Source: a bacterium
Lineage (GTDB): Bacteria; UBA8248
Length of the DNA stretch: 64,000 nt
Assembly: GCA_965207065.1 (NCBI GenBank)
Contig: OZ242260.1
Location: 3,712,001 to 3,776,000, forward strand
Direction of reading: 5' to 3'
Both the position numbers and the translations under genes were made by a program. Shown here piece by piece: positions 1-64,000 of this stretch. Below the pieces are notes generated by a model that saw only the letters and a program-made list of their open reading frames with translations, had not been told where the DNA came from and did not search any database. The first letter of the stretch is position 1; every line of letters starts with the position of its first letter.

Positions 1-15
1 CAACTTTTTTCAAAG

Positions 16-46
16 AAAAACCGGCGGGGTCCAATAACCCCGCCGG
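16..46 (-). terminator. Rho-independent terminator after ilvC
   Basis: 9-bp stem CCGGCGGGG/CCCCGCCGG (21-29/38-46) followed on the minus strand by a T-run (AAAAA at 16-20 on +). Confidence 0.85.
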
Positions 47-70
47 CCAGAAATGCTCGAAATTGCCCTC

Positions 71-1108
71 TTATACCACTTCCCGTTCCTCGATCCAGGG
101 CATCATCGCGCGCAGGCGGCGGCCGACCACCTCGATGTCGTGCTCCTTCTCCTTGCGCACCACGGTGTTGAACGTAGGCCGGTTCACCATGTTCTCGTTG
201 ATCCACTCGCTGGCGAATTTGCCGGTCTGGATGTCACGCAGGATTCCGCGCATCCGCTCACGTGTCGCATCGTCGATAACGACCTTGCCCCGTGTGATGT
301 CTCCGTACTCGGCGGTATCCGAAACCGAATAGCGCATCATGGTGATGCCACCCTGGTAGATCAGGTCGGTGATCAACTTCACCTCGTGGAGGCACTCGAA
401 ATAAGCAAGCGCGGGCTGGTAACCCGCTTCCACGAGCGTTTCGAACGCGACGCGAATCAACTCGGTGATGCCGCCGCATAGCACCGCCTGCTCGCCGAAG
501 AGGTCCGTCTCGGTCTCCTCTTCGATGGTCGTCTCGATGATGCCGGCGCGGGCGCAGCCCACCGCCTTGCCGTAAGCCAGGGCGTATTCTTTCGCCTTGC
601 CCGTGGCGTCCTGAAAAACGGCCACCAAACCCGGCACGCCGCGCCCGTCCTCATATTGGAACCGCATGGTGTGGCCCGGGCTTTTGGGCGCGATCATCAC
701 GACGTCGATGTTCTCGGGAGGAATGATTTGTCCGTAATTCAGGTTGAAGCCATGAGCAACCACCAGGGCGTCGCCGTCTTTCATGTTGGGCGCAATGTCC
801 GCATTCCAGATTGCGGGCTGGAGATGATCCTGCGTGAGGATGACCACCATGTCGCCCGCCTTGGCCGCCTCGGCCGTTTCCATCACCTCGAGGCCGTCAT
901 CTTCGACCTGCTTCCACCGGGGGGAAGTTTTCCTGAGACCCACGACGACGTCCGCGCCGCTGTCCTGTGCGTTCAGCGCATGGGCGCGCCCCTGGCTTCC
1001 GTAGCCGATGACGGCGATTTTTCTGTTTTGAAGCAGATTCAGATCCGCATCGGCGTCATAGTAAATTTTCAGGTCTTTTAATAATTGTTCTTCATTCGCT
1101 TCGCTCAT
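71..1108 (-). CDS. ilvC: ketol-acid reductoisomerase (class I)
   Basis: [39 protein letters not shown] and SDTAEYG motifs; 345 aa; GGAGG RBS. Confidence 0.98.
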
Positions 1109-1235
1109 GGCCTTTGGCCCTCCAGGATTCGCAGCCCTCGCCGCGCCATCAAAAAACGATCAACATGTGCGGAAAACACCCGCCTCTCGAAAAGTAGTCG
1201 GCTTCTCGTGGGAAACCGCTGAAAAAAGAGACCAT

Positions 1236-1264
1236 AATCTAGGAGCCGGAAGCGGGAGCGTCAA
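1236..1264 (-). promoter_or_regulatory. putative sigma70 promoter of ilvC
   Basis: TTGACG-N17-TAGATT on the minus strand. Confidence 0.45.
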
Positions 1265-1402
1265 GGCGCTCAAGACATCGGGGGGCGAATTCAAAAACAC
1301 CGCATTCCTTCCTCGGGCCCGTCCGCTCAAAAGCCCACTGCGAGTACCGCTCCGGTCTCTGGCGGAAGCATTTTGCTCCCCGGCAGAGGGCCCCTGACAC
1401 GC

Positions 1403-1436
1403 AAAAAAGCCGAAGCAATAACGCCCCGGCTTTTTT
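1403..1436. terminator. bidirectional Rho-independent terminator downstream of the desaturase
   Basis: AAAAAAGCCG...CGGCTTTTTT inverted repeat with A- and T-runs on both sides. Confidence 0.8.
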
Positions 1437-1447
1437 AGAATTTTCTT

Positions 1448-2908
1448 CTATATCGCAGAGGTGATGACGGGCCTGTCGATTCCCTTGAAGGCGACCGCAA
1501 TCTCATCGGCTGCTTTCGAGGCCGCATCCGCCGCTTCCTGCGCAAGCGCTTTTGCTCTTTCAACCGCCTGATGAGCGGATTCCGTCGCCCTGTCTTTCGC
1601 ATCCGCCAGATACGCGCTCGCTTGGGCCGAGAACTCGGCGGCTTCCGCCGCTGCGTATTTGGCCTGCTCGACTGCCGCCATCGCCAAATCCTTTGCCTTT
1701 TCCAGCATCTGGCGAACAGCCTGGTCGGTATCTTCTTCTTTATGCCGAAGCGCATGCGATGCATGCTCAAGGGCCGTATCCACCGATTCCATGGCCTTTT
1801 GGGCCGATTTCGCCGCAGCCTCGCTCGCTTCCGTCAAAGAAGGCATTCTGGGAATTTCCAGCGGCATCGTCGGGTCCGTCATCGTGTGAAGAATCTCGGC
1901 CCGGACTTCCTCCGAGGCCAGTCTTCTCGCCTCGGAGGCGCGCAAGCCCTCCTCGTCCACCATGATGTCGAGCCTCTTCGCCACCACGCGCTGGCTGGGC
2001 TCCCTCACCCCCCAGACCAAGCCTACGAGTTCCAACATCTTGATGAGCCGGTAGGTGATGTCCACCTCGAACCACCGTTGACCGTGGGCGGCCGAGCGCT
2101 GGTCCGCATGGTGGTTGTTGTGCCACCCCTCACCGAAGGAAAGCAGTGCGACGAGCCAGTTGTTGGTGCTTTCCTCGTCCGTGTTGTAATTGCGGTAGCC
2201 GAAGGTGTGCGTCACCGAATTCACCGCCCAGGTGTTGTGCCACAAAACGACCGTCCGCACGAATACGCCCCAAACGAGCCAGGACATGCCCAAGCCGCCG
2301 TATAATTCCCCGGCGAAGTAGATCGCCACCGCCGTCAGAACATAGATGGGGAAAAAGAATTTATCGAAAAAACGCTGCCATTTATCGCGGTGTAAATCCT
2401 TTGCGAAGCGCGAATACTCGTCATAGGTGTGCGCGTCCGGCAAGTTGACGAAAAGCCATCCCGCATGCGCCCACAGAAAACTCACGAGCGGGGAATGGGG
2501 GTCGGGCTCCTCGTCCGATTCCTTGTGGTGGATGCGGTGCATCGCCACCCACTCGATGGGTCCGCTCTGAAGCGCCTGGCAGGCGCAAAACGTGAAGAAA
2601 TACTCGACCGGCTTATACGTCTGGAAACTTCTGTGGGTCAGAAGCCGGTGATAGGAAATCGTCACACCCAGCATACCGGCCACGTAATACATGACGATTC
2701 CCACGACGAGACCGGAGACGCTGAAATAGTCCAGATCAAAAGCCATCAGGGCGAGCAGGTGAATCAACCCGATGACGAAGATGGTGCTCCACTGGAGCTT
2801 TCGTTCGTCTTTTCTGTGAATAGCGAGGCTGTGCTTCTTCGGAACCGTAGACAAGGGTTTTCTCCCATTCTCGAATAATCTATCTACAAGAGCATCCCAG
2901 AATTTCAT
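1448..2908 (-). CDS. delta-9-type acyl-lipid/acyl-CoA fatty acid desaturase with long Ala/Glu-rich C-terminal extension
   Basis: Three His boxes HRLLTH, HRIHH, GEGWHNNHH and TM segments; start ATG 2908 (TTG 2944 is an alternative). Confidence 0.92.
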   Translation of the reverse strand: MKFWDALVDRLFENGRKPLSTVPKKHSLAIHRKDERKLQWSTIFVIGLIHLLALMAFDLDYFSVSGLVVGIVMYYVAGMLGVTISYHRLLTHRSFQTYKPVEYFFTFCACQALQSGPIEWVAMHRIHHKESDEEPDPHSPLVSFLWAHAGWLFVNLPDAHTYDEYSRFAKDLHRDKWQRFFDKFFFPIYVLTAVAIYFAGELYGGLGMSWLVWGVFVRTVVLWHNTWAVNSVTHTFGYRNYNTDEESTNNWLVALLSFGEGWHNNHHADQRSAAHGQRWFEVDITYRLIKMLELVGLVWGVREPSQRVVAKRLDIMVDEEGLRASEARRLASEEVRAEILHTMTDPTMPLEIPRMPSLTEASEAAAKSAQKAMESVDTALEHASHALRHKEEDTDQAVRQMLEKAKDLAMAAVEQAKYAAAEAAEFSAQASAYLADAKDRATESAHQAVERAKALAQEAADAASKAADEIAVAFKGIDRPVITSAI

Positions 2909-3195
2909 TTCAGGTATGAGCGGACGATCAAGCGATGTTGCCAAGTCAATCTTCAGTCAAACTCAACATTTTGAGCAATCCCAAATATAATGGGCCAGAC
3001 GGGATCAGAAATCAAGTCCCCGAAAAGAAACAATGTCTCCTGGCAACACATCTTTACAAACTTTTACCGTCGCGCGGCCATGAGGGCGCAACACCCGGAA
3101 ACACAGGAGAATTCACTCGTCCGCGTTGTCATTTGGCAGATTCTCCCGTAAGAAACGTATTCCATATCCACACGTCATCCTGTGAGGAGAATACC

Positions 3196-4080
3196 ATGCC
3201 CGAAGTGAGAACAAACGGGGTCAATCTGTATTACGAAGCCAGCGGCGAGGGTGCGCCCATCGTCTTCGTTCATGAATTCGCGGGAGACTGCCGCAGTTGG
3301 GAGGATCAGGTCCGGTATTTCAACCGCAGATACCGGGTCATCACCTATAACGCGAGAGGATTTCCGCCCTCCGAAGTGCCGGAAGACGCATCGCAATACA
3401 GCCAGGACATCGCCGTGAACGACCTGGCCGGCCTCATCAGTGATCTGGGCCTCGCGCCCGCCCACGTCGTAGGACTATCGATGGGCGGCTATGCGACTCT
3501 CCACCTTGGCCTCCGCCACCCGGAACTTACCCGCTCCATCGTCGTGGCCGGGTGCGGCTACGGCTCCGAAATGGATCAGCGCGAAAGATTCCAAAAAGAC
3601 GCAGAAATTGTGGCCGACCGGTTCCTGAGCGAGAGCTTGGAGAAGTTCGGCCCCGTCTACACCGCCGGCCCCACGCGCATGCAACTGAAAAGAAAAGACG
3701 CGATCGGCTACCAGAAATTCATCGACCACTTCATGAGCCATTCCCCTCTGGGCTGCTCGAACACGATGCGCGGGGTACAGAGCGCGAGGCCTTCGGTCTA
3801 TGAACTCGGAGAGCAGATGAAGAACTGCTCCGTGCCTACGCTCGTTCTCACGGGAGATGAGGACTTCCCCTGCCTGGAGCCCGGGCTGTTCATAAAGCGC
3901 AACATCCAGACGGCCGCCCTCGTCACCTTCCCCAACTCCGGCCACCTTATCAACCTCGAAGAACCCGCCATGTTTAACCGCACCGTTCTCGAGTTCATCA
4001 CCGAGGTGGACGCCGGACGTTGGCCGATGCGCGACCCGCTCTCGATGGGAGAATCCGCGTTACTGCCGGACGAGGAATAG
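3196..4080 (+). CDS. alpha/beta fold hydrolase
   Basis: VHEFAGD and GLSMGG nucleophile elbow, C-terminal GH; GAGGAG RBS before ATG 3196. Confidence 0.92.
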   Translation: MPEVRTNGVNLYYEASGEGAPIVFVHEFAGDCRSWEDQVRYFNRRYRVITYNARGFPPSEVPEDASQYSQDIAVNDLAGLISDLGLAPAHVVGLSMGGYATLHLGLRHPELTRSIVVAGCGYGSEMDQRERFQKDAEIVADRFLSESLEKFGPVYTAGPTRMQLKRKDAIGYQKFIDHFMSHSPLGCSNTMRGVQSARPSVYELGEQMKNCSVPTLVLTGDEDFPCLEPGLFIKRNIQTAALVTFPNSGHLINLEEPAMFNRTVLEFITEVDAGRWPMRDPLSMGESALLPDEE

Positions 4081-4103
4081 TTATTTCAGGTCAAGGAGAA
4101 AAC

Positions 4104-4865
4104 ATGCCGGGCAAGCTGGAAGGAAAGAGAACCATCGTCACGGGCGCCTCATCGGGCATCGGTGCGGCCATCACGCGCAGATTCAGCACGGAGGGCGCAT
4201 CCATATGGGCAGCGGGCGGTTTCAACCAGGAACGCCTGAGTGGAATCATCACCGAATGTGGCGCAGGAGGCGGAAAAATCGACGGTCGATGCTATGACCT
4301 GAGAGACGCGAGAAAAGCAAACGACCTCATGAGCGACGGCGCACAATTCCTGGGCGGTCTCGACATCATGGTGAATTGCGCCGCCATGCGAGGGCACAAG
4401 AGTTTTCTTGAATTCACCGACGAGCAAATTGACGACCTATACGAAGTGAATGCGAAATCCGTGTTCATCGCCACGCGCGAGGCGGCCAGGCTCATGGCGC
4501 CCCAAGGAAAGGGAAAAATCCTGATGATCGGCTCCATCGACGGCGAGCGCGGAGTCCCCGGCAACGCCCTCTATTGCGCTACGAAGACCTCCATGCACAA
4601 CTTGACGCGCGCCCTGGCCGTGGAACTCGGCCCTCTTGGGCTGCGCGTCAACTGTCTCATGCCGGGTACCACCGAGAGCGAGCGCGTGAAGGAGATCCAC
4701 ATCAACGATCCCGTGCGCGCCCAGGCGAAACTGCCCCGTATACCCGTGAACCGCTTTGCGACTCCCGAGGAAATGGCCGTAGTATCGCTCTTCATGGCCT
4801 CGGACGAAAATGATTTCATGAACGGCGCCTTCATCTCTTGCGACGGCGGCACACTGGCGATGTAG
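4104..4865 (+). CDS. SDR family oxidoreductase
   Basis: TGASSGIG and YCATK motifs; AAGGAG RBS before ATG 4104. Confidence 0.93.
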   Translation: MPGKLEGKRTIVTGASSGIGAAITRRFSTEGASIWAAGGFNQERLSGIITECGAGGGKIDGRCYDLRDARKANDLMSDGAQFLGGLDIMVNCAAMRGHKSFLEFTDEQIDDLYEVNAKSVFIATREAARLMAPQGKGKILMIGSIDGERGVPGNALYCATKTSMHNLTRALAVELGPLGLRVNCLMPGTTESERVKEIHINDPVRAQAKLPRIPVNRFATPEEMAVVSLFMASDENDFMNGAFISCDGGTLAM

Positions 4866-4948
4866 CCGGACTGCGGTCCTTGGGAAGAGGAATACCCCGA
4901 CCATAAGAAAACATCACGATTTGCCAACCCACGGAGGTTTATCGAGCG

Positions 4949-6319
4949 ATGAAGAAAGCCCCTATCGTTTGTGAGGATGTCTCCCCCGCATTCCCGCCCT
5001 ATCCGGTGGCAGTCAAGGCCGGCGAGCTATTGTTCGTCTCAGGATTAAGACCCGTCGGCCCGGCTGGATTCGCAGACCTGCCCGAAGCCGGACGCGAGCA
5101 GATGCAGGGCTACCCGCTCGCCGACCTCACGGAAGAGCGAGTCGTCGCCGACTCCTGGGCTGTCCACGACAGCCTCGAAAAAGTTCTCGTCGCGGCGGGC
5201 ACGCATCGCGACCAGGTGCTGCGCCAGCATATCTGGCAGCGCGACAAGCGTTATTTTCCCAACTACGAACAAGTCCGGGTGCACTGGCAGCCGACGCCCG
5301 CACCGAGCAGCGGGCTGGGCGTGACTGACGTAATCGGGCGCGGCAGACACTGGATCGGTGTCGACGCCATCGCTGCCTGCACGCAAACCGGCGGCGTGTT
5401 CGGCGAACGCGAGGTGATGACCGACGTCTACAACCCGGATCTTCCCGCGGCCTCGCACTACTGCCAGGCGATACGCTCGGGCCCGTTCGCCTTTTTCGCC
5501 GGGCACATCCCGATCAAGACCGCAGAGCCCGGTAAACCGCTGGTCAACTCCTATGACGACGTGCCTGAGGAGGGTCGTTTCCTCTCAACTGGGCGCAGCC
5601 ATCCCGATAGCCGCCACGGCCCCATCGCATCGCAAACATGGTACGTCTTCAACGAGTTGCGCCGCACGCTCGCGGGCCACGGCATGGATATGGAAGACGT
5701 CGTGAACGTGTCGATTTTCCTGAGCGACCTGCGCGATTACTCCACGTACCACCGGGTACACACCCATTTCTTCCCGGAGGTTCAACCATCGCTTTGCGTC
5801 GTGGGATTCGACGAAGTGGGCCACCGCGGCACGCGCATCGAAATCGAAATCACCGCCATGGACAGGCGCAGTGGGCTCACCCGCCAGTCGTTCCCCTGGC
5901 CGGGGACGGCGCCCTTCGCGGCTCCCGCCGTCACGCAGGCGGGGCCGGTTTGTTACTTCTCGGGCATGGTGGGCGTCGCCGAGGCGGGAGCGCTCGTGCG
6001 GGGCGCCGATTCCCTTACCGAAGCAGGGCGGCGCGCCGTGTTGCCTATGGAAAAATTTGAGCGGCGGCCGGGTCTCGCCGCGCAATGCTGGATGGCGTGG
6101 GAACAGCTACGCGCCGCCGCGGCGGGTGCGGATATGGAACTGGCGGACATCGCCATGACCAGGGTGTACCTCTCCGACCCGGCGGACTTGGGCGTGTACG
6201 AGGCGGTTCGCGAGACCTTCATCGACGAGGACCTGCCCGCGTTCGAGTGCGTGATCGTGCATGGTCCCGGTCCGGTTGCGGAATCGCTGGTCCAAATCGA
6301 CGCTATCGGAATGAAATAA
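4949..6319 (+). CDS. RidA/YjgF-family protein with three tandem Rid domains
   Basis: Three repeats: AVKAGELLFVSG, AIRSGPFAFFAG, AVTQAGPVCYFSG, ending in IGVDAIA, IEIEITA, VQIDAIG; GGAGG RBS. Confidence 0.82.
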   Translation: MKKAPIVCEDVSPAFPPYPVAVKAGELLFVSGLRPVGPAGFADLPEAGREQMQGYPLADLTEERVVADSWAVHDSLEKVLVAAGTHRDQVLRQHIWQRDKRYFPNYEQVRVHWQPTPAPSSGLGVTDVIGRGRHWIGVDAIAACTQTGGVFGEREVMTDVYNPDLPAASHYCQAIRSGPFAFFAGHIPIKTAEPGKPLVNSYDDVPEEGRFLSTGRSHPDSRHGPIASQTWYVFNELRRTLAGHGMDMEDVVNVSIFLSDLRDYSTYHRVHTHFFPEVQPSLCVVGFDEVGHRGTRIEIEITAMDRRSGLTRQSFPWPGTAPFAAPAVTQAGPVCYFSGMVGVAEAGALVRGADSLTEAGRRAVLPMEKFERRPGLAAQCWMAWEQLRAAAAGADMELADIAMTRVYLSDPADLGVYEAVRETFIDEDLPAFECVIVHGPGPVAESLVQIDAIGMK

Positions 6320-6349
6320 CGGGAACGACAAAAACGACGCCTTGCGGGG

Positions 6350-7033
6350 TCAGAACCAGGCCCACAAATCTTCCTTTGCGCGAAGTTCCTCGCTGTCTCC
6401 GTCGAAAACGATGCGCCCGCCTTTGAGCACGATTGCGCGCTCGACAACGTCCAGGGCGGCGAGCACGTTCTGCTCGACGAGGATCAGTCCGGTACCGAGT
6501 TCTGAGTTGATACGCGAGAGCGAGCCCAGCACGCTTTTCACGATTGCCGGAGCGAGGCCGGCGGTCGGCTCGTCGAGCAGGAGGATTTGGGGCCGCGTCA
6601 TCAAGGCCAGCGCGACCGCGAGCATCTGCTGCTCTCCACCGCTCATGTCGCCTGCGAGCTGGTCCTGGCGTTCCCGCAGCAGCGGAAAAAGGGCAAAAGC
6701 CTCCTCGAGAAACGAGGAGTCTGACTTCGAACCGGCGATGTGGAGGTTCTGCTCGACCGTGAGGTTCGGAAAAACGTTCTGGACCTGCGGCACGAAGCCG
6801 ATTCCCAGCATGACGTTGCGGTGAACCTGATCCGGCACGATGGGCGAACCACCGAAATCCACGTCGCCGGAAACATCCCTGACGCCACCCACCAGACACT
6901 TGAGAAACGTCGACTTGCCCGAACCGTTGTGACCGAATATTCCTATCCGCACACTGGTCTCGAAAGACAGCGACACGTCGTTCACGGCGATAAGCGGCCC
7001 GTAGCGGGCCGTGAGGTTTTGGACTTCGAACAT
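6350..7033 (-). CDS. branched-chain amino acid-type ABC transporter ATPase (LivF-like)
   Basis: Walker A GHNGSGKS, MSGGEQQM, LLLDEP; start MFEVQ at 7033. Confidence 0.93.
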   Translation of the reverse strand: MFEVQNLTARYGPLIAVNDVSLSFETSVRIGIFGHNGSGKSTFLKCLVGGVRDVSGDVDFGGSPIVPDQVHRNVMLGIGFVPQVQNVFPNLTVEQNLHIAGSKSDSSFLEEAFALFPLLRERQDQLAGDMSGGEQQMLAVALALMTRPQILLLDEPTAGLAPAIVKSVLGSLSRINSELGTGLILVEQNVLAALDVVERAIVLKGGRIVFDGDSEELRAKEDLWAWF

Positions 7034-7046
7034 CGTTCTCTCTCGA

Positions 7047-7817
7047 TTACTGCGGGTGTTCGCCGCCGAAATACAGGTCCGTGAGCTGCGAATCGCGTGT
7101 GAGCTCGTCGACGGAGCCGCTGGCCAGAACACATCCGTTGAACATGAAAACCGTGCGATCGCTGATGTCGCGAATGAACGAGATGTTGTGCTCCACCACG
7201 CAGACTGCACGCCCGGCCTGGGCCTCTTCGCGGATGACGCGGATGATCGTCTCATAAGCCTGCCCCTCGACGCCCGCCATGGGTTCATCCAGCAACAGGC
7301 ACGCCGCATCGCTCATCAACGCCCGGGCGAGGCCGATCCGCTTCTGCTGGCCGTAGGAGAGTTCAATCGCCATATCGTGCATCTTGTCAGCAAGGCCCAC
7401 GCGCTCGAGAAGCACCATGGCCTTCTCCGTTGCTTCCTGGCGGAAGGCGTCGACCGAGCGGCGGCGTAACAGAATGCGCGCCAGGGATTCTCCGGGGTAG
7501 CGCCGCGTCGCAATCAGCAGGTTGTCGATTACCGACATCGAGTGAAACATGCGGGTGTTCTGCCAGGTTCGGGCCAGGCCGATGCGCGCGCGGTGGTGCA
7601 TGGGCAATTGATCCACGCGATGGCCTTCCAGAATGATTGAACCCGCATCCGGGGGAATCACGCCTGAAATCAGGTTGAACAAAGACGTCTTGCCCGCCCC
7701 GTTGGGGCCGATGAGGCCGACGATCTCACCCGCCTCGAAGCTCAGGTTGACGTCGTCCGCCACTACGATTCCGCCAAAGCTCTTGTGCAGATCCTCGACC
7801 CTGACGATTCCGCTCAT
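7047..7817 (-). CDS. branched-chain amino acid-type ABC transporter ATPase (LivG-like)
   Basis: GPNGAGKT, LSYGQQKR, LLLDEP; ATGA overlap with upstream permease. Confidence 0.93.
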   Translation of the reverse strand: MSGIVRVEDLHKSFGGIVVADDVNLSFEAGEIVGLIGPNGAGKTSLFNLISGVIPPDAGSIILEGHRVDQLPMHHRARIGLARTWQNTRMFHSMSVIDNLLIATRRYPGESLARILLRRRSVDAFRQEATEKAMVLLERVGLADKMHDMAIELSYGQQKRIGLARALMSDAACLLLDEPMAGVEGQAYETIIRVIREEAQAGRAVCVVEHNISFIRDISDRTVFMFNGCVLASGSVDELTRDSQLTDLYFGGEHPQ

Positions 7818-8728
7818 TCCGCATCCCTCCTCGCCCTGAAGGCCGCGCTCGCGCTCCAGGCCTCGAGCCCGCCGCCGCCTCTGGTGCCTCCCATCAGGCC
7901 CTGAGGGCGTGCGAAGAGGAAGAATATGACGAGCGTCGTATAGATGACGCCCTGAAGCGGCGCCATGATGGAGACGGGCAGGCCGAGAAACGTGATGGCC
8001 TGCGGAAGGGTCGTCAGGAGCACCGCGCCCACCAGAGGTCCCCACGTCGTGGCGGCGCCGCCCACGACCACCATCGTCAACAGGGCCGCAGATGTGAATA
8101 TACCGAATTGCTCGGGCGTGACGTAGGCGAAGTAATGCGCATAGAGAGCGCCCGCCAGGCCGGCCATGCCCGAGCCGATGGCGAACAGGACGATCTTGAT
8201 GTTCATTGCGTTGCGGCCCAGGGCGCTGAAAGCTTCCTCGTCATTGCGCATGGCGGTGATGGCCCGCCCGTAATCCCCTTCTACAATCCAGCCCACAAGC
8301 AGGACCGCGCAGGCGGCGACGACCGCGATGAGCAGGACGAAGACGAGGCTTCTCGACGGGCCTTCGTTCAGCACCGGAATGTTGGTCAGCCCGCCGGCCG
8401 CGCCAGTGAATTCGAGGTTGTTGATGACGTGCAGGATACCCAACTGAAACCCGATGCTGGCGATGACGAGGTAATCGCCCGACACGCGAAGCGAGGGCAG
8501 CGACACGCCGAATGAGAGCACCATCGCGATTCCTGCTCCCATCAGGATAGAGAGCGGAACCGGAATCTGCAGGTGAATCGCCAGCAGGCCGGAGCAATAG
8601 GCCCCGATGGCGTAGAAGATGGGATGGGCGACGCTCATCAGCCCGCCGTATCCCAGAATGAGATTGAAGCTCGTAGCGAGGATCACGTTGATCCCGATGA
8701 GCACCATTACTGTGAGAATATATTCCAT
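7814..8728 (-). CDS. branched-chain amino acid-type ABC permease (LivM-like)
   Basis: Hydrophobic; SFNLILGYGGLMS, GDYLVIASIGF, VVVGG motifs. Confidence 0.93.
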   Translation of the reverse strand: MEYILTVMVLIGINVILATSFNLILGYGGLMSVAHPIFYAIGAYCSGLLAIHLQIPVPLSILMGAGIAMVLSFGVSLPSLRVSGDYLVIASIGFQLGILHVINNLEFTGAAGGLTNIPVLNEGPSRSLVFVLLIAVVAACAVLLVGWIVEGDYGRAITAMRNDEEAFSALGRNAMNIKIVLFAIGSGMAGLAGALYAHYFAYVTPEQFGIFTSAALLTMVVVGGAATTWGPLVGAVLLTTLPQAITFLGLPVSIMAPLQGVIYTTLVIFFLFARPQGLMGGTRGGGGLEAWSASAAFRARRDAE

Positions 8729-8735
8729 GTCCTAC

Positions 8736-9683
8736 TCAATCGCGCGTGGCGTCGGCCACCGCCACGGCGGCGGAGCGTCCCGAAGGTCTCACCAGCCCGC
8801 TCAGCTTGCGCGGCAAGGCGAATCCGCGCGGGAAGAAGATGATGACGACAAATATCAGAATATAGGCCAGCAGCGCCTGCCATTTGGACGCGATGACCAG
8901 AATGCTGAACGCCTGTATGAGACTCAGCGCAATCGCCGCGATTCCTGCGCGAAAGACGTTGCCAATCCCGGCCAGAATCGTCGCGATGACGGCGAAGATC
9001 AAAAGATGCTGGAGCGGCGTGGAGGGAAACAACGCCGCCTTCGTCCCGAAAAGATACATGCCCGCCGTGATGAGTACCGCAGCGATGGAGATCGAAACGC
9101 CGTAGGCGCGCTTTCGGCTGATTCCGTATATCTCCGCCAGATTCTCGTTGTCGGCGACGGCAATCAGATACTGGCCGTAGCGCGTGCGGTTGATGAAGAG
9201 GTAGAGGATCAGCATCAGCACCGCCGTCACGGTGAGCGCCACCAGGTCCCAGTGACTGATCGCGATGCCGCCGTAAAGATCGACGGGCCACAACAGACTC
9301 GGGTAGAGCGTCTGCGGCTCGGTTCCGAAAGCGAGTTCGGTGAGATAGACAGAGAACTCCGAGAAAACGATCGTGAAGATAAACAGGGTCAGGATAGAGG
9401 AATTGCGATCACGGAAAACCATGAATGCGTAGCGCTCGAGCGCGAGCGAAACCGCAAGCGTTATCAGTAGCCCGAAAACCAGGGCGGGAACCAGCGGCAG
9501 ACCCCAGTGCCGAAACGCCACGAGCAGGGAGTAGTAGGCGAACACCATCACCCCGGCCTGAGCGAAGTTCCATATCTTGTTGACCTTGAGGACGAGCGAG
9601 AAAGCGACCGCAAACAGGCAGTAATAGGTCGCGGCAGCGAAGCCCGTCCACAGGAGCTGCCCCAAAATCCCCCAGGTCAGCAT
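8736..9683 (-). CDS. branched-chain amino acid-type ABC permease (LivH-like)
   Basis: Hydrophobic; WNFAQ, TRYGQYLIAVADN, PRG motifs. Confidence 0.93.
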   Translation of the reverse strand: MLTWGILGQLLWTGFAAATYYCLFAVAFSLVLKVNKIWNFAQAGVMVFAYYSLLVAFRHWGLPLVPALVFGLLITLAVSLALERYAFMVFRDRNSSILTLFIFTIVFSEFSVYLTELAFGTEPQTLYPSLLWPVDLYGGIAISHWDLVALTVTAVLMLILYLFINRTRYGQYLIAVADNENLAEIYGISRKRAYGVSISIAAVLITAGMYLFGTKAALFPSTPLQHLLIFAVIATILAGIGNVFRAGIAAIALSLIQAFSILVIASKWQALLAYILIFVVIIFFPRGFALPRKLSGLVRPSGRSAAVAVADATRD

Positions 9684-9712
9684 GGTTTGACGTCACACAC
9701 GATAAAATCCCG

Positions 9713-9738
9713 GTGGGCGCGCCCGCCGGCGCGCCCAC
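9713..9738. repeat. perfect 11-bp intergenic hairpin (REP-like or mRNA stabiliser) between SBP and permease genes
   Basis: GTGGGCGCGCC-CGCC-GGCGCGCCCAC. Confidence 0.6.
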
Positions 9739-9757
9739 ACAGAGAAAACATAAGCCA

Positions 9758-10942
9758 TTAATCCTTCTGGGAACCGATCAGCGTGAATTTACCGCCCTTG
9801 ACCTGCCAGAAATAAACCGGTTTCTTGACCGTGTGATCATCGTTGATGGTCACCGTATTGGTCAAAGGCTGCTCGAACGTCTTTATTGCCACCAGCGCCT
9901 TGCGCATGTTTTCGCCGGTGATCGGCAGCTTCTTGTCCAGCACCCATTTGTAGAGCGCCGCCACGATGTAGGGCGCATCGTAGAAATACTGCGTGTAGGG
10001 CAGCCCGATGGGCATGCGCTTGTACGCCTTTTTCCAGCGCTCGATATAGGCGGGCAGGTTCTTGTTGTCTTCCACGCTGGGGGCCAGCGCGGTCACGATG
10101 ATGCCCTCCGCGCCCTTGCCCAACTGCTGGATCATTTTGGGGTTGAAAGCCGTCTGATAGCTGGTGATCTGGGTCTTCACGCCGAGCTGACGCATTTGCG
10201 CGACGACGGCCGTGAAATCGCGGATCACGCTGTGGATGTGGATGATGTCGGGATTCGCCGCTTTCACCTTGAGCACCAGGCCGGTGAAGTCCGAACGCTC
10301 CTGTTCGTACGACTCGAAAACGACGACTTTGCCGCCGGCCTTCTTGAAGCTGTTGCTGAATACCTTGGCCCCGTCACGGCCCGTCTCGTGGTTCACGTGC
10401 AAGACGGCGGCGCGGCGCTTGCCCATCTTCTGAAAGGCGTATTTGCCCAAGGCGTTCATATCCACGTCCGCCAGCGGGAAAGTCGTATAGACGTAATCGC
10501 CCAGGCGCGCGATGGCCGGCGCGTTTGCCCCTACGCTGAGCATCAGCACCTTTTCACGGTTGGCGATGGGGGCGACCGCCTTGACCACGTTGCTGAACGC
10601 GGTGATGTATACTGGCACCTTCTCAACATGGACGAAGCGGTTGACCACCGCGATGCCGACCTCCGGCTTCGCCTGGTGATCCAGAATGATGGCTTCGAGC
10701 GGATGTCCGTTGACGCCGCCCTTGGCGTTGATGTCCTCGACCGCCCAGCGGACCGCCTGCATCTGGTCCTTGCCGAAAATCGCGGCGGGCCCGGTCAACG
10801 GATCGGCGACCCCGAAGCGAAGCGGTTTCTTCTTGGCCGCTGACGCGTCACCGGCGAGCGGGCCGCCCAGCAAACCAATCGCTACGACGAGCGCAACCCA
10901 GAAAGTGGCGCGTTTCAAAAAGCGCGAAAAAATGTGGTTCAT
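9758..10942 (-). CDS. ABC transporter substrate-binding protein (LivJ/K-like)
   Basis: Signal peptide; PLTGPAA, INAKGGVNG motifs; GGAG RBS before ATG 10942. Confidence 0.93.
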   Translation of the reverse strand: MNHIFSRFLKRATFWVALVVAIGLLGGPLAGDASAAKKKPLRFGVADPLTGPAAIFGKDQMQAVRWAVEDINAKGGVNGHPLEAIILDHQAKPEVGIAVVNRFVHVEKVPVYITAFSNVVKAVAPIANREKVLMLSVGANAPAIARLGDYVYTTFPLADVDMNALGKYAFQKMGKRRAAVLHVNHETGRDGAKVFSNSFKKAGGKVVVFESYEQERSDFTGLVLKVKAANPDIIHIHSVIRDFTAVVAQMRQLGVKTQITSYQTAFNPKMIQQLGKGAEGIIVTALAPSVEDNKNLPAYIERWKKAYKRMPIGLPYTQYFYDAPYIVAALYKWVLDKKLPITGENMRKALVAIKTFEQPLTNTVTINDDHTVKKPVYFWQVKGGKFTLIGSQKD

Positions 10943-11103
10943 CGACTTTTCTCCCGTGTGGATGTGAACCTCGTTATTCGGTTGTTTGGCAGTCCGAAAA
11001 TTACAACACGGCCCCTTGAGCCTTGTCAATGTATTGGCGGGAGAAGCCGTAAAGCCAATGGGCGCCAGGATAAGGGAAATTCTGATGGTTGGCGGTGTAG
11101 ACG

Positions 11104-12177
11104 TCATCTCCCGTGGGCACGGTGGTACTGGTCAGCGACATAGGCCTCATCCGACACACCGAGTGCTGCGGCTGCTTTTTGCGGCCAGTAGGGCTCGCGC
11201 AGCATCTCGCGCGCCATGAATACGATGTCGGCCTCGCCATTTCGGACAATCTGATCCGCCTGCCACGCCTGGGTGATCATCCCCACCGTGGCTGTGGGTA
11301 TATCGGCCCCCGAACGCACGGCTTGCGATAGCGGCGCCTGATAACCCGGCCCCACGGGAATCTTCGCCAGCGGCGTTCCCCCGCCCCCGCTGCAATCGAT
11401 GAGGTCGATTCCTTCGATCTTGAGTATTTTTGCGAGTTCAATCGTTTCATCGAGCGTCCAGCCGCCCTCGAAATAGTCGGTGCATGAGAGGCGGATGGCC
11501 AGCGGTTTCTCTTCCGGCCATTGTTCCCTCACGATTCGAACGGTCTCCAACGTGAAGCGTATGCGATTCTCGAAGCTCCCGCCGTAGTTATCGTCTCTGT
11601 GGTTCGAAACCGGGGAGTGGAAGCTGTGGAAGAGATATCCGTGCGCGCCGTGAATCTCGAGCCATTCGAAACCCGCTTCGTCGGCGCGCCTCGCGCCCTG
11701 GCGAAACGCTTCCTGAATCCCAGCGATCTCATCGGTGCTCAGCGCCTTGGGCACGCGCGCCTTCTCGTGAAACGGAATAGCGCTCGGCGCCACGATCTCC
11801 CAGCCGCCCTCCTCGTCGGAGAGATAACCCCCGCCCTCCCAGGTGGGCGCGCAACTGCCCTTTCGGCCCGCGTGCCCTATCTGAATCCCGGCGACGGCCC
11901 CCTGGCCGGTGACGAACCGCGCAACCCGCGCCAGTGGCTCGACGTGTTCATCCGACCAGATGCCCGAGCACCCCCGCGTGATGCGCCCACGCGCCTCCAC
12001 GTTCGTCATCTCGACCATCACCAGACCCGCGCCGCCGACCGCGCGGGCGCCCAGGTGCACGAGGTGCCAGTCGGTGAGTTTGCCGTCATCCGCGCTGTAT
12101 TGACACATGGGAGATACGCAAATCCGGTTTCTGAGCGTAACGCTCCGCAAAGAGAATTCATCGAAAAGTTTGGCCAT
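11104..12177 (-). CDS. NADH:flavin oxidoreductase / old yellow enzyme (YqjM/NamA-like)
   Basis: SPMCQYS, HAGRK, EIHGAHGYL, NHRDDNYGGSFENRIRF motifs. Confidence 0.95.
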   Translation of the reverse strand: MAKLFDEFSLRSVTLRNRICVSPMCQYSADDGKLTDWHLVHLGARAVGGAGLVMVEMTNVEARGRITRGCSGIWSDEHVEPLARVARFVTGQGAVAGIQIGHAGRKGSCAPTWEGGGYLSDEEGGWEIVAPSAIPFHEKARVPKALSTDEIAGIQEAFRQGARRADEAGFEWLEIHGAHGYLFHSFHSPVSNHRDDNYGGSFENRIRFTLETVRIVREQWPEEKPLAIRLSCTDYFEGGWTLDETIELAKILKIEGIDLIDCSGGGGTPLAKIPVGPGYQAPLSQAVRSGADIPTATVGMITQAWQADQIVRNGEADIVFMAREMLREPYWPQKAAAALGVSDEAYVADQYHRAHGR

Positions 12178-12211
12178 CTTTCCTCTCACCCTTGGGAAAC
12201 TGAAATTCAAG

Positions 12212-12251
12212 AAAAATCCTCCGGGCGGCTTGGGAATCCCGCCCGGAGGAT
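12212..12251 (-). terminator. Rho-independent terminator after SDR
   Basis: 13-bp stem ATCCTCCGGGCGG/CCGCCCGGAGGAT followed by a T-run on the minus strand. Confidence 0.7.
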
Positions 12252-12271
12252 AAAAAGGCGCACAGCGTCGT

Positions 12272-13060
12272 TTACGGCGTCGCCCTGCGGCTGCCGCCAT
12301 CCATGTAAATGGAACTACCATTCACGTAAGAACACGCGGCGGAGGCCAGGAACACCGCGACGTTCGCCACTTCCTCGGGTTCGGCGATTCTTCCAGCCGG
12401 CGTCCTCGCGCCGACTTCTTTCAAGAACTCCTCCACGTCCTTGCCCGCCTTGTCTGCGGGTCCCTGCATGAGGTCACGCGCGCGCTGCGTGTTCGTCATG
12501 CCCGGACAGAGAGTATTCACCTGAATCCCCTCCCCCGCCACGGCGTCCGAGAGCGCTCTCGTGTTGTTGAGCACCGTGATGTTCGCCGCGCTCGTGGGGA
12601 TGTTCCCCCGCGCGGGACTCGCGCCTGCACCGCCCGCGATGTTCACGATGCGGCCCCAGCCGTTTTTCTTCATGTGGGGAATCACCAACTGGGACATTCG
12701 CAGATACCCGTACGTCTTGAGCGTAAGCGCTTCAGTGATGAACTCCGCGTCGAGTTCAAGAATATCTCCGCCCCGCGCCGCGCCCGCGCTGTTGATGAGA
12801 ATGTCCACACCGCCGAAATTCGCGACGCACGCATCGACTACCTTCTTGCAGCCATCGAGTGAATTCAGATCGGAGGAGACGGACATGCCCTCGCCCCCGG
12901 CGGCATTCACATCTTCCACCGCCGTAGCCAAAAGCGCCCCATCGCGCGCCGTGACGCACACGCGGGCACCCTCTTTCGCCAGCGCGATAGCGCATTCGCG
13001 GCCGATGCCCCGGCTCGCGCCCGTCACGATAGCAATCTTTCCCGTCAAACCTAGGTCCAT
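12272..13060 (-). CDS. SDR family oxidoreductase (atypical active site)
   Basis: MDLGLTGKIAIVTGASRGIG, NSAG; PTSAAN in place of YxxxK. Confidence 0.92.
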   Translation of the reverse strand: MDLGLTGKIAIVTGASRGIGRECAIALAKEGARVCVTARDGALLATAVEDVNAAGGEGMSVSSDLNSLDGCKKVVDACVANFGGVDILINSAGAARGGDILELDAEFITEALTLKTYGYLRMSQLVIPHMKKNGWGRIVNIAGGAGASPARGNIPTSAANITVLNNTRALSDAVAGEGIQVNTLCPGMTNTQRARDLMQGPADKAGKDVEEFLKEVGARTPAGRIAEPEEVANVAVFLASAACSYVNGSSIYMDGGSRRATP

Positions 13061-13107
13061 CTTATTCTCCTTAGAAAATCATGAATAAATGATGAAAAGG
13101 AAATTCC

Positions 13108-14196
13108 TTACGCCAGCACGAGCTGGCAAGGGTTCGTGGCCCGGTACTCGGCCTTCTTGTTGGTGATCTCCATCACTCGGGGCAAATTTTCGATACCGTG
13201 CTCCTCGTGCGTGATGAGAGAGCGCACGTCGATCCTTCCGCTGGCCACCCACTTTCCCCCCAGAGCCACGGTGTCCGCGCCATGACCTTCCGGGAAAATC
13301 CACTGAATCCCCTGTGCGCGCATGAAGACCGGGTCGAATTTCACATCTCCGATGAGGCCGGCAATCTGGAGAACGCGCCCGCCGATGCGCACCATCCGCG
13401 TCGCCTGATGAAGCGTAGTATGGCCCGAGAGACCCTGATCCGCATTGCCGCCGGCGCACTCGAATACGAGGTCGACGCCCCTGCCTTCGGTTACCTCCAT
13501 CACCTTCTCGACAGGGTCGTCTGATCTCGCGTCGATGACTTCATCCGCACCGAACTTGCGGCTCAAGGCAAGGGCCTCGTCTTTCACATCGCTGACATAG
13601 ACGGCCCCCGCTCCGCAGGTGCGCGCGGCCTGTAAGGCATAAAGACCCATGACCCCCTGGCCGGTGATGGCCACTGTCTCGCCCGTCTGAATCTTCGCAT
13701 CGCGCATGGCGGCGACCGTGGAGGAAAGCGGCTGCAGACAGGCGATGGAAGTATCGTCCAGCGTTTGCGGCGGCCTCACGAGGCCGTGCGCCGGAAGCGA
13801 GATATATTCGGCGAACGCGCCCGGCGTGTTGATTCCCACGTGCAGCTTGTCGATGCAGTACATCTCCCGGCCCTCGCGGCAGAAACTGCACGCAAGACAC
13901 GGAACGTGGCCCGAGGTGCAGACCCTGTCGCCAGGAGCTAAATGCTCGACGCCATCACCCACCTCGACGACTTCCGCGCTCATCTCATGGCCCAGCAACT
14001 GCACGGGTGCGTATTTGTCGAGCATTTCCCTCAAGAGCGCCGAATTGATGGTTCCGACCCCCAAAGACCTCTGCACGTCGGTGATGCTCGGCTGCACCCG
14101 CCGCACCTTGCACACGGCCCAGCCCGGCTTCACTTCGGGGTCTGGCACCTCATCGAGCCTCATATCGCCAAAGGCGTAGAAACGCCATGCTTTCAT
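13108..14196 (-). CDS. zinc-dependent alcohol dehydrogenase (MDR family)
   Basis: GHE motif, CLACSFC...C structural Zn site, GQGVMG Rossmann motif; GGAGG RBS before ATG 14196. Confidence 0.92.
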   Translation of the reverse strand: MKAWRFYAFGDMRLDEVPDPEVKPGWAVCKVRRVQPSITDVQRSLGVGTINSALLREMLDKYAPVQLLGHEMSAEVVEVGDGVEHLAPGDRVCTSGHVPCLACSFCREGREMYCIDKLHVGINTPGAFAEYISLPAHGLVRPPQTLDDTSIACLQPLSSTVAAMRDAKIQTGETVAITGQGVMGLYALQAARTCGAGAVYVSDVKDEALALSRKFGADEVIDARSDDPVEKVMEVTEGRGVDLVFECAGGNADQGLSGHTTLHQATRMVRIGGRVLQIAGLIGDVKFDPVFMRAQGIQWIFPEGHGADTVALGGKWVASGRIDVRSLITHEEHGIENLPRVMEITNKKAEYRATNPCQLVLA

Positions 14197-14322
14197 GGTT
14201 GCGAACCCTCCACTTGTAAAGGCAAACTCACCGCAATAGCTCTTAACACTCTTTTCCCCATCCGCCAAGATAAGAATGGGGATTTGTTCGCGCGCGGCTC
14301 TCTGCCCGCGCAGGGAGAAAAC

Positions 14323-15372
14323 ATGCCGGACACCAAGGTTCACGCGAAAGACCTCCTCGCCTATCTCGCGCGCGTTTACCAGGCCCTCGGTCTCCCCGAG
14401 CCCGATGCCAATGCTTGCGCGGCCCAGATTGTGGATGCCGAACTCAGAGGCGTAAGCTCGCACGGGTGTGTTCGCTTCGGGGTTTTTGTGGAACGCCTGA
14501 AAAAAGGGACGGCGAACCCGAGGCCAAACGTGCGAACCATCACGGATCTGCCCGCTTACTCTCTGCTCGATGGAGACCATGGCATGAGCGCCGTCGTCGC
14601 GCGTCGCGCCATGGAAGTCGCCATCGAGAAGGCGAAGGCCGGCGGCATCGGCGCTGCCGCCATCCGCAATTCCTCCCATACCGGCCACATCGGCTATTTC
14701 GCCGCCATGGCGTTGGAACACAACATGATCGGGGTAGTCATCAGCGGCGCGGTGGGAAATCTCGCACCGTGGGGTGGGTTCGAGCGAATGATCGGGAACA
14801 ATCCGGTGGCCTTTGCGGTTCCCTCAAACCAGGAATATCCCATCCTCTTCGACATCGCTACCTCGAAAGTGGCGAGAGGCTACGTGCTCCTGGCCGCCAG
14901 AACGGGCGAGCCGATTCCCGAGGGCTGGGCGCTCGACTCTTCTGGCAATCCGACCACGGACGCTGCCCTCGCCGCCAAGGGGACCATGCTGCCCCTGGGC
15001 GATTACAAGGGATACGGCCTGGCGCTCATGTTCACTTTTCTGACGGGGGCTTTGAGCGGGAACGGCTTCGACGCCGATCAGCCCGACTGGCTGGAGACGG
15101 ATAAACCCTTCGGTCTGCCCATGTTCGCCATGGCGATTGACCCGGAGAGATGCCTGGGCGGCGACTACAAGGCGGCGGTGGATGAGGCCGTGACGCGCAT
15201 CAAGGCCTCGGGCCTGGCGCCGGGATTCGACGAAATCCGCATCCCCGGCGAAGGCGCTCACCGCAGGTACCAGGCCGCATTGTCCGAGGGAATCACGATC
15301 AAAGAAGCGCTCGCCCAGGATCTGGACTGGATTGCGGCGGAGGTGGGTGTGGCGCCCTTGTCCGGGGGCTGA
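14323..15372 (+). CDS. Ldh_2 family (malate/L-lactate/L-sulfolactate dehydrogenase-like) oxidoreductase
   Basis: DAELRGVSSHG, NSSH, GNNPVA, DIATS, YKGYGL, IPGE motifs. Confidence 0.93.
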   Translation: MPDTKVHAKDLLAYLARVYQALGLPEPDANACAAQIVDAELRGVSSHGCVRFGVFVERLKKGTANPRPNVRTITDLPAYSLLDGDHGMSAVVARRAMEVAIEKAKAGGIGAAAIRNSSHTGHIGYFAAMALEHNMIGVVISGAVGNLAPWGGFERMIGNNPVAFAVPSNQEYPILFDIATSKVARGYVLLAARTGEPIPEGWALDSSGNPTTDAALAAKGTMLPLGDYKGYGLALMFTFLTGALSGNGFDADQPDWLETDKPFGLPMFAMAIDPERCLGGDYKAAVDEAVTRIKASGLAPGFDEIRIPGEGAHRRYQAALSEGITIKEALAQDLDWIAAEVGVAPLSGG

Positions 15373-15523
15373 GCGTGATGAAAACCCCCGCCTTTGTTGA
15401 AGTGTCGGCTCCCATGCGCTAGTTTTATGACTCGTTGATTGGACGTTTCTCAATTATCCGTCACATGACTGGGTGCGAGGCGTTTTCGCGCCCTGAATTT
15501 TTGGAATTTTTGAAGGAGAAGAC

Positions 15524-15817
15524 ATGCCGGTAACTGCGATGATCATCGAAGATGGAGACAACGTCGCCACCTGCCTTGAAAAGGTGGCGAAGGGAGGCTC
15601 CGTCCGCCTCATGCTCAACGGAAAGATGGGCAAGACGCTCAAGGCCAATCAGGCGATTCCCTACATCCACAAAATCTGCATCAAGACGCTGAAAAAGGGC
15701 GAGCACTGCATGAAATACGGGCTGTCCATCGGCGTGGCGAGCAAAGATATCAAGGTTGGCGACTACATTCACGTTCATAACATAGAGAGCGCCCGCGGCC
15801 GCGGCGACCTCGCGTAG
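15524..15817 (+). CDS. UxaA-family SAF-domain small subunit (SuyA-like)
   Basis: DNVAT, IPYIHK, KYG, GDYIHVHNIES motifs; AAGGAG RBS. Confidence 0.9.
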   Translation: MPVTAMIIEDGDNVATCLEKVAKGGSVRLMLNGKMGKTLKANQAIPYIHKICIKTLKKGEHCMKYGLSIGVASKDIKVGDYIHVHNIESARGRGDLA

Positions 15818-15832
15818 AGAAGGAGGTCGACC

Positions 15833-17041
15833 ATGGCCAGAAGAAACGGAACGGGCGCAACATCAAAACGTTTGAGAAAAACCTGGTGGGGATACCCCCG
15901 GGAAAACGGGGACGTGGGCGCGAGGAACTACCTGCTCCTGCTGAGCGGCACCCTTTACGCCAACCCCACGTGCGAGCGCGTCGCCAGAACCCTGCGGCAT
16001 AGCGTCGCCCTCACCCACCCGCTGGGCCGCTGCCAGATAGGCCCCGACATCCAGCGCACGTTCGAGACCCTCGTCGGACACGGACAGAACGCCAACGCGG
16101 GCGCCGTGATCGTCATTGATCATCACCGCGAGGAAGGCTGCACGGCGGACGAAATAGCCCATGAAATCGCCAAAACGGGAAAACGGGTGGAGGCGATCAA
16201 CATCCGCGAAGACGGCGGCGCGATAGACGCCACCGCCAAGGCCACGCGCATCGGCATGGAGATGCTCCGAGAGCTCACGAACGAACGCCGCCAGGAAGTT
16301 TCCTTGAGCAAACTCCTGCTGGGGCTCAACTGCGGAACGTCGGACACCACGTCAGGCCTCTCCCACAACAAGGCAACCGGCTGGGTGACGAACCAGGTGG
16401 TCAAGCTGGGCGGACGCGCGCTTCTGGCCGAGACCACGGAGATGATGGGCGGCGAGGATGTGCTGGCCGCCAAATGCGTGAGGCCGGCTCTGGGCAAGCG
16501 CATCTGGAGGATGGTGGAGGAAATGGAAGAGCGCATCCTCGCCTGCGGCGTGGATCTCAGGGGCAGCCAGCCCACGGGCGACAACATGGAGGGCGGCCTG
16601 ACCACGATTGAAGAAAAATCCCTGGGCGCCATCCAGAAGGCGGGCTCCGCCCCCATCGTGGACGTGATCCCGTGGGCGAAGCGCGCGAACCGCAGAAGCG
16701 GACTCCACGTGATGGACACCCCGGGCCATGGGGGAGAGTCCATCACCGGCATCGCAGCGGGCGGCTCGCAGGTACTCATTTTCTCAACAGGCGGCGGCCA
16801 CACCATCAACCACCCCCTGATGAGCACCATCCGCATCACGGGCAATCCGCTCTCGGCGAGGCTTCAGGCCGACACCACGGACGTGGACGTGACGGACATC
16901 TTCGAGGGCGCGCCCATCGAGGTGGCGGGACGGCGCGTCTATGACGAGGTGATCGACGTCGCAAGCGGGAAAATGACGAAAGCCGAAATTTTACATGAGG
17001 ATAACGCCTTCGCCATCAACAGGATCGGGCCCAGCGTCTAG
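15833..17041 (+). CDS. UxaA-family dehydratase/sulfo-lyase large subunit (SuyB-like)
   Basis: GYPRENGDVGARN, CGTSDTTSG, GNMEGGLTTIEEKSLG, MDTPG, FSTG motifs. Confidence 0.92.
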   Translation: MARRNGTGATSKRLRKTWWGYPRENGDVGARNYLLLLSGTLYANPTCERVARTLRHSVALTHPLGRCQIGPDIQRTFETLVGHGQNANAGAVIVIDHHREEGCTADEIAHEIAKTGKRVEAINIREDGGAIDATAKATRIGMEMLRELTNERRQEVSLSKLLLGLNCGTSDTTSGLSHNKATGWVTNQVVKLGGRALLAETTEMMGGEDVLAAKCVRPALGKRIWRMVEEMEERILACGVDLRGSQPTGDNMEGGLTTIEEKSLGAIQKAGSAPIVDVIPWAKRANRRSGLHVMDTPGHGGESITGIAAGGSQVLIFSTGGGHTINHPLMSTIRITGNPLSARLQADTTDVDVTDIFEGAPIEVAGRRVYDEVIDVASGKMTKAEILHEDNAFAINRIGPSV

Positions 17042-17173
17042 GAGATTCTTCACCAGCCCCGGAGGATGCGCTCCGTGGATCTATCCGGAGAAACGTTGCG
17101 TGGGAACTCCCATTCAGGGAGGATTCGACATTTCGCGGCAGGCAGCGAAGATTCCCTTTGCCCGGCGTTTTAG

Positions 17174-17749
17174 GTGATGAAACCCCTCCCCTACGCCGAG
17201 GCCATCGCGAAGCTCGCCGAAGAAGAACGGGGAGACGGCTGGCTCGCATTCTGTGAGAGGGAAAACATCTTCCAGCTTTCCGTGGTCGAATGGCTCGATG
17301 CGCTGAGGGAGGAAATCTTAGCCCTCGCTCCCGATACGCTTCTCGAAGTAGGAGCTGGCAACGGCACAATCGGAAAAGCGCTGCAGGCGCGCGGCGTGAA
17401 TTTGATTCTGACCGACCCGGTCGGACGCGACGGGGTCGTAGCCCTGGACGCGCGGGATGCGCTCCTCGCCCATGCGCCTGATTTCGTGTTCTCCTGCTGG
17501 CTGCCTTTTGATTCAGGCGCCGAGAAACAGATATTGGACACAAAAAACCTCCGGTGGTATCTGGCCGTGGTGCAGCAGGGACCGGGCTACGCAGGAAGTG
17601 AAGTGCTATGGGACACTCCTGGCTGGAGCGTGCGGGAATTGAGCGAGATGAACCGCTGGTCGGTTTCACGCGCCGATTTTCTGAGCGAGGTCGACTCCGG
17701 CGAGCACGTTCGGCACGGAATGGCCTATCTGTTCACGCGTGAGGATTGA
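17174..17749 (+). CDS. hypothetical protein, SAM-dependent methyltransferase-like fold
   Basis: LLEVGAGNG motif I; abuts the next gene. Confidence 0.6.
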   Translation: MMKPLPYAEAIAKLAEEERGDGWLAFCERENIFQLSVVEWLDALREEILALAPDTLLEVGAGNGTIGKALQARGVNLILTDPVGRDGVVALDARDALLAHAPDFVFSCWLPFDSGAEKQILDTKNLRWYLAVVQQGPGYAGSEVLWDTPGWSVRELSEMNRWSVSRADFLSEVDSGEHVRHGMAYLFTRED

Positions 17750-18796
17750 ATGAGCGGGCACACGACTGGCGAGAAGCTCCAAGTCTTCTTGAACCGGATC
17801 TTCACCAAGCTGGGCATGCCGGAAGAAGACGCCGCATGGACTGCGGATACACTTGTGACGGCCGAGCTGCGCGGCGTCACCAGCCACGGCGTGATCCGCA
17901 TGCCGCACTACGCCAGGCGTCTGGAAATCAACCTGGCGAACCCGGCACCTGATTTCAAAGTTGTGAAAGACGCAGGCGCCTTGGCCCTCGCAGACGGCGA
18001 CAACGGCATGGGGCAGGTGGTTTCCAAACGCGCGATGGAAGAAGCCATCACCCGCGCCCGAACCCACAACGTGGGCGTCGTTCTGCTCAAGGAGAGCAAC
18101 CATTTCGGCGCCGCCGCTACATACGCGGCCATGGCCCCTGAGGCGGGTATGGTAGGCCTCGTGACGACGAATACGCTGCGCGTCCTGCCCCCTGCAGGAG
18201 GAAAAGAACCAAAGATCGGCAATAATCCCATCTCGGTCGCTCTGCCAAGCGACCCGCCCATGGTGCTGGACATGGCCCTCTCCGTCGTGGCGAGAGGCTA
18301 CATTATCGAGGCGGCGCGCGCGGGCGAACTCATTCCCGAGGGCTGGGGGCTGGACAAGGAGGGAAGGCCAACTACCAATCCGCAAGAAGTTCTCGAAAGT
18401 TCCTTACTCTCGCCGATTGCAGGCTACAAGGGGAGCGGGCTTTCCATCGCCATCGACGCCATATTGGGTTCCCTCGCAGGTGGAGGCCACAGCCACGAGA
18501 TCGTGGGCATCAACGAGTTTCACGGAAAAAGCCGCGTCACGAGCATTTTCGCCGCCGTCAACGTCGAGGCGCTGCTGCCATTGTCGCAATTCCGGGCCGC
18601 CGCCAACGCCTTTATTTCCATCATCAAGGCAACGCCCAAGGCGGCGGGCGTGGAGACGATTTTCATTCCGGGCGAAATCGAACATCAAAGCGAGACGAAG
18701 CGCCGACGCGACGGGTTCGAGCTATCGGCCGAACGGCTCGACGAACTCGATGAAATCGCCCGAAGGCTCGACCTCCCCCCGCTGGAGCGTGGATAA
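17750..18796 (+). CDS. Ldh_2 family oxidoreductase (second paralogue)
   Basis: AELRGVTSHG, SNHFG, GNNPIS, YKGSGL, IPGE motifs. Confidence 0.93.
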   Translation: MSGHTTGEKLQVFLNRIFTKLGMPEEDAAWTADTLVTAELRGVTSHGVIRMPHYARRLEINLANPAPDFKVVKDAGALALADGDNGMGQVVSKRAMEEAITRARTHNVGVVLLKESNHFGAAATYAAMAPEAGMVGLVTTNTLRVLPPAGGKEPKIGNNPISVALPSDPPMVLDMALSVVARGYIIEAARAGELIPEGWGLDKEGRPTTNPQEVLESSLLSPIAGYKGSGLSIAIDAILGSLAGGGHSHEIVGINEFHGKSRVTSIFAAVNVEALLPLSQFRAAANAFISIIKATPKAAGVETIFIPGEIEHQSETKRRRDGFELSAERLDELDEIARRLDLPPLERG

Positions 18797-19698
18797 TGAG
18801 CGACCCTACTCCTCAGGCCTTATCCGAGGCGGCCTCTCAATTTGCTCGCGAGGCGGGAGAAATCCTGATGGGGCTTTTCGGCAAGCAGGTGGAAGTGGAT
18901 TACAAGAACAAGGCCGAAACCGACCCGGTGAGCGAAGCCGACCGCGCAAGCCAGGAGTTTCTCACGAAAGCGATAAACAAAAAATTTCCGGCGCATGGCG
19001 TACTGGGCGAGGAAAAACCCAAAGACGAGGAAGAGGCAAAAAAACAGGGTGCGCGCGAAGTGCCCGAATATTTGTGGGTTCTGGATCCGCTCGACGGTAC
19101 GAAAAATTTCCTGAACGGACTGCACGTCTGGGGCTGTTCCGTGGGCGTCTTGAAGCGCGGACGCTCCATTGCGGGCGCGATTTTCACGCCCGAGGACAAA
19201 GGCACCATCTACCATGCTTACGAAGGCGGCGGAGCGTTCCGCAACGATCACCGGATCGAAGTGGCGCAAGAGGACAAACCCACCGGAAAGCGCATCGCCG
19301 CCCTGCCCGGCTCCTACTGGACGCAATTCCGCCCGACGGGGCCGCTCAAAAAGAACCTGGGCGAAGTGCGCGCCACCGGATCGATGTGCTACGAGCAGGC
19401 CCTCGTGGCGCGCGGAGGCCTGCACTATACGCTTTTCGGCGTTCCCAGCATCTGGGATGTGGCGGCGGGCGCGATTATCGTGAAAGAGGCGGGGGGCATG
19501 ACGCTCGCCCGGCGTGACCGCACGAACCAATGGCGGGAGCTGGATTGCTTCTTCTCCGAGGAGAACACACCGAAAGACCTGGACGCCGCCCGCAAGTGGC
19601 GGCAATCCTTGCTTATCGGAAACCCCGCCCTCGTTCAATACATCGCAAAACACATCAAGAAAGTGAACCGGCGCAGGCCCGGTCGCAAGAACCGTTAG
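18796..19698 (+). CDS. inositol monophosphatase family protein
   Basis: GEE, WVLDPLDGTKNF, WDVAAG motifs. Confidence 0.95.
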   Translation: MSDPTPQALSEAASQFAREAGEILMGLFGKQVEVDYKNKAETDPVSEADRASQEFLTKAINKKFPAHGVLGEEKPKDEEEAKKQGAREVPEYLWVLDPLDGTKNFLNGLHVWGCSVGVLKRGRSIAGAIFTPEDKGTIYHAYEGGGAFRNDHRIEVAQEDKPTGKRIAALPGSYWTQFRPTGPLKKNLGEVRATGSMCYEQALVARGGLHYTLFGVPSIWDVAAGAIIVKEAGGMTLARRDRTNQWRELDCFFSEENTPKDLDAARKWRQSLLIGNPALVQYIAKHIKKVNRRRPGRKNR

Positions 19699-19772
19699 CA
19701 ACCTCTGAGAGTAGAGGCATTTTCCTCTATTCTACTTCAATTTAATTTTATAACAATTTGATATATATCTTT

Positions 19773-21089
19773 CTATTTCAGATTAGGAACTCTGACAGGC
19801 GCGAATCGATCGCTTTGGGATCCCTTGCCTCTCCCGCCCAAACCCTCGATTTCCATGATTCGCTCCTCCTCCGGGTTCCGATACGCGGAGCCCGAAATCA
19901 CTTCGAGTGCATACCTCGGAGCGGGACTGCCCCCTTTGGGAGATTTCCCGCGTATGGGGAATGAAAACGGACGACTCTCCCCGGGTCTCAAACCTCTGAG
20001 CCAGTGTCTGGTGCGGCAGCATTTTTCCCCGTTCCGGATGAGTTCGACCTGCAAGCCCGCATCGAAGGAAAAATCAGGGTCCTTGTTATGCAACGTCCCA
20101 TGGGCGCGCAGATAGGGCCTGCAGGATTTACACTTTGGTTTCTTGTACACCTCGACTTCGGCGTTTTCCACGCGCACCCACCGGTGGACTTGGCGATTTC
20201 TCTCCTGCGCCATCGTGTTGATGGAGGAGAGGATCCGCTTCTTGTGAACCGAATCGGGATAGCGCTCAAGAAACTGTTCGAGCGCTGCGACGCGGCCCGA
20301 ACGCTCGGCCCCTTCCAGCGCCCGCGCCTCCATGTGCTGCTGCATAAGCGCAGCCTCTTCCGAACCTTTGAATCTGCGGATGAAGGCCTTCCAGTCCGCC
20401 TCTTTCTCGGATCGCATTGCTCCCTCGAATCTCGCCGCACGCAAAGCGTCCTTCGCCTCAGGAAGATATAAGCTCAGAGGATTGTCGAAGACGTATCTTT
20501 CCAGATCGAGAACATCGCTCGAGGCTTTCGCAGCATCGAGCAGGAGTCTTTCGAGGCGCTGGGTCGCCGCTTCTGTCCACTCGCTCCGCGCATTCTTGTA
20601 TTTTTCAATAAAGGCCCTGTAGGATGCGACCTCGTCTTTTCCTCTCAGGGCTTCATATTCACTCTTTTGGATATCTACGTTGGCAGGCGCCTTGAACCAG
20701 CCTTCGGGAAAACGCTTCAGGATTTCTTCGAGGGCGCCGGGGTCTTTCGATTCGAGCGCTTCCTGATAAGTGAGCCGCTCCCACCAGTAGCGCGCCCGGC
20801 GAAAGTATTTACCGGTATAATGATATTCTAGATACTTCCTGTACGCGCGGGCCGTGTGCTTTCGGGTCGCCCTATCAAAATCGAACTCATCGAGTTCTGC
20901 CAGATATACCTTCGATTCTGGATGACTGGGGTTGTCGTGAATGAACCAGCGTTTTTCGTTTACCACATCGCGCGGTACTCTCTTGCGCACGCGCGTATTC
21001 TCCAGACACCCGAAGAGAGTCGAGCTGAGAATGAAGCAGATAAAAAAGGACAACAGCCGATTCCCGGACAGGCTCGTATGGGCGCTCAT
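19773..21089 (-). CDS. hypothetical lipoprotein with helical (Y/L)xx(F/Y)LxxYP repeats and C-terminal beta-rich domain
   Basis: Lipobox LFGC; repeats YRKYLEYHY, LEEILKRFP, YRAFIEKYK, LERYVFDNP, WKAFIRRFK, LEQFLERYP. Confidence 0.7.
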   Translation of the reverse strand: MSAHTSLSGNRLLSFFICFILSSTLFGCLENTRVRKRVPRDVVNEKRWFIHDNPSHPESKVYLAELDEFDFDRATRKHTARAYRKYLEYHYTGKYFRRARYWWERLTYQEALESKDPGALEEILKRFPEGWFKAPANVDIQKSEYEALRGKDEVASYRAFIEKYKNARSEWTEAATQRLERLLLDAAKASSDVLDLERYVFDNPLSLYLPEAKDALRAARFEGAMRSEKEADWKAFIRRFKGSEEAALMQQHMEARALEGAERSGRVAALEQFLERYPDSVHKKRILSSINTMAQERNRQVHRWVRVENAEVEVYKKPKCKSCRPYLRAHGTLHNKDPDFSFDAGLQVELIRNGEKCCRTRHWLRGLRPGESRPFSFPIRGKSPKGGSPAPRYALEVISGSAYRNPEEERIMEIEGLGGRGKGSQSDRFAPVRVPNLK

Positions 21090-21134
21090 CGCCTACACCT
21101 CAGCGTTTCACCGTTTATCCGGGCGTTTTCGTAA

Positions 21135-21920
21135 CTATTCGAATCGCCAGTGCAGACGCCGATACTCCTCGGGCGTCGGCAGGCAAGGGTTCTTCCTGAA
21201 GCGGACCACCCTTTCCAGAAAAATTTCCACTTCATCGGGTTCCAGGAGTTCGTCCATCTCACGCCTCAAGGAACTGTCGCTGTCGCGCAGGCTGGTCTCC
21301 AGCTTCTTGACGTCGTTCAACTGCGCCTCGGGCAGTGAAACGCCGGCATAATCCCAGATGACAGTCCTCAGCTTGGGCTCCGCATGAAACGTTAGGCCGT
21401 GGTCAATTCCCCAGACGCGGCCGTCTTCGGATTTGAAGCAATGACCACCCTTACGATCCGTATTGTTCACCATGATGTCGAAAGCCGCGAGCAGCACCAG
21501 TTCCGGGCATTCTTCCGCTCTGAGCGTGAAATAGTTCGATTTCCCATCATAGGGCACACACAACTGCATGGAACCCTCTCCGTGCGGACCTTCTCGAATC
21601 ACCGTAGGAGGTACGAGGTGCCACCCGAGATGATGACTCACCAAAAAGGAACATCTTTCCCGGAAGTGAAGCGTCCCATAGGGGAAATCCCAAAGAGGCC
21701 GCTCTCCGTTCGCGGGCTTGTATATCCCCCAGAACTGGAAATCCTCTGCGGCCATCCTCACGGCGAACGTATAGTTCGAACCTTGCGGCACCAACTCGCC
21801 GCCCAGGATTTCCGAGTTAAGCAGCAGATCCTCAATTTGCGCCGGCTCGAAGCGAAAGGCTTGCGCTTCGGGCGCATCCACCGTTTCCTGGCCTTCAGGA
21901 GGAGAGGATTTCCGGGCCAC
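21135..21920 (-). CDS. SCO1664-family protein (PI3/4-kinase-like fold)
   Basis: GSNYTF, YKPANGERPLWDFPYGTL, NNTDRKGGH, IDHGLTFH, KLRTVIWD motifs. Confidence 0.88.
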   Translation of the reverse strand: MARKSSPPEGQETVDAPEAQAFRFEPAQIEDLLLNSEILGGELVPQGSNYTFAVRMAAEDFQFWGIYKPANGERPLWDFPYGTLHFRERCSFLVSHHLGWHLVPPTVIREGPHGEGSMQLCVPYDGKSNYFTLRAEECPELVLLAAFDIMVNNTDRKGGHCFKSEDGRVWGIDHGLTFHAEPKLRTVIWDYAGVSLPEAQLNDVKKLETSLRDSDSSLRREMDELLEPDEVEIFLERVVRFRKNPCLPTPEEYRRLHWRFE

Positions 21921-21952
21921 GAGATTTCCCTGTCACGTAAGATTGGAGCGGA

Positions 21953-22531
21953 TTAATGACGAAAATGCCCGTTTGTGTTCGGGTCGACCTTGCCTGTGGC
22001 CACCATGGCATGACGAGAGAGCGCATCTGTCCCCCGCCCCGAGGAGCATTCATCCAGGCTTTGATTGATAAATTCATCCAACTGCGCATGCGCGAGACTC
22101 ACTTGCAGCGCGGCGGGGCCGACGGCCTCTTCTTCGTATTCCTCTTCTTCGGCACGCTCCCCCTCCGAGACGACTTCGTCTCGCTCATCGTAGAAAAAGA
22201 CGGTGACGCGGCTTTTGCCTGGACCATACGCCAGCCCCAAACGGCTTACCTTGAACTCAATCAACCCTTCGGAACTCACAGGGGTGGACCCGACCTCGGC
22301 GATGTCGGGAAATTCCGGTTCCTCGTCTGAGCGTTCTCCTTGCCCTTTCGCCTCCGCCATCTTTTTCATCGCCATCGAAAGGCCGTAGACCTGCTCTTTC
22401 TCCAGCCAGAGCGTGGCAGCCGCCTTCGTCGGGCAATCAATCAGAATGCGGAAAATCCTCTTGCCCGCGACGCCAATCGCTTCGGTTCTGATTTTTTCGA
22501 CTTCGCCGAAATTATGTTTGGCAGAATCCAT
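21953..22531 (-). CDS. DUF3090-like protein
   Basis: EAIGVAGKRIFRI, WLEKEQ, C-terminal NGH; adjacent to the SCO1664-family gene, as in the known pair. Confidence 0.75.
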   Translation of the reverse strand: MDSAKHNFGEVEKIRTEAIGVAGKRIFRILIDCPTKAAATLWLEKEQVYGLSMAMKKMAEAKGQGERSDEEPEFPDIAEVGSTPVSSEGLIEFKVSRLGLAYGPGKSRVTVFFYDERDEVVSEGERAEEEEYEEEAVGPAALQVSLAHAQLDEFINQSLDECSSGRGTDALSRHAMVATGKVDPNTNGHFRH

Positions 22532-22718
22532 GTGAGATATAATACTCCGCGATGCGATATGAGACGGCACAAGTTGGGTATACCATAAACAGATGTCCTT
22601 TCACTTGTCTAATCAAACTTTGCTAACTTTCGTTTCGGCTTTCACCGTTGGAAAATTGCGTCTATACTTCAGCAACAAACTCGCCCCGTAATCCATCCAG
22701 ACGCCGAGAAACCAACGC

Positions 22719-22880
22719 ATGGCGAAAAGACCCACCCGAAAACCCGCCGCTGTTAAACACGGCTTTCTCGAATACCTGCTCCTGAGCGTTCTCGCGCTCG
22801 TCGTCTTGGTGACGGCGTGGACGCTCTATGACAACGGAATCCTCGACACTTTCATCGAACTTTTCAAAGGCTCCCACTAA
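22719..22880 (+). CDS. small single-TM protein (53 aa), Flp-pilin-like N-terminus
   Basis: Hand-translated MAKRPTRKPAAVKHGFLEYLLLSVLALVVLVTAWTLYDNGILDTFIELFKGSH; below the ORF-track cutoff. Confidence 0.6.
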   Translation: MAKRPTRKPAAVKHGFLEYLLLSVLALVVLVTAWTLYDNGILDTFIELFKGSH

Positions 22881-23152
22881 GACGCGATGCTCATGAGAGT
22901 CGCGCCTCCTCCCTTGAGAGGTCCGCAGGCTTCGTCGCTCCTGCAAGCGCTTCATCCAGGCGGGCGCTTTCTCTGCATCGCTCATCGATACGCATCTCCT
23001 GAAGTTTGGTCTTCTCGAAAACAAAACGACAAAGCTCACATACTATGGATTCTGGGCAAACAAAATCCAATGGCCAAATTTCCGGAATCGGCTACACAGT
23101 TCCAGACGAAAATGATAGCCTCCACCAAATCGCAACTTACAGAGGATGCTCT

Positions 23153-23962
23153 TTGTTGGCCCGGCTCATATCCAGAACACTGCAAACTCCCGACGGCCCG
23201 CTCGCCTATACCGAAGCGGGGGGCGATGACAAAGAACCCCTCCTCCTTGTGCACGGCGGCTTCGGGGCAGCGAACCACTGGCTCAAGAACCAGGCTTTCT
23301 TCGCCGAGCACTACCGGGTACTGGCGCTCGATCTCCCCGCCTTCGGCGAGAGCTACGCGCCGCCCAAACCGCACTCGGCAGCATCCGTCACACAGGGCAT
23401 CGGGCGTCTGCTCGACGGGCTTGGAATCGAGAAGTGCTCCTGCACGGCCTTTTCCTTCGGCGCGACGATGAGCGTGACGTATTGCCAGGAAAACGCATTG
23501 CGATTCAAGAAACTCGTTCTGCTGGGACCGGGAGGGTTGGGCATCACGGGAGACGTCAAGCTCGGCGATGAGCGCCGCGCCACCAGGGAAATGAGCCGCG
23601 AGGAGAAGCACGCGGTGTTCGTCCACAACCAAAGGGCGCTGATGTTCAAAAATCCCGAATGCGCGGATGAAGCGTACCTTTCTCATGCCTGGGCGAACCT
23701 CAAGAATTCAAGGATGAACATCTACGCCATGAACCGCGAACCCTATCTGCCCGATCTGCTTCCGGCGTGTTCCATGCCGTTGCTGATCTTGTGGGGAGAC
23801 GCCGACGTCATCGCCTACCCCACGCCCGAAGAGCGCCGGAGCGCTTGCCAAAAAGCCGCTCCCCATGCAGAAGTGGACATTATTCCCGACGCCGGGCACA
23901 TGGCCCAGTGGGAACAACCCGACATATTCAACGAACGCGTATTGAAATTCCTGAGATCGTAA
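23153..23962 (+). CDS. alpha/beta fold hydrolase
   Basis: LLVHGGFG, DLPAFGES, AFSFG, GH motifs; start uncertain (TTG 23153 after GAGGA, or ATG 23045). Confidence 0.88.
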   Translation: MLARLISRTLQTPDGPLAYTEAGGDDKEPLLLVHGGFGAANHWLKNQAFFAEHYRVLALDLPAFGESYAPPKPHSAASVTQGIGRLLDGLGIEKCSCTAFSFGATMSVTYCQENALRFKKLVLLGPGGLGITGDVKLGDERRATREMSREEKHAVFVHNQRALMFKNPECADEAYLSHAWANLKNSRMNIYAMNREPYLPDLLPACSMPLLILWGDADVIAYPTPEERRSACQKAAPHAEVDIIPDAGHMAQWEQPDIFNERVLKFLRS

Positions 23963-23992
23963 ATAGCCACCATCCCCTGAGGAGAATGTTTC

Positions 23993-24760
23993 ATGGGCAA
24001 GACTAGCTTTGATTTTTCCGGACAGGTCGCCGTCGTCACGGGCGCATCGCGCGGCATCGGCAAAGGATCGGCGGAGAAGTTCGCCGAGGCGGGCGCCAAG
24101 GCCTATCTCATCGACATCGACGTCGAACTCGGCGAGGCGGCCGCCGCCGGCATCCGAGAGAACGGGGGGGACGCCACCTTCATCGACTGCGACCTCACGG
24201 ATTCGGTGGCCGTGAAACAGATGATTGAGCGCATTGCGAGCGAGGCGGGCGCCATCGACATTTTCGTCAATTCCGCCGGCGGTTTTCACCAGCAACTATC
24301 CACAGGCGATACGTCGGAAGACGAGTGGGACGCCGTGGTGGACAGGAACCTGAAGAGCGTGTTCCTGACCTCGAAGCATCTGACACCGGTTTTCGAAAAA
24401 CAAAACAGCGGCTGCGTGATCAACCTGGGCTCCATGTCGGGAATCACCACGCTCCAGCCCTCCTCCCCGCCCTATGCGGCGGCCAAGGCGGGTGTTCATG
24501 CCCTGACCCGTGTGCTCGCCTACGAGCTTGGGCAATACAACGTGCGCGTGAACGCCATCGCGCCGGGAACCACGGCGACCGAGCGCGTCATCGCGGTGCG
24601 CTCGGAAGAGCAGCGCGAGATGATCGGCAAGGGCACGCTTTTGGGCCGCATCGCCGATGTGGATGATATGGTCGGCTGGGTGCTCATGCTGGCGTCGCCC
24701 GAATCCACCTACCTCACGGGCCAGACCATCGCCGTGAACGCGGGCCGATACATGTCGTAG
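23993..24760 (+). CDS. SDR family oxidoreductase
   Basis: TGASRGIG, NSAGG, YAAAK motifs; GAGGAG RBS. Confidence 0.94.
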   Translation: MGKTSFDFSGQVAVVTGASRGIGKGSAEKFAEAGAKAYLIDIDVELGEAAAAGIRENGGDATFIDCDLTDSVAVKQMIERIASEAGAIDIFVNSAGGFHQQLSTGDTSEDEWDAVVDRNLKSVFLTSKHLTPVFEKQNSGCVINLGSMSGITTLQPSSPPYAAAKAGVHALTRVLAYELGQYNVRVNAIAPGTTATERVIAVRSEEQREMIGKGTLLGRIADVDDMVGWVLMLASPESTYLTGQTIAVNAGRYMS

Positions 24761-24806
24761 ATGGACAGATATTTTTGCAAATTTACAGCCATTTTGAGGG
24801 TTTTTG

Positions 24807-25430
24807 ATGAGTGAATACCTGGAATTCGACCCCGATGAGATAGAGAGGCGCGCGGTTTATCGCCTGCTCACGGGCTCCATCGTCCCCCGCCCCATCGGCT
24901 GGGCGTCATCCATCAGCAAGGACGGGATATACAACATCGCGCCCTTCAGCTTCTTCACCTGCGTCTGCGTGGCGCCGCCGATGATATCGCTCACCGTGGC
25001 GAGAAACCCCGACGGCACGAAGAAGCACACCCTCATCAACGCGGAGGAAACCGGAGAGTTCTGCTTCAACGTCGTCACCCACCGCCATTGGGAGCAGATG
25101 GTGGACACGGCGAACGGCATCCCGGCGGAGGAGAGCGAGTTCGACGCCACCGGTCTCGAACCGATACCCGCGAAGAAGGTGAAGGCGCCGCGCATCAAGG
25201 ACGCGCCCATTCATTTCGAGTGCAAAACCCACAACGTGTTCGAACTGGGGCCGAACAAGCACCCGCTTCTGATCGGGGAAGTCGTCTATTTCCATGTCAA
25301 TCCGGACGTCATGACGGGCGGATACATCGACATGAAAAAACTCGAGCCCATCGGCCGCCTGAACGGCTTCTGGCAGTGTACGCTCGGTGAATTCCTGGAA
25401 AGAAGTTTCCAGGACGGGCAGCCGAGATAA
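24807..25430 (+). CDS. flavin reductase family protein
   Basis: VPRPIGW, NIAPFSFF, KHTLINA, GEV, IGRL motifs. Confidence 0.92.
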   Translation: MSEYLEFDPDEIERRAVYRLLTGSIVPRPIGWASSISKDGIYNIAPFSFFTCVCVAPPMISLTVARNPDGTKKHTLINAEETGEFCFNVVTHRHWEQMVDTANGIPAEESEFDATGLEPIPAKKVKAPRIKDAPIHFECKTHNVFELGPNKHPLLIGEVVYFHVNPDVMTGGYIDMKKLEPIGRLNGFWQCTLGEFLERSFQDGQPR

Positions 25431-25539
25431 TACCCGGAGGTTACAGCCCCGAAAGTCTTGATAATGCAGGGCAAGTATTTCCTGCAGGCAACGAGAATCT
25501 ACTTTACATACATGACATAACTAACTGTTATATCAAATA

Positions 25540-25746
25540 TTACTCTACATCGAATCCGGTGTCATCAACTGCGGCGCGTAGAGCGTCCAGATTCGTCACA
25601 CCTTCATCGAAAACGACCGTCGCCTTACCGCCTTCCAGATCGACCGCGGCCTCGGCCACGCCTTCCACACCGCTTAACGCCTCTTGCACAGCGGACTGGC
25701 ACATCTCGCAACTCATTCCACCCACGTTGATTACCACTTTTTCCAT
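25540..25746 (-). CDS. copZ: heavy-metal (copper) chaperone
   Basis: GMSCEMC HMA motif; 68 aa; GGAG RBS; downstream of copA. Confidence 0.88.
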   Translation of the reverse strand: MEKVVINVGGMSCEMCQSAVQEALSGVEGVAEAAVDLEGGKATVVFDEGVTNLDALRAAVDDTGFDVE

Positions 25747-25802
25747 ATCAACTTTCTCCAAGTAAACCCGAGCCGTCAGACGCGCAAGCCCGCATCCGGA
25801 AT

Positions 25803-28214
25803 CTAGTCCACACTCCTCGTACGAGCGGGCTTCCAGTTTCTCAGCAATAAAGTGTTCGAGACGACGGATACCGAACTGAACGCCATGGCCGCACCTGCGA
25901 CGATAGGGCTTAAAAACCCGAACGCCGCCAGGGGGATGCCGAGAATGTTGTAGAAAAATGCCCAGAAAAGGTTCTGGCGTATTTTCCGCAAAACGGTCCT
26001 CGATAGGTGAATACCGGATACGACACCCATCAAATCGCCCTGCATCAGCGTGATGTCCGACGCCTCCATCGCGATGTCCGTCCCCGTGCCGATCGCGAAT
26101 CCCACGTCCGCTGCCGCCAAGGCGGGAGCGTCGTTGATGCCGTCGCCCACCATGCCCACCTTGTTGCCGCCTCGCCTTAGTTGTTCCACCATGGCCGCCT
26201 TTTCATCCGGCATCACATCCGCCATGACGCGGGAAATGCCCGCCTCCGCCGCTATGGCCTGCGCTGTGCGCTCGTTGTCGCCCGTCATCATGTAGACCTC
26301 AACCCCCATGCCCTGGAGAGCCGCTACTGCTTCGGCCGAGTTCTCCCTCAGCGTATCTGCGACGCCGATGGCGCCCATCAGGTTTTCCTCTTCGGCGAGA
26401 AGCACTACGGTTTTCCCCTGCGATTCGAGGCGGCGAATCTCATCGACAGACCCGGGCGCTGCCACACCGCGCTCCGCCATGAACTTCTCGTTGCCCAGAT
26501 AAATTTTCCGCTCATCCACATTCGCTTCCAGGCCATGCCCCGGAAAGGCGCGGAAATCCCGCATTTCAAGAAATTCCACGCCGCGCGCTTCAGCCTCATC
26601 GACTATCGATTTTCCCAGGGGATGCTCCGAGCCGCGCTCCGCACTCGCCGCGAGCCGGAGCAACTCCTCTTCCGTGAGCCCGTTCAACGGCAATATGTCT
26701 GTCACCACAGGCGTCCCTTTCGTCAGCGTGCCCGTTTTGTCCAGTATCATGGCGTCGAGCCTGTGCGCCGTCTCCAGGGACTCACCGCCCTTGATGAGAA
26801 CCCCCGCCTCGGCCCCTTTCCCGGTGCCCACCATGATCGCCGTAGGCGTCGCTAATCCTAAGGCGCACGGGCAGGCGATAACCAGAACGGCAACGGCGTT
26901 GATGAGCGCCGGCGTGAACGGCCCCACGGCGTCCCACAGAATGTACGTGACGAGGGCAATTCCCAGTACGATGGGCACGAAAATGCCCGACACCCTGTCC
27001 GCGGTGCGCTGGATCGGCGCCTTGGAGCCCTGCGCCTGCTCCACCATGCGGATTATTTGGGCGAGGACCGTTTCTTTTCCCACCCTCGAAGCCCGGAACT
27101 TCACCGCCCCGTCGATGTTGAGCGTAGCCCCGGTGACGGTGTCGTCCACGCCTTTCGCGACCGGAACGCTCTCGCCCGTCAGCATCGACTCATCCACGGA
27201 AGTCGCGCCTTCGAGGACAATCCCGTCCACGGGGTATTTCTCGCCAGGACGCACCATCACGACATCGCCCACGCGGACCTCGCCCACGGGAACCTCGAGC
27301 TCCTCCCCGTCGCGGAGCACGCGCGCCGTCTTGGCCTGAAGGCCCATGAGTTTCTTGATGGCTTCTGAGGTTCTGCCCATGGCGCGCTCTTCGAGAACCT
27401 TTCCGAGCAGGATGAGCGTGATCAAAATTGCGGACGCCTCGAAATACACGTGATGCCCGCTCAGGCCCCACAGCGTCACCACGCTGCTGTGCAGCCAGGC
27501 CGCGCTCGTTCCCAGGGCGACGAGAACGTCCATGTTCGCGCCGCCGCCCATGAGCGAGTGATACGCGCCCCGGTAAAACCGCCGGCCCACGATGAACTGC
27601 ACGGGCGTGGCGAGCGCGAACTGCCACCACCTGGGCAATTCCCAGCCGCCCGCGCCCGGAAGCATCCCCGCCATCTGTATGAGAAGCGGGGCTGATAAAA
27701 CCACGGAGAGCACGAGCAGGCGCACGCTTTTCCTGAATTCGCGCTCTCGCTTAAGTTTTTCCAGGTCTTGTTGTTCATCTACCACGGGACGGGCCGAATA
27801 CCCCGCTTTGGCCACGTAATCGAAAATTTCATCGGTATGAGCCAGGGCCGGCTGGAACTCCACATGGCCGCGGCCCATCGAGAAATCCACGTCGGCGGAA
27901 ACCACGCCGTCCAACCCGCTCAATTTCTCTTCCAGGCCTGCGGCGTCCGCTGCGTCCACCACTCCTTCTATCGTGAACTCGACACGAGAATACGGAACCC
28001 GGAACCCTGTTTTTTCCACCCTCTTGGTGATGTCGGCAGGCGTCACCTGGGCGGGGACGAACTCGACCTGCGCGCGCGCCAGCGCCAGATTCACGTTCGC
28101 GCGCAACACGCCGTCGAGCGAACCGAGTCGTTTTTCCAGCCTTGAGGAACACGCCGCGCACGACATGCCTTCGACCGGAATTTCCAGTGTCTCGGGTATT
28201 GAATTTATCGACAT
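25803..28214 (-). CDS. copA: Cu(I)-translocating P1B-type ATPase
   Basis: GMSCAAC, TGES, CPCALG, DKTGT, SEHP, GDGIND, YN and MAFSS motifs; second HMA domain lacks Cys. Confidence 0.95.
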
Positions 28215-28223
28215 GCCCCGCTC

Positions 28224-29372
28224 CTAGCCCAATGCCTGAAGTTTTACGCTCACGCTCATCCGGGTCCCGTCGCGCATCAGGTGCACTTCCACGACGTCGC
28301 CCACCTTGTGCTCATCTAGCGCGTCCAACAAATCATTGCGCGAGGTGACCGACTTCTCCCCCACCCCGACGATCACATCGCCGAGCACGAGGCTCCCCGC
28401 CCGGTTCCTCCCGGTGCCGCGCAGCCCGGCACCTTCAGCCGCGCTGCCTTTTTGTACGCGAATGATCAGCACGCCCCGTACGCCGAAGCGCTCCGCCGTC
28501 CCCCTGTCGGCCACGTGAATGCCGAGCCCTGGCCTGATAACGCGGCCATGGCGGAGCAACTGGGGAACGACCCTGTTCACCGTATCTACGGGAACCGCGA
28601 AGCCGATTCCTGCGTTGGAGCCGGAGGGACTGAAAATAGCGGTGTTGACGCCTATGAGGCGCCCGGCGCTGTCCAGAAGAGGCCCCCCCGAATTGCCCGG
28701 GTTGATCGCGGCGTCGGTCTGGATGACGCCGCTGATCTTGCGGCCCGACACGCCGTTGATCTCACGCCCCAGCGCGCTGATGATCCCCGTCGTGAGGGTC
28801 TGGTCCAACCCGAAGGGGTTGCCGATGGCGAACACCCTCTGGCCCACCAGCAGGTTGGAGGACTGCCCGACGGCGATCGGCTTGAGCCGGCTTTTGGGCG
28901 CATTGATGAAGAGGACCGCCAAATCCTGATCCGGCGCCATTCCCACCACGCGCGCGTCCCACTCGGTGTTATCCGCCAGGGTGATGCGAAGGGCGCTCGC
29001 TCCCTGAATGACGTGAAAGTTCGTGATGACGTGGCCCTGATCGTTCCAGACGAAGCCCGAACCCGTGCCCTGGGGAATCTCGAACAAATTGAGACTGAAC
29101 CTGTCGCGCCTCATCGCCAGCCTCGTGATATAGACCACCGACGGAGAAGAGAGGCGGAAAAGCTCTATGTTGGATTTCTCCTCGGCGGCGAGGTCTCCTC
29201 GCGGGGTAACGACGCGGGGCACGGCATCGGGGTCGTGGAAGTTATCGAAATATCCCCTTGCGAACATCCACGCGAGGGCGACGCCCAGCAAAAAAACACA
29301 CCAGACGAGCCATCGCCATCTGCTCGAATAGGTTACGCCTCCACCCCTGTGTTCACGACCTCCCCCGTTCAT
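28224..29372 (-). CDS. S1C (DegP/HtrA-like) serine protease with one PDZ domain
   Basis: GTGSGF, TNFHV, DLAVL, AINPGNSGGPL motifs; N-terminal TM; ATGA overlap with TetR gene. Confidence 0.94.
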   Translation of the reverse strand: MNGGGREHRGGGVTYSSRWRWLVWCVFLLGVALAWMFARGYFDNFHDPDAVPRVVTPRGDLAAEEKSNIELFRLSSPSVVYITRLAMRRDRFSLNLFEIPQGTGSGFVWNDQGHVITNFHVIQGASALRITLADNTEWDARVVGMAPDQDLAVLFINAPKSRLKPIAVGQSSNLLVGQRVFAIGNPFGLDQTLTTGIISALGREINGVSGRKISGVIQTDAAINPGNSGGPLLDSAGRLIGVNTAIFSPSGSNAGIGFAVPVDTVNRVVPQLLRHGRVIRPGLGIHVADRGTAERFGVRGVLIIRVQKGSAAEGAGLRGTGRNRAGSLVLGDVIVGVGEKSVTSRNDLLDALDEHKVGDVVEVHLMRDGTRMSVSVKLQALG

Positions 29373-30001
29373 TTCGACTCCTCTTTCTGCGCCCAAGGCA
29401 GGCTCATGACAGCACGCTCGCAGTCTTCGCGTAAAGACGCCTCATCCTGAGAACATCTCGCAATGATATGCGCACCCTGCATCTGGGAGAAGAAAGAACG
29501 CGCATATACAAGCGGTGCGATTTCTCCCGGAAGCTCTCCTTCCGCTTGAGACTGCGCCAATACGAGAGCGATTCTCTCAAATACGCCGTCCCAGACCTCT
29601 TTCAGCCGCATGCGCATCTCTTCATCAAGAGCACTCAGTTCGAGCGAGAGGTTCCCGATGGGGCATCCGCAGCACGGGGAATCCTGAATCGGCATGCGGG
29701 CGTAGGATTCCGCCAGACACCTGATTTTCTCGCGCCCACTCGCTTCTGTATCAAATGAGGGTGCGAGGTAGTTTTCGTGAAGTAGCGATTCGTAATGATC
29801 TATGATGGCGAGCCCCAAGTTTTTCTTGGAGCGAAAAAAATAGTACAGACTCCCCCGGTTCACTTTGGCGCCCTGCGCGACTATGTCCAGTGAGGTGGCG
29901 TGAAAGCCTCTCTGATAGACGAGCCGCGCGGCCGCTTCTATGATTTTGCGCTTCGTCCGGGAAGCCTTGGAACCTTTGGGCGTCGCCGTTGCTGCTTTCA
30001 T
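29369..30001 (-). CDS. TetR/AcrR family regulator (NemR-like C-terminus)
   Basis: GFHATSLD...RGSLYYFFRSK HTH; SPCCGCPIGNL. Confidence 0.93.
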   Translation of the reverse strand: MKAATATPKGSKASRTKRKIIEAAARLVYQRGFHATSLDIVAQGAKVNRGSLYYFFRSKKNLGLAIIDHYESLLHENYLAPSFDTEASGREKIRCLAESYARMPIQDSPCCGCPIGNLSLELSALDEEMRMRLKEVWDGVFERIALVLAQSQAEGELPGEIAPLVYARSFFSQMQGAHIIARCSQDEASLREDCERAVMSLPWAQKEESK

Positions 30002-30090
30002 GCGCTCTCACTCCGGTGAGTGAAATTTCGTCTTGCGGAAAAATGCTCCGCAATGGGCCACAAAGCGACCCACGAGAAAAATATAAAATT

Positions 30091-30114
30091 ATTTAGTTAG
30101 TTAGTCAACTAAAT
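30091..30114. promoter_or_regulatory. putative TetR operator palindrome
   Basis: ATTTAGTT-N8-AACTAAAT in an AT-rich stretch about 90 bp upstream of the TetR gene. Confidence 0.55.
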
Positions 30115-30149
30115 TTATGGCTGCTGCCACACCAATCCTGAAAGACATA

Positions 30150-31088
30150 TTACGCCGAGAGTTCTCGCAAGTGCGCTACGACGGAGCGCTCCAATGCGTC
30201 GAGATTGTACCCACCCTCGAGCAGACAGATGAGCCGCCCCTCGCAATGGCTTGCGGCAAGTTTCTTCACCCACCCGGTCAGGCGGGCGAAACCGGCTTCG
30301 GTGATCTTCAGCCCACCGAGCGGGTCGTCGCGGTGCGCGTCGAAACCCGCAGATACGACAACCGCTTCGGGACCATGCGCCTCGATGGCGGGGATGACGT
30401 TTTCCTCAAATTTCGCCAGATACGCCTCCTCAGAGGTTCCCGCAGCGACGGGAATGTTGAGCGTCTTGCCCTCCCCGGCTCCTTCTCCGGTTTCGTTCGC
30501 AAGGCCCGTGCCGGGATAGTGGGGATGCTGGTGCAGGGAGACGAAAAACACGTCCGGATCTTGCCAGAAGATATCCTGCGTGCCGTTGCCGTGATGCACG
30601 TCCCAATCCACCACGGCAATTTTCCGGAGGCCGTGTTGTTCCTGCAGATACCGCACCAGGATGGAGGCGGTGGCGAAGAGACAAAAACCCATCGACTGAA
30701 ACGGCAAGGCGTGGTGGCCCGGCGGCCTGGCGGCGCAAAAGGCGTTGTCCGCCTCACCACCAACTACGGCGTCCGCCGCACTCAGGGCCGCTTCCACGGA
30801 TGCGATCGCAGCCTCATAGCTTCCCGGACCAGCCTGCGTGTCTCCACCGTCCAGAATACACCTGCCGCTCGCACAAGCCTCGCGCACGAAGCGGTGGTGC
30901 TCTTTCTCATGCACCCGCAAAACCCACTCACTAGCGGCGTGGGGCTTACTCTCCATGTGTATGAGCGATGCGACTTGCGGGAGAATTCTCTCGGGCGCGA
31001 GACGCCTGGCGCGCTCTACGTTCTCCACATGCCGGCCGTTATCGTGCACGAGCGATTCGGGCGTCCAGAAATAAGCGGTTCTGCTCAA
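30150..31088 (-). CDS. histone deacetylase family protein
   Basis: RPPGHH, MGFCLF, DWDVHHGNGTQ, SAGFDAH..DPLG, LEGGY motifs. Confidence 0.96.
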   Translation of the reverse strand: MSRTAYFWTPESLVHDNGRHVENVERARRLAPERILPQVASLIHMESKPHAASEWVLRVHEKEHHRFVREACASGRCILDGGDTQAGPGSYEAAIASVEAALSAADAVVGGEADNAFCAARPPGHHALPFQSMGFCLFATASILVRYLQEQHGLRKIAVVDWDVHHGNGTQDIFWQDPDVFFVSLHQHPHYPGTGLANETGEGAGEGKTLNIPVAAGTSEEAYLAKFEENVIPAIEAHGPEAVVVSAGFDAHRDDPLGGLKITEAGFARLTGWVKKLAASHCEGRLICLLEGGYNLDALERSVVAHLRELSA

Positions 31089-32002
31089 TGGAGTCTCACC
31101 CTCGGGTCGAGGACGGAATACATCAAGTCAACAATAAGGTTCAAAGACACGAAAATCAGGGCGGTGATGGTCACAGAGGCCTGGACCAGGGGGAAATCCT
31201 TGGCGTAGACGGCCTGAATGAGAAGTCTCCCCACGCCCGGCCAGGAGAAAATCGTCTCGACGATTACCGCACCCCCCAGCAGATGCCCGAACTCCAGGCC
31301 GATTATCGTGATGACCGGGATCATTGAGTTTCTGAGCACGTGCAGGTTGATGACGATCCATTCGGAAAGCCCCTTCGCACGGGCGGTCTTCACGTATTCA
31401 TGCCGGAGCACTTCCAGCATGGAGCTTCGGACTACCCGAGTGTTTCTCGCGATCGAGTAAGTAGAGAGCGCGATGGCGGGCAATATCAAATGCTCCCAAC
31501 CGCTTCTACCGCTCACGGGCAGCCACCTCAGACTCACCCCGAAGATGAGGATCAGCATCAAGCCGAGCCAGAAAACGGGCATGGATTGCCCCAGTAACGC
31601 GAAAAGCATCCCCCCGTGATCATACGGTGAGCCGCGCTGCGTCGCGCTCACGACCCCTAACGGAAATGCCAGGATAATCGAGAGTACGAGCGCCACGAGG
31701 GCGAGTTCCAGTGTCGCGGGCAGGCGCTCCATGATGAGTTCGAACGCGGGCTGGCGGTAGCGCAGACTTTCGCCGAAGTCCCCCTGCACGGCCCTGCCCA
31801 CGTATCGCCCGTATTGCACGAACCAGGGCTTGTCCAGCCCCATATCTTGACGGAGTTGCTGGACCTCCTGAACCGTCCAGTCCTCGCCCACCATGGTGTC
31901 GGTCGGATCGCCAGACAGGAACAAGACGGCGAACGAGATGAAACTCACGCCGGCCACGACCACGATGGCCCGCAGGAATCGTCTGAAAAGATAGGCACCC
32001 AT
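31085..32002 (-). CDS. peptide/nickel ABC transporter permease (DppB-like)
   Basis: GDFGES, SMPVFWLG, TARAKGL, ETIFSWPGVG, DPR motifs. Confidence 0.95.
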   Translation of the reverse strand: MGAYLFRRFLRAIVVVAGVSFISFAVLFLSGDPTDTMVGEDWTVQEVQQLRQDMGLDKPWFVQYGRYVGRAVQGDFGESLRYRQPAFELIMERLPATLELALVALVLSIILAFPLGVVSATQRGSPYDHGGMLFALLGQSMPVFWLGLMLILIFGVSLRWLPVSGRSGWEHLILPAIALSTYSIARNTRVVRSSMLEVLRHEYVKTARAKGLSEWIVINLHVLRNSMIPVITIIGLEFGHLLGGAVIVETIFSWPGVGRLLIQAVYAKDFPLVQASVTITALIFVSLNLIVDLMYSVLDPRVRLH

Positions 32003-32003
32003 T

Positions 32004-33551
32004 TTATGGATTCACTTCTTTCAACCGAATCGTAGGCAGGTAGATTCTCTCATCCGGTCTCGGCGTCCACTGTGTCCTCGCGCTCAGACCGAAAAAATCA
32101 TACTGGTTCCAGAGAAACACCCATGGGCTATCCGCGCGAACAATGCGCTGCATCCGGTAGCTGATTCTTCTGCGCTCAGCGGGGTCGAACGTCTGACCGA
32201 GCTTCTTGTAGTTTCGAATGAACTCGCGGTTTCTCCAGGCGGTGAGGTTCGCGAACAGGTTGGGCCTCAACACGCCCAAATCGAGCTCTTCGTTGAAGGC
32301 GGAGCTGAACCCGTGAAAATACAAGGGCGCCAGCGTCTTTTTCCTTCTTCTCGCGAGGAAAACGGACCACTCCAGCGGAATCACCTCCACGTGGACGCCC
32401 ACGGTTCGGAAATAAGCAGCCAAAAATTCAGATATCTCCTTTCCTTTCAGATACCTGGATGCAGGAACTTCAAGTTGTATCTCAAATGGTTTTCCATTCA
32501 TTTCCAGCACGCCGTCCCCATTCGTGTCCTTAAGGCCGGCCTCGGCGAGGAGCGCCTTCGCCTTTCGGGGATCGTAGGCGTACGCCTTCATGTCCGGGGC
32601 GGCGTTCGGGGGGTTCACGATGCTCCGCATCCGCGAACCGTGACCCAGAAAAACGTTTTTTGCGATTGCCTCGAAATCAATCGCATGATTCAGCGCCCGG
32701 CGGATGCGTACATCGCCCAGCACCCCGTGATCCGTGCGAATCCCCAGGTAAATCCTGCGTCCTCCCCGAGTCCCTTTGAGCTGCAGACCTTCTCCTCTCG
32801 CCAGGATGGTTTTCGACTGATCGGGCGAGATGTTCATAATAATGTCGGCCCCGCCCGTCTCAAGTTCCGCTATCCGGGCCGATGCCTCGGCCACCGGCCT
32901 CCAGAACACTTTTTTTATCGCAGGCTTACCCCGCCACCAGCCCTTGTTGGCCGCCATCTCGATGCGGTCGTCCTTGATCCATTTCACCAGTTTGTAGGGC
33001 CCAGTTCCCACAGGTTTTTTCAACAATTCCTTGGGCGGAGTCGACGAATAATACCTGGGCGGCAGCATGAAAGCGTTGACCATCCAGACCGGCAGGGTGG
33101 CTACCGGACGCTTCGTGTGAATCTTCACGGTGTGGGAATCCACTTTTTCTATCCTGTCGAGGAATATCCGCCTGTACACCGTGATGCGCGGCTTCAGCTT
33201 CTTATCCCGCATCCGATCGAACGTATAGCGCACGGATTCTGCATCGAACGGCTCGCCGTTATGAAACTTCACACCCTTGCGGAGATGAAACGTCCAGACT
33301 TTTTTCGTCTCATCCACCTCCCAGCGCTCGGCCAGAGCGGGACCCAGCGTCATATCGCCGCGCCGCTCGATGAGCGGGTCGAACATGTTCATCAAGATGC
33401 TCCACTCGATGGTGGCGGTGGCGAAATGGGGGTCGAGCGTATTGGCCTCCACCGAGAGGATAACCGTGAAAGGCCCTTTTTTCGCTTCGCGGCCGCAGGC
33501 GGTGAGCGCCACGAGCAGCAGGCAAAATCCGCACAACAAGGCCCTTTTCAT
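32004..33551 (-). CDS. peptide ABC transporter substrate-binding lipoprotein (family 5)
   Basis: Lipobox LTAC; TLDPH, LRKGVKFHNG, GTGPY motifs. Confidence 0.94.
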   Translation of the reverse strand: MKRALLCGFCLLLVALTACGREAKKGPFTVILSVEANTLDPHFATATIEWSILMNMFDPLIERRGDMTLGPALAERWEVDETKKVWTFHLRKGVKFHNGEPFDAESVRYTFDRMRDKKLKPRITVYRRIFLDRIEKVDSHTVKIHTKRPVATLPVWMVNAFMLPPRYYSSTPPKELLKKPVGTGPYKLVKWIKDDRIEMAANKGWWRGKPAIKKVFWRPVAEASARIAELETGGADIIMNISPDQSKTILARGEGLQLKGTRGGRRIYLGIRTDHGVLGDVRIRRALNHAIDFEAIAKNVFLGHGSRMRSIVNPPNAAPDMKAYAYDPRKAKALLAEAGLKDTNGDGVLEMNGKPFEIQLEVPASRYLKGKEISEFLAAYFRTVGVHVEVIPLEWSVFLARRRKKTLAPLYFHGFSSAFNEELDLGVLRPNLFANLTAWRNREFIRNYKKLGQTFDPAERRRISYRMQRIVRADSPWVFLWNQYDFFGLSARTQWTPRPDERIYLPTIRLKEVNP

Positions 33552-33580
33552 GCGCAAATTTCCTTCAAAAAGCAAAACGA

Positions 33581-34513
33581 CTACATATCATCGCCGAGGC
33601 GGGGGTCCATGTAATCCCGCAGCCAGTCGCCGATGAGGTTGATGCTCAAAACCGTCGCCATGATGGCGAGACCCGGAAAAGTCGCCATCCACCACGCGCC
33701 TCTCAGATATTCGCGCCCTTCGGAGAGCATGCCCCCCCAGGTGACGACAGAAGGCGGAACGCCGAGCCCCAGGAAACTGAGCGAGGATTCGGAAATAATG
33801 TTTCCCGCCACGGCGAAGGTGGCGATGACGATGAGAGGCGAGAGGGTGTTGGGCAGAATCTGCATGAACAATATGCGGTATACGGGATAGCCCAGGGCGT
33901 GGGTGGCCTCCACGAATTCGCGCTCCCTTATCGAGATGACCTGGCCTCTCACCACGCGGCCATACGCCACCCACCGGCTGATCCCCAGTACGATGATGAT
34001 GTTGAACAGGCCCGGCCCGATGACCGCCATGATCGTGATCGCCAGCAAAATAAAGGGAAACGCCAGTTGAATCTCGGAAAACCCGCTGATGAGATCGTCT
34101 ATTTTCCCGCCGAAAAAGCCGGAAACAAGACCCAGAACGATGCCGATCACCCCCGAAATCACCACCGAACTCAAGCCCACCAGAATGGAGACGCGGCCCC
34201 CGTAAATGAGCCGGCTCAGAATATCCCGGCCCAGCGCGTCGGTTCCCAGCATATAGCTCGCGCTTCCTCCCTCCATCCAAACGGGAGGCTTCAGACGCAG
34301 GTTCACGTCCACCTTACTCGGGTTTTGCGGCGCGATGAGAGGAGCCGTAAGGGAAAAGACGACCAGCATAATGAGGAAAACGCCGCCGAGCATCGCCGGT
34401 TTGGATCGCATCATGCTCCGTCGGAATATCTCCCACCTGAGCTCCGATTCCGACATCATGGGGTATACATCCGATTCAAAAGCAGATTCGGACATTGTTC
34501 TATCTTCGGACAT
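33581..34513 (-). CDS. peptide/nickel ABC transporter permease (DppC-like)
   Basis: LGTDALGRDILSRLIYG, ESSLSFLGLG, WGGML, GDWLRD motifs. Confidence 0.95.
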   Translation of the reverse strand: MSEDRTMSESAFESDVYPMMSESELRWEIFRRSMMRSKPAMLGGVFLIMLVVFSLTAPLIAPQNPSKVDVNLRLKPPVWMEGGSASYMLGTDALGRDILSRLIYGGRVSILVGLSSVVISGVIGIVLGLVSGFFGGKIDDLISGFSEIQLAFPFILLAITIMAVIGPGLFNIIIVLGISRWVAYGRVVRGQVISIREREFVEATHALGYPVYRILFMQILPNTLSPLIVIATFAVAGNIISESSLSFLGLGVPPSVVTWGGMLSEGREYLRGAWWMATFPGLAIMATVLSINLIGDWLRDYMDPRLGDDM

Positions 34514-34665
34514 TCACCTGCTCTCGCGCCTCGGAGGCGGTAATTCGGGAGTTGATTCGCTTTGTATCCTAGCATAGCGCACTGTGAGTTGCAGAAAAAT
34601 TGTCAATACCGAAATGTCGAATTGTGTTGATATCCACAAGGCTATCGAATTAGAATCGCCTGTTT

Positions 34666-36159
34666 TTGAATTTTGGAGCCGCTTGGACAATTGTGAAGAT
34701 TCTCGGTGAAGGAATTCTCTCCTTGCCCTCCTACAATAAAGATAATTTCAATGAAGTGCTGATTTCCGCCGTTCCGGACGGATCGACGTTCGGTTTCCAG
34801 GGCCTGCGCGCAGTCGATTCGATCACCATGGAGAGCATCGTCCCCCTCGATTTCCTCATCGCCTGCGACTACGGACTCGACGGGCCTGAATGGGACAGGC
34901 GCCTGCGCTATTTCGCCGTGGAGCGCGGGCAAAACAAGCGCATCGTGTGGACGCACTCATCCCTCGTAGAAGCATACGAAGGAGCGTTGGGTTCGCAAAT
35001 TCGGAAATTTCTCTCAATTGGAGATGCTCCCCGGTACGTCATCCCCTACCGCTCCACGGAATTCCTCGGCAAACTCGCAGAAGAAGCCGATGGCAGGCTC
35101 CGCATCCTGGCGAATCCGGTGGAAATCAAGACGAGATTCGACGACAAAATTTCCTTCCGGCGCCGGGCCGTCGAAGCGGGGTTCGCCGTTCCACCGGGCG
35201 ACGTGGTGGCGTTGGGCGAACTTGGGCCCAATCAAATCGAGCAATTCGGGCCTGTCATGATCATTTCGGAGCAAATCGGCTCCTCAGGCAACCAGACGCA
35301 CCTCATCGACTCACCCGAGGCGCTCGCGAATAAACGCGATGAACTCATCGAAAAGCTGGGAGCCGATGCGCCGGTGATCGTCAGTACGTTTCTAAGCGGG
35401 CCCGCCGTCGGCACGGCGGGGCTGATTTATGGCGGCAAACCCTGGATGTCTCATCCTTCGGTGATGTTCACGGGCATCCCCGGCTGTTCAATGCACCGCT
35501 TCGATTACGCCGGAAGCGACTATGCGGCGTATCGGCTGGTTTCCGAAAAGAGCCGGCGAAAAATCGAGGAATTCACTCTGAAAATCGGAGAATGGATAGC
35601 CGAGGCGGGCTACCGGGGTATATACGGCGTCGATTTCATCGTCCATCAGGACGAACCCTACGCCCTCGAACTCAACCCTCGCGTGCTGGGAACCACGCAA
35701 CTGATGACCGAACTCGAGGAAAAACACAGCAGCGCACCCACCACCACCTACTGGCATCTGGCCGAATTCCTGAATCCGGACGCCGCTCTCGACGCGCATC
35801 AGGATCTGCTCGCCGAACTCAGCCGACCGGATTTATCCGGTTACCAGCTTTTGATTCGAAACACGAGGAGCTCGAAAATGAGAATCGGCCATTCGCTGGA
35901 GCCCGGCATCTACACCATCCAGAATGGGAGGCCTGAATTCATCCGGCGAGGCTTCCGCCTGAGCGACGTTCAAGGGCAGGATGAGGTGCTCGTCACTTGC
36001 TCTCCTCCGGCGAAAGGCACCATAGTAGAGCCGAGGGGAGCGTTCTGTAAGCTTGAGGGCGTCTCATCCATCTATGAAGGGGAAGAAGAGCAGATATCCT
36101 CCGCCGCCCGGGAAATGATAGATGTATTCACGCGCAGTCTCGCTCTTTCTCCCGCTTAG
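34666..36159 (+). CDS. ATP-grasp domain protein (putative amide/peptide ligase)
   Basis: FDDKISFR, GSSGNQT, GYRGIYGVDF, ELNPR motifs; true start may be TTG 34723 (AAGGA RBS). Confidence 0.82.
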   Translation: MNFGAAWTIVKILGEGILSLPSYNKDNFNEVLISAVPDGSTFGFQGLRAVDSITMESIVPLDFLIACDYGLDGPEWDRRLRYFAVERGQNKRIVWTHSSLVEAYEGALGSQIRKFLSIGDAPRYVIPYRSTEFLGKLAEEADGRLRILANPVEIKTRFDDKISFRRRAVEAGFAVPPGDVVALGELGPNQIEQFGPVMIISEQIGSSGNQTHLIDSPEALANKRDELIEKLGADAPVIVSTFLSGPAVGTAGLIYGGKPWMSHPSVMFTGIPGCSMHRFDYAGSDYAAYRLVSEKSRRKIEEFTLKIGEWIAEAGYRGIYGVDFIVHQDEPYALELNPRVLGTTQLMTELEEKHSSAPTTTYWHLAEFLNPDAALDAHQDLLAELSRPDLSGYQLLIRNTRSSKMRIGHSLEPGIYTIQNGRPEFIRRGFRLSDVQGQDEVLVTCSPPAKGTIVEPRGAFCKLEGVSSIYEGEEEQISSAAREMIDVFTRSLALSPA

Positions 36160-36172
36160 GACTTGGTGAAAA

Positions 36173-37342
36173 TTGAAACCAGATTTATTCGCATCCACCA
36201 CCCGAGGATTGTTTCTGTCGCCTGAAAGCCCATTTACGTTTGAGGGGGAATTCACACCCGACCCCAGGCCCGTTCCCTCAAACGGAATCGCGCTGGGCGA
36301 AGTCGTCGCGACGCCCAAGAACGCTCCCATCGATCGCCTGGAATCACTCGAAGTCCTCCGGGGAACGCAGGACGCCTGGAATACGAGCGAAATTAAATTG
36401 CGCGAAAAAATGAACGTGGCCGTTGCGATCGGCGGGCGCTATGCGAATCGCAGCATTTCGGGCCGAGAGCCGGACTCGCCCGCAGAGCCCGGAGCCGTAC
36501 TCGACCTGTTGAACGTCGGCGGCGTCTGCGGGATCCGCGCGAACCCCGAAACGCCGTGCGTCAAAATAGAGGTGAAAGGGGGCGTCTCGCTTCGAGGCGA
36601 ACCCGCTCAGCTTTCCCATCTCCCCGTCATCCCCGATACAAGGTGCCCCGTGGATGAAGAGGGAATTCCCTGCGCTCCCATCATCCTGGTGACCGGCTCC
36701 GAGATGGACGTGGGTAAAACGACATGCGCCTCTTCGCTCGCCTCCGCCCTTCACTCTTCGGGCATCCACGTCTCATACGTGAAACTCACCGGAACCGGCC
36801 GGATGCGGGATCTCATGCAGGTGAACTACGGAAGGCCGCTCGGGTTTTTCGACTCGGCGAGACTCGGCTGGGATTTCGTCGATGCGGGTCTTGCTTCCAC
36901 GTGCGGCGTCCCTGGACACAGGGTCAGGCGATGCGCCCAAAACCTGCTTCGCCACGCATGCGCGAAGGCGGAAATCGTAATTGCGGAACTGGCGGATTCT
37001 CCCTCATCGGACGCCAGCCTTCACGTAGCGAGCGACCCATGGGTCAGAGACTGGCTCGCGCGCAGGGGTCTGTTAATCTGCGCATGTGATACGCTGGAAT
37101 CAACACTCATCGTTCATTGGATTAGAAGCCACCTGGGGGTGGATGAGGAGAACATGCTGATTTCCGGAAGGCTCGCCAACGAAGCGCACGCGCGCGAGGA
37201 GGCGTACCGGATGACGGGGATACGCGCCTTGAGCTGCATCGCCCCGAACCCCACCTCCCTTGCAACCGACAATGCCGTGGGCGGCGCCATTGCGGACTGG
37301 GTGATCAAACACTTCATGCGTCAGCGCAAGTCGGTGTTCTAG
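36173..37342 (+). CDS. P-loop NTPase-like protein, DUF1611-related
   Basis: GSEMDVGKTT, KLTGTGRMRD, DFVDAGLAST motifs. Confidence 0.72.
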   Translation: MKPDLFASTTRGLFLSPESPFTFEGEFTPDPRPVPSNGIALGEVVATPKNAPIDRLESLEVLRGTQDAWNTSEIKLREKMNVAVAIGGRYANRSISGREPDSPAEPGAVLDLLNVGGVCGIRANPETPCVKIEVKGGVSLRGEPAQLSHLPVIPDTRCPVDEEGIPCAPIILVTGSEMDVGKTTCASSLASALHSSGIHVSYVKLTGTGRMRDLMQVNYGRPLGFFDSARLGWDFVDAGLASTCGVPGHRVRRCAQNLLRHACAKAEIVIAELADSPSSDASLHVASDPWVRDWLARRGLLICACDTLESTLIVHWIRSHLGVDEENMLISGRLANEAHAREEAYRMTGIRALSCIAPNPTSLATDNAVGGAIADWVIKHFMRQRKSVF

Positions 37343-37359
37343 GTCTCGAGAGCGAAACC

Positions 37360-38976
37360 TTGGCCTCACGTAAAACATTCAACCATCCCCGAATCGCACG
37401 TGAACCCTCTCTCTACCATCTCACGCCCGATGCAAGCGGCGGCGCCTGGGATCTGTACCGCGTGAGCCAGGAGTTCGATTCGATTGAAGGTGATCTGAAC
37501 GAAACGCTAATCGAAAGCCTCAACCACTGGGCGTCGCGCGAGCCCCGTTTCACAGACTTGCGCATTCTGGAAGACTCGCCACCCATTCAACGCCCGGGAG
37601 AAATCCTTTTGCTGGACGGCTCCCCGAGCCGACTGCCCCTCACCATGGAAACGGCGCGCGTAATGAGAGCGCACTTGAAGCAACTCGGGCTGTCCATCCC
37701 CGTCAGGGTACTGAACCGGCGCGAAGAACTTCTGGCGCGCGCCGCAAAGGCACCGAAAGAACTGCTCGTCATCAGTCAGACCGCCCAGAGAAGCCTCTAC
37801 GACGCGACCCTCGCCAAGGTTCTGGAGGAGCGGGGAATCGTCGTGGCGCCGGGGTCTCTCACCGCTCCCGGCGGGCCGCTCTCCAACAAGAAAACCACCT
37901 ATGAACTCCTGAATGGAAACGGCGAGAACGTCCAAAACCCGAAATCGGACGGGCATGGACATCGGCTGACAGCCCGCTATGAAGTGGTGGAATTAAACGG
38001 GGGAAGACCTGCGGACACCGCCGCCGCCATCCTGGATTCCGCCTCCGCCTTGTCGCAGAAATGGGGGGCGGGGACTTTCTTCGTCAAACCGCAAGAAGGC
38101 GGCGGGGGACGTGGATGTTTCCGGCTGGACGTCTACCCCAACGGGTTCGGGATGCCGGATTTAAGCAGGCTCGGCGTAGCGGCGGAACATGCGACACCCC
38201 TGCCCTTGTCCCTTGACGCGGAAAACCCCTATCACCTCCAGGCGATGGACTGGCTTGTTCAACGCTTCCAGGCCAGCCCTGCGACTTCGAGAGCCTATAT
38301 CAAGACCCAAAGGGTGGAAGGCGGCTCTTCACCGGACGTTTTGGGGGAAATGCTCAGGAACTGCGCGCCCAGACTCGAATCCGAACTGCGCGAAGCATCC
38401 CGCTCCCGGGAGGATTCGATTCGCCTCCTGGCGAGCGCCATCGAAAACTACGAGCAGGTATTCGACACGCGCTATCTGCCGCTGATATGCAACTGGATCG
38501 ATTTCGGCCTGTTCAGCATCCGCGTGCATCTGAGACTCAGCCGCGAGGGAATCGTTGTGGAAACGATCTACGCCCGGCTATTTCCGGTGGAATTCTCGGA
38601 TGATTCGGTCGGGGTCGTCGGCGTGGACAGCATTACGAACCGCACGGAGGGAGGCATGGAACTGAACCGCTATGCGCCATTGTTACCCCCTCTGGTCGCA
38701 TACGCGGGAGGCGCGGAGAGATTGTGCGAGAAGATTCGCGGCGCTTTTGACGCGTTCGCGCGCTTTTTGTCCCTCCTCGACCCCGGGGAGCGCGGCAGAG
38801 TGCCAGTTCGGGCCGAATTCGACCTATCGCCGCTCAACGGCCTGATCGCCGAGGGCAACGCCGACCCCGTCCGCGCCCAATGCGCCAACAGCCGCTGGGA
38901 AAGGTTCAGCGAAAACTGCGCGCAGTGGACGGATGACGCCTTGTCGTTCTACTCATGGAAATCTCAAAAAGTCTAA
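37360..38976 (+). CDS. divergent ATP-grasp-like protein
   Basis: SNKKTTYELL, FFVKPQEGGGGRG, EFD...EGN motifs; 538 aa. Confidence 0.68.
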   Translation: MASRKTFNHPRIAREPSLYHLTPDASGGAWDLYRVSQEFDSIEGDLNETLIESLNHWASREPRFTDLRILEDSPPIQRPGEILLLDGSPSRLPLTMETARVMRAHLKQLGLSIPVRVLNRREELLARAAKAPKELLVISQTAQRSLYDATLAKVLEERGIVVAPGSLTAPGGPLSNKKTTYELLNGNGENVQNPKSDGHGHRLTARYEVVELNGGRPADTAAAILDSASALSQKWGAGTFFVKPQEGGGGRGCFRLDVYPNGFGMPDLSRLGVAAEHATPLPLSLDAENPYHLQAMDWLVQRFQASPATSRAYIKTQRVEGGSSPDVLGEMLRNCAPRLESELREASRSREDSIRLLASAIENYEQVFDTRYLPLICNWIDFGLFSIRVHLRLSREGIVVETIYARLFPVEFSDDSVGVVGVDSITNRTEGGMELNRYAPLLPPLVAYAGGAERLCEKIRGAFDAFARFLSLLDPGERGRVPVRAEFDLSPLNGLIAEGNADPVRAQCANSRWERFSENCAQWTDDALSFYSWKSQKV

Positions 38977-39074
38977 GCTAGAATCAACCTGTTCAGCACA
39001 GCCTGCGTTCCGGAAATCCCAGAGGGCGGGATACACGCGAAGGACCCTCATCCACCGCTCTACAAGTGATTGAC

Positions 39075-42000
39075 ATGGCGAAACTCCTCAAAAAAGCCTT
39101 CAACATCCAGGAAGAGGAGTTGCTCGTCTTCTCGGTATTCTTTTTCTTCTACTTCCTGATCGGGGTCCAGTTCTCCATCGGGCTCACCGTATCCGAAGCC
39201 CTGTTCCTCTCGGAAGTCGGCCCGGGCTTTCTCCCCTATATGTATATATTCAACGCCCTGATGATCATCTTCATCAGCACTTTCTACTCCTCGCTCACAG
39301 AAAAACTCTCGATTCCGGCGATGTTCAAGACCGTCTTGATCTTTTTCATCGCGCTCGTCTTCGGCATCAAATTGCTTATATTCGCCGATTTCCGCGCCTA
39401 TGCGATGCCGATCGCGTTTCCGCTTCTCCACACGCTGTTCGTCATGTTCACGAACATGCTGCCGAACAATTTCCGTGCCCTTTACGGCCAGTACCTGGAC
39501 GTTTTGCAATCCAAGCGGCTCGTTCCGATCATCCTCACCGGGGGGCGCTACGGCGGTATAGTGGGCGGTCTGGCGATTCCGCTCCTGATCCCCGTACTTG
39601 GGAGCGTCTCGAACCTGCTCTATATATGGATCGGCGCCATCGTCGTCAGCATCGGGGTGGTGCAGTACGCAGAATGGCGGCTCAGAGACCATCTCATCGA
39701 AGACGCGGGCCCAAAAAAACGCAAAACGACGAAGAAGACGGCATCAAAAGGCGGCAATCTCGCACTGATGAAGTCGAACAAATATGTCTGCGCGTTCGCG
39801 CTTTTCAGCTTCATCGTTGTGATTCTCAGGAGTTTTCAGGATTTCCAGTACAGCCTCATCTTCCGCGAGGTTTATCCCGATCGCGCGCAACTCGCCTCGT
39901 TCCTCGGGTATTTCACCGCCATCGGGAGCGCCTTCTCGCTGCTCGTGCAGACGTTCATCACCCCGCGCATCATCAAGCGGCTCGGACTGGGAACGGCGAA
40001 CCTCCTCTACCCGCTCACGACCATCATCGGCCTTGCCGGCATGGCGATTTCGCCCGGTTTCTATTCCGCCGTCTTCCTGCGCTTCAACAACAAGAATCTC
40101 CAGGAATCGATTCGAAACGCCATCAACGCCCTGCTCTATAACGCCGTCTCCCCCTCGATCCGCGCGCGCGTGGGCGCGTTCGTCGCCGGCCAGGTGGTCG
40201 CCGTGGCCAGCATCGTCAGCGGCGTCACCCTGCTCATCATCAAACCCACCGGCCTCGCCCTATTCCCCCTGAGCGCAGGCCAATTGGCGCTCATCTCCCT
40301 GTTCATCGCGTTCGCCTATCTCGCCACAGGCTTCTTCGTGCGCCATGAATACGGCGCCGCGCTGCGCCGAATGCTCGAGGAGCGAAACCTGGGGCTGTTC
40401 CGCTACGCCCAGGAGGGATACGGCCCGGTTGACGATGAGAACATGGCGATACTCAGAAAAAACATCCGCGAGGGGGATGACGATCTTAGCGTCTTCACGG
40501 CACAGATGATGGCGGAAAGCGGCAGAAGCGAAACCAGTCAAATTATTCTCGAAGAAGTCCCCCGGCGGAAAGGACATGCGGCGGCCGAGTTGCTGAAAAT
40601 TCTCGCCAAGGCGCCCGGCGCCGAAGTGGGCGAGAAAATACGGCCCCTGCTGGAGGAATACCTCACTTGCGAGGAGCCCGTCCTGCAGTGCGCCGCCATG
40701 GATGCGGCCGAATCCATCGGACTGACGGAGGAAACGGCGGAACTGGTTCACGAGAACCTGGAGAGCGGCTCCCCCGAAGTCAGGGCGCGCGCCGTCGAGC
40801 TGCTTGTACGCTCCGATGACCTGTTCTGGCTCGCCAACGGCCTCCAAACGCTCCACCGGATGCTGAACGAAGAAGACGCGGCGGCCAGAGTCTGCGCCCT
40901 CAGGTGCATGGGAGAGCTCCAGAATCCGCGCTTCATCAAACGGTTGATTCCCTATCTCTACCAGAACGAGGAGAAAGTCCGCGAAGCCGCTTTGGAGGCG
41001 ATAGAAGTTCTGGCCATGAACCAGGGGGTCGATGAGGAGAGCATGGACGAAGTCATCCGGGTGACCACCTCGGATGAGAGTGCGGCCATCAGGCGAAGAG
41101 GCGTCCGGCAACTGGGCAACAAAGGCACGCGGGAGAATTTCGAACGCGCCCTGACCGCTCTTTCGGACGTCGATTCTCTGGTGAGGCGAGAGGCCGTCGA
41201 ATCGCTCAAGAACATGAAGCGAAAAGGAACCCTCTCTCTCGAAGGCTCCGGTCTTGTATCGTTCATCGCTCCGCTGTTGTTCAAAAGCGCGAAAAACGGC
41301 TCCCGCGAGATGAGCGAGCAGGAAATCGTGGACTCCCTCTCCGGGTTCGCAGTCGAACACCTGAAGGAGGTGTATGACGTCATCAATCACCTGCACGTCA
41401 TCGAACGCCGGGAAAACGTATCCGCCTTCACGATGTTAAGAAAAGCGCTCGAAGACGTCGTCGCGGAAAGACAACTCGTCCTGCTGGAATTGCTGGGGGT
41501 GATAGGGGACGAGAAAACGGTGGACACCGTGTCGGAGTCCCTCTCCCGGGGCGGCTCCTCATCGAGAGCGATCGCCATCGAGACGCTCTCGAACTTCTCC
41601 TCGACAGGAAATACGAGACTCCTGATTCTGGCCCTGGAGCCTCTGTTGCTCGGCAGATCGACCGCCGATAAGGTTTCCGAGGGCAGGAAACTATGGGAGA
41701 TACCCGAAAAATCGATCGATGAGGTTCTGACGACCTACATGGATTCCGAGAACGCGTGGCTGGAAGCCATCGCCGTGGATGCGGCGGGCAAACATCTTGC
41801 CGGCGAAGCGGATGGAGAAACCGCCTCGCGGCGCGCGCAGTTCAAGGAGCGGGCAACCGAGGGCGACCCGTACGTCCGTGAGGCCGCGGTTGCCGCTTTA
41901 AGAATAATCAAGAAAGATGAAGACGACGTTGTGTCGTTATTCAGAACCCTGGAAAATGACGAGAGTCAACAGGTTCGCCTTCAGGTACGCCGCGAACTCC

Positions 42001-42476
42001 TGCGTTATGAGGGAAGCGGCGAAAATCTATCCGAACAGGAGAAAATCATGCTCTCGACCATCGAAAAAGCCTTGTTCCTGAAAGGCGTCAACATGTTCGA
42101 GACGATGAGCGCGGATGAACTGAAAATACTGAGCAACATTTCCAGGGAAATTCAGATAGAGGCGGGAAAGGTTCTTTTCGAGCAGGGAGACCCCTGCGAT
42201 TACCTCTATGTCATCGTGGATGGGGAAATAGAGATCATCCTCAACCAGGAGAGCGGGGAACCCAGGATTCTCGCCACGCTCGCCCCCCCGAACTCGTTCG
42301 GTGAAATCGCGCTGTTTGGCGATGAGGGAAGAAGCGCAGGCGCGCGCGCGAGCCGGGACACCTCACTGCTGGGCATCGAAAAAGAACCTCTTCTCGAACT
42401 GATCCACGAGCACCCGACCATCTCCATCGCCATCATCGGCCAGCTCGCCGGCATCATCAGAAGCCAGAACGAATAG
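39075..42476 (+). CDS. Npt/TLC-like MFS transporter fused to HEAT repeats and a C-terminal cyclic-nucleotide-binding domain
   Basis: About 12 TM in the first ~430 aa (QSKRLVPII, RLGLG), HEAT-like VR..A repeats, FEQGD...FGEIAL..RSA cNMP motif. Confidence 0.88.
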   Translation: MAKLLKKAFNIQEEELLVFSVFFFFYFLIGVQFSIGLTVSEALFLSEVGPGFLPYMYIFNALMIIFISTFYSSLTEKLSIPAMFKTVLIFFIALVFGIKLLIFADFRAYAMPIAFPLLHTLFVMFTNMLPNNFRALYGQYLDVLQSKRLVPIILTGGRYGGIVGGLAIPLLIPVLGSVSNLLYIWIGAIVVSIGVVQYAEWRLRDHLIEDAGPKKRKTTKKTASKGGNLALMKSNKYVCAFALFSFIVVILRSFQDFQYSLIFREVYPDRAQLASFLGYFTAIGSAFSLLVQTFITPRIIKRLGLGTANLLYPLTTIIGLAGMAISPGFYSAVFLRFNNKNLQESIRNAINALLYNAVSPSIRARVGAFVAGQVVAVASIVSGVTLLIIKPTGLALFPLSAGQLALISLFIAFAYLATGFFVRHEYGAALRRMLEERNLGLFRYAQEGYGPVDDENMAILRKNIREGDDDLSVFTAQMMAESGRSETSQIILEEVPRRKGHAAAELLKILAKAPGAEVGEKIRPLLEEYLTCEEPVLQCAAMDAAESIGLTEETAELVHENLESGSPEVRARAVELLVRSDDLFWLANGLQTLHRMLNEEDAAARVCALRCMGELQNPRFIKRLIPYLYQNEEKVREAALEAIEVLAMNQGVDEESMDEVIRVTTSDESAAIRRRGVRQLGNKGTRENFERALTALSDVDSLVRREAVESLKNMKRKGTLSLEGSGLVSFIAPLLFKSAKNGSREMSEQEIVDSLSGFAVEHLKEVYDVINHLHVIERRENVSAFTMLRKALEDVVAERQLVLLELLGVIGDEKTVDTVSESLSRGGSSSRAIAIETLSNFSSTGNTRLLILALEPLLLGRSTADKVSEGRKLWEIPEKSIDEVLTTYMDSENAWLEAIAVDAAGKHLAGEADGETASRRAQFKERATEGDPYVREAAVAALRIIKKDEDDVVSLFRTLENDESQQVRLQVRRELLRYEGSGENLSEQEKIMLSTIEKALFLKGVNMFETMSADELKILSNISREIQIEAGKVLFEQGDPCDYLYVIVDGEIEIILNQESGEPRILATLAPPNSFGEIALFGDEGRSAGARASRDTSLLGIEKEPLLELIHEHPTISIAIIGQLAGIIRSQNE

Positions 42477-42601
42477 CTTGGGGCAAGACGACGCGCCGCA
42501 TGAGCGCCCGATGTCTTCATCGTGAACCACATCTTGTTTTCCGCATATTCTCCCCGTCTGGAGGCGGGTATACGTTGCATTGAAACTACCCCCTTTTAAG
42601 G

Positions 42602-42630
42602 TTGACGCCCGCCCTGCCCGTACCTATAAT
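42602..42630 (+). promoter_or_regulatory. sigma70 promoter of the octaheme cytochrome gene
   Basis: TTGACG-N17-TATAAT. Confidence 0.7.
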
Positions 42631-42698
42631 CAGCCGGATTTTAGCCAAGAAACCCGGAATTTCCGCTCAGAACGCCGGTGGGGGAGCGTTTTTTCAAG

Positions 42699-45626
42699 AT
42701 GCAAGGTCGAGACTTCAAGCCTCCGGAAGAGAAAACCAGTCCAATCACGTTTTTCATCCTAGGCCTCATCATGGTCGCGGTGACGTTTTGGACCGTCTGG
42801 GACGAAGCGTTCACGCGCAGACCCTGGAAGCAATACCAGAAACAGTTCAACGCCTATGAAAGAACCCAGGTAGAGAAAGAACTCGCCAGTCTCAAGAAAA
42901 CCACGGGTTCCGCGGTCGCCGACCTCGACAAGAAAATCGCCGCGCAACAACAAAAACTCGCCACAGACGAAGAACTCAAACAACTCAAGGACGAACTCAC
43001 GAAAAGCGAGTTGGACGCTTTCGAGAAAGTGCAGGAGCTGGCCTTCAGAAAAGCGCTTTTCGATCAGTCCTACTTCTATCTTCAGGAAGCCATCCGGCAG
43101 GGACACGATAAAGAAGCCGAGCAAAAGGAAGTCGACGAAGCCAAGGCCCTGCTCGATGAGATAACACCCATCGCGGCGAAAGCCGAAGCTGCCAGAGACG
43201 CGATAAAGGCGAAGATTGAGGCCAAAGAAAAAGAGTTGAAAACGCTCGAAGCGACGAGACGAAAAGTGGCGGGCGATATTTCCTTCCAGGAGCGCCGGCT
43301 GAAAGGCATCGCCGCCCGCCCCTATGAAATCAGCCAACTCGTCCTTCGCGAATACGAACGCAACAATTTCAACGAACCCGTGATGAAAGTCGAACGGTGC
43401 CAGACCTGTCACCTGGGCATCAACAGGGCGGGCTTCGAGGATGCGCCCCAGCCGTTCCGCACGCATCCCAACAGACGCCTGTATCTCTCGACGCACGAAT
43501 TCAACAAGGTCGGCTGCACGCTTTGCCACGGCGGCCAGGGAACGGCCGTCACCAGCCTCAATACGGCCCACGGCTATGTGCAATTCTGGGAAGACCCCCT
43601 CCTCCGCGGCAGCGAAACGCAAACCAAGTGCAGAAGCTGCCACACCGAGATATTCAACATTCCCGAAGCGCCCAAAATCTCGCGCGGCATCTCGCTCACC
43701 CGGGAACTCGGATGCAACGGCTGCCACACCCTCCCGGGCACGGAAGGCCTGCGCAAGGTGGGGCCGGACCTCTCGAGAATCCAGGAGAAAGTGGCGCCCG
43801 CCTGGCTCGTCTCCTGGGTCAAAAGGCCGAAAGACTACAACCCGCGCACCCGGATGCCCTATTTCAGCCTGACGGACCAGGACGCGCTGGACATCGCCAC
43901 ATACGTCTGGCGGCAGGGCCCGCGCAAGGTGGAATCGGCCGAGTTCCCGAATCTGGACGACGCCTCTCTGATACAAAAAGGAAAATCCGTATTCGAAGAC
44001 GTCGGTTGTCTGGGCTGTCACATCCGCAACGAAAAAGATGCGGAACCCGGGCCCCCGCTCGAGGGCGTGAACGGCAGGCCCCTCGTGTACAGGAACCGCG
44101 ATTTCGCGCCGGCGCTTCAGAACATCGGCGCCAAGGTCCAGCCCGACTGGCTGTTCCGGTGGCTGAAAAACCCGAAGGCGTACTGGCATGACACCAAGAT
44201 GCCGAGCCTTCGACTCACGGATGAGGAGGCGAGCGCGGTCACCTCGTATCTCATCAGCCTCACGCCCGCCTCGAAGCGGCCCAAACCCCGGAAGCTGGGC
44301 GATGAGGCCTCCTTTGAGCGCGGCAAGAAACTCGTGGCGACGCGCGGTTGTTTCGGCTGCCACGTCATCCCCGGCACCGAGAAACTCTCGAAAATCGGGC
44401 CGGACCTGACACGATTCGCCGCCAAAAAACCGTTCGAACTATCGTTCGGCAACGTGGTGGATATGCCCCACACATGGGAATCCTGGACCTTCGGGAAGCT
44501 CAAAAACCCGCAACTCTACCAGACAGAGCGCGAGACGCTGCTCATGCCGAACTTCGAATTCTCGGACGCGGAAGTCTCCTCCATTCGCACCCTGCTGCGC
44601 TCCATGACGCCGCACGGCGCGCCGCACAGCGTCCACCAGGTGCTCGACACGCGCGCCCGGCGAATCGAAAACGGCCGCCGGATGATCGAGAAATACAACT
44701 GCAACGGCTGCCACGTCATCGAGAATTGGGGCGGCGACCTCCTCAGGCGCTATGAAGACAAGACGAACGGCCCGCCACTGCTGAACGGCGAGGGCAGAAA
44801 AGTCCAGCCCGATTGGTTCTTCGGCTTCCTGCGCAACGTCGTGACGCTGAGGCCATGGCTCAAGGTGCGGATGCCCAGCTTCCAGATGCCCGACGAAGAC
44901 GCCGCGGCACTCGTGGACTACTTCGCCGCGCTGGACTCGAAACTGAACCCCTACATCCATTTCGACGCCAAGAGCGTGAGCGCGGAAAACTACAAGGCCG
45001 GAAAGCAACTCTTCGAGATGGCCGAATGTCTGGCCTGTCATGGCGCATGGCCGCCTCCGCCGGGGCAGGAGCCACCGACGGCGCCGAACCTCTCGTTCGC
45101 CAAGAATCGCCTGCGTCCCGACTGGGTAGTCGACTGGCTGATATATCCGGGCAGAATCCAGCCCGGAACCAAGATGCCGAATTTCTTCGAGGGCGCGGGT
45201 TCAGTGGCCGATATCGTCAAGGGCGTCCAGGGAGAGAAGGAAGACGACCTGTTCATCTACGAGCTCGAAGCCACCAAGGAAGTCGAATTGCCGGAAGAGC
45301 AATTCGCCACCCTGCGGGTCGGAGGCGCTACCCACCTCGTGAAGGTAACGGAAATCGATGAAAAGAAAATGACCATCTCCTCGCCCACCGATCTCGGAAA
45401 GAGCATCGGCAAAGCGACGATAGAGAGCCACGGCGAGCCCATCGACGAGGAACTCCTCGGGGGAGACGCGTACCGGCAAATCCGCGCGATGCGCGATTAC
45501 ATGATGATCGAGACGAATTTCCTCAAACCCGCTGAGTCCAGCGCGAAGAACGAGGCGCCTCAAACGGATAAACCCGAAAAAGAAGCCGAGAACAAACAGA
45601 CAGATAGCGACGCATCGCCTGGCTAG
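42699..45626 (+). CDS. membrane-anchored octaheme cytochrome c, probable Rieske/cytb-associated subunit
   Basis: N-terminal TM, coiled coil, eight CxxCH (CQTCH, CTLCH, CRSCH, CNGCH, CLGCH, CFGCH, CNGCH, CLACH), repeated P..T(R/K)MP. Confidence 0.9.
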   Translation: MQGRDFKPPEEKTSPITFFILGLIMVAVTFWTVWDEAFTRRPWKQYQKQFNAYERTQVEKELASLKKTTGSAVADLDKKIAAQQQKLATDEELKQLKDELTKSELDAFEKVQELAFRKALFDQSYFYLQEAIRQGHDKEAEQKEVDEAKALLDEITPIAAKAEAARDAIKAKIEAKEKELKTLEATRRKVAGDISFQERRLKGIAARPYEISQLVLREYERNNFNEPVMKVERCQTCHLGINRAGFEDAPQPFRTHPNRRLYLSTHEFNKVGCTLCHGGQGTAVTSLNTAHGYVQFWEDPLLRGSETQTKCRSCHTEIFNIPEAPKISRGISLTRELGCNGCHTLPGTEGLRKVGPDLSRIQEKVAPAWLVSWVKRPKDYNPRTRMPYFSLTDQDALDIATYVWRQGPRKVESAEFPNLDDASLIQKGKSVFEDVGCLGCHIRNEKDAEPGPPLEGVNGRPLVYRNRDFAPALQNIGAKVQPDWLFRWLKNPKAYWHDTKMPSLRLTDEEASAVTSYLISLTPASKRPKPRKLGDEASFERGKKLVATRGCFGCHVIPGTEKLSKIGPDLTRFAAKKPFELSFGNVVDMPHTWESWTFGKLKNPQLYQTERETLLMPNFEFSDAEVSSIRTLLRSMTPHGAPHSVHQVLDTRARRIENGRRMIEKYNCNGCHVIENWGGDLLRRYEDKTNGPPLLNGEGRKVQPDWFFGFLRNVVTLRPWLKVRMPSFQMPDEDAAALVDYFAALDSKLNPYIHFDAKSVSAENYKAGKQLFEMAECLACHGAWPPPPGQEPPTAPNLSFAKNRLRPDWVVDWLIYPGRIQPGTKMPNFFEGAGSVADIVKGVQGEKEDDLFIYELEATKEVELPEEQFATLRVGGATHLVKVTEIDEKKMTISSPTDLGKSIGKATIESHGEPIDEELLGGDAYRQIRAMRDYMMIETNFLKPAESSAKNEAPQTDKPEKEAENKQTDSDASPG

Positions 45627-45648
45627 GTTTTAACATTCCACATAAAAC

Positions 45649-45675
45649 AAGCGCCTCGAACGGGGCGCTTTTTTT
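45649..45675 (+). terminator. Rho-independent terminator between convergent cytochrome c and nfi
   Basis: AAGCGCCTCG-AA-CGGGGCGCTT followed by a T-run. Confidence 0.8.
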
Positions 45676-46363
45676 ATGCTCTTTTCCGCTTCTTCCGCTC
45701 CTCACCCACGCGCCTGTGGGCCGCGCGTATCACCTCGGGGAGGCGGAATCTGGAAGTGGCCGCAAGCACCCAATGGAGCGAATCTTCGATGTCGATAAGG
45801 TGGCCGGGAGAAACGTACACGGGCTTCACGCCCCGCCTCGTCCTGAGAACGGCGCCTATCTCCAGCCCATCGGGTGAGCGCAGGTATCGCCAATCGCCCT
45901 TCTCCTCTCCCGGCGGTTCGGCCGCTTCGCCGAACAAGCGGCTCTTGGCGCACCCGATGGAAGGCACGCCCAGCCGAAGGCCCAGGTGCGAGGCGATGCC
46001 GAATCCCCTGGGATGGGCCGTGCCCTGACCGTCGAAGATGATGAGGTCCGGTTTTTCCCTCAATCCCAGAAATGCTTCTTCGAGCAAAAACCCTTCCCGG
46101 AAAGAGAGCAGCCCCGGCACGTAGGGGAACCGCAAATCTCCGCCGTAGAATGATTCGTCGATGAGCTGCATATCCGGCCAGGAGAAAACGACCATGCCCC
46201 CGACGCCGAAGCGGCCGCGCCACTCGCATGAGATATCGGCGCCCGCAATCGTTTTCGGCGCGGCGGACAACGGATGCAGGGCCAGGTGTTTTTCAAGCGC
46301 TTTTTGGAGCCGAACCGCTTCGGAGGGCGCGATCTCCCAGGAATGATGGAGCGAGTCGGTCAT
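45674..46363 (-). CDS. nfi: endonuclease V
   Basis: GADIS, FPYVPGLLSFRE, DGQGTAHPRGFGIASH, GCAKS, PVYVSPGH motifs. Confidence 0.96.
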   Translation of the reverse strand: MTDSLHHSWEIAPSEAVRLQKALEKHLALHPLSAAPKTIAGADISCEWRGRFGVGGMVVFSWPDMQLIDESFYGGDLRFPYVPGLLSFREGFLLEEAFLGLREKPDLIIFDGQGTAHPRGFGIASHLGLRLGVPSIGCAKSRLFGEAAEPPGEEKGDWRYLRSPDGLEIGAVLRTRRGVKPVYVSPGHLIDIEDSLHWVLAATSRFRLPEVIRAAHRRVGEERKKRKRA

Positions 46364-46470
46364 GAATCCGCTATCGATCCTTGAAGGGGCGAGTGGCTAA
46401 CGGCGTCATTCGCCTCGGTGATGAGACGATGGGGATGCGCGCCATTACGCCGAGACGGCGGGAAAGAGAC

Positions 46471-48705
46471 CTACTCCGTGGGAATCTGCGGAACCTTCCC
46501 CTTGACCGGGGCCACCTCGGGTGCGATGCGGTTGACGGAGTAGATATATTTTTCGCCGCGAACCTTCTTGACGACTTCATTGAGTTGGGCCAGATCATGC
46601 ACCTGAACGTCCAGACGAATCTTCGCCCTGCTCCCGGAGGTCTCGGCCTCGACACGCGAGATGTTCGCATCACAGGTCGCGATGTCGGCGCTCAGGCTCG
46701 CCAGCACGCCCGGCCTGTCGCGCGCCTCGATGACGAGCGTCACCAGGTGCATCTGATCCTTGTCGACTTCCCCCCAGGAAACCTCCACCAGGCGCTCCTG
46801 ATCGTCCATCAGCGCCTTGATGTTGGGACAATTCTCGTTGTGCACCGTCACGCCGCGTCCGCGCGTGATGAAACCCACGATCCCGTCGCCCGGAATCGGC
46901 TGGCAGCATTTCCCGTAACGGATCAAAACGTCGTCCTGGCCTTTGACGAGGATGCCCGATTTGTTCTTGTGGCGGCTCACGCGGTTCACGAGGCGCCTGA
47001 GGCGGGAGTTCTCCCGCTTTTCCCGCTCGCGCACGAGTTGTTCGGGCAACAGCTTGTGCACCACCTGCCGCGCGGATACGCGACCGAAGCCAATCGACGT
47101 CAGCAAGTCTTCATCGCTCTGAACCCCGAAGGAGCGCGCCACCTGCTGCAGCTCCCCGGGCTTCATGTATCCCTCGACTTCCTTCTTCTCCACGCATCGC
47201 TCCAGCTCATGTTCGAGCAACTCATGGCCGAGCGTGAGGGAGCGCTCTTTCTGTTCCTGCCTGATCCAGTTTCTGATTTTCTGCTTCGCCCGGGCGGTGA
47301 CGACGAACTTCAGCCAGTCCGCACTGGGCCTGCGGTGCGGATTCGTGATGATCTCGACGATGTCGCCGTTCTCGAGCAGCGTGCTGAGCGGCGTGATTTT
47401 TCCGTTCACCTTCACGCCTACGCAACGGCTCCCCACTTCCGTATGGATGGAGAAAGCGTAATCCACCGGTGTCGCCCCGCGCGGAAGGCTCTTCACCTCA
47501 CCCCGGGGCGTAAAGACGAACACCTCGTCCTGAAACAGATTCACCTTGACGGAGTCGACCAGATTCCTGGGGTCGGACTCCTCGTTCAGGCTTTCCACGA
47601 TTCTCCTGATCCACTCGAATTTGTCGGCCATGCCGTCGTCGGCCTCATCGCCCCCCTTGTACTTCCAGTGCGCGGCGATGCCCTCCTCCGCCACCCGGTG
47701 CATTTCCCTGGTGCGAATCTGGAACTCCACCCTCTGGCCCTCCGGCCCCACCACGGTGGTGTGAAGAGACTGATACAGATTCGCCTTGGGGAGTGCGATG
47801 TAGTCCTTGAAGCGGCCGGGGATGGGCGTCCATTTCGAGTGCAGGACGCCTAATACCGCGTAACAATCCTTCATGGAATCCACGATGATTCTTACGCCGC
47901 AAATGTCATACACCTGATGGAAATCGAGGTTTTGCGTCTGCATTTTCTCATAGATGCTGGAGTGGAGCTTGAACCTGGCGGACGCGGCGCCGTCGACGCC
48001 TTCGAGTTCCAGGCTCTCCTTCACCTGCTCGATGATCAGTTCCATGTATGCTTCGCGATCCTTGAGGCCGTCCCGGAGCATCTCGTCGATTTCGATAAAT
48101 TCCTTGGGATGCAGGTGCTTGAACGCCACGTCCTCGAGTGCTCCCTTGAGCCATCCGATGCCGATGCGATTGGCGAGCGGCGCGTATATTTCCGCGGTCT
48201 CCCGCGCAATGCGTTCTCTGCTTTTCTGGGGGAGGTGGTGGAGCGTCAGCGCGTTGTGGAGCCTGTCGGCGAGTTTGATGATGATGACGCGAATATCCTT
48301 CGCCATGGCGATCAGCATCTTGCGGTAGCTTTCCGCCTGGCGAACCTGTGTGTTCGAGACGTCGATCTTGGCGAGCTTCGTGACGCCGTCCACGAGTTCG
48401 GCGACGTCATGTCCGAAATGCTCGTCAACTTCCTTGAGCGTCGTGGCGGTGTCCTCCACGGTGTCATGGAGAAGCCCCGCGCATACGGTCTCGGGGTCCT
48501 GGCGCAACTCCGCCAGAAGCCGGGCCACTTCCAACGGGTGGGATATGTAGGGTTCGCCGGAAATGCGGGATTGTCCCTTATGGACCTTCGCCGTGAAGAT
48601 ATATGCTTTGGTGAGCAGATCCGAGCAGTCGGGCGAGTAATCCTCGACCAGATCGACGATGTCCATGATCCGGGCGGGAGGGCGTGACGTCAAAACTGGA
48701 GGCAA
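46471..48705 (-). CDS. relA: bifunctional (p)ppGpp synthetase/hydrolase (long RSH)
   Basis: HDTVED hydrolase motif, KDYIALPKANLYQSLHT, EFQIRT, TGS, CC and ACT domains; TTG 48705 follows GAGGAGG. Confidence 0.95.
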   Translation of the reverse strand: MPPVLTSRPPARIMDIVDLVEDYSPDCSDLLTKAYIFTAKVHKGQSRISGEPYISHPLEVARLLAELRQDPETVCAGLLHDTVEDTATTLKEVDEHFGHDVAELVDGVTKLAKIDVSNTQVRQAESYRKMLIAMAKDIRVIIIKLADRLHNALTLHHLPQKSRERIARETAEIYAPLANRIGIGWLKGALEDVAFKHLHPKEFIEIDEMLRDGLKDREAYMELIIEQVKESLELEGVDGAASARFKLHSSIYEKMQTQNLDFHQVYDICGVRIIVDSMKDCYAVLGVLHSKWTPIPGRFKDYIALPKANLYQSLHTTVVGPEGQRVEFQIRTREMHRVAEEGIAAHWKYKGGDEADDGMADKFEWIRRIVESLNEESDPRNLVDSVKVNLFQDEVFVFTPRGEVKSLPRGATPVDYAFSIHTEVGSRCVGVKVNGKITPLSTLLENGDIVEIITNPHRRPSADWLKFVVTARAKQKIRNWIRQEQKERSLTLGHELLEHELERCVEKKEVEGYMKPGELQQVARSFGVQSDEDLLTSIGFGRVSARQVVHKLLPEQLVREREKRENSRLRRLVNRVSRHKNKSGILVKGQDDVLIRYGKCCQPIPGDGIVGFITRGRGVTVHNENCPNIKALMDDQERLVEVSWGEVDKDQMHLVTLVIEARDRPGVLASLSADIATCDANISRVEAETSGSRAKIRLDVQVHDLAQLNEVVKKVRGEKYIYSVNRIAPEVAPVKGKVPQIPTE

Positions 48706-48836
48706 CGAATTTCCTCCTCTTTCGACTTGCTCGGCCTGATGACGAAAAAGAGCAAAATCAGACCCTTGCAATGATTATGGGCCTCTTGCAAAGGAAACGC
48801 TACCTGAGCGCCGATATAGCGTCAAGGAGTTCGCCC

Positions 48837-48868
48837 AAAAAAAGACTCCCCCGATGCCGGGGGAGTCT
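48837..48868 (-). terminator. Rho-independent terminator after ferredoxin
   Basis: 11-bp stem AGACTCCCCCG/CGGGGGAGTCT with a T-run on the minus strand. Confidence 0.85.
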
Positions 48869-48887
48869 GGATGTGAAATGTCTCGTC

Positions 48888-49367
48888 TTAATATGCGCGC
48901 AGTGGCGAGGTGACGAACTCGTGCATGAACGGCGTCATGTACTCGGATTCGTCGTCGTGCTTGGGCACGATTATCGCTCCCTTGTTGCAAATCTCCTCGC
49001 ACAGACGACAGCCGACGCAGGTGGACTGATCCACCACGGCCACCGCGCTGTGGTCGCGCTCCACCGAAGACGGCGCCATGCGGATGCAGTCGAACGGGCA
49101 GACGTCCACGCACCAGATGCAGCCCGTGCAGTTTTCCTCGAGCACGAACGCCTTGGGCATTTCCTTGTGCTTGATGTTCTTGATGATGTCGCCCATATCG
49201 TCCTGAATGGCGAAAGCCGGGCAATACTTGCCGCACACGCCGCAATCGATGCAGAGCGTGGGGTCGATCATGTAGATATCGCGCGGCTCGCCCGTGATGG
49301 CTTTCGTGGGGCAGACGGGTTCGCATACCGAACACCCGATGCAAGCGTCAAAAATGAAATGGGGCAT
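48888..49367 (-). CDS. 4x[4Fe-4S] polyferredoxin
   Basis: Four CxxCxxCxxxC motifs; GAGG RBS before ATG 49367. Confidence 0.9.
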   Translation of the reverse strand: MPHFIFDACIGCSVCEPVCPTKAITGEPRDIYMIDPTLCIDCGVCGKYCPAFAIQDDMGDIIKNIKHKEMPKAFVLEENCTGCIWCVDVCPFDCIRMAPSSVERDHSAVAVVDQSTCVGCRLCEEICNKGAIIVPKHDDESEYMTPFMHEFVTSPLRAY

Positions 49368-49609
49368 AACCGCGCCTCTTTTCTGACTCGATTCAGAATG
49401 GGCGACCCGCCGGAAGAAATTACATCCCGGCGAAATCCTTTCGATTAAATAGATATATCCATTCCGCACGCCGGTTGTCAAGGCGTTCTGCAGGTGAAAT
49501 ACCTTCAAATTCAGGAGCGAAACTCTTGAATCTCTTGCCCTCGGCCCGGATTTGCGTCAGAATGCGGGCGTAACATTTTTATCACCAATTCGACTGAAAA
49601 GGATTCGAG

Positions 49610-49777
49610 ATGGAAAATTTCCTGCTCATTCTGACAAAACCCGACAACATCCCCATCGCGTTCATGATTCCCCTGGTTGGGTTTTTCGTCTGGCTGGCAA
49701 TCGCTCAGGGCCTCAGACACGACAAACTCATCAAAAAGGGGAAAAAAGACGACGTATACGACGAGATGATCCGATAA
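49610..49777 (+). CDS. small membrane protein (55 aa), probable detached N-terminal piece of the cytochrome b subunit IV-like protein
   Basis: Hand-translated MENFLLILTKPDNIPIAFMIPLVGFFVWLAIAQGLRHDKLIKKGKKDDVYDEMIR; AAAGGA RBS. Confidence 0.75.
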   Translation: MENFLLILTKPDNIPIAFMIPLVGFFVWLAIAQGLRHDKLIKKGKKDDVYDEMIR

Positions 49778-49892
49778 GCGCCTTGGGCTTCACTCACTCC
49801 CACATCAATACCTCCAGTGCATGGGACCTTGAATCCTTGATGGTCGGCCGCGGCTCGATGCCTTCGTTCTCACCCGTATTCTGGAGGCCGAC

Positions 49893-50405
49893 TTGCTAGA
49901 ACTCATCTTCGTCGCGCTCTTCCTGGGATTCATCACCATATTGTTCGTCAAGAGAACGACCTCGAACATCGCGCTCGAAGCGGATGCGGAGAAGACCAGA
50001 AACGATTCGGAAATCGAATCCCTGCGCCAGATGTCTCCTCAGGTGTTCGAGCGCATGCTCATCGAACTGCTCGAAGGCATGAACATGCGCATCGTGGAGG
50101 TCCACTGGGTCAACGAGGAGGAAATCGACATCCTCGCGCACAACCCCGCGCCCATTCTCGGGGGCGACTACATCATCCACGGCATACTCGTGCCGGAGGG
50201 CGACTTCGTGAACTCGATACGGGTCATCGGCCTCTCCGACACCGTGCGCGCCGAGCGGGCCCTGAAGGGAATCCTTGTATCGACGGGATACTTCACCGAA
50301 GAGGTGCAGAAATACTCCGAAGGCGCTCCGATGGAGCTCATCAACGTCGCGAAGCTCCGCGAGATACTCCACGCCCACGACATGGCCTGGCCTGGCGCGG
50401 AGTAA
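49893..50405 (+). CDS. membrane-anchored Mrr-like restriction-endonuclease-fold protein
   Basis: N-terminal TM; MSPQVFE, IDILA, KGILVSTGYFT, MELI motifs; GGAGG RBS before TTG. Confidence 0.8.
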   Translation: MLELIFVALFLGFITILFVKRTTSNIALEADAEKTRNDSEIESLRQMSPQVFERMLIELLEGMNMRIVEVHWVNEEEIDILAHNPAPILGGDYIIHGILVPEGDFVNSIRVIGLSDTVRAERALKGILVSTGYFTEEVQKYSEGAPMELINVAKLREILHAHDMAWPGAE

Positions 50406-50458
50406 GGCTCATATCCAAGCAAATGATTACGTAAGTAGGGAAATCGCGCGATAAACAC

Positions 50459-50537
50459 CTAGGGACAGGCTCCCGTGCCTGTCCAGCCGTTGCGCCATCC
50501 CATCCATAAAGGACAACCACGAGGGGTTGTCCCCTAC
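50459..50537. repeat. pair of GTAG-type REP-like palindromes (BIME/REPIN-like)
   Basis: CTAGGGACAGGCTCCCGTGCCTGTCC and GGACAACCACGAGGGGTTGTCCCCTAC in opposite orientation. Confidence 0.7.
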
Positions 50538-50635
50538 CTTTTAATACAGAAACTTAACCACGCAACTCCACTCCTGTATGATCGCCTTGCAAGCACCGCT
50601 TAGAGTAAAATCCGGAGAAGGTGGAGGGCATGACC

Positions 50636-50878
50636 ATGGCGAGCATCACGATCGGCAATTTAGACGATGATGTGAAGATCCGCCTTCGCATCCGGGCGGC
50701 GAAGAACGGCCGCACCATGGAAGAAGAAGCGCGGGCGATTCTTAGTGAGGCAGTCGGGCGCAAGCCAGCTCCACAAAATCTCGCAAACCTAATCCGCGCC
50801 CGGTTCGGGCCATTGGGCGGCGTGGACATTGAGTTGCCGCCACGTGAGCCTGCTCGCGAGCCGCCCCGGTTCAATTGA
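50636..50878 (+). CDS. FitA-like ribbon-helix-helix protein (antitoxin-type), no PIN toxin partner
   Basis: MASITIGNLDDDVKIRLRIRAAKNGRTMEEEARAIL; GGAGG RBS. Confidence 0.9.
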   Translation: MASITIGNLDDDVKIRLRIRAAKNGRTMEEEARAILSEAVGRKPAPQNLANLIRARFGPLGGVDIELPPREPAREPPRFN

Positions 50879-50935
50879 AGTTCTAGGCATGAGACTGCCG
50901 AAAAGTGCCACAATTGCCCACAATGGGGACACTTG

Positions 50936-52471
50936 ATGAATCATCGTTCTGGACGCACGGCGCAGGATAAATTCAAACTGCTCTGCTCTGAGGCCGAAAT
51001 TACTTGCAACAGTTCTTCTGAGGATGATCACGGCTGGGATTTCATCATTGAACTTGTTCCCCAACGAGACAGCGGACTACCGGCGGATAAACTATCTGGT
51101 CCTAAACAGGTGCTGGTTCAGGTTAAGTCGACGACAGGCAAGTCTCTAAAAACCAGTATAAAGGTTACCAATGCCCTCAAACTAGCGAAATCGGAATTGC
51201 CATGTTTTGTGGTTTTATTTCATCACGCTCCTGGCACCGAAGAACGCATTTATATACGACATTTCTGGGCCGAGTTGATTGAACGTGCATTATTGCGCGG
51301 CAGACAGGCCAGTGCCGAGAATAAGAAGCTACACAAAGTTAGTATGAAAATAGGATTTTCCGATCAAGACGAACATAGCGCCGACCTTTTAAGTTGGATA
51401 ATCGCTACCGTGAATGAATATTCGGTGGAATACCCTGAAAAAAAACGCTCGCTCTGCGACACTCTAGGCTACGGAGAAAGAAACTACCGCGTAGAGGTAA
51501 CATTTAGTCCGTTAGGCGGTGTAGAGGAACTTGTTGACCACCAGTTGGGATTTACAGACTACCTACCAGTCTCCAATATTAAGTTCGTAGATTCTCGTTT
51601 TGGAATTGACGCTACCATGCCCATGTTGGGAAGCGATCACGGTCGGATACAAATCCGGCCAAATAATGCAAGGAAGTGCAATTTGGTACTTCAAAATTCG
51701 AGTGGAGATGTCATTTCATTTGAAGCCAGAATGAGGGGGCCAGCAATACCCAATCTACCCCCAGACAAGTTCAAAATTGCAATAGAGACATGGTGCTTCA
51801 CCGCGATTATTTTCTCCGATGGTAATATCTCGGCGCAAATCACAGATATATGGAATGAAAAACTCTCGTTGGAACGATTGAGCGAATATGTGACCTTTCT
51901 CTCGTGGGGAGGTGAAGAGATTTCTATGAAAATTGTTGATCATGATGTTCCAGCGTTGATTTATGACGGCAAGTTAAGCCTAAGCGGACATGAGGGATTT
52001 TACAGCGAATTATCTAGTATTCTTGGGACACTGCGGGGAATTCAAAAGCTGGCTGGTATAAACACTGTGAATTTAACATTGCAAGATCTGCGCTGTGCCT
52101 TCAATGAATTGTCGGGCTTTCAGAAAATCCTTTCAGCCGAAGACATTCAACTTTGTGCGCAACTAGATTCACCACTCAAGACTAATGTCAAATTTTCTCG
52201 AATACTTGGATACTTCGACTTCGAAATTGGAGGATATATCTTTTTTGTAGTATTCGATGCTTTGGCGACCGACTTGTCTGCGGGGGGTGGAGACATAAAA
52301 CTCGATTGTGGAAAACGGGTATTGCGAGAATGTTTTGTCGGTGATGATGGCGATAGCATAAGGGCCGCAGGCAAGAAAAGCTATAAGATCGAGGAAGCCG
52401 ATCATGTGGACGAGTGCTTTAGTTTTGGCGACATTCGAACTCTATTACAAGATTACCGAATCTTTGAGTGA
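50936..52471 (+). CDS. DUF4365-like PD-(D/E)xK nuclease-domain protein with large uncharacterised C-terminus
   Basis: DDHGWDFIIE...VQVKST motif; visibly lower GC than the flanks. Confidence 0.75.
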   Translation: MNHRSGRTAQDKFKLLCSEAEITCNSSSEDDHGWDFIIELVPQRDSGLPADKLSGPKQVLVQVKSTTGKSLKTSIKVTNALKLAKSELPCFVVLFHHAPGTEERIYIRHFWAELIERALLRGRQASAENKKLHKVSMKIGFSDQDEHSADLLSWIIATVNEYSVEYPEKKRSLCDTLGYGERNYRVEVTFSPLGGVEELVDHQLGFTDYLPVSNIKFVDSRFGIDATMPMLGSDHGRIQIRPNNARKCNLVLQNSSGDVISFEARMRGPAIPNLPPDKFKIAIETWCFTAIIFSDGNISAQITDIWNEKLSLERLSEYVTFLSWGGEEISMKIVDHDVPALIYDGKLSLSGHEGFYSELSSILGTLRGIQKLAGINTVNLTLQDLRCAFNELSGFQKILSAEDIQLCAQLDSPLKTNVKFSRILGYFDFEIGGYIFFVVFDALATDLSAGGGDIKLDCGKRVLRECFVGDDGDSIRAAGKKSYKIEEADHVDECFSFGDIRTLLQDYRIFE

Positions 52472-52575
52472 CTCGCAGAAATTCCACAAAACTAAAAAAA
52501 ACGCCTCCCTGATCGGGAAGCGGTTTTATAATTTTGGATAGTTATCAGCTAATTGATCTTGTGTCCTAAAACCCC

Positions 52576-52683
52576 TTAGACCAACAGATAAATCACGCCC
52601 GAGACGACGAGCAGGGCGACCGCGGCCACCTTCACGCCGCAGGCGTCCCACCAAAGATGTTTTCGCTGTCTGTCCTGAACCAT
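52576..52683 (-). CDS. small single-TM protein (35 aa) directly after the subunit IV-like gene
   Basis: Hand-translated MVQDRQRKHLWWDACGVKVAAVALLVVSGVIYLLV; GGAG RBS; 16 bp after the upstream stop. Confidence 0.55.
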   Translation of the reverse strand: MVQDRQRKHLWWDACGVKVAAVALLVVSGVIYLLV

Positions 52684-52699
52684 CTTCTCCGCTCAATAC

Positions 52700-53479
52700 C
52701 TAGATGTTGAACCAGGGCGTGACGAGAACGTATTTGACGTTGAGCCCGATGCGCAGGACCATTTTCGCCACTATCCCCATCATCGTCATGTTGAGCGACG
52801 CTTTTATGAGATAGCGAACCAGGCCCACGTTCTTCATGCGCTCGCGCCGCCAGATGTAGTAAGCCGGTATGGTGGCGTACCAGAGCACAATCATCACGGT
52901 GCCCGCCGCCGCCTGGCTCCAGTAACTCCTGAAGCCGAGCATGTAGGGCAGGTCCACGTTCGTCAGCGCCACGACCTTGTGCGGGTCCCAGTACTCCCAG
53001 GGCATGAAGAAGTTCCAACCCGGCCCGCGCAGGAATGTTCCCTGCACCACCATCCACACCCACAGGACCAGAAATCCGAACAGGAAGGTGAAGATGGCGA
53101 ACCTGCGCTCGTGGAAGGTGTAATACCCGTTCCCCTTGGGGTTCACGTCGATGAAGGGTATGGCCATCAGGCCCACGATGATGAGGGTGGGCAGCACGAC
53201 GCCCGCCATCCACGGGTCGAAATAGACGAGCAGCTCCTGAAGGCCCAGGAAATACCACGGCGCCTTCGAGGGGTTCGGCGTGACGGAAGGGTTCGCGGGC
53301 TCTTCGAGCGGCGCGTCGATCACGATGGACCACACCACCAGGAATATGGTGATGATGATCGCGCACATGAATTCGAGGCGCGTGAGGTAGGGCCACACGT
53401 GAACCTTGTCGTTCACCCGCTCCCAACTCGTCTTGGCCATCTCATCGGCAGAGCCGACTACCCTGTCTTCCTTCGCCAA
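52700..53479 (-). CDS. Rieske/cytochrome b complex subunit IV-like protein
   Basis: VWPYL, APLEEPANPSVTPNPSKAPWYFLGLQELL (PEWY-equivalent), IPFID, RGPGW motifs. Confidence 0.88.
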   Translation of the reverse strand: MAKEDRVVGSADEMAKTSWERVNDKVHVWPYLTRLEFMCAIIITIFLVVWSIVIDAPLEEPANPSVTPNPSKAPWYFLGLQELLVYFDPWMAGVVLPTLIIVGLMAIPFIDVNPKGNGYYTFHERRFAIFTFLFGFLVLWVWMVVQGTFLRGPGWNFFMPWEYWDPHKVVALTNVDLPYMLGFRSYWSQAAAGTVMIVLWYATIPAYYIWRRERMKNVGLVRYLIKASLNMTMMGIVAKMVLRIGLNVKYVLVTPWFNI

Positions 53480-53511
53480 TGTATTCGCCCTTCCCTGTTA
53501 TGCCACGTAAC

Positions 53512-54300
53512 CTACAAGGGTCCCGATATGCCCCCGTCTTTTCGGATTCTCCAGAAGTGCACCATCATCAGAATCGCCGCTATCAACGGAACGACGATGC
53601 AGTGCAGCACGTAGAAGCGCAAAAGCGTGGGCGGTCCGACGATGGTTCCGCCCAACAGCGCCGAGCGCGCGTCGAAGCGCGGGGTGACGCCCACCATTTC
53701 GGCGAACGGGCCCTCGTGCCCCAGAAGCGGCGTCGCCCGCGCCATGTTCGTTCCCACCGTCACCGCCCAGATGGCGAGCTGATCCCAGGGGAGCAGATAG
53801 CCGGTGAAGCTGAGCAGGAGGGTGAGCGTGAGCAACAAGACCCCGATGACCCAGTTGAACTCGCGCGGCGGCTTGTAGGAGCCCGTCATGAAGACGCGCA
53901 GCATGTGCAGCCACACGGCAATGACCATCGCGTGCGCCGCCCAGCGGTGCATGTTCCGCATGAACATGCCGAAGGGGGCGTCGAATTCGAGATACTTGAT
54001 GTCGGCGTAGGCATATTCACCCACGGGCCGGTAGTAGAACATCAGGACCACGCCGGTGACGACGAGGTAGAGGAACAGCAGGAACGTCACCCCGCCCATG
54101 CACCACGTGAAGCGGATGCGGATGGCGTGCCGCCTGATTTTCGTGGGGTGCAAGTGCAGCCAGAGGTTGTCCACCACCATGAGAACGCGGTTTCTCGGCG
54201 TGTCCTCATACCCGTGGCGGAACATCGACCTCCATACCTGGGAGTCGAGCACACTGCGTTTCACCTGATCCAGATTCAAGCGTTCTTTCAAACTCGGCAT
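53512..54300 (-). CDS. petB: cytochrome b6-type cytochrome b (N-terminal four-helix part)
   Basis: WCMGG, heme His pairs MHRW...LH and LH-x14-[17 protein letters not shown]. Confidence 0.9.
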
Positions 54301-54343
54301 CTAAAAACCCCCACGTACTCGCATCGAACGAACATATAAGCTC

Positions 54344-54898
54344 TTAGGTAAAGAGAAAAGCACCCGGGTCGTCCCATTGCCCTTTCTCGTGGAGAAACAG
54401 CTTGCCCTTGTCGATAATCAGCTGCCCGTCCTCGGCCAGGCCGATCTTGAGCCTCTCGAGCGGCCTCGGCGCCGGACCCTCGAAGTTGATGCCGGATCTG
54501 CGGAACCCGCTCCCGTGGCAGGGGCACTTGAACTTGTCCTCGGAGCCCAGGTATTTCGGCGTGCATCCCAGATGGGTGCATATCGCGCTCAGGGCGTAGA
54601 ATCCGTTCTGCTCGCGGATGATCCACACGCGCTCGCTGTTCACGTAGCGGGTGTCCACCACGCCCACGGCGTAGTCCGCCGGATCCCCCGCCTTGAACTC
54701 GGTGGGCGGTTCGAACAGAACGCGCGGGAACATGAAGCGCAGGAAACCGATCAGCGCGACGTTGATGGCGCCCAGTACGCCGAGCCACCCCGTGTAGTTC
54801 ATGAACCGCCTGCGGTCGATGAACGGCTTTTTCTCTTTCGCCTCCTCCTCGTAATCGGCAGGCAGCTTTACCGGAGGGGCTTTCAAGCGAGTGTTCAT
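54344..54898 (-). CDS. petC: Rieske [2Fe-2S] protein
   Basis: Tat-like DRRRF plus TM; CTHLGC and CPCHGS; GPAPRPL. Confidence 0.93.
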   Translation of the reverse strand: MNTRLKAPPVKLPADYEEEAKEKKPFIDRRRFMNYTGWLGVLGAINVALIGFLRFMFPRVLFEPPTEFKAGDPADYAVGVVDTRYVNSERVWIIREQNGFYALSAICTHLGCTPKYLGSEDKFKCPCHGSGFRRSGINFEGPAPRPLERLKIGLAEDGQLIIDKGKLFLHEKGQWDDPGAFLFT

Positions 54899-55255
54899 GA
54901 GGACTCTACACTCCTGTTTTGAAACCTAAACCACCTTTCGACCTCGCACATCCCAAACCGATCCATCTTCCAGCGTCGCACGGATATATTATCCCCCATA
55001 ACGACGGATAATGAAACCGATTCGCTTGATTTCGCCACGGGCGGCGCATGGCCTCGCCGGACGCCGAGACCATCAGGATTTCAGCTATTGCCAAGGTTCT
55101 TATTACGGACGAAAGCAACCGATGTCAAGGGCGAATGCGCGTTTCCCGCCGGATGGCGGGAGTTTCGCGAACTTGTGGACGGCTTTCTTCTGGAATACGA
55201 TAAAATTTGAGAACAAACAGGAGAGACACTGTTTCAAGAATCCACGGGAGCAACG

Positions 55256-55546
55256 ATGAAACGGGATGAAGTCCTGAAAATTCTCCGGGCACACAAAGGG
55301 ATACTCTCGGAGCGCTTCGGCGTCGCCGAGCTCGCCATTTTCGGCTCCTTCGCGCGCGACGAAGCCACGGAGGAGAGTGATGTGGATATTCTGGTGCATT
55401 TCGATGGTCCGGCGCACTGGAAACGATTTTTCGACGCGCAGTTCTACATCGAAGATCTGCTGGGTCGAGATGTCGATCTTGCGACGGAGAAGATGGTGCG
55501 AGCCGAGATACGCCCTTACGTCGAGCGGGAGATCGTTCATGTCTGA
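55256..55546 (+). CDS. minimal nucleotidyltransferase (MNT) antitoxin
   Basis: FGSFARD...SDVDILV, LGRDVDL motifs. Confidence 0.92.
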   Translation: MKRDEVLKILRAHKGILSERFGVAELAIFGSFARDEATEESDVDILVHFDGPAHWKRFFDAQFYIEDLLGRDVDLATEKMVRAEIRPYVEREIVHV

Positions 55547-55910
55547 GGCCGGTCATGGCGGGCGTGAATGGCGATTTTATGTTCAGGACATGATCGAGTT
55601 CTGCGGCAGGGTATCGGATTACACCGCAGGATTGGATCAGACAATTTTCTTCGCCAGCAAGATCACCTACGACGCCACCCTGCGCAACCTGGAACTAATC
55701 GGCGAGGCGGCGACCCACGTCCCGGAGGAGGTGCGCGATAGGTATCCTGATATCCCCTGGGGCAGCATCATCGGAGCGCAAAACCAGTTGGCTCACGGCT
55801 ATATGAGAATGGACGAAAACCTCGTCTGGACCATGATCGAGGATGGCATTCCCAGTCTGTTGCCGCAATTGCAAAATCTGCTACTCACGGAGACAGAAGA
55901 CTCAACCTAG
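55539..55910 (+). CDS. DUF86/HepT-like HEPN ribonuclease toxin, catalytic motif altered
   Basis: DATLRNLELIGEAA, PDIPW, QNQLAHGY; overlaps the MNT gene. Confidence 0.9.
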   Translation: MSEAGHGGREWRFYVQDMIEFCGRVSDYTAGLDQTIFFASKITYDATLRNLELIGEAATHVPEEVRDRYPDIPWGSIIGAQNQLAHGYMRMDENLVWTMIEDGIPSLLPQLQNLLLTETEDST

Positions 55911-55937
55911 ACGGCGGTTCGCGTCGGCAAGAACGCA

Positions 55938-55963
55938 GGGCGGGCACAGGGGCCCGCCCCTAC
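55938..55963 (-). repeat. GTAG-type REP-like palindrome
   Basis: Minus strand reads GTAGGGGCGGGCCCCTGTGCCCGCCC. Confidence 0.7.
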
Positions 55964-56011
55964 GAAAACCTGCCTCAATCGAAACGAGACGCGCTGGAGA
56001 ATCACTCTCAT

Positions 56012-57004
56012 CTACAAGCCCGCGCGGGTGTTGTCCTTCACCTTTCTGTTGACCACGTTCACGGGCCATTCGCCCGATAATACACGCCTGACCTCGTTGG
56101 GCGCGCCCTGCTGGAGGCCGACCATGGACTCCTCGCTGTACCAGGCCGCGTGCGGGTTGATGATGACGTTCTCACGACCCCGCAGGGGATGGGGGTCGGG
56201 CAGGGGTTCGGGGTCGGTCGTATCGAGGGCGCAGCCGGCGATTTCGCCCGCATCGAGCGCGCGCACGAGCGCATCGGTGTCGATGATGGGGCCACGCGAG
56301 CAGTTTACGATGACGGCGGTGTTCTTCATCTGCGCGAAAGCCTCGTCGTTCATCATCCCGCGCGTCTGGGGGATGAGCGGCGGGTGGATGGAGACGAAAT
56401 CGGACTGCGCGTACATATCCGCGAGTTCCTCCATCTTCTCGCCGGGCGCGTCGAACTGGCCCTGCTCCACGAAGGGGTCGTTGAAGAGCACCCGCATCCC
56501 GAACGAGGCGGCGCGGACGGCCACCATGCGGGCGATGTTCCCGAAACCCACGAGACCCAGCGTGGCGCCCACGAGACGGAACATCGGCTTGCCCGGCGGC
56601 ACCGCCCAATCGCCCGCGCGCACCCGGCGATCGTAAAACGCCACCTTACGGGCCGATGTAAGCAACAGCGCCATCGTGTGCTCGGCGACTTCCTCGATGC
56701 AGTAGGTGGGGTTGTTCGTGACGATGATGCCCGCCTCCGTGGCGGCGTCCAGGTCAATCGTGTCCACGCCGATGCCGTAGCGCGCGATGATCTTGCAGTT
56801 CGGCATCCCCGCCATGTCCTCTTTCGTGATGGGGCCGGCGTAGGTGTTCAAGACCGCCTCGCAATCAGCGGCTTCCCCGAGAAATTCCGCGGGCGTCTTC
56901 GTCTGCATGGCGACGATATCGGCCAGATCTCCCAGAATCTCGTTCTCCACGTCCAGGGACTCCCAGACGTAATCGGTCAGGACGACTTTCGCCTTATCCG
57001 GCAT
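56012..57004 (-). CDS. D-isomer-specific 2-hydroxyacid dehydrogenase (CtBP-like)
   Basis: RYGIGVD, YCIEEVAEH, GFGNIA, NCSRG, EP, PHAAWYS motifs. Confidence 0.94.
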   Translation of the reverse strand: MPDKAKVVLTDYVWESLDVENEILGDLADIVAMQTKTPAEFLGEAADCEAVLNTYAGPITKEDMAGMPNCKIIARYGIGVDTIDLDAATEAGIIVTNNPTYCIEEVAEHTMALLLTSARKVAFYDRRVRAGDWAVPPGKPMFRLVGATLGLVGFGNIARMVAVRAASFGMRVLFNDPFVEQGQFDAPGEKMEELADMYAQSDFVSIHPPLIPQTRGMMNDEAFAQMKNTAVIVNCSRGPIIDTDALVRALDAGEIAGCALDTTDPEPLPDPHPLRGRENVIINPHAAWYSEESMVGLQQGAPNEVRRVLSGEWPVNVVNRKVKDNTRAGL

Positions 57005-57165
57005 GTTGTTCCCCTTTTGCTGGTTTCCAGGATGGCTGAAATTTAATTGCGCGATGCTATCCCACGCTCATAAGGGAATCAAGGCTTTGGGCACATTCCT
57101 TGACCCCCGAGAGACCCTGTAATAGCCTTTTCCAGATTTCCCTTATCCAGAAAGGCGGAGAGCGC

Positions 57166-57732
57166 ATGCCGGACATCGACTCGTTCAGGCTCAGCCCCGA
57201 AGACAGCCTCCTGCTCATCGTCGACGCGCAGGAGCGGCTCATGTCCGCCATGAGGGAGGACGTGCGAGAGCAAGTCGTCGGGCGCATCCTCACGCTGACG
57301 GAAACGGCGAAGCGCCTCGATTTCCCGGTACTCGTCACCGAGCAATACCCCAAGGGGCTCGGGCCCACCGTCGAGGCGGTGGCGGAGAAGGCGCCCGGGT
57401 TCGCGCCCATCGAGAAAATCGCGTTCAGCTGCTGCGCGGAGGAGACGTTCCTCCCCCGCCTGCATGAGACGGGCCGGACGAAGATACTGCTCACGGGCGC
57501 TGAGACGCACGTATGCTGCTACCAGACGGCGCTCGACCTGCTGGATAACGGCTTCATCGTCCACGCCGTGGCCGACGCCACCTGCTCGCGCTCGAAGCTG
57601 AACTGGCGGACGGGGCTCTCGGCGCTCGAGCGCGCGGGCGCGATTCCCGCCACGACCGAGCAGGTTCTCTTCGAGCTTCTCCGCGTGGCGGGCACCGAGG
57701 ATTTCAAATTCCTCTCGAAACTGATACGTTAA
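57166..57732 (+). CDS. isochorismatase family hydrolase
   Basis: DAQERL, TEQYPKGLGPT, K..FS, ETHVCC motifs. Confidence 0.93.
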   Translation: MPDIDSFRLSPEDSLLLIVDAQERLMSAMREDVREQVVGRILTLTETAKRLDFPVLVTEQYPKGLGPTVEAVAEKAPGFAPIEKIAFSCCAEETFLPRLHETGRTKILLTGAETHVCCYQTALDLLDNGFIVHAVADATCSRSKLNWRTGLSALERAGAIPATTEQVLFELLRVAGTEDFKFLSKLIR

Positions 57733-57785
57733 GCCCCACGCCCACCTGAAACGCTTCACACGCCCCGAGGAAGGATTCGCCACAA

Positions 57786-58880
57786 ATGGCGTCACCGTCC
57801 CGAAAGACAAGCGTCGGCGTCGTGTTCGGCGGGCGTTCGACCGAGCACGAGGTGAGCCGCAACTCGGGCCGGGCCATCATGGCGGAGCTCGATCCTGAGA
57901 AATACGACGTCCATCCCCTCCTGATCACGAAATCGGGCGCCTGGATCGCCCTCTCCGCCCCGGATGCGCCGCCTGATGACGGCGAAGAAGTTCTCTTCTC
58001 GGGCACGCCGAACGGGCGGCCGCTCAGATACGCCGGAAGGGATGAGCCTCTCGCGATTGACGTTTTCTTCCCCATCATCCACGGCACGTTCGGGGAAGAC
58101 GGCACGCTGCAGGGACTGTTCGAACTGGCGGAGGCGCCGTTCGTGGGTTCGGGGTGCGCGTCTTCGGCCGTCACGATGGACAAGGCCGTCGCCAAGGCGG
58201 TGCTGCGCGCGGCGGGGCTGCCCGTTCTGCCGGCGCTGACGCTGTTTCCCGAAACCTGGGAGGCGAACCGCCACGCCGTTTCAGAAGAAGCCGCAGCCAA
58301 AATAGGATATCCGCTGTTCGTCAAGCCCTCCTCATCCGGCAGCAGCGTCGGCGTCCATCTGGTGGAGAGGCCGGATGAACTCGACGACGCGGTCGCCGAC
58401 GCCTTCCGCTTCGACAGTAAAGTTCTGATCGAGGAGCACGCGCAGGGGCGCGAACTCGAGTGTTCGGTGCTCGAGGGACCATTGCCGGGAGAATTCCTCG
58501 CCAGCCCGCTCATGGAGATTACGACGCGTACGGGCTGGTACGACTACGAGGCGAAATACGAGGAAGGCCGCGCTGAACTGATTATCCCGGCTCCGGTGGA
58601 GGAATCCCTCGCCGAACACGCCCGCCTCTACGCGCGGGGCGCGTTCAGCGCGCTGGGCTGCTCGGGACTCGCCCGCGTGGATTTCTTCTACCGCGAGAGG
58701 ACGGGGGAGACCTACATCAACGAGGTGAACACCCTGCCCGGCTTCACGCAGCTGAGCGGATACCCCAGGATGATCCAGGCGGCGGGGGTCTCCTACCCCG
58801 AAATGCTGGACCGCCTGATCGCTTGCGCAATGGCGCGCCACGAGAAGTTAGGCGCGAGGGAATACGACAGAGGCGCCTGA
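57786..58880 (+). CDS. ddl: D-alanine--D-alanine ligase
   Basis: FGGRSTEHEVS, HGTFGEDG, VKP..GSS, YDYEAKY, NEVNTLPG motifs. Confidence 0.96.
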   Translation: MASPSRKTSVGVVFGGRSTEHEVSRNSGRAIMAELDPEKYDVHPLLITKSGAWIALSAPDAPPDDGEEVLFSGTPNGRPLRYAGRDEPLAIDVFFPIIHGTFGEDGTLQGLFELAEAPFVGSGCASSAVTMDKAVAKAVLRAAGLPVLPALTLFPETWEANRHAVSEEAAAKIGYPLFVKPSSSGSSVGVHLVERPDELDDAVADAFRFDSKVLIEEHAQGRELECSVLEGPLPGEFLASPLMEITTRTGWYDYEAKYEEGRAELIIPAPVEESLAEHARLYARGAFSALGCSGLARVDFFYRERTGETYINEVNTLPGFTQLSGYPRMIQAAGVSYPEMLDRLIACAMARHEKLGAREYDRGA

Positions 58881-58925
58881 CCGCTTAAACCCCTTGCAAC
58901 GGCGGCCGGAAAGGGAACGATGTAA

Positions 58926-59134
58926 TCACTCCCCCCTTGAGGGTCGGTCTATCCTCCTCGGGTAGACCGACGATGAAGACGAGCGGTTTGTGCGAAGTCT
59001 GAATCGGTGGGGGGTGAATCGCGTTTTATCGCCACTCCGAGTTATACCCCCCACCGAATCGCTTTCGGGCTTACGCCCTCAGCTCTTCGTCGGTCTACCC
59101 GAGGAGGATAGACCGACCCTCAAGGGGGGAGTGA
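58926..59134. repeat. 209-bp palindromic element with perfect 48-bp terminal inverted repeats (REPIN/MITE-like)
   Basis: 58926-58973 is the exact reverse complement of 59087-59134; inner 12-bp IR at 59004-59015/59046-59057. Confidence 0.85.
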
Positions 59135-59316
59135 AATTCACCGCGCTCCTTTTGTGAGGTTTTTCAACAGCCACCTCAAGGGGGGAGTGGTTCTCTTCTC
59201 TCTCGTCGGTTGGCGATGCTACCCAAGTGCGAAGCCCGCAACCGCGCCGATGGGGAACAGGTTCTCCTCTCCTGAAATTTATCCCCCACCGTCAATTCCC
59301 GCATCGGGTCTCTACG

Positions 59317-60309
59317 TCACGCTCGCAGGCAACCGTCCAGAAACCCGAACGCTTGTTCTTCGGCCCAGTAGGCCGGCGAGCGGGGGTTCCCTCCAGCCAC
59401 AAATCCCACGTGCCCGCCATTTTTTACCAAAACGCCGCTCAGCCACTCCGATTCCGCCACTTCCCGGTGAGGAAAAACGTGGGGCGGCACGATGGGGTCG
59501 TCTTCCGCGGAGAGGATGAGCGTTTTTACGCGAACATGGGGCAGATAAGGCGAAGCGTCGGCTTTCTCATAATAATCAAGCTCATCCCGGAAACCATAGA
59601 GCGGCGCGATGACGAGGCGGTCGAAATGGTGAAAAGTCCGCGCGCGGCGCACCCCCTCGATGTCGATGAGGCCGGGGTGCAGTTTCACGAAACGCTCCGC
59701 TTTTCTCTTGACGCTGCTCAGCAGGTGCCACCTGTAGAAATAGCCGGCCACGGAATCGAGCACTTTCGCGCATGCGGCAGGATTGATACTCGCGGATATG
59801 CAGGCGGCGCCGCGTATGCGGGCGGATACCCCATCGCCACATTCACCGAGCCACTTGAGCAGGACGTTCCCTCCCAGGGAGAAGCCCGCCAGCACGAGCG
59901 GCCCGCTGAACCGCTCCAGGATCCGCCCCGCCACGAAGCCCGGATCCCCCGTTTCTCCGCAATGGTAGAACCTGGGGTTCCGGTTCGGCTCGCCGCTGCA
60001 GGAGCGGTAGTTGAGCGCCAGCGTCCGCCAGCCGAGCGCGCGCGCCCTGGCCGCCGCGCCGCGCACGTAATGGGAATCGGCAGAACCTTCCAGGCCGTGC
60101 AGGACGAGCAGCGTCGGGGCGTCCGGATCGTCTGCGTCCAAAAAATCGACGTCCACGAAATCGCCGTCGGGCGTATCCCAACGCTCGCGCCGCCAGGGGA
60201 TGCGCGGGCGTTTTCTCAAATAATATCCCCAAACGCTCTGGAGATGCCGGCCCCGGCAATACCAGGCCGGGCGGAAAGGGGGGGTGAGCGAAGATTTTTT
60301 AAGTTTCAT
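59317..60309 (-). CDS. YheT-family alpha/beta hydrolase
   Basis: HLQS, HGLEGS, NYRSCSG, GFSLGGN, DDP, GGHVGF motifs. Confidence 0.93.
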   Translation of the reverse strand: MKLKKSSLTPPFRPAWYCRGRHLQSVWGYYLRKRPRIPWRRERWDTPDGDFVDVDFLDADDPDAPTLLVLHGLEGSADSHYVRGAAARARALGWRTLALNYRSCSGEPNRNPRFYHCGETGDPGFVAGRILERFSGPLVLAGFSLGGNVLLKWLGECGDGVSARIRGAACISASINPAACAKVLDSVAGYFYRWHLLSSVKRKAERFVKLHPGLIDIEGVRRARTFHHFDRLVIAPLYGFRDELDYYEKADASPYLPHVRVKTLILSAEDDPIVPPHVFPHREVAESEWLSGVLVKNGGHVGFVAGGNPRSPAYWAEEQAFGFLDGCLRA

Positions 60310-60320
60310 GCCGCGCGCAT

Positions 60321-60784
60321 GGGAGCTGTTGAATTACCTCGATGAACGAGGGTTTGACACGCGCGATGAAAGAGCAAGATTCACTCCCTCCTTGAGGGGT
60401 TGTTGGAAAAGTCCTCCACGGTCGGAATTGACCACCGCCGTCATTCCGGCGAAAGCCGGAATCCATTGTCGAGCTGGATGGCAATATTCCGGCTATTCAT
60501 CTCCAAGTCGTTTGAAGGAAGCAAGCAGAAAATAAAAAACAAAGGAAAAACAAATGGATTCCGTCGAACCCTCTCTCCTCGGTCGGTTCCGACACCGGAA
60601 TGACGATGCCTCTGCTTGGTCGATAAACAAGAATGTAGGGACAGGTCGCGACCTGTCCCTACCAAAACACAATCGCTCGCTCCTCGCTCATGTCAAACCC
60701 TCGTCCATCGGAGCTTTTTCAACAGCCCCCTCAAGGGAGGAGTGAAATCTAGCGCACTTCTTCCGACGCTTTTCCAACAACCCC
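60321..60784. mobile_element. nested non-autonomous MITE-like elements containing REP-like palindromes
   Basis: Inverted pairs 60321-60360/60690-60730 (imperfect), 60396-60411/60769-60784 (perfect 16 bp), 60381-60399/60726-60745; REP-like hairpins at 60439-60465 and 60635-60662; no transposase. Confidence 0.65.
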
Positions 60785-60800
60785 GTATGCGGGCGCGCGA

Positions 60801-61718
60801 TCAGGCGTCCTGATCTAGAAACGCTTTATAAATGCCCTCGCGGTGCGTCGGCGGGTCGAAGCGGTATTCCAGCTTGTATTTCTGCGCCAGCACCTGATAA
60901 AGACCCAGCGAATTACAGAAAAACGCGTTCGATGAGCAAACCAGCCAGATGCGGTAAATCCGGTACGTGCGCTCGCCGACGAGTTCCTTTATTTTCTGCG
61001 CGTTCGCCTCGAATTTCTCGTACCAGTGCTTGCACGTGCGCGCGTAGTGGAGTCTCAGATTCTCCACGTCCAGGATCTCCCAGCGCGCAAGCTCCATGAT
61101 GTCCTGAATGTGGGAGATGTTGTCCATCTCGCCGTTGGGGAAGACGTTACGCAGAAGAAATTCGTTCTGGCTCGATGGTTTCCAGAATTTGTTCGTCGTG
61201 ATCCCGTGGTTGAGGAACAAGCCGCCGTCGCGCAGGCGCTTTCTCACCGAAGTGAAGTAGCTCATATAGTTCGCAATGCCAACGTGCTCGATAATCCCGA
61301 TGGCGGAAATCTTGTCGAAAGTCCTCTCTTCGGGGAAATCGCGGTAATCCATGTGGTGGATCTCGCACCTGTCGTCGATGCCCTCGCGGCGCGCCCACTC
61401 CTGGCCCCACTTCGCCTGCTCGCGCGAGAGGGTGACGGCGGTGGCGTTCACGCCGTAGTGCTTCGCCGCCCAAATCGCCAGCGAACCCCACCCGCAGCCG
61501 ATGTCGAGATAGTCCTCTCCGGGCGAGAGCCTGAGCTTCCGGCAGACGAGGTCCATCTTGTCGCGCTGCGCCTGGGCGAGATCGCCGTCGGGTTCGCGGT
61601 AATAGGCGCACGTATAGAGCATGTTCTCGCACAGGAACTGCTCGTAGAACTCGTTGGAGAGATCGTAATGGTGCGATATCGCCTCGGCGTCGAATTCCTT
61701 TGTTCGCTCTTTTACCAT
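60801..61718 (-). CDS. cyclopropane-fatty-acyl-phospholipid synthase family methyltransferase (catalytic domain only)
   Basis: ISHHYDLSNEFY, YTCAY, LDIGCGWG, EHVG, VFP.G, HYART motifs. Confidence 0.93.
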   Translation of the reverse strand: MVKERTKEFDAEAISHHYDLSNEFYEQFLCENMLYTCAYYREPDGDLAQAQRDKMDLVCRKLRLSPGEDYLDIGCGWGSLAIWAAKHYGVNATAVTLSREQAKWGQEWARREGIDDRCEIHHMDYRDFPEERTFDKISAIGIIEHVGIANYMSYFTSVRKRLRDGGLFLNHGITTNKFWKPSSQNEFLLRNVFPNGEMDNISHIQDIMELARWEILDVENLRLHYARTCKHWYEKFEANAQKIKELVGERTYRIYRIWLVCSSNAFFCNSLGLYQVLAQKYKLEYRFDPPTHREGIYKAFLDQDA

Positions 61719-61737
61719 GGCAGCCTCAATGTTTTGT

Positions 61738-62850
61738 TCAACCGATTCCGAATGCGCCTTCCAGAACCAGCCGGCGTCTGAGCCAGGCGTTGCCGCAAAT
61801 GAATTTCGCCACGCCGAAAAGAACCTTATCCGGAAGACGATCGATCAATTTATCGAACAACCCTTCCCCGCCGCTTCCATATTTCTCATAGAGCGCCTCG
61901 CCGTATTCGGCGATGCCCTCCCCCGTATCCAGATACTCGTGCGCGGCCTCGGCCGCCATTTTAGCACTATGGACGGCGGGGCCGATGCCCTCTCCGCTGA
62001 AATCTTTCGCCAGGCCTGCGGCGTCGCCGATCAGGGCGAAGCCATCGCCCGCAGGCCGCCGGACGTGCCTGCGGTGAACCGAATAGGCGTGGCCGCGGAA
62101 TTTCGTGAGTTCCATCTTCGCGGGCAGCCTGCCCGTTTCGCGGAATTTTTCGAGCAGAATATCGAGACGCTCATGGACGCTCGGCTTCTTGCCGATGCAG
62201 CCGACGCCGATGTTCAAAAAATCCCCTTTGGTGAAATACCAGGCATAGCCCTTGAAGTCGGGTTCCGCAAACAACTCGGGCAAACCGTAGTTGGGCGCCA
62301 GGGCGCGGAGTTTCTCGGCGCCCACGTTCGTCTCGCTCTCCTGGGTCAGGACGACGGATTCTTTTGACGACACGTCGCCGAACGTTCTGGCCACAGGGCA
62401 GGTATGCCCCCCCGCGCCGATGACGAGCGGAGCCTCGATTTTCTCATCGCCAACATCAACGCGCATCCCGCCTGACGTTTTCTCCACGCCGCGCACCCTG
62501 ACGCCCTCTCGCACCTCGGCGCCCTCTTCCTGCGCGCGCCTCAGGAGCCAGGTGTCGAACTGGCTCCTGATGATCCCGTAGCTCGCGGGTTCGCTCCACC
62601 TGGTCTCCAGGAGCTTGTCGTCATAGCCCACGAAAACGCTTTGAAACGGCTGGATGGTGTGGGGGTATTCATTCGGGTCTAGTTTCAGGTCGCCCATCAC
62701 CTGCTTCGTCACCCAGCCCGCGCAGAGTTTTACGCGCGGGAACGCCGCTGCGTCGAGCACCAGGGCTCGGCGGCCGCGCTTCGCCAGCTCCCACGCGGCC
62801 GTGCTGCCGCCCGGGCCTCCTCCGACGACGATGACGTCCCAAGTACTCAT
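61738..62850 (-). CDS. geranylgeranyl-reductase-family FAD-dependent oxidoreductase
   Basis: VGGGPGGS, FPRVKLCAG, RSQFD, GYAWYF, GDAAG...GEGI motifs; ATGA overlap with upstream gene. Confidence 0.9.
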   Translation of the reverse strand: MSTWDVIVVGGGPGGSTAAWELAKRGRRALVLDAAAFPRVKLCAGWVTKQVMGDLKLDPNEYPHTIQPFQSVFVGYDDKLLETRWSEPASYGIIRSQFDTWLLRRAQEEGAEVREGVRVRGVEKTSGGMRVDVGDEKIEAPLVIGAGGHTCPVARTFGDVSSKESVVLTQESETNVGAEKLRALAPNYGLPELFAEPDFKGYAWYFTKGDFLNIGVGCIGKKPSVHERLDILLEKFRETGRLPAKMELTKFRGHAYSVHRRHVRRPAGDGFALIGDAAGLAKDFSGEGIGPAVHSAKMAAEAAHEYLDTGEGIAEYGEALYEKYGSGGEGLFDKLIDRLPDKVLFGVAKFICGNAWLRRRLVLEGAFGIG

Positions 62851-63203
62851 TCCGAGAGTTTCCATATGCGAAGGGCCAACTTGAATTTCTGCATCGTGGT
62901 CAATTCGATATTCTCGAAGCTGTCGGCCACCTTCATGGCCTCGAACAGATCGCCCTCGAAATCGATGACCGAGTTGCAATACGCCTCGGCGAAAGCATCC
63001 GCGGTGGGATTCAGTAGTATGTGCTTGAAAGAATCGAGCGAGGGGAACGTAATTTCCAGGGGCAGCACTTCGCGGCCCACGGATATCGTAGTCCCGTCCC
63101 ACATGCGGAAGCGGAGCCCGTGGTCCATATCGCCGAAAACGTCGCGGAGAATATCGGCGGCGCCGGGAACTGCGGAACGGCTCTTTACATGAGTTGACTG
63201 CAT
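62847..63203 (-). CDS. stand-alone protein resembling the N-terminal lipid-binding domain of long CFA synthases
   Basis: FRMWDGT...LLNP...FAEAY...IDFEGDLFEA; GGAGG RBS. Confidence 0.75.
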   Translation of the reverse strand: MQSTHVKSRSAVPGAADILRDVFGDMDHGLRFRMWDGTTISVGREVLPLEITFPSLDSFKHILLNPTADAFAEAYCNSVIDFEGDLFEAMKVADSFENIELTTMQKFKLALRIWKLSE

Positions 63204-63468
63204 GATGTCATCCTCCCATAGGGCGATAGGGGATGATATGTTCGACGCATTCTCTTAATTTGCAACTCGTCCATGGCCTCGTGTTGCGCCAGCGAGATAA
63301 CCTCAAGAAACCCCAACCTTCATACCTTTTGAATTAACGCTCATCGCGCATTCTGTCAACCCTTTTTTTCGGATCAATAGCGATTGATGAATGAATGATT
63401 GGCGCGACTGAGGAGTGAGGGGTTTCGGTTCGCCTACCGATGAGGGTTGTTCCTGATCCACGCAGAGG

Positions 63469-63538
63469 CGCCACCGTCATTCCGGCGCATGCCGGAATGG
63501 CGGCGAAACCTCCATCTCCGGGCTTTTTCAACAACCCC
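63469..63538. repeat. CGTCATTCC-type REP-like hairpin plus MITE-type end
   Basis: CGTCATTCCGGC-GCAT-GCCGGAATGGCG and CTTTTTCAACAACCCC, matching motifs at 60.4-60.8 kb. Confidence 0.6.
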
Positions 63539-63672
63539 GAGAAGGGAGCAATGGCGGTTGCGACAGAGAATGTCGTTTTCCACATGCGTCTATCGATATA
63601 ATAAAAATGCAGTTGATGCGTCAGATATATATGCTATATTTTCTGACATCTGGAAACAGAAGGAATCCACAA

Positions 63673-64000
63673 ATGAGTTCTGTGGCCAACAGGATTATGA
63701 AAAGGATATCCGAAAACGCCGGCGAGGGATGGGTTTGCGCGCCGAGGGACTTTCTGGATATCGGAAGCCGAGAGGCCGTCGATCAGGCCTTGTCGCGCCT
63801 CGTGAAGGCCGGAAAAGTGCGCCGGATCGGCCGCGGCTTGTACGACCAGCCGAGGATGAGCGCTGTGCTGAAGCGTACCGCCCCTGTCGACCTTGACGCC
63901 GCCATAGCCGCAATCGCCAGGAGGGACGGAATTCACGTCATGCCCGACGGCATGGCGGCCGCCAACGGACTCGGCCTCACGAACGCGGTTCCCGCCAGAC
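63673..64000 (+). CDS. DUF6088/AbiEi-like wHTH protein (type IV TA antitoxin-like), truncated by the window end
   Basis: Hand-translated MSSVANRIMKRI...DFLDIGSREAVDQALSRLVKAGKVRRIGRGLY...AANGLGLTNAVPA; AAGGA RBS. Confidence 0.82.
   Translation, partial: MSSVANRIMKRISENAGEGWVCAPRDFLDIGSREAVDQALSRLVKAGKVRRIGRGLYDQPRMSAVLKRTAPVDLDAAIAAIARRDGIHVMPDGMAAANGLGLTNAVPAR

Follow-up and report, generated by a model that had tools for sequence, protein, structure and literature searches.

The locus described here raises the question of what is made by three closely spaced genes, two of which carry ATP-grasp signatures and flank a third with a P-loop. They lie in a 64,000-nucleotide stretch of DNA from an uncultured bacterium of Nitrospinota type (GCA_965207065.1 OZ242260.1:3712001-3776000), the whole of which is called the window below. 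An earlier note, made from the sequence alone, had proposed a ribosome-independent pathway that it could not match to any described one. We propose, at a probability of roughly 0.55, that the trio (G1, G2 and G3; Table 1) is one operon encoding an ATP-driven, ribosome-independent ligation module for a small peptide-like metabolite. The sequence and structure databases and the literature that were searched likewise yielded no characterised pathway matching the trio, and the pathway is most likely real and uncharacterised rather than a known one.

The three co-directional reading frames of the earlier note were recovered with their gaps of 13 bp (36160-36172) between G1 and G2 and 17 bp (37343-37359) between G2 and G3, as were the motifs quoted in it: FDDK (residues 158-161) and ELNPR (335-339) in G1, GSEMDVGKTT (175-184) in G2, and VKPQEGGGGRG (242-252) and EGN (498-500) in G3. 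Although the frame of G1 is indeed present from position 34666, this is merely its longest possible start; translation more probably begins at 34723, in view of a conserved GAAGGA with a TTG at this position and of the many homologues that are likewise 478 aa long. Each trio gene has 50-60 homologues at an identity of at least ~37%, and the three families are near-identical both in size (54, about 57 and about 53 cluster representatives) and in taxonomic range. In three pairwise comparisons for each gene, third-position differences (0.35-0.65 per codon) exceeded those at first and second positions (0.11-0.40). Because of these homologues and this codon pattern, the trio genes are, as judged by comparison of sequences, real genes under purifying selection and not chance reading frames.

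Table 1. Positions of the trio and of neighbouring features in the window
Feature	Position	Strand	Basis
G1, ATP-grasp ligase, 478 aa from TTG 34723 (longest ORF 34666-36159, 497 aa)	34723..36159	+	Pfam, PDB profile
G2, two-domain enzyme, 389 aa	36173..37342	+	AF2 model, Foldseek, profile match to BioD
G3, predicted ATP-grasp ligase, sequence orphan, 538 aa	37360..38976	+	AF2 fold and conserved catalytic motifs
Sigma-70-like promoter of trio, TTGATA-18 nt-TAGAAT	34627..34656	+	Consensus scan and intergenic conservation
Conserved ATCCTAGCATAG box	34566..34577	-	Best-conserved block of intergenic alignment
Divergent operon, possibly linked	30150..34513	-	Pfam
OppC-like permease	33581-34513	-	Pfam
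Family-5 solute-binding protein	32004-33575	-	Pfam
OppB-like permease	31085-32002	-	Pfam
HDAC-family deacetylase	30150-31088	-	Pfam, 7e-90
TetR-family regulator, 3' of deacetylase	29369..30001	-	Pfam TetR_N, TetR_C_13
HEAT-repeat protein, 1136 aa, C-terminal cyclic-nucleotide-binding domain	39066..42476	+	Pfam
Ddl of the window	57786-58880		Sequence match, 2.1e-64

The tight co-directional spacing behind a single conserved promoter argues for the proposed module. The -10 box of this promoter (TAGAAT, 34651-34656) is conserved and lies just 5' of 34666, and the TTAGAATC box persists across 18 aligned intergenic sequences, some of them from loci with only ~50% protein identity. Read on the minus strand, the ATCCTAGCATAG box gives TGCTAGGAT, an extended -10-like element and candidate promoter for the divergent transporter/deacetylase operon. 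A candidate regulator of this divergon is the TetR protein, which was found in 22 of the 31 loci, in L020 as no more than a 40-residue remnant. On the other side, the HEAT-repeat gene follows G3 in 28 of the 31 loci and has a promoter-like site of its own in the promoter scan (38956-38984); its product is a conserved neighbour and a putative member of the pathway.

G1 is, by profile comparison, a member of the ATP-grasp superfamily. It matches Pfam PF02655 (ATP-grasp_3) over residues 160-343 (1.6e-6; 28.8 bits, cut-off 23.2), and the profile of its family finds carbamoyl-phosphate synthetase (1.3e-9) and the BC domain of pyruvate carboxylase (8.7e-9) in the PDB. Among 19 sequences, S206, S207 and G208 of the Gly-rich loop GSSGN and N337, P338 and R339 of ELNPR, which holds the E-x-N motif, are invariant, while G205, N209 and E335 are kept in at least 90%; these residues probably have catalytic (Mg/ATP) roles. 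In the alignment, the strand preceding the Gly-rich loop carries no Lys, so that the ATP site may be atypical. All NCBIfam scores of G1 are far below cut-off, the best being that to PRK06524 (62 bits versus 684). Identities of G1 or G3 as the housekeeping ligases Ddl, RimK, GshB, PurD or CphA were rejected on NCBIfam matches far below cut-off, which agrees with the earlier note, and the true Ddl of the window lies elsewhere (Table 1).

G3, in turn, had no match in Pfam, NCBIfam or the PDB by sequence; none of 16 family members matched ATP-grasp sequence models at E<=1, and the family profile matched no ATP-grasp chain in the PDB. Its AF2 model (pLDDT 85.6, pTM 0.88), however, gave 344 PDB matches at E<=0.001 in Foldseek, with a Foldseek probability of 1.00 for the ATP-grasp fold; those listed are all ATP-grasp proteins (Ddl, DcsG, PurK, PurT, LysX/ArgX, Pby1), with E-values of 3e-7 to 8e-6 and target-normalised TM scores of 0.45-0.67 for Ddl, DcsG, PurK, LysX/ArgX and PurT. 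In the model, strand 239-244 ends in K243 and is followed by the loop GGGGRG and strand 254-259, D488 lies on strand 484-489, and E498 and N500 lie on strand 496-500. Fourteen of 16 family members retain K243, GGGGxG, R484, D488, E498 and N500; in the other two (P0252 and P0259) they are degenerate. G3 thus has an ATP-grasp fold by predicted structure and conserved catalytic motifs only. The claim of two ATP-grasp enzymes therefore holds, for G1 by Pfam and for G3 by predicted fold and motifs.

G2 consists of an all-beta N-domain (residues 1-165), with invariant Gly loops (GGR/LLN-GG-G), and a P-loop domain (166-389) that is, by modelled fold and motifs, a SIMIBI enzyme of the dethiobiotin-synthetase/CTP-synthase type. 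Foldseek places the AF2 model (pLDDT 91.7) with CTP synthase, HypB and BioD (E 1e-6 to 1e-4), and the G2 profile matches BioD at 1.3e-5. The HMM alignment with BioD of M. tuberculosis spans the P-loop and K204, the aligned counterpart of the Lys that BioD conserves after the second strand; GxxMxxGKxT, K204-x-TG-x-GR, DF-x-D-x-G and E272 are invariant in the C-domain. G2 is not BioD proper, as TIGR00347 reaches only 23.1 bits against a cut-off of 83.3, over residues 172-211. Nor could the label 'DUF1611-like' be kept as a family assignment: a weak P-loop similarity is there, but PF07755 scores 16.9 bits against 25 and covers only profile positions 12-55 of 201, homologues of G2 on plasmids score below cut-off as well, and an N-terminal model of the DUF1611_N type matched neither G2, nor its family, nor these plasmid homologues in our scans. 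The N-domain of Pfam DUF1611 is Rossmann-like, that of G2 all-beta. DgcN, to our knowledge the sole DUF1611 protein studied, N-acetylates D-Glu; the analogy with it is a lead and not a family membership, since the nearest folds to that of G2 are those of dethiobiotin synthetase and the CTP synthase synthetase domain.

The three genes are inherited together. Of the 31 related loci, 30 have G2 directly 5' of G3 and 29 contain G1 (the two misses are contig ends), and the arrangement is kept down to 48-56% identity. The exception is the out-group locus L031 (33% identity), where a G1-like and a G3-like gene are adjacent, G2 is missing and the neighbourhood is otherwise different. This conservation weighs less than 30 counts would, as the 30 loci from Nitrospinota/Tectomicrobia share ~20 kb of synteny (Cu-ATPase to EndoV) and are not independent observations. 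Homologues of G2 also occur on plasmids of Bacillus paranthracis (NZ_CP116206.1) and Priestia megaterium (NZ_CP085446.1), matching over both domains (hhalign probability 99.5, E 1e-22). Each lies directly 5' of an ATP-grasp gene, and the cluster, a biosynthetic one of phosphonate type with PEP mutase and TPP decarboxylase, contains another such gene; neither G1 nor G3 has a detectable relationship to these partners. A triad of a G2-like and two ATP-grasp genes, by this comparison, recurs independently in Bacillota. None of the outcomes that the earlier note had named as speaking against its reading (close hits to a characterised pathway, no conserved co-occurrence, a third protein lacking the ATP-grasp fold) was found.

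It might be proposed that G1 and G3 would each convert a carboxylate into its acyl-phosphate and then couple this to an amine. Enzymes of the dethiobiotin-synthetase/CTP-synthase type put a phosphate on a carbonyl or carboxyl oxygen to allow attack by nitrogen; because of this chemistry, G2 would supply a third ATP-dependent step, for example an amidation, a ring closure or a further amide bond. The two ligation steps that the earlier note proposed would lead to a small peptide, and with G2 the ATP-dependent steps may number three. We infer these chemistries, their order, the substrates and the product, which would be a small peptide-like metabolite that consists of two or three building blocks and is restricted to the Nitrospinota/Tectomicrobia lineage. 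The intact P-loop and the fold of G2, as well as the independent Bacillota triads, favour this reading; the absence of G2 from L031, the strand without Lys before the Gly-rich loop of G1 and the lack of a detectable relationship between G1 or G3 and the Bacillota partners speak against it. No obvious gene for the supply of building blocks was seen near the trio.

The divergent operon suggests a different role, namely that the trio converts an imported compound in salvage or catabolism and makes no product de novo. The importer would take up an N-acylated peptide- or polyamine-like compound, the HDAC-type enzyme would deacylate it, and the trio would re-ligate, carboxylate or otherwise convert it. 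The earlier note had suggested a link to the importer and deacetylase, and these do adjoin the trio in 26 of the 28 loci with enough upstream sequence (26 of 31 overall, three loci being cut off), with divergent promoters in a common, conserved intergenic region of 209 bp. This adjacency, however, falls within the shared synteny, and the block is absent from L031 and from L022, which has a methyltransferase instead; Pfam found no ATPase gene in the importer operon. Carboxylating enzymes are the nearest solved relatives of G1, and remote G1 relatives ('biotin carboxylase') on alphaproteobacterial plasmids (Roseobacter, Rhizobium) likewise have a family-5 binding-protein (peptide-type) ABC importer beside them, along with an amidase or C-N hydrolase and a C45 peptidase; the catabolic look of these clusters also counts against biosynthetic ligation. 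These relatives are merely 22-25% identical to G1, though, and the Bacillota triads stand in biosynthetic-type clusters, and we regard a salvage role as unlikely. Quite unlikely is an N-acetyl-peptide cycle in which G2 would be DgcN-like and transfer acyl or acetyl groups, the trio would make an osmolyte-like N-acetylated di- or tripeptide, the importer would recover it and the HDAC-type enzyme, encoded in the divergent operon, would deacetylate it. Weak DUF1611_C matches in 26 of 27 G2-family members are consistent with it, although the best (24.6 bits) is below the cut-off of 25 and that of G2 covers ~45 of 201 positions, beside an all-beta N-domain; PGAP labels three of four compared plasmid homologues (Bacillus, Paracoccus, Sulfitobacter) as 'DUF1611 domain-containing protein'. 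In PMC12363236 and PMC10845958, dgcN is presented as the key gene of a pathway for D-Glu conversion. The fold and conserved Lys of G2 indicate phosphoryl chemistry instead, and the best matches of the transporter are of nickel, opine and glutathione type and not of acetyl-peptide type.

It is these transporter matches (Opp2B/NikB, NikA, staphylopine CntA/CntC, glutathione GsiB/C/D in NCBIfam) that would fit a metal-chelator system, in which a Nik/Cnt/Gsi-like importer recovers the metal complex of a small metal-binding peptide with a glutathione-, phytochelatin- or opine-like role. A heavy-metal P-type ATPase lies within the conserved block and a LarC nickel-insertion gene adjoins the G1/G3-like pair of L031, but both adjacencies are possibly coincidental. 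Every transporter match, Opp4C included, is below its curated cut-off, even that to Opp2B/NikB (3.9e-103; 344.8 bits versus 350), an Rfam search matched no metal riboswitch, the regulator is of TetR type with no metal-responsive one found, and chelator-type chemistry is not readable from the trio enzymes; we consider such a system improbable. Modification of a ribosomal peptide or carrier protein, in the manner of graspetides/microviridins, RimK or LysX, seems very improbable. LysX/ArgX and the tubulin-tyrosine-ligase-like domain of Pby1 are among the structural neighbours of G3, its modelled long helical insert (about 290-368) and helical N-terminal region could bind a macromolecule, and microviridin clusters pair two ATP-grasp ligases. 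The best fold matches of G3 are, however, small-molecule ligases, the Bacillota counterparts lie in small-molecule clusters, and no conserved precursor-peptide gene stands beside the trio: the short reading frames within 34514-34722 and 38977-39065 show no conservation, and the upstream alignment conserves promoter boxes alone.

Compared with known systems, the trio lacks the adjacent conserved precursor gene of graspetide/microviridin-type systems, and neither a biotin carrier nor a carboxyltransferase is encoded nearby. G1 resembles the ATP-grasp_3-type amino-acid/amine ligases BesA, MfnD and LdmS by weak NCBIfam matches and the carbamoyl-phosphate-synthetase/biotin-carboxylase branch by profile, but has N- and C-terminal regions of its own (~140 and ~150 aa). 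G3 shares with Ddl, DcsG, PurK and LysX a superposable fold, the Lys and Gly-rich loop and the D/E/N residues on the last strands, yet at 8-14% identity no sequence method links them, and its insert and N-terminal extension make it ~230 residues longer. With BioD and the CTP synthase synthetase domain, G2 has in common the C-domain fold, the GxxxxxGKT P-loop and the Lys after the second strand, whereas its N-domain is additional and a biotin or pyrimidine context is absent; to DUF1611/DgcN it is tied by weak P-loop similarity and the annotation of its homologues. The Bacillota phosphonate-type clusters, for which no characterisation was found in the literature searched, alone have a carbamoyltransferase-like gene and MFS exporters besides PEP mutase and TPP decarboxylase, and no orthologue of G1 or G3 is among their ATP-grasp genes; what they share with the trio is a G2 homologue that immediately precedes one ATP-grasp gene, and the presence of another in the cluster.

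The three plus-strand open reading frames described in the earlier note, G1 and G3 encoding ATP-grasp proteins and G2 a P-loop protein, are all found in the sequence with the gaps (13 bp between G1 and G2, 17 bp between G2 and G3) and motifs quoted there. For each gene, 50 to 60 homologues were recovered at the cluster level, and in codon alignments against three loci of falling identity the changes at third positions (0.35-0.65 per codon) clearly exceed those at first and second positions (0.11-0.40 per codon), indicating that G1, G2 and G3 are expressed and constrained genes. All three longest reading frames begin with TTG (34666, 36173 and 37360) and not with ATG or GTG, as does the shorter version of G1 at 34723, and the homologues start at equivalent positions. 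A conserved -10 box upstream of G1 has its last base at 34656; because a conserved GAAGGA with TTG is located at 34723 and many G1 homologues are 478 aa long, the latter position is likely the true start. Going by the names of the closest homologues, the window belongs to a MAG lineage of the Nitrospinae/Nitrospinota; some relatives bear the label Tectomicrobia.

Positions of the trio and of related genes and clusters in the window and at other loci
Feature	Location	Strand	Basis or remark
G1	34666-36159	+	longest ORF, 497 aa
G2	36173-37342	+	ORF, 389 aa
G3	37360-38976	+	ORF, 538 aa
Canonical D-Ala-D-Ala ligase	57786-58880	+	Dala_Dala_lig_C, 2.1e-64
G2-like protein, B. paranthracis	L034 5944-6972		hhalign
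G2-like protein, P. megaterium	L037 5782-6843		hhalign
G2-like protein, Paracoccus albus	L035 5791-6843		hhalign
Bacillota phosphonate-type clusters	L034 1-8140; L037 2613-11301		uncharacterised as far as searched
G1-like/G3-like pair adjoining LarC nickel-insertion gene	L031 253-1509	-	LarC, 6.4e-79
Conserved cluster on Roseobacter and Rhizobium plasmids of PRK06524-like 'biotin carboxylase' ATP-grasp, ~900-aa PLP enzyme, C45 peptidase and family-5 ABC importer	L032 2812-14969; L033 2943-14897		

Scanned once with the G3 profile, the species-representative genomes yielded 31 loci, whose gene content was determined by tblastn with the proteins of the window. The co-occurrence in other genomes for which the earlier note proposed a search is seen: in 30 of the 31 loci G2 lies directly upstream of G3, and in 28 G1 precedes G2; G1 is present in 29 in all, the two others beginning inside G2, and the order G1-G2-G3 holds down to 48-56% identity. 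The loci other than L031 share synteny from a Cu-type P-type ATPase to endonuclease V, and these 30 therefore do not represent independent observations. L031, from a MAG labelled 'uncultured archaeon', is the one real out-group (33% identity). Here, a G1-like gene (ATP-grasp_3, 4.4e-7) immediately precedes the G3-like gene, and the locus has neither G2 nor the importer nor the deacetylase; the ORF following the G3-like gene shows no detectable relation to the G2 profile in hhalign. As L031 retains G1-like and G3-like genes without G2, the core that is conserved is the G1-G3 pair, G2 having been added in the Nitrospinota/Tectomicrobia lineage.

The G3 protein has no sequence match in Pfam, NCBIfam or the PDB, its family profile similarly none in the PDB, and none of 16 family members matches the ATP-grasp models of Pfam at E<=1. 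Among 1.84 billion representatives the profile identified 43 proteins at E<=0.001, about 13 of them full-length; thus, the family is very small. Two profile matches are repeat proteins whose resemblance may be compositional: in P0266 (1355 aa) profile positions 439-487 are matched in 17 separate stretches, in P0277 (2136 aa) positions 244-267 in 7. Structural modeling by AlphaFold from a 25-sequence alignment (pLDDT 85.6, pTM 0.88) gave 344 Foldseek matches in the PDB at E<=0.001, the matches listed being ATP-grasp enzymes, so that the model bears out the fold proposed in the earlier note for this gene. The best of those listed are D-Ala-D-Ala ligases (best 2.7e-7, TM normalised to the target 0.61-0.67), further ones DcsG, PurK, PurT, LysX/ArgX and Pby1. 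In the model, K243 is located at a strand end, GGGGRG forms the next loop, and D488 and E498/N500 lie on the last two strands; these catalytic-type residues are kept in 14 of the 16 members, including relatives at 24-35% identity, and are lost in the two outliers P0252 and P0259. Judged by its predicted structure, G3 represents a new family inside the known ATP-grasp superfamily. Its look-alikes in the ESM Atlas are 'ATP-grasp-like', and tblastn of G3 against plasmids gave no match. A second Ddl was rejected as the identity of G3, since a true Ddl is present in the window and the identity is 12-14%; in hhalign, the Ddl of the window shows no detectable relation to the G3 profile. The presence of this canonical enzyme also implies that the ligases of the trio are not the housekeeping enzyme, in agreement with the earlier view that neither is housekeeping-like.

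G1 passes the Pfam model ATP-grasp_3 (28.8 bits, cut-off 23.2). Its best NCBIfam match, PRK06524 'biotin carboxylase', is far sub-threshold (62 bits vs 684), as are, below it, BesA, MfnD, LdmS, Ddl and CPS. A profile built from 19 family members retrieved from the PDB the large chain of carbamoyl-phosphate synthetase (1.3e-9) and pyruvate carboxylase/biotin carboxylase domains (8.7e-9 to 1e-4), and showed no detectable relation to the G3 profile in hhalign. Among the residues invariant in the 19 members are the SSG core of the GSSGN loop, the NPR of ELNPR, and K155 and K161. The strand ahead of the Gly-rich loop reads without Lys, and it is therefore with caution that the ATP site of G1 should be regarded as typical. 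Remote relatives annotated 'biotin carboxylase' (22-25% identity) occur on Roseobacter and Rhizobium plasmids, where their neighbours are a large PLP enzyme, a C45 peptidase, an amidase or C-N hydrolase, and a family-5 ABC importer.

Sequence methods reach only the P-loop stretch of G2 (168-226), with AAA_26, DUF1611_C, CbiA and BioD all below cut-off. The earlier designation 'DUF1611-like' holds in part: a weak DUF1611_C match is found in 26 of 27 family members (best 2e-5), yet none reaches the gathering score. The ESM Atlas look-alikes are likewise 'hypothetical/DUF1611-like'. G2 is a member of an uncharacterised family only loosely attached to DUF1611. In its model (pLDDT 91.7), an all-beta N-domain (about 1-165) precedes a P-loop domain of the alpha/beta type, and its best Foldseek matches are the synthetase domain of CTP synthase, ATPase-type HypB and dethiobiotin synthetase (E 1e-6 to 1e-4). 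GxxMxxGKxT, K204-x-TG-x-GR, DF-x-D-x-G and E272 are invariant in the family, K204 aligning with the conserved Lys of BioD. Gly-rich loops are strongly conserved in the N-domain as well, namely GGR (G87 and R89 at least 90% conserved) and LLN-GG-G (L113, G117 and G120 invariant, N114 and G116 at least 90%). An assignment as BioD was rejected, the score being far below cut-off and a biotin context absent. The predicted G3-G2 complex (score 0.00, mark 0.32) speaks neither for nor against a contact.

Searching plasmids with G2 by tblastn returned eight records, of which those of Bacillus, Priestia, Paracoccus, Sulfitobacter and Microvirga are covered here. The G2 profile matches three annotated plasmid proteins, those of B. 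paranthracis, P. megaterium and Paracoccus albus, over both domains (hhalign probability 99.5, E 1e-22 to 3e-23); these, too, fall below the Pfam cut-off for DUF1611. Immediately downstream of the G2-like gene, each of the two Bacillota plasmids carries an ATP-grasp gene; in Priestia it bears this annotation, in Bacillus it is recognized by sub-threshold ATP-grasp matches, and the two genes are 25% identical (E 5e-14). The Bacillus gene has no detectable relation to the G3 and G1 profiles in hhalign. A further ATP-grasp gene, which in Bacillus has an L-amino-acid-ligase C-domain, belongs to each of the two clusters, as do PEP mutase, a split TPP decarboxylase, a carbamoyltransferase-like gene and exporters. 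On the basis of these two plasmids, the three-part composition recurs independently in biosynthetic-type clusters of an unrelated phylum. The gene after the G2-like one on the Paracoccus and Sulfitobacter plasmids encodes an exporter-type ABC ATPase, and a Microvirga plasmid match to G2 falls under a 'transposase' annotation.

The 209-bp region between the trio and the divergent operon holds two conserved boxes, TTAGAATC, the -10 of TTGATA-18-TAGAAT on the plus strand, and ATCCTAGCATAG, which on the minus strand reads TGCTAGGAT; a scan of 28000-46500 against Rfam at E<=1 gave no family. The divergent operon, of the composition OppC-like permease, binding protein, OppB-like permease and deacetylase, adjoins the trio in 26 loci, three loci end too early, and L022 has a SAM-methyltransferase gene in its place. 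In the window (30150-34513, minus strand), its genes for a peptide/nickel-type ABC importer encode a binding protein and two permeases, an ATPase gene being absent; the sole other ABC ATPase noted in the window (7047-8045) is part of a branched-chain-type system. A 363-aa ORF at 30117-31208 (plus strand), which has no family match, was rejected as a gene, being an antisense shadow of the deacetylase gene (30150-31088, minus strand). Downstream of the trio, 39066-45626 (plus strand) encodes a 1136-aa HEAT-repeat protein with a C-terminal cyclic-nucleotide-binding domain and then a 982-aa multihaem cytochrome c; the former gene lies 3' of G3 in 28 of the 31 loci, and the cytochrome is next wherever the contig extends that far. 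At about 49500-56000, where GC drops to 0.51 (50-52 kb), an Mrr-type restriction endonuclease domain, a DUF4365 protein, a HepT-like ribonuclease and several family-less ORFs may form a defence or mobile island.

For the trio, the operon structure, the co-inheritance, the motifs and the folds are shown by the above analysis. As to its chemistry, substrates, order of steps and product, we infer, with a probability of about 0.55, an ATP-driven, non-ribosomal ligation module making a small peptide-like metabolite, in which G1 and G3 would be carboxylate-amine ligases and G2 a DTBS/CTPS-type activating enzyme. In the P-loop branch of BioD, CTP synthase and CobB/CobQ, a carbonyl or carboxyl oxygen is phosphorylated, which drives C-N bond formation; by this analogy, G2 would perform a third ATP-dependent step of the ligation or cyclisation type rather than being a mere accessory NTPase.

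It appears unlikely that the trio is instead a salvage or processing module coupled to the divergent importer, a reading which finds its main support in the plasmid clusters of the remote G1 relatives with their family-5 ABC importer, C45 peptidase, and amidase or C-N hydrolase. The deacetylase is a class-II-like HDAC-family enzyme (best solved relatives: HDAC6 catalytic domains, 5ji5 and bacterial HDAH). We give little weight to an N-acetyl-peptide cycle with G2 acting like DgcN. Passages of two reports name dgcN as the key gene in a D-Glu conversion route (PMC12363236, PMC10845958); as G2 fails the defining Pfam features of DUF1611, the analogy stays a lead only. In NCBIfam, the importer comes closest to nickel (Opp2B/NikB 3.9e-103, NikA), oligopeptide (Opp4C), glutathione (Gsi) and staphylopine (Cnt) systems, with every score below cut-off. 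A metal-chelator system is given still less weight. Least probable is a modification of proteins or RiPPs by the trio, against which it speaks that no conserved precursor ORF adjoins it.

Beyond the preferred reading of a ligation module, it might tentatively be speculated that an unrecognised, recurring ATP-grasp/G2-type/ATP-grasp module exists in Nitrospinota/Tectomicrobia chromosomes and Bacillota phosphonate-type clusters, that the G2 proteins, which combine a beta-domain with a DTBS-like P-loop and at present bear a wrong DUF1611 label, constitute a new ATP-dependent C-N bond-forming class, that G3 founds a new ATP-grasp family, and that the Nitrospinota product is a new lineage-specific peptide-like metabolite recovered via the divergent importer and deacetylase. 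If true, a new small-molecule pathway would be defined by the operon, in uncultured relatives of the main marine nitrite oxidisers, the ATP-grasp superfamily would gain a sequence-orphan family, and a first functional handle would be provided on widespread 'hypothetical/DUF1611' proteins of natural-product clusters. Possible roles for the compound are those of an osmolyte, a metal carrier, or a signalling or defence molecule; knowing which of them applies would help to explain the physiology of these organisms and might yield new ligases for biocatalysis. The trio is a solid, experimentally tractable lead, worth more if the G2/ATP-grasp module proves general.

Within the databases and literature searched, no characterised pathway, curated family or paper matches the trio, in line with the earlier note, which could match it to no pathway described before. 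The building of a small amide-linked product by ATP-grasp ligases is a known logic, and the phosphonate-type clusters on the two Bacillota plasmids likewise combine two ATP-grasp genes with a G2-like gene.

Follow-up and report, generated by a model that had tools for sequence, protein, structure and literature searches.

The window, a 64,000-nt stretch of bacterial DNA, contains three tightly packed minus-strand open reading frames (ORFs) in the order N-domain, reductase, methyltransferase (Table 1). The two domains that make up a CFA synthase are thus encoded separately, with a flavoprotein gene between them. A sequence-only reading of the window had described this operon order and an ATGA coupling of the first two genes, and both were confirmed: all three ORFs lie as listed in Table 1, and the ATG of the reductase gene (62850-62848) overlaps the TGA of the N-domain gene (62849-62847). 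The program-listed reductase ORF (61738-63102) begins at a GTG further upstream than this ATG. The methyltransferase gene starts 19 nt beyond the reductase stop, and a Shine-Dalgarno-like sequence, GGGAGGA, is found 7 nt 5′ of the N-domain ATG. About 140 nt past the methyltransferase stop is a terminator-like hairpin, one of five such consensus sites found in the region compared to 4.3 expected from shuffles, which is the likely end of the operon. A promoter scan 5′ of the first cassette gene gave no convincing site, and an Rfam scan of positions 60200-63700 returned zero matches at an E value of ≤0.1. RNA-library contigs 95 to 99% alike span parts of all three genes (four runs from three studies); this is a weak sign of expression and does not prove transcription, and the stretches without coverage carry no weight either way. 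From this layout, the three genes would form one operon in which translation of the reductase gene is coupled to that of the N-domain gene.

Table 1. Features of the cassette, with positions in the window
Feature	Position	Strand	Basis
Stand-alone CFA-synthase N-terminal domain, 118 aa	62847..63203	-	ORF, DUF7884, SCP2-like fold
TmpA-like geranylgeranyl-reductase-family flavoprotein, 370 aa, putative exomethylene reductase	61738..62850	-	TIGR02032
CMAS-family SAM methyltransferase catalytic domain, without N-domain, 305 aa	60801..61718	-	Pfam CMAS
Terminator-like hairpin, 12-bp stem, 7 G-C pairs, T-rich tail	60635..60662	-	Consensus match only

The product of the first gene matches Pfam DUF7884 (PF25371) at 29.3 bits (cut-off, 27) and covers positions 5-82 of the 393-position NCBIfam CfaB model. 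The methyltransferase covers positions 97-393 of that model, which places the cut between the two proteins in the interdomain linker. An AF2 model of the N-domain (pLDDT, 90.1) had its best solved fold matches in the CFA synthases 7qos (Z score of 6.9 over residues 5-86) and 5z9o (Z score of 6.3 over residues 2-96), and in these comparisons of a model with solved structures, SCP2 domains tied with the CFA-synthase N-domains. In hhalign comparisons, the match to the E. coli Cfa N-domain was weak (probability of 17%), and that to the N-domain of P0256, a natural fusion protein described below, reached a probability of 92%. As modeled, then, the free N-domain folds like the N-domain of CFA synthases and like SCP2 lipid carriers. 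Its resemblance to SCP2-type carriers is of middling strength (Z scores of 5 to 6.7) and involves no sequence relation. The SCP2 domain of UbiJ (6h6p), to which the model aligns with a Z score of 5.0, serves as a comparison for how such a protein might work only; UbiJ offers a hydrophobic substrate to the flavin and SAM enzymes of one pathway. The sequence-only reading had proposed a free lipid-carrier subunit, and the part of that proposal which concerns an SCP2-like fold is supported by the model.

The product of the third gene matches Pfam CMAS (PF02353) with an E value of 1.2e-86 over profile positions 4-272 of 273. It aligned by hhalign with residues 117-374 of E. coli Cfa at a probability of 100, and its best PDB matches were the CFA synthases 7qos, 5z9o, and 6bqc. 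CfaB was the best curated model match, with a score of 317 bits that is far below the cut-off of 650. The SAM motif GCGWG is invariant among 24 cassette methyltransferases. Glu144 (IIEHVG), His171 (LNHGIT), Tyr225 (LHYART), and Cys37 (YTCAYY) align with their counterparts in E. coli CFA synthase 6bqc, and in the same 24 proteins no variation is seen at C37, E144, or Y225, while H171 is kept in at least 90%. Cys37 is presumably also a residue of the bicarbonate site. In the E. coli enzyme, bicarbonate is bound by Glu239, His266, and Tyr317 (PMC11387697), and the earlier statement that the Glu, His, and Tyr of this site are retained therefore holds.

The same reading had concluded that, with these residues in place, plain cyclopropanation stays possible. 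The ligands are indeed kept, but they are conserved in the methylene-forming BfaB as they are in E. coli Cfa, according to the heading of supplement 3 of PMC7791843. Therefore, the retained residues cannot separate cyclopropanation from methylene formation. To our knowledge, there is no sequence feature that separates ring-forming from methylene-forming enzymes. If the cassette carried out plain cyclopropanation, the two halves of Cfa would reassemble, and the reductase would act elsewhere or would open or modify the ring afterwards. The full set of bicarbonate ligands, the GCGWG motif, and the rank of the cyclopropane synthase CfaB as best curated match are consistent with such an activity, and no second strong CMAS gene is available in the genome as a source of cyclopropane acids. 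Against it stand the shortfall of the CfaB score and the presence of the same ligands in BfaB, as well as two aspects of the distribution that are taken up below.

The phylogeny of the methyltransferase offers a further point of reference. The tmpBA (ten-methyl-palmitate) operon consists of genes for a Cfa-like methylase, TmpB, and a GGR-like flavoprotein, TmpA (Blitzblau et al. 2021; PMC7791843). In the methyltransferase tree, in which TmpB was represented by tmpBA-like short-type methyltransferases and not by its own sequence, the split type formed a separate lineage, whereas the short type grouped with E. coli Cfa. Because the split methyltransferases are not sisters of these stand-ins, the product of TmpB cannot simply be transferred to them.

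The middle gene encodes a flavoprotein that matches TIGR02032, the geranylgeranyl reductase (GGR) family, at 168 bits (cut-off, 158.8). None of the cut-offs of the specific GGR equivalog models was reached: the scores were 77.7 bits for DGGGPL reductase (cut-off, 580), 67.3 bits for MenJ (cut-off, 700), and 114.8 and 69.2 bits for the ChlP/BchP models (cut-offs, 343.3 and 505.3, respectively). Among solved structures, its best matches are two archaeal GGRs, 3oz2 and 3atq; both the Cys (KLCAGW) and YxWxF (YAWYF) line up with theirs. In 24 cassette reductases, G10-G12 (GxGxxG), C43, Y202, W204, and F206 are invariant. A quick tree placed the Cfa-linked reductases together on one side of a branch that separates them from 11 lone GGRs (SH-aLRT, 99), and the split-type reductases formed one sub-clade of this Cfa-linked clade (47 rows; SH-aLRT, 99). 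The Cfa-linked reductases therefore share common descent. The reductase of the window also shares an SH-aLRT 99 clade with tmpBA-like reductases of Desulfobacterota, and one short-type reductase bears Desulfobacterales and Desulfobacteraceae names. In the trees, tmpBA-like sequences stand in for the published TmpA and TmpB, and the likeness of the Desulfobacterota tmpBA-like loci to the published TmpA was judged by eye from supplement 3 (PMC7791843).

Two further alternatives were weighed. First, the substrate might be an isoprenoid, in which case the CMAS-type enzyme would C-methylate a prenyl double bond (of a polyprenyl, quinone, or squalene-type compound) and the GGR-type enzyme would then saturate prenyl double bonds in the manner of its archaeal and MenJ-type relatives. 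This would agree with the GGR family membership and the retained Cys and YxWxF motifs of archaeal GGRs, and relatives of the reductase are often labeled “menaquinone-9 beta-reductase.” However, the Cfa-linked reductases form a clade separate from the lone GGRs, and no isoprenoid gene recurs beside the cassette across the loci examined. The extra lipid genes that are attached to cassettes instead encode a DesA-family desaturase, an enoyl-CoA hydratase, or an acyl-activating (AMP-binding) enzyme, and the only tested relatives of the pair, as far as the available part of PMC7791843 describes them, act on fatty acyl chains. An isoprenoid substrate is thus quite improbable. Second, as in the furan fatty acid pathway, whose enzymes are the UfaM methylase plus an FAD enzyme, the product might be unsaturated or oxidized as well as methyl branched, and the flavoprotein might act as a desaturase or isomerase. 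A furan fatty acid pathway does exist in bacteria (PMC7380195), and the longer homologues commonly join a CMAS domain to DUF1365 or to an FAD domain of the amine-oxidase type. However, the flavoprotein of the window is of the GGR type and not of the amine-oxidase or phytoene-desaturase type, and neither DUF1365 nor any other third enzyme recurs in the cassette loci examined. In addition, all characterized members of the GGR family that we know of are reductases. We consider this the least probable of the alternatives and give it very little weight.

Analysis of other genomes showed that the arrangement is not unique to this assembly, and some trends were apparent. First, the gene order is kept. 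All 17 relatives' loci checked had the same order, as did 70 of 79 loci from other genomes, which carry at least seven phylum labels (Nitrospinota, Tectomicrobia, Binatia, Rokubacteria/Methylomirabilota, “Deltaproteobacteria,” Thermodesulfobacteriota, and Planctomycetota), whereas five of the 79 loci had the reductase without any Cfa part nearby. The arrangement is therefore no assembly artifact and is far beyond chance. The reductase itself was found at an E value of ≤1e-100 in 41 of 51 genomes of the window's phylum, and these 41 include all but one of the 41 other genomes that belong to the window's family. Second, the junction between the first two genes is tight. Among the 74 loci with matches to both the N-domain and the reductase, the reductase start and the N-domain stop overlap by 4 nt in 48, and the spacing ranges from −13 to +28 nt in a further 20. 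Third, the three modules occur as natural single-chain fusions. Examples are P0256 (824 aa), with the order reductase, N-domain, CMAS, and P0548 (777 aa), with the order N-domain, CMAS, reductase; the cluster of the latter includes P0333 (694 aa), from a second contig. An unrelated reductase would not be expected to stay between the halves of Cfa across phyla with a stop/start overlap, nor to be fused to the methylase in single chains, and plain cyclopropanation is for these reasons unlikely.

Other candidate fusions and neighbors were rejected. The methyltransferase frames of loci L076 and L103 extend to about 970 aa, and these were taken as GC-rich read-through or frameshift and not as fusions; the extended frame of L076 contains zero further domains, and that of L103 enters an AMP-binding gene. 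P0241, which joins CMAS to a desaturase, shows garbled sequence where its CMAS part ends and is probably a frameshift join that reflects adjacency only. Long plus-strand ORFs 5′ of the cassette in five loci are without a Pfam family, and the opposite strand at that place carries the actual gene, which is divergent, encodes an ABC-F ATPase, and shows no visible link to the pathway. A more regular neighbor was found in Rokubacteria/Methylomirabilota, where the gene for a DesA-family acyl-lipid desaturase lies directly 3′ of the methyltransferase gene in five of 14 loci. The genome of the window contains two FA_desaturase genes. Such desaturases could supply the unsaturated chains that the proposed pathway would need.

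The split cassette is one of several layouts. Among the best 30 loci from 301 genomes of the phylum of genome G041 (whose locus L058 is titled Thermodesulfobacteriota), there were two split cassettes, 10 pairs of a long Cfa followed by the reductase, five short tmpBA-like pairs, and 13 lone reductases. When the reductase of the Methylomirabilia-labeled locus L091 was used as the query, no cultured 10-methyl-lipid producer with the split form was found among the 120 matches listed, all of which were at least 76% identical. The names among these matches were Rokuibacteriota, Methylomirabilota, and one Patescibacteria label, and Methylomirabilis oxyfera was absent. No publication on the genes came up in a literature search on 10-methylhexadecanoic acid and methyltransferases in Methylomirabilis.

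Taken together, we think it rather probable that the cassette makes mid-chain methyl-branched fatty acids by a three-subunit variant of the tmp-type pathway. Homology suggests that the CMAS subunit and the free SCP2-like N-domain would share the task of an intact Cfa-like enzyme. The substrate would be a cis-monounsaturated acyl chain of a membrane phospholipid, to the double bond of which the methyl group of SAM would be transferred, and the product of this step would be an exomethylene intermediate, as for TmpB and BfaB, rather than a cyclopropane ring. The TmpA-like flavoprotein with reduced FAD may then reduce the exomethylene C=C bond, leaving a saturated methyl-branched chain, e.g., 10-methyl-16:0. 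A route to mid-chain methyl branches that uses a GGR-type reductase, which the sequence-only reading had put forward, is thus the best-supported reading, but it is not new in kind given tmpBA (PMC7791843).

A more speculative extension concerns the role of the N-domain. It is possible, if rather doubtful, that the N-domain is a lipid-presenting subunit shared by both enzymes, which would lift the acyl chain from the membrane and present it to the methyltransferase and, once methylated, to the flavoreductase, with all three proteins forming a metabolon. Such sharing would explain why translation of the reductase gene is coupled to that of the N-domain gene across phyla, why all three modules are naturally fused in either order, and why TmpA alone is inactive in foreign hosts.

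In lipid work, mid-chain methyl-branched acids (10-methyl-16:0, for example) serve as markers for actinomycetes and for sulfate reducers of the Desulfobacter type. With a dedicated cassette in many uncultured lineages from soil, groundwater, and the sea, more kinds of bacteria would come into question as producers. If the N-domain is indeed a carrier shared by the two enzymes, the cassette would be an unrecognized source of 10-methyl or other mid-chain-branched lipids in Rokubacteria, Binatia, Nitrospinota-like, and other uncultured phyla, and the value of these lipids as markers for actinomycetes and Desulfobacter would be undermined. The clade of split-type reductases also supplies fresh candidates for the reductase step of the tmp route. 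FA_desaturase-family desaturases are oxygen dependent, and because genomes with the cassette also encode such enzymes, their reductases may work where TmpA failed. Working TmpA-like reductases would be of practical interest for saturated branched lipids, the practical aim of the tmpBA study (PMC7791843).

Comparison with the known systems shows what is shared and what differs. The closest is tmpBA, which was left out of the established systems listed in the earlier reading (only the actinobacterial BfaB/BfaA and TmsB/TmsA were named). It occurs in Desulfobacteraceae (Desulfobacter and Desulfobacula), which make 10-methylpalmitate, and in Marinobacter hydrocarbonoclasticus and Thiohalospira halophila (PMC7791843). 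The TmpB proteins of four of five operons produced 10-methylene-16:0 in E. coli, while TmpA, which resembles archaeal geranylgeranyl reductases and is the one relative of the cassette reductase that has been studied, was inactive in both E. coli and yeast; in the available part of that paper, the reductase step is demonstrated for no member (PMC7791843). Both the tmpBA operon and the cassette pair a Cfa/CMAS methyltransferase with a GGR-family flavoprotein encoded next to it, and the proposed chemistry is alike, with methylenation of a cis double bond followed by reduction. However, in tmpBA an intact one-chain methylase comes first (B then A), whereas in the window there are three genes in the order N-domain, reductase, methyltransferase. 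In addition, the reductase of the window is about 45 aa longer at its C terminus (370 aa compared to 321 to 336 aa in the tmpBA-like pairs compared), and its methyltransferase belongs to a CMAS lineage other than that of the tmpBA-like short type.

The bfaAB/tmsAB genes of actinomycetes, which lead to 10-methylstearate (tuberculostearic acid), follow the same two-step logic with a Cfa-like methylase, and both steps have been shown by experiment (PMC7791843, PMC5660069). In this case the A gene precedes the B gene, BfaB consists of one chain, and the reductase of the window is of the GGR type and not of the BfaA type; BfaA is described as a flavoprotein from a separate family that lacks meaningful homology to TmpA (available part of PMC7791843). 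The archaeal GGRs (Thermoplasma 3oz2 and Sulfolobus 3atq), ChlP/BchP, and MenJ have in common with the cassette reductase the FAD fold, a Cys near the flavin, and YxWxF, whereas these enzymes act on a prenyl chain and the cassette reductase presumably on an exomethylene fatty acyl chain. With the Cfa enzymes of E. coli (6bqc), Aquifex (7qos), and Lactobacillus (5z9o), the cassette shares the catalytic domain, the bicarbonate ligands, and the N-domain fold. Cfa has both domains in one chain, compared to two polypeptides plus a dedicated reductase in the window, and unlike that of Cfa, the product of the cassette is probably not a cyclopropane. An artificial split between the N-domain and the catalytic domain strongly lowers the activity of E. 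coli CFA synthase (PMC11387697), whereas the natural split in the cassette has been kept. This means that the N-domain of a CFA synthase can work, or was selected to work, as a separate protein. In the literature searched, which included few subscription journals, the pairing of Cfa with a GGR was found only in PMC7791843, and the split three-gene form was not described. What is new is therefore the split three-gene layout and its wide distribution, within a kind of pathway that was already known and is half characterized.

On its minus strand, the window carries three consecutive, codirectional open reading frames (ORFs) that encode an N-domain protein, a reductase, and a methyltransferase, in that order. 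This order and its ATGA coupling, as described in the sequence-only reading, were borne out by the ORF coordinates and by Pfam/NCBIfam matches. The start codon (ATG) of the reductase gene shares bases with the stop codon (TGA) of the N-domain gene, the reductase stop is separated from the methyltransferase start by 19 nt, and a GGGAGGA motif is found 5′ of the N-domain ATG. The N-domain protein scored 29.3 bits against Pfam DUF7884 (cutoff, 27) and corresponds to positions 5 to 82 of the 393-position NCBIfam CfaB (cyclopropane synthase) model, and the methyltransferase matched Pfam CMAS (E value of 1.2e-86) and CfaB positions 97 to 393. Judged by this profile coverage, the first and third ORFs jointly span one Cfa-type enzyme, cut within the interdomain linker. 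No second strong CMAS gene was found in the window's genome, the next best match scoring 68.5 bits versus 290.8. The reductase exceeded the curated cutoff of TIGR02032, the geranylgeranyl reductase (GGR) family (168 bits versus 158.8), and stayed far below the cutoffs of all the specific equivalogs, among them DGGGPL reductase, ChlP/BchP, and MenJ. A second cysteine, C151, in a GAGGHxCPV motif, is invariant in cassette reductases (alignments A1 and A4, the latter that of the reductase) and was also seen by eye in the Desulfobacter TmpA of PMC7791843.

Coordinates of features in the window, in related loci, and in fusion proteins
Feature	Source	Coordinates	Strand	Remarks
FA_desaturase ORF	Window	1448-2944	-	
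Alpha/beta-hydrolase gene	Window	59317-60309	-	Downstream of cassette
Non-coding DNA with related repeats	Window	60340-60746; 63471-63553		
Inverted pair	Window	60340-60410; 60675-60746		~80% complementary
Direct-repeat copies	Window	60435-60462; 63471-63498		
Direct-repeat copies	Window	60708-60744; 63517-63553		
Terminator-like hairpin	Window	60662-60635	-	After methyltransferase gene; consensus match only
Methyltransferase ORF	Window	60801-61718	-	305 aa
Reductase ORF	Window	61738-62850	-	370 aa, counted from ATG at 62850
N-domain ORF	Window	62847-63203	-	118 aa
Partial ORF	Window	63607-63999	+	Runs off window
ABC-F type ATPase gene	L058, L064, L069, L070, L083, L084, L086, L090	About 1800-3700		Upstream of cassette
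Desaturase genes	L073, L093, L096, L097, L101	About 6011-6748 (5954-6748 in L096)		246-265 aa; four-gene cassette
Fusion protein	P0256, 824 aa	Reductase 3-302; N-domain 413-503; CMAS 517-780		Reductase 34% identical to window's; N-domain hhalign probability 92%
Fusion protein	P0548, 777 aa	DUF7884 51-104; CMAS 125-381; reductase from 417		DUF7884 match weak

The cassette is flanked on either side by non-coding DNA with related repeats, among them direct-repeat copies and an inverted pair, MITE-like in look, with ~300 nt between its arms. Just upstream, a partial ORF gives a match to DUF6088 and a weak one to the AbiEi antitoxin domain. Six loci from relatives in the Nitrospinota/Tectomicrobia group also keep the alpha/beta-hydrolase gene in this downstream position, perhaps only through relatedness.

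The cassette is conserved and is not an artifact. The same gene order was found in 17/17 loci fetched from relatives (15 congeneric genomes and 2 others from the family), with identities of 40 to 97% for the N-domain, 67 to 96% for the reductase, and 74 to 97% for the methyltransferase. At an E value of ≤1e-100, the reductase occurs in 41 of the 51 genomes screened from the window's phylum; it is present in 40 of the 41 other genomes of the window's family and in none of the 9 genomes of the phylum's three other families. A wider profile scan with one genome per species gave 313 relatives, from which 79 loci were kept, with titles naming Nitrospinota/Nitrospinaceae, Tectomicrobia, Binatia, Rokubacteria/Methylomirabilota, "Deltaproteobacteria," Thermodesulfobacteriota, Planctomycetota, and one "Proteobacteria." All three hits lay on one strand in the same order in 70 of these loci, so the arrangement is not confined to one assembly. 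In locus L068 the N-domain hit is 2 kb upstream, three of the 79 loci (L043, L051, and L055) are cut by the contig end, and L078 has no N-domain hit; five (L066, L071, L075, L080, and L088) have the reductase alone, and one such reductase-only genome carries an ordinary full-length Cfa elsewhere. Among the 74 loci with both N-domain and reductase hits, the 4-nt stop/start overlap occurs in 48, and another 20 have spacings of −13 to +28 nt. The reductase matches of two relatives contain one in-frame stop each, TAG and TGA (G024:C154:4289-5398 and G345:C202:24461-25561, respectively), possibly through sequencing error or decay of the copy. In eight loci of one sub-clade, a divergently oriented upstream ABC-F type ATPase gene (Pfam run on four of the eight) has no evident link to the pathway. 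Each of the three genes is partly covered by RNA-library contigs 95 to 99% alike (4 runs, 3 studies), two of which span the N-domain/reductase junction; such contigs are no proof of transcription.

The free N-domain was modeled confidently with AlphaFold from a 24-row alignment (pLDDT of 90.1). The top Foldseek matches were CFA synthases, from Aquifex (7qos) and Lactobacillus (5z9o) (E values of 1.5e-3 to 7e-3), followed by sterol-carrier-protein-2 (SCP2) domains, including UbiJ-SCP2 and alkylsulfatase C-terminal domains. A second aligner gave Z scores of 6.9 to 7qos residues 5 to 86 and 6.3 to 5z9o residues 2 to 96, with SCP2 domains tying at 5 to 6.7. These scores for a predicted structure are middling, yet the matched ranges are exactly the CFA synthase N-domains. 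The hhalign match to E. coli Cfa was weak (probability of 17%, residues 33 to 69) and fell at a common AEAY/GESY motif. In PMC11387697, the E. coli N-domain is termed a lipid-binding domain, and separating the domains or altering the linker strongly lowers activity. A search of 1.84 billion proteins with the N-domain profile matched 2,236 representatives at an E value of ≤0.001; the best 150 comprised 58 of ≤135 aa, 76 of 136 to 300 aa (fragments mixed with read-through calls), and 16 of >300 aa. The interest here lies in a natural fission of CFA synthase and in a possible role of the SCP2-like subunit as a shared carrier.

Natural single chains with all three modules also exist, in two different orders, among 134 longer methyltransferase homologues (E value of ≤1e-30). 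They are exemplified by P0256 and P0548; P0333 (694 aa), a member of P0548's cluster that comes from a second contig, has a reductase part 37% identical over its full length. In 14 Rokubacteria/Methylomirabilota loci, the scan took in the downstream candidate ORFs (30 of 68): the gene immediately after the methyltransferase gene encodes a DesA-family acyl-lipid desaturase in five loci, an enoyl-CoA hydratase in two, and an AMP-binding enzyme in one. Of the two FA_desaturase genes in the window's genome, one lies in the window itself; this ORF matches Pfam FA_desaturase and scores 129 bits against the DesA family cutoff of 400, and it could possibly supply the double bond. The fusions and the attached desaturase genes support one joint pathway on fatty acyl chains; that this GGR-family enzyme and its partners serve an isoprenoid substrate seems improbable.

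On balance, the cassette probably acts by exomethylene formation followed by reduction. The N-domain and the catalytic subunit would jointly function like Cfa, acting at a cis double bond within the acyl chain of a phospholipid; by analogy with TmpB and BfaB, neither of them among the closest methylases, this step would yield an exomethylene group. The flavoprotein would then reduce it to a methyl branch, with the electron donor and any protein contacts likewise presumed. Plain cyclopropanation, with the reductase as an accessory, is unlikely. The bicarbonate-site residues are retained as first noted, but this says nothing on the product, because BfaB keeps them as E. coli Cfa does (PMC7791843, supplement 3 heading). 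An unsaturated or furan-type product is more doubtful still, and part of the probability was given to none of these readings. If exomethylene reduction is the route, a range of uncultured phyla may make mid-chain methyl-branched lipids.

The proposed alternative Cfa-plus-GGR route largely holds as an interpretation, but the pairing is already in print, since Blitzblau et al. 2021 (PMC7791843) sought Cfa homologues beside a reductase in Desulfobacteraceae and other bacteria and named the two-gene operon tmpBA. According to that text, four of five operons supplied a TmpB that produced 10-methylene-palmitate in E. coli, with substrates of C14 to C18 and double bonds at delta-9 to delta-11, and the second step, reduction, is still unproven, being shown for no TmpA-type enzyme. 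Stand-ins for tmpBA were taken from 301 genomes of the phylum of G041, the genome whose locus L058 is titled Thermodesulfobacteriota, of which 42 matched the reductase profile at an E value of ≤1e-30. Of the best 30 loci, 2 were split cassettes; in 10, a long Cfa preceded a reductase (405 to 437 and 369 to 371 aa, respectively, in the ORFs read); in 5, a 370- to 401-aa Cfa preceded a 321- to 336-aa reductase; and 13 had a lone reductase. By eye, the short pairs look like the Desulfobacter TmpB/TmpA of PMC7791843, and one short-pair reductase bears Desulfobacterales and Desulfobacteraceae names.

In quick trees built with these stand-ins in place of that paper's own TmpA/TmpB, the common descent of the Cfa-linked reductases was clear: among 72 reductases, one branch parts all the Cfa-linked ones from 11 lone GGRs (SH-aLRT of 99). 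The split type forms one clade of 47 rows (SH-aLRT of 99), to which four of the five reductase-only loci also belong, as do three without an N-domain hit, two of them contig-cut; a reduced 42-row tree gave the same result. In the 33-row methyltransferase domain tree, the split type is one group (support of 84), the short tmpB-like enzymes cluster with E. coli Cfa (99), and the long fused type, together with L135, a Cfa without a reductase link from reductase-only genome G042, forms a third clade (99). Taken together, the two trees show a single shared reductase lineage paired with methylases of at least three CMAS lineages. The literature searched gave no description of the split three-gene form, and neither literature nor protein searches tied it to a cultured organism whose 10-methyl lipid is known. 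The cassette is thus a widespread split form of the tmp-type system: the pathway type was already known, and the split form is new.
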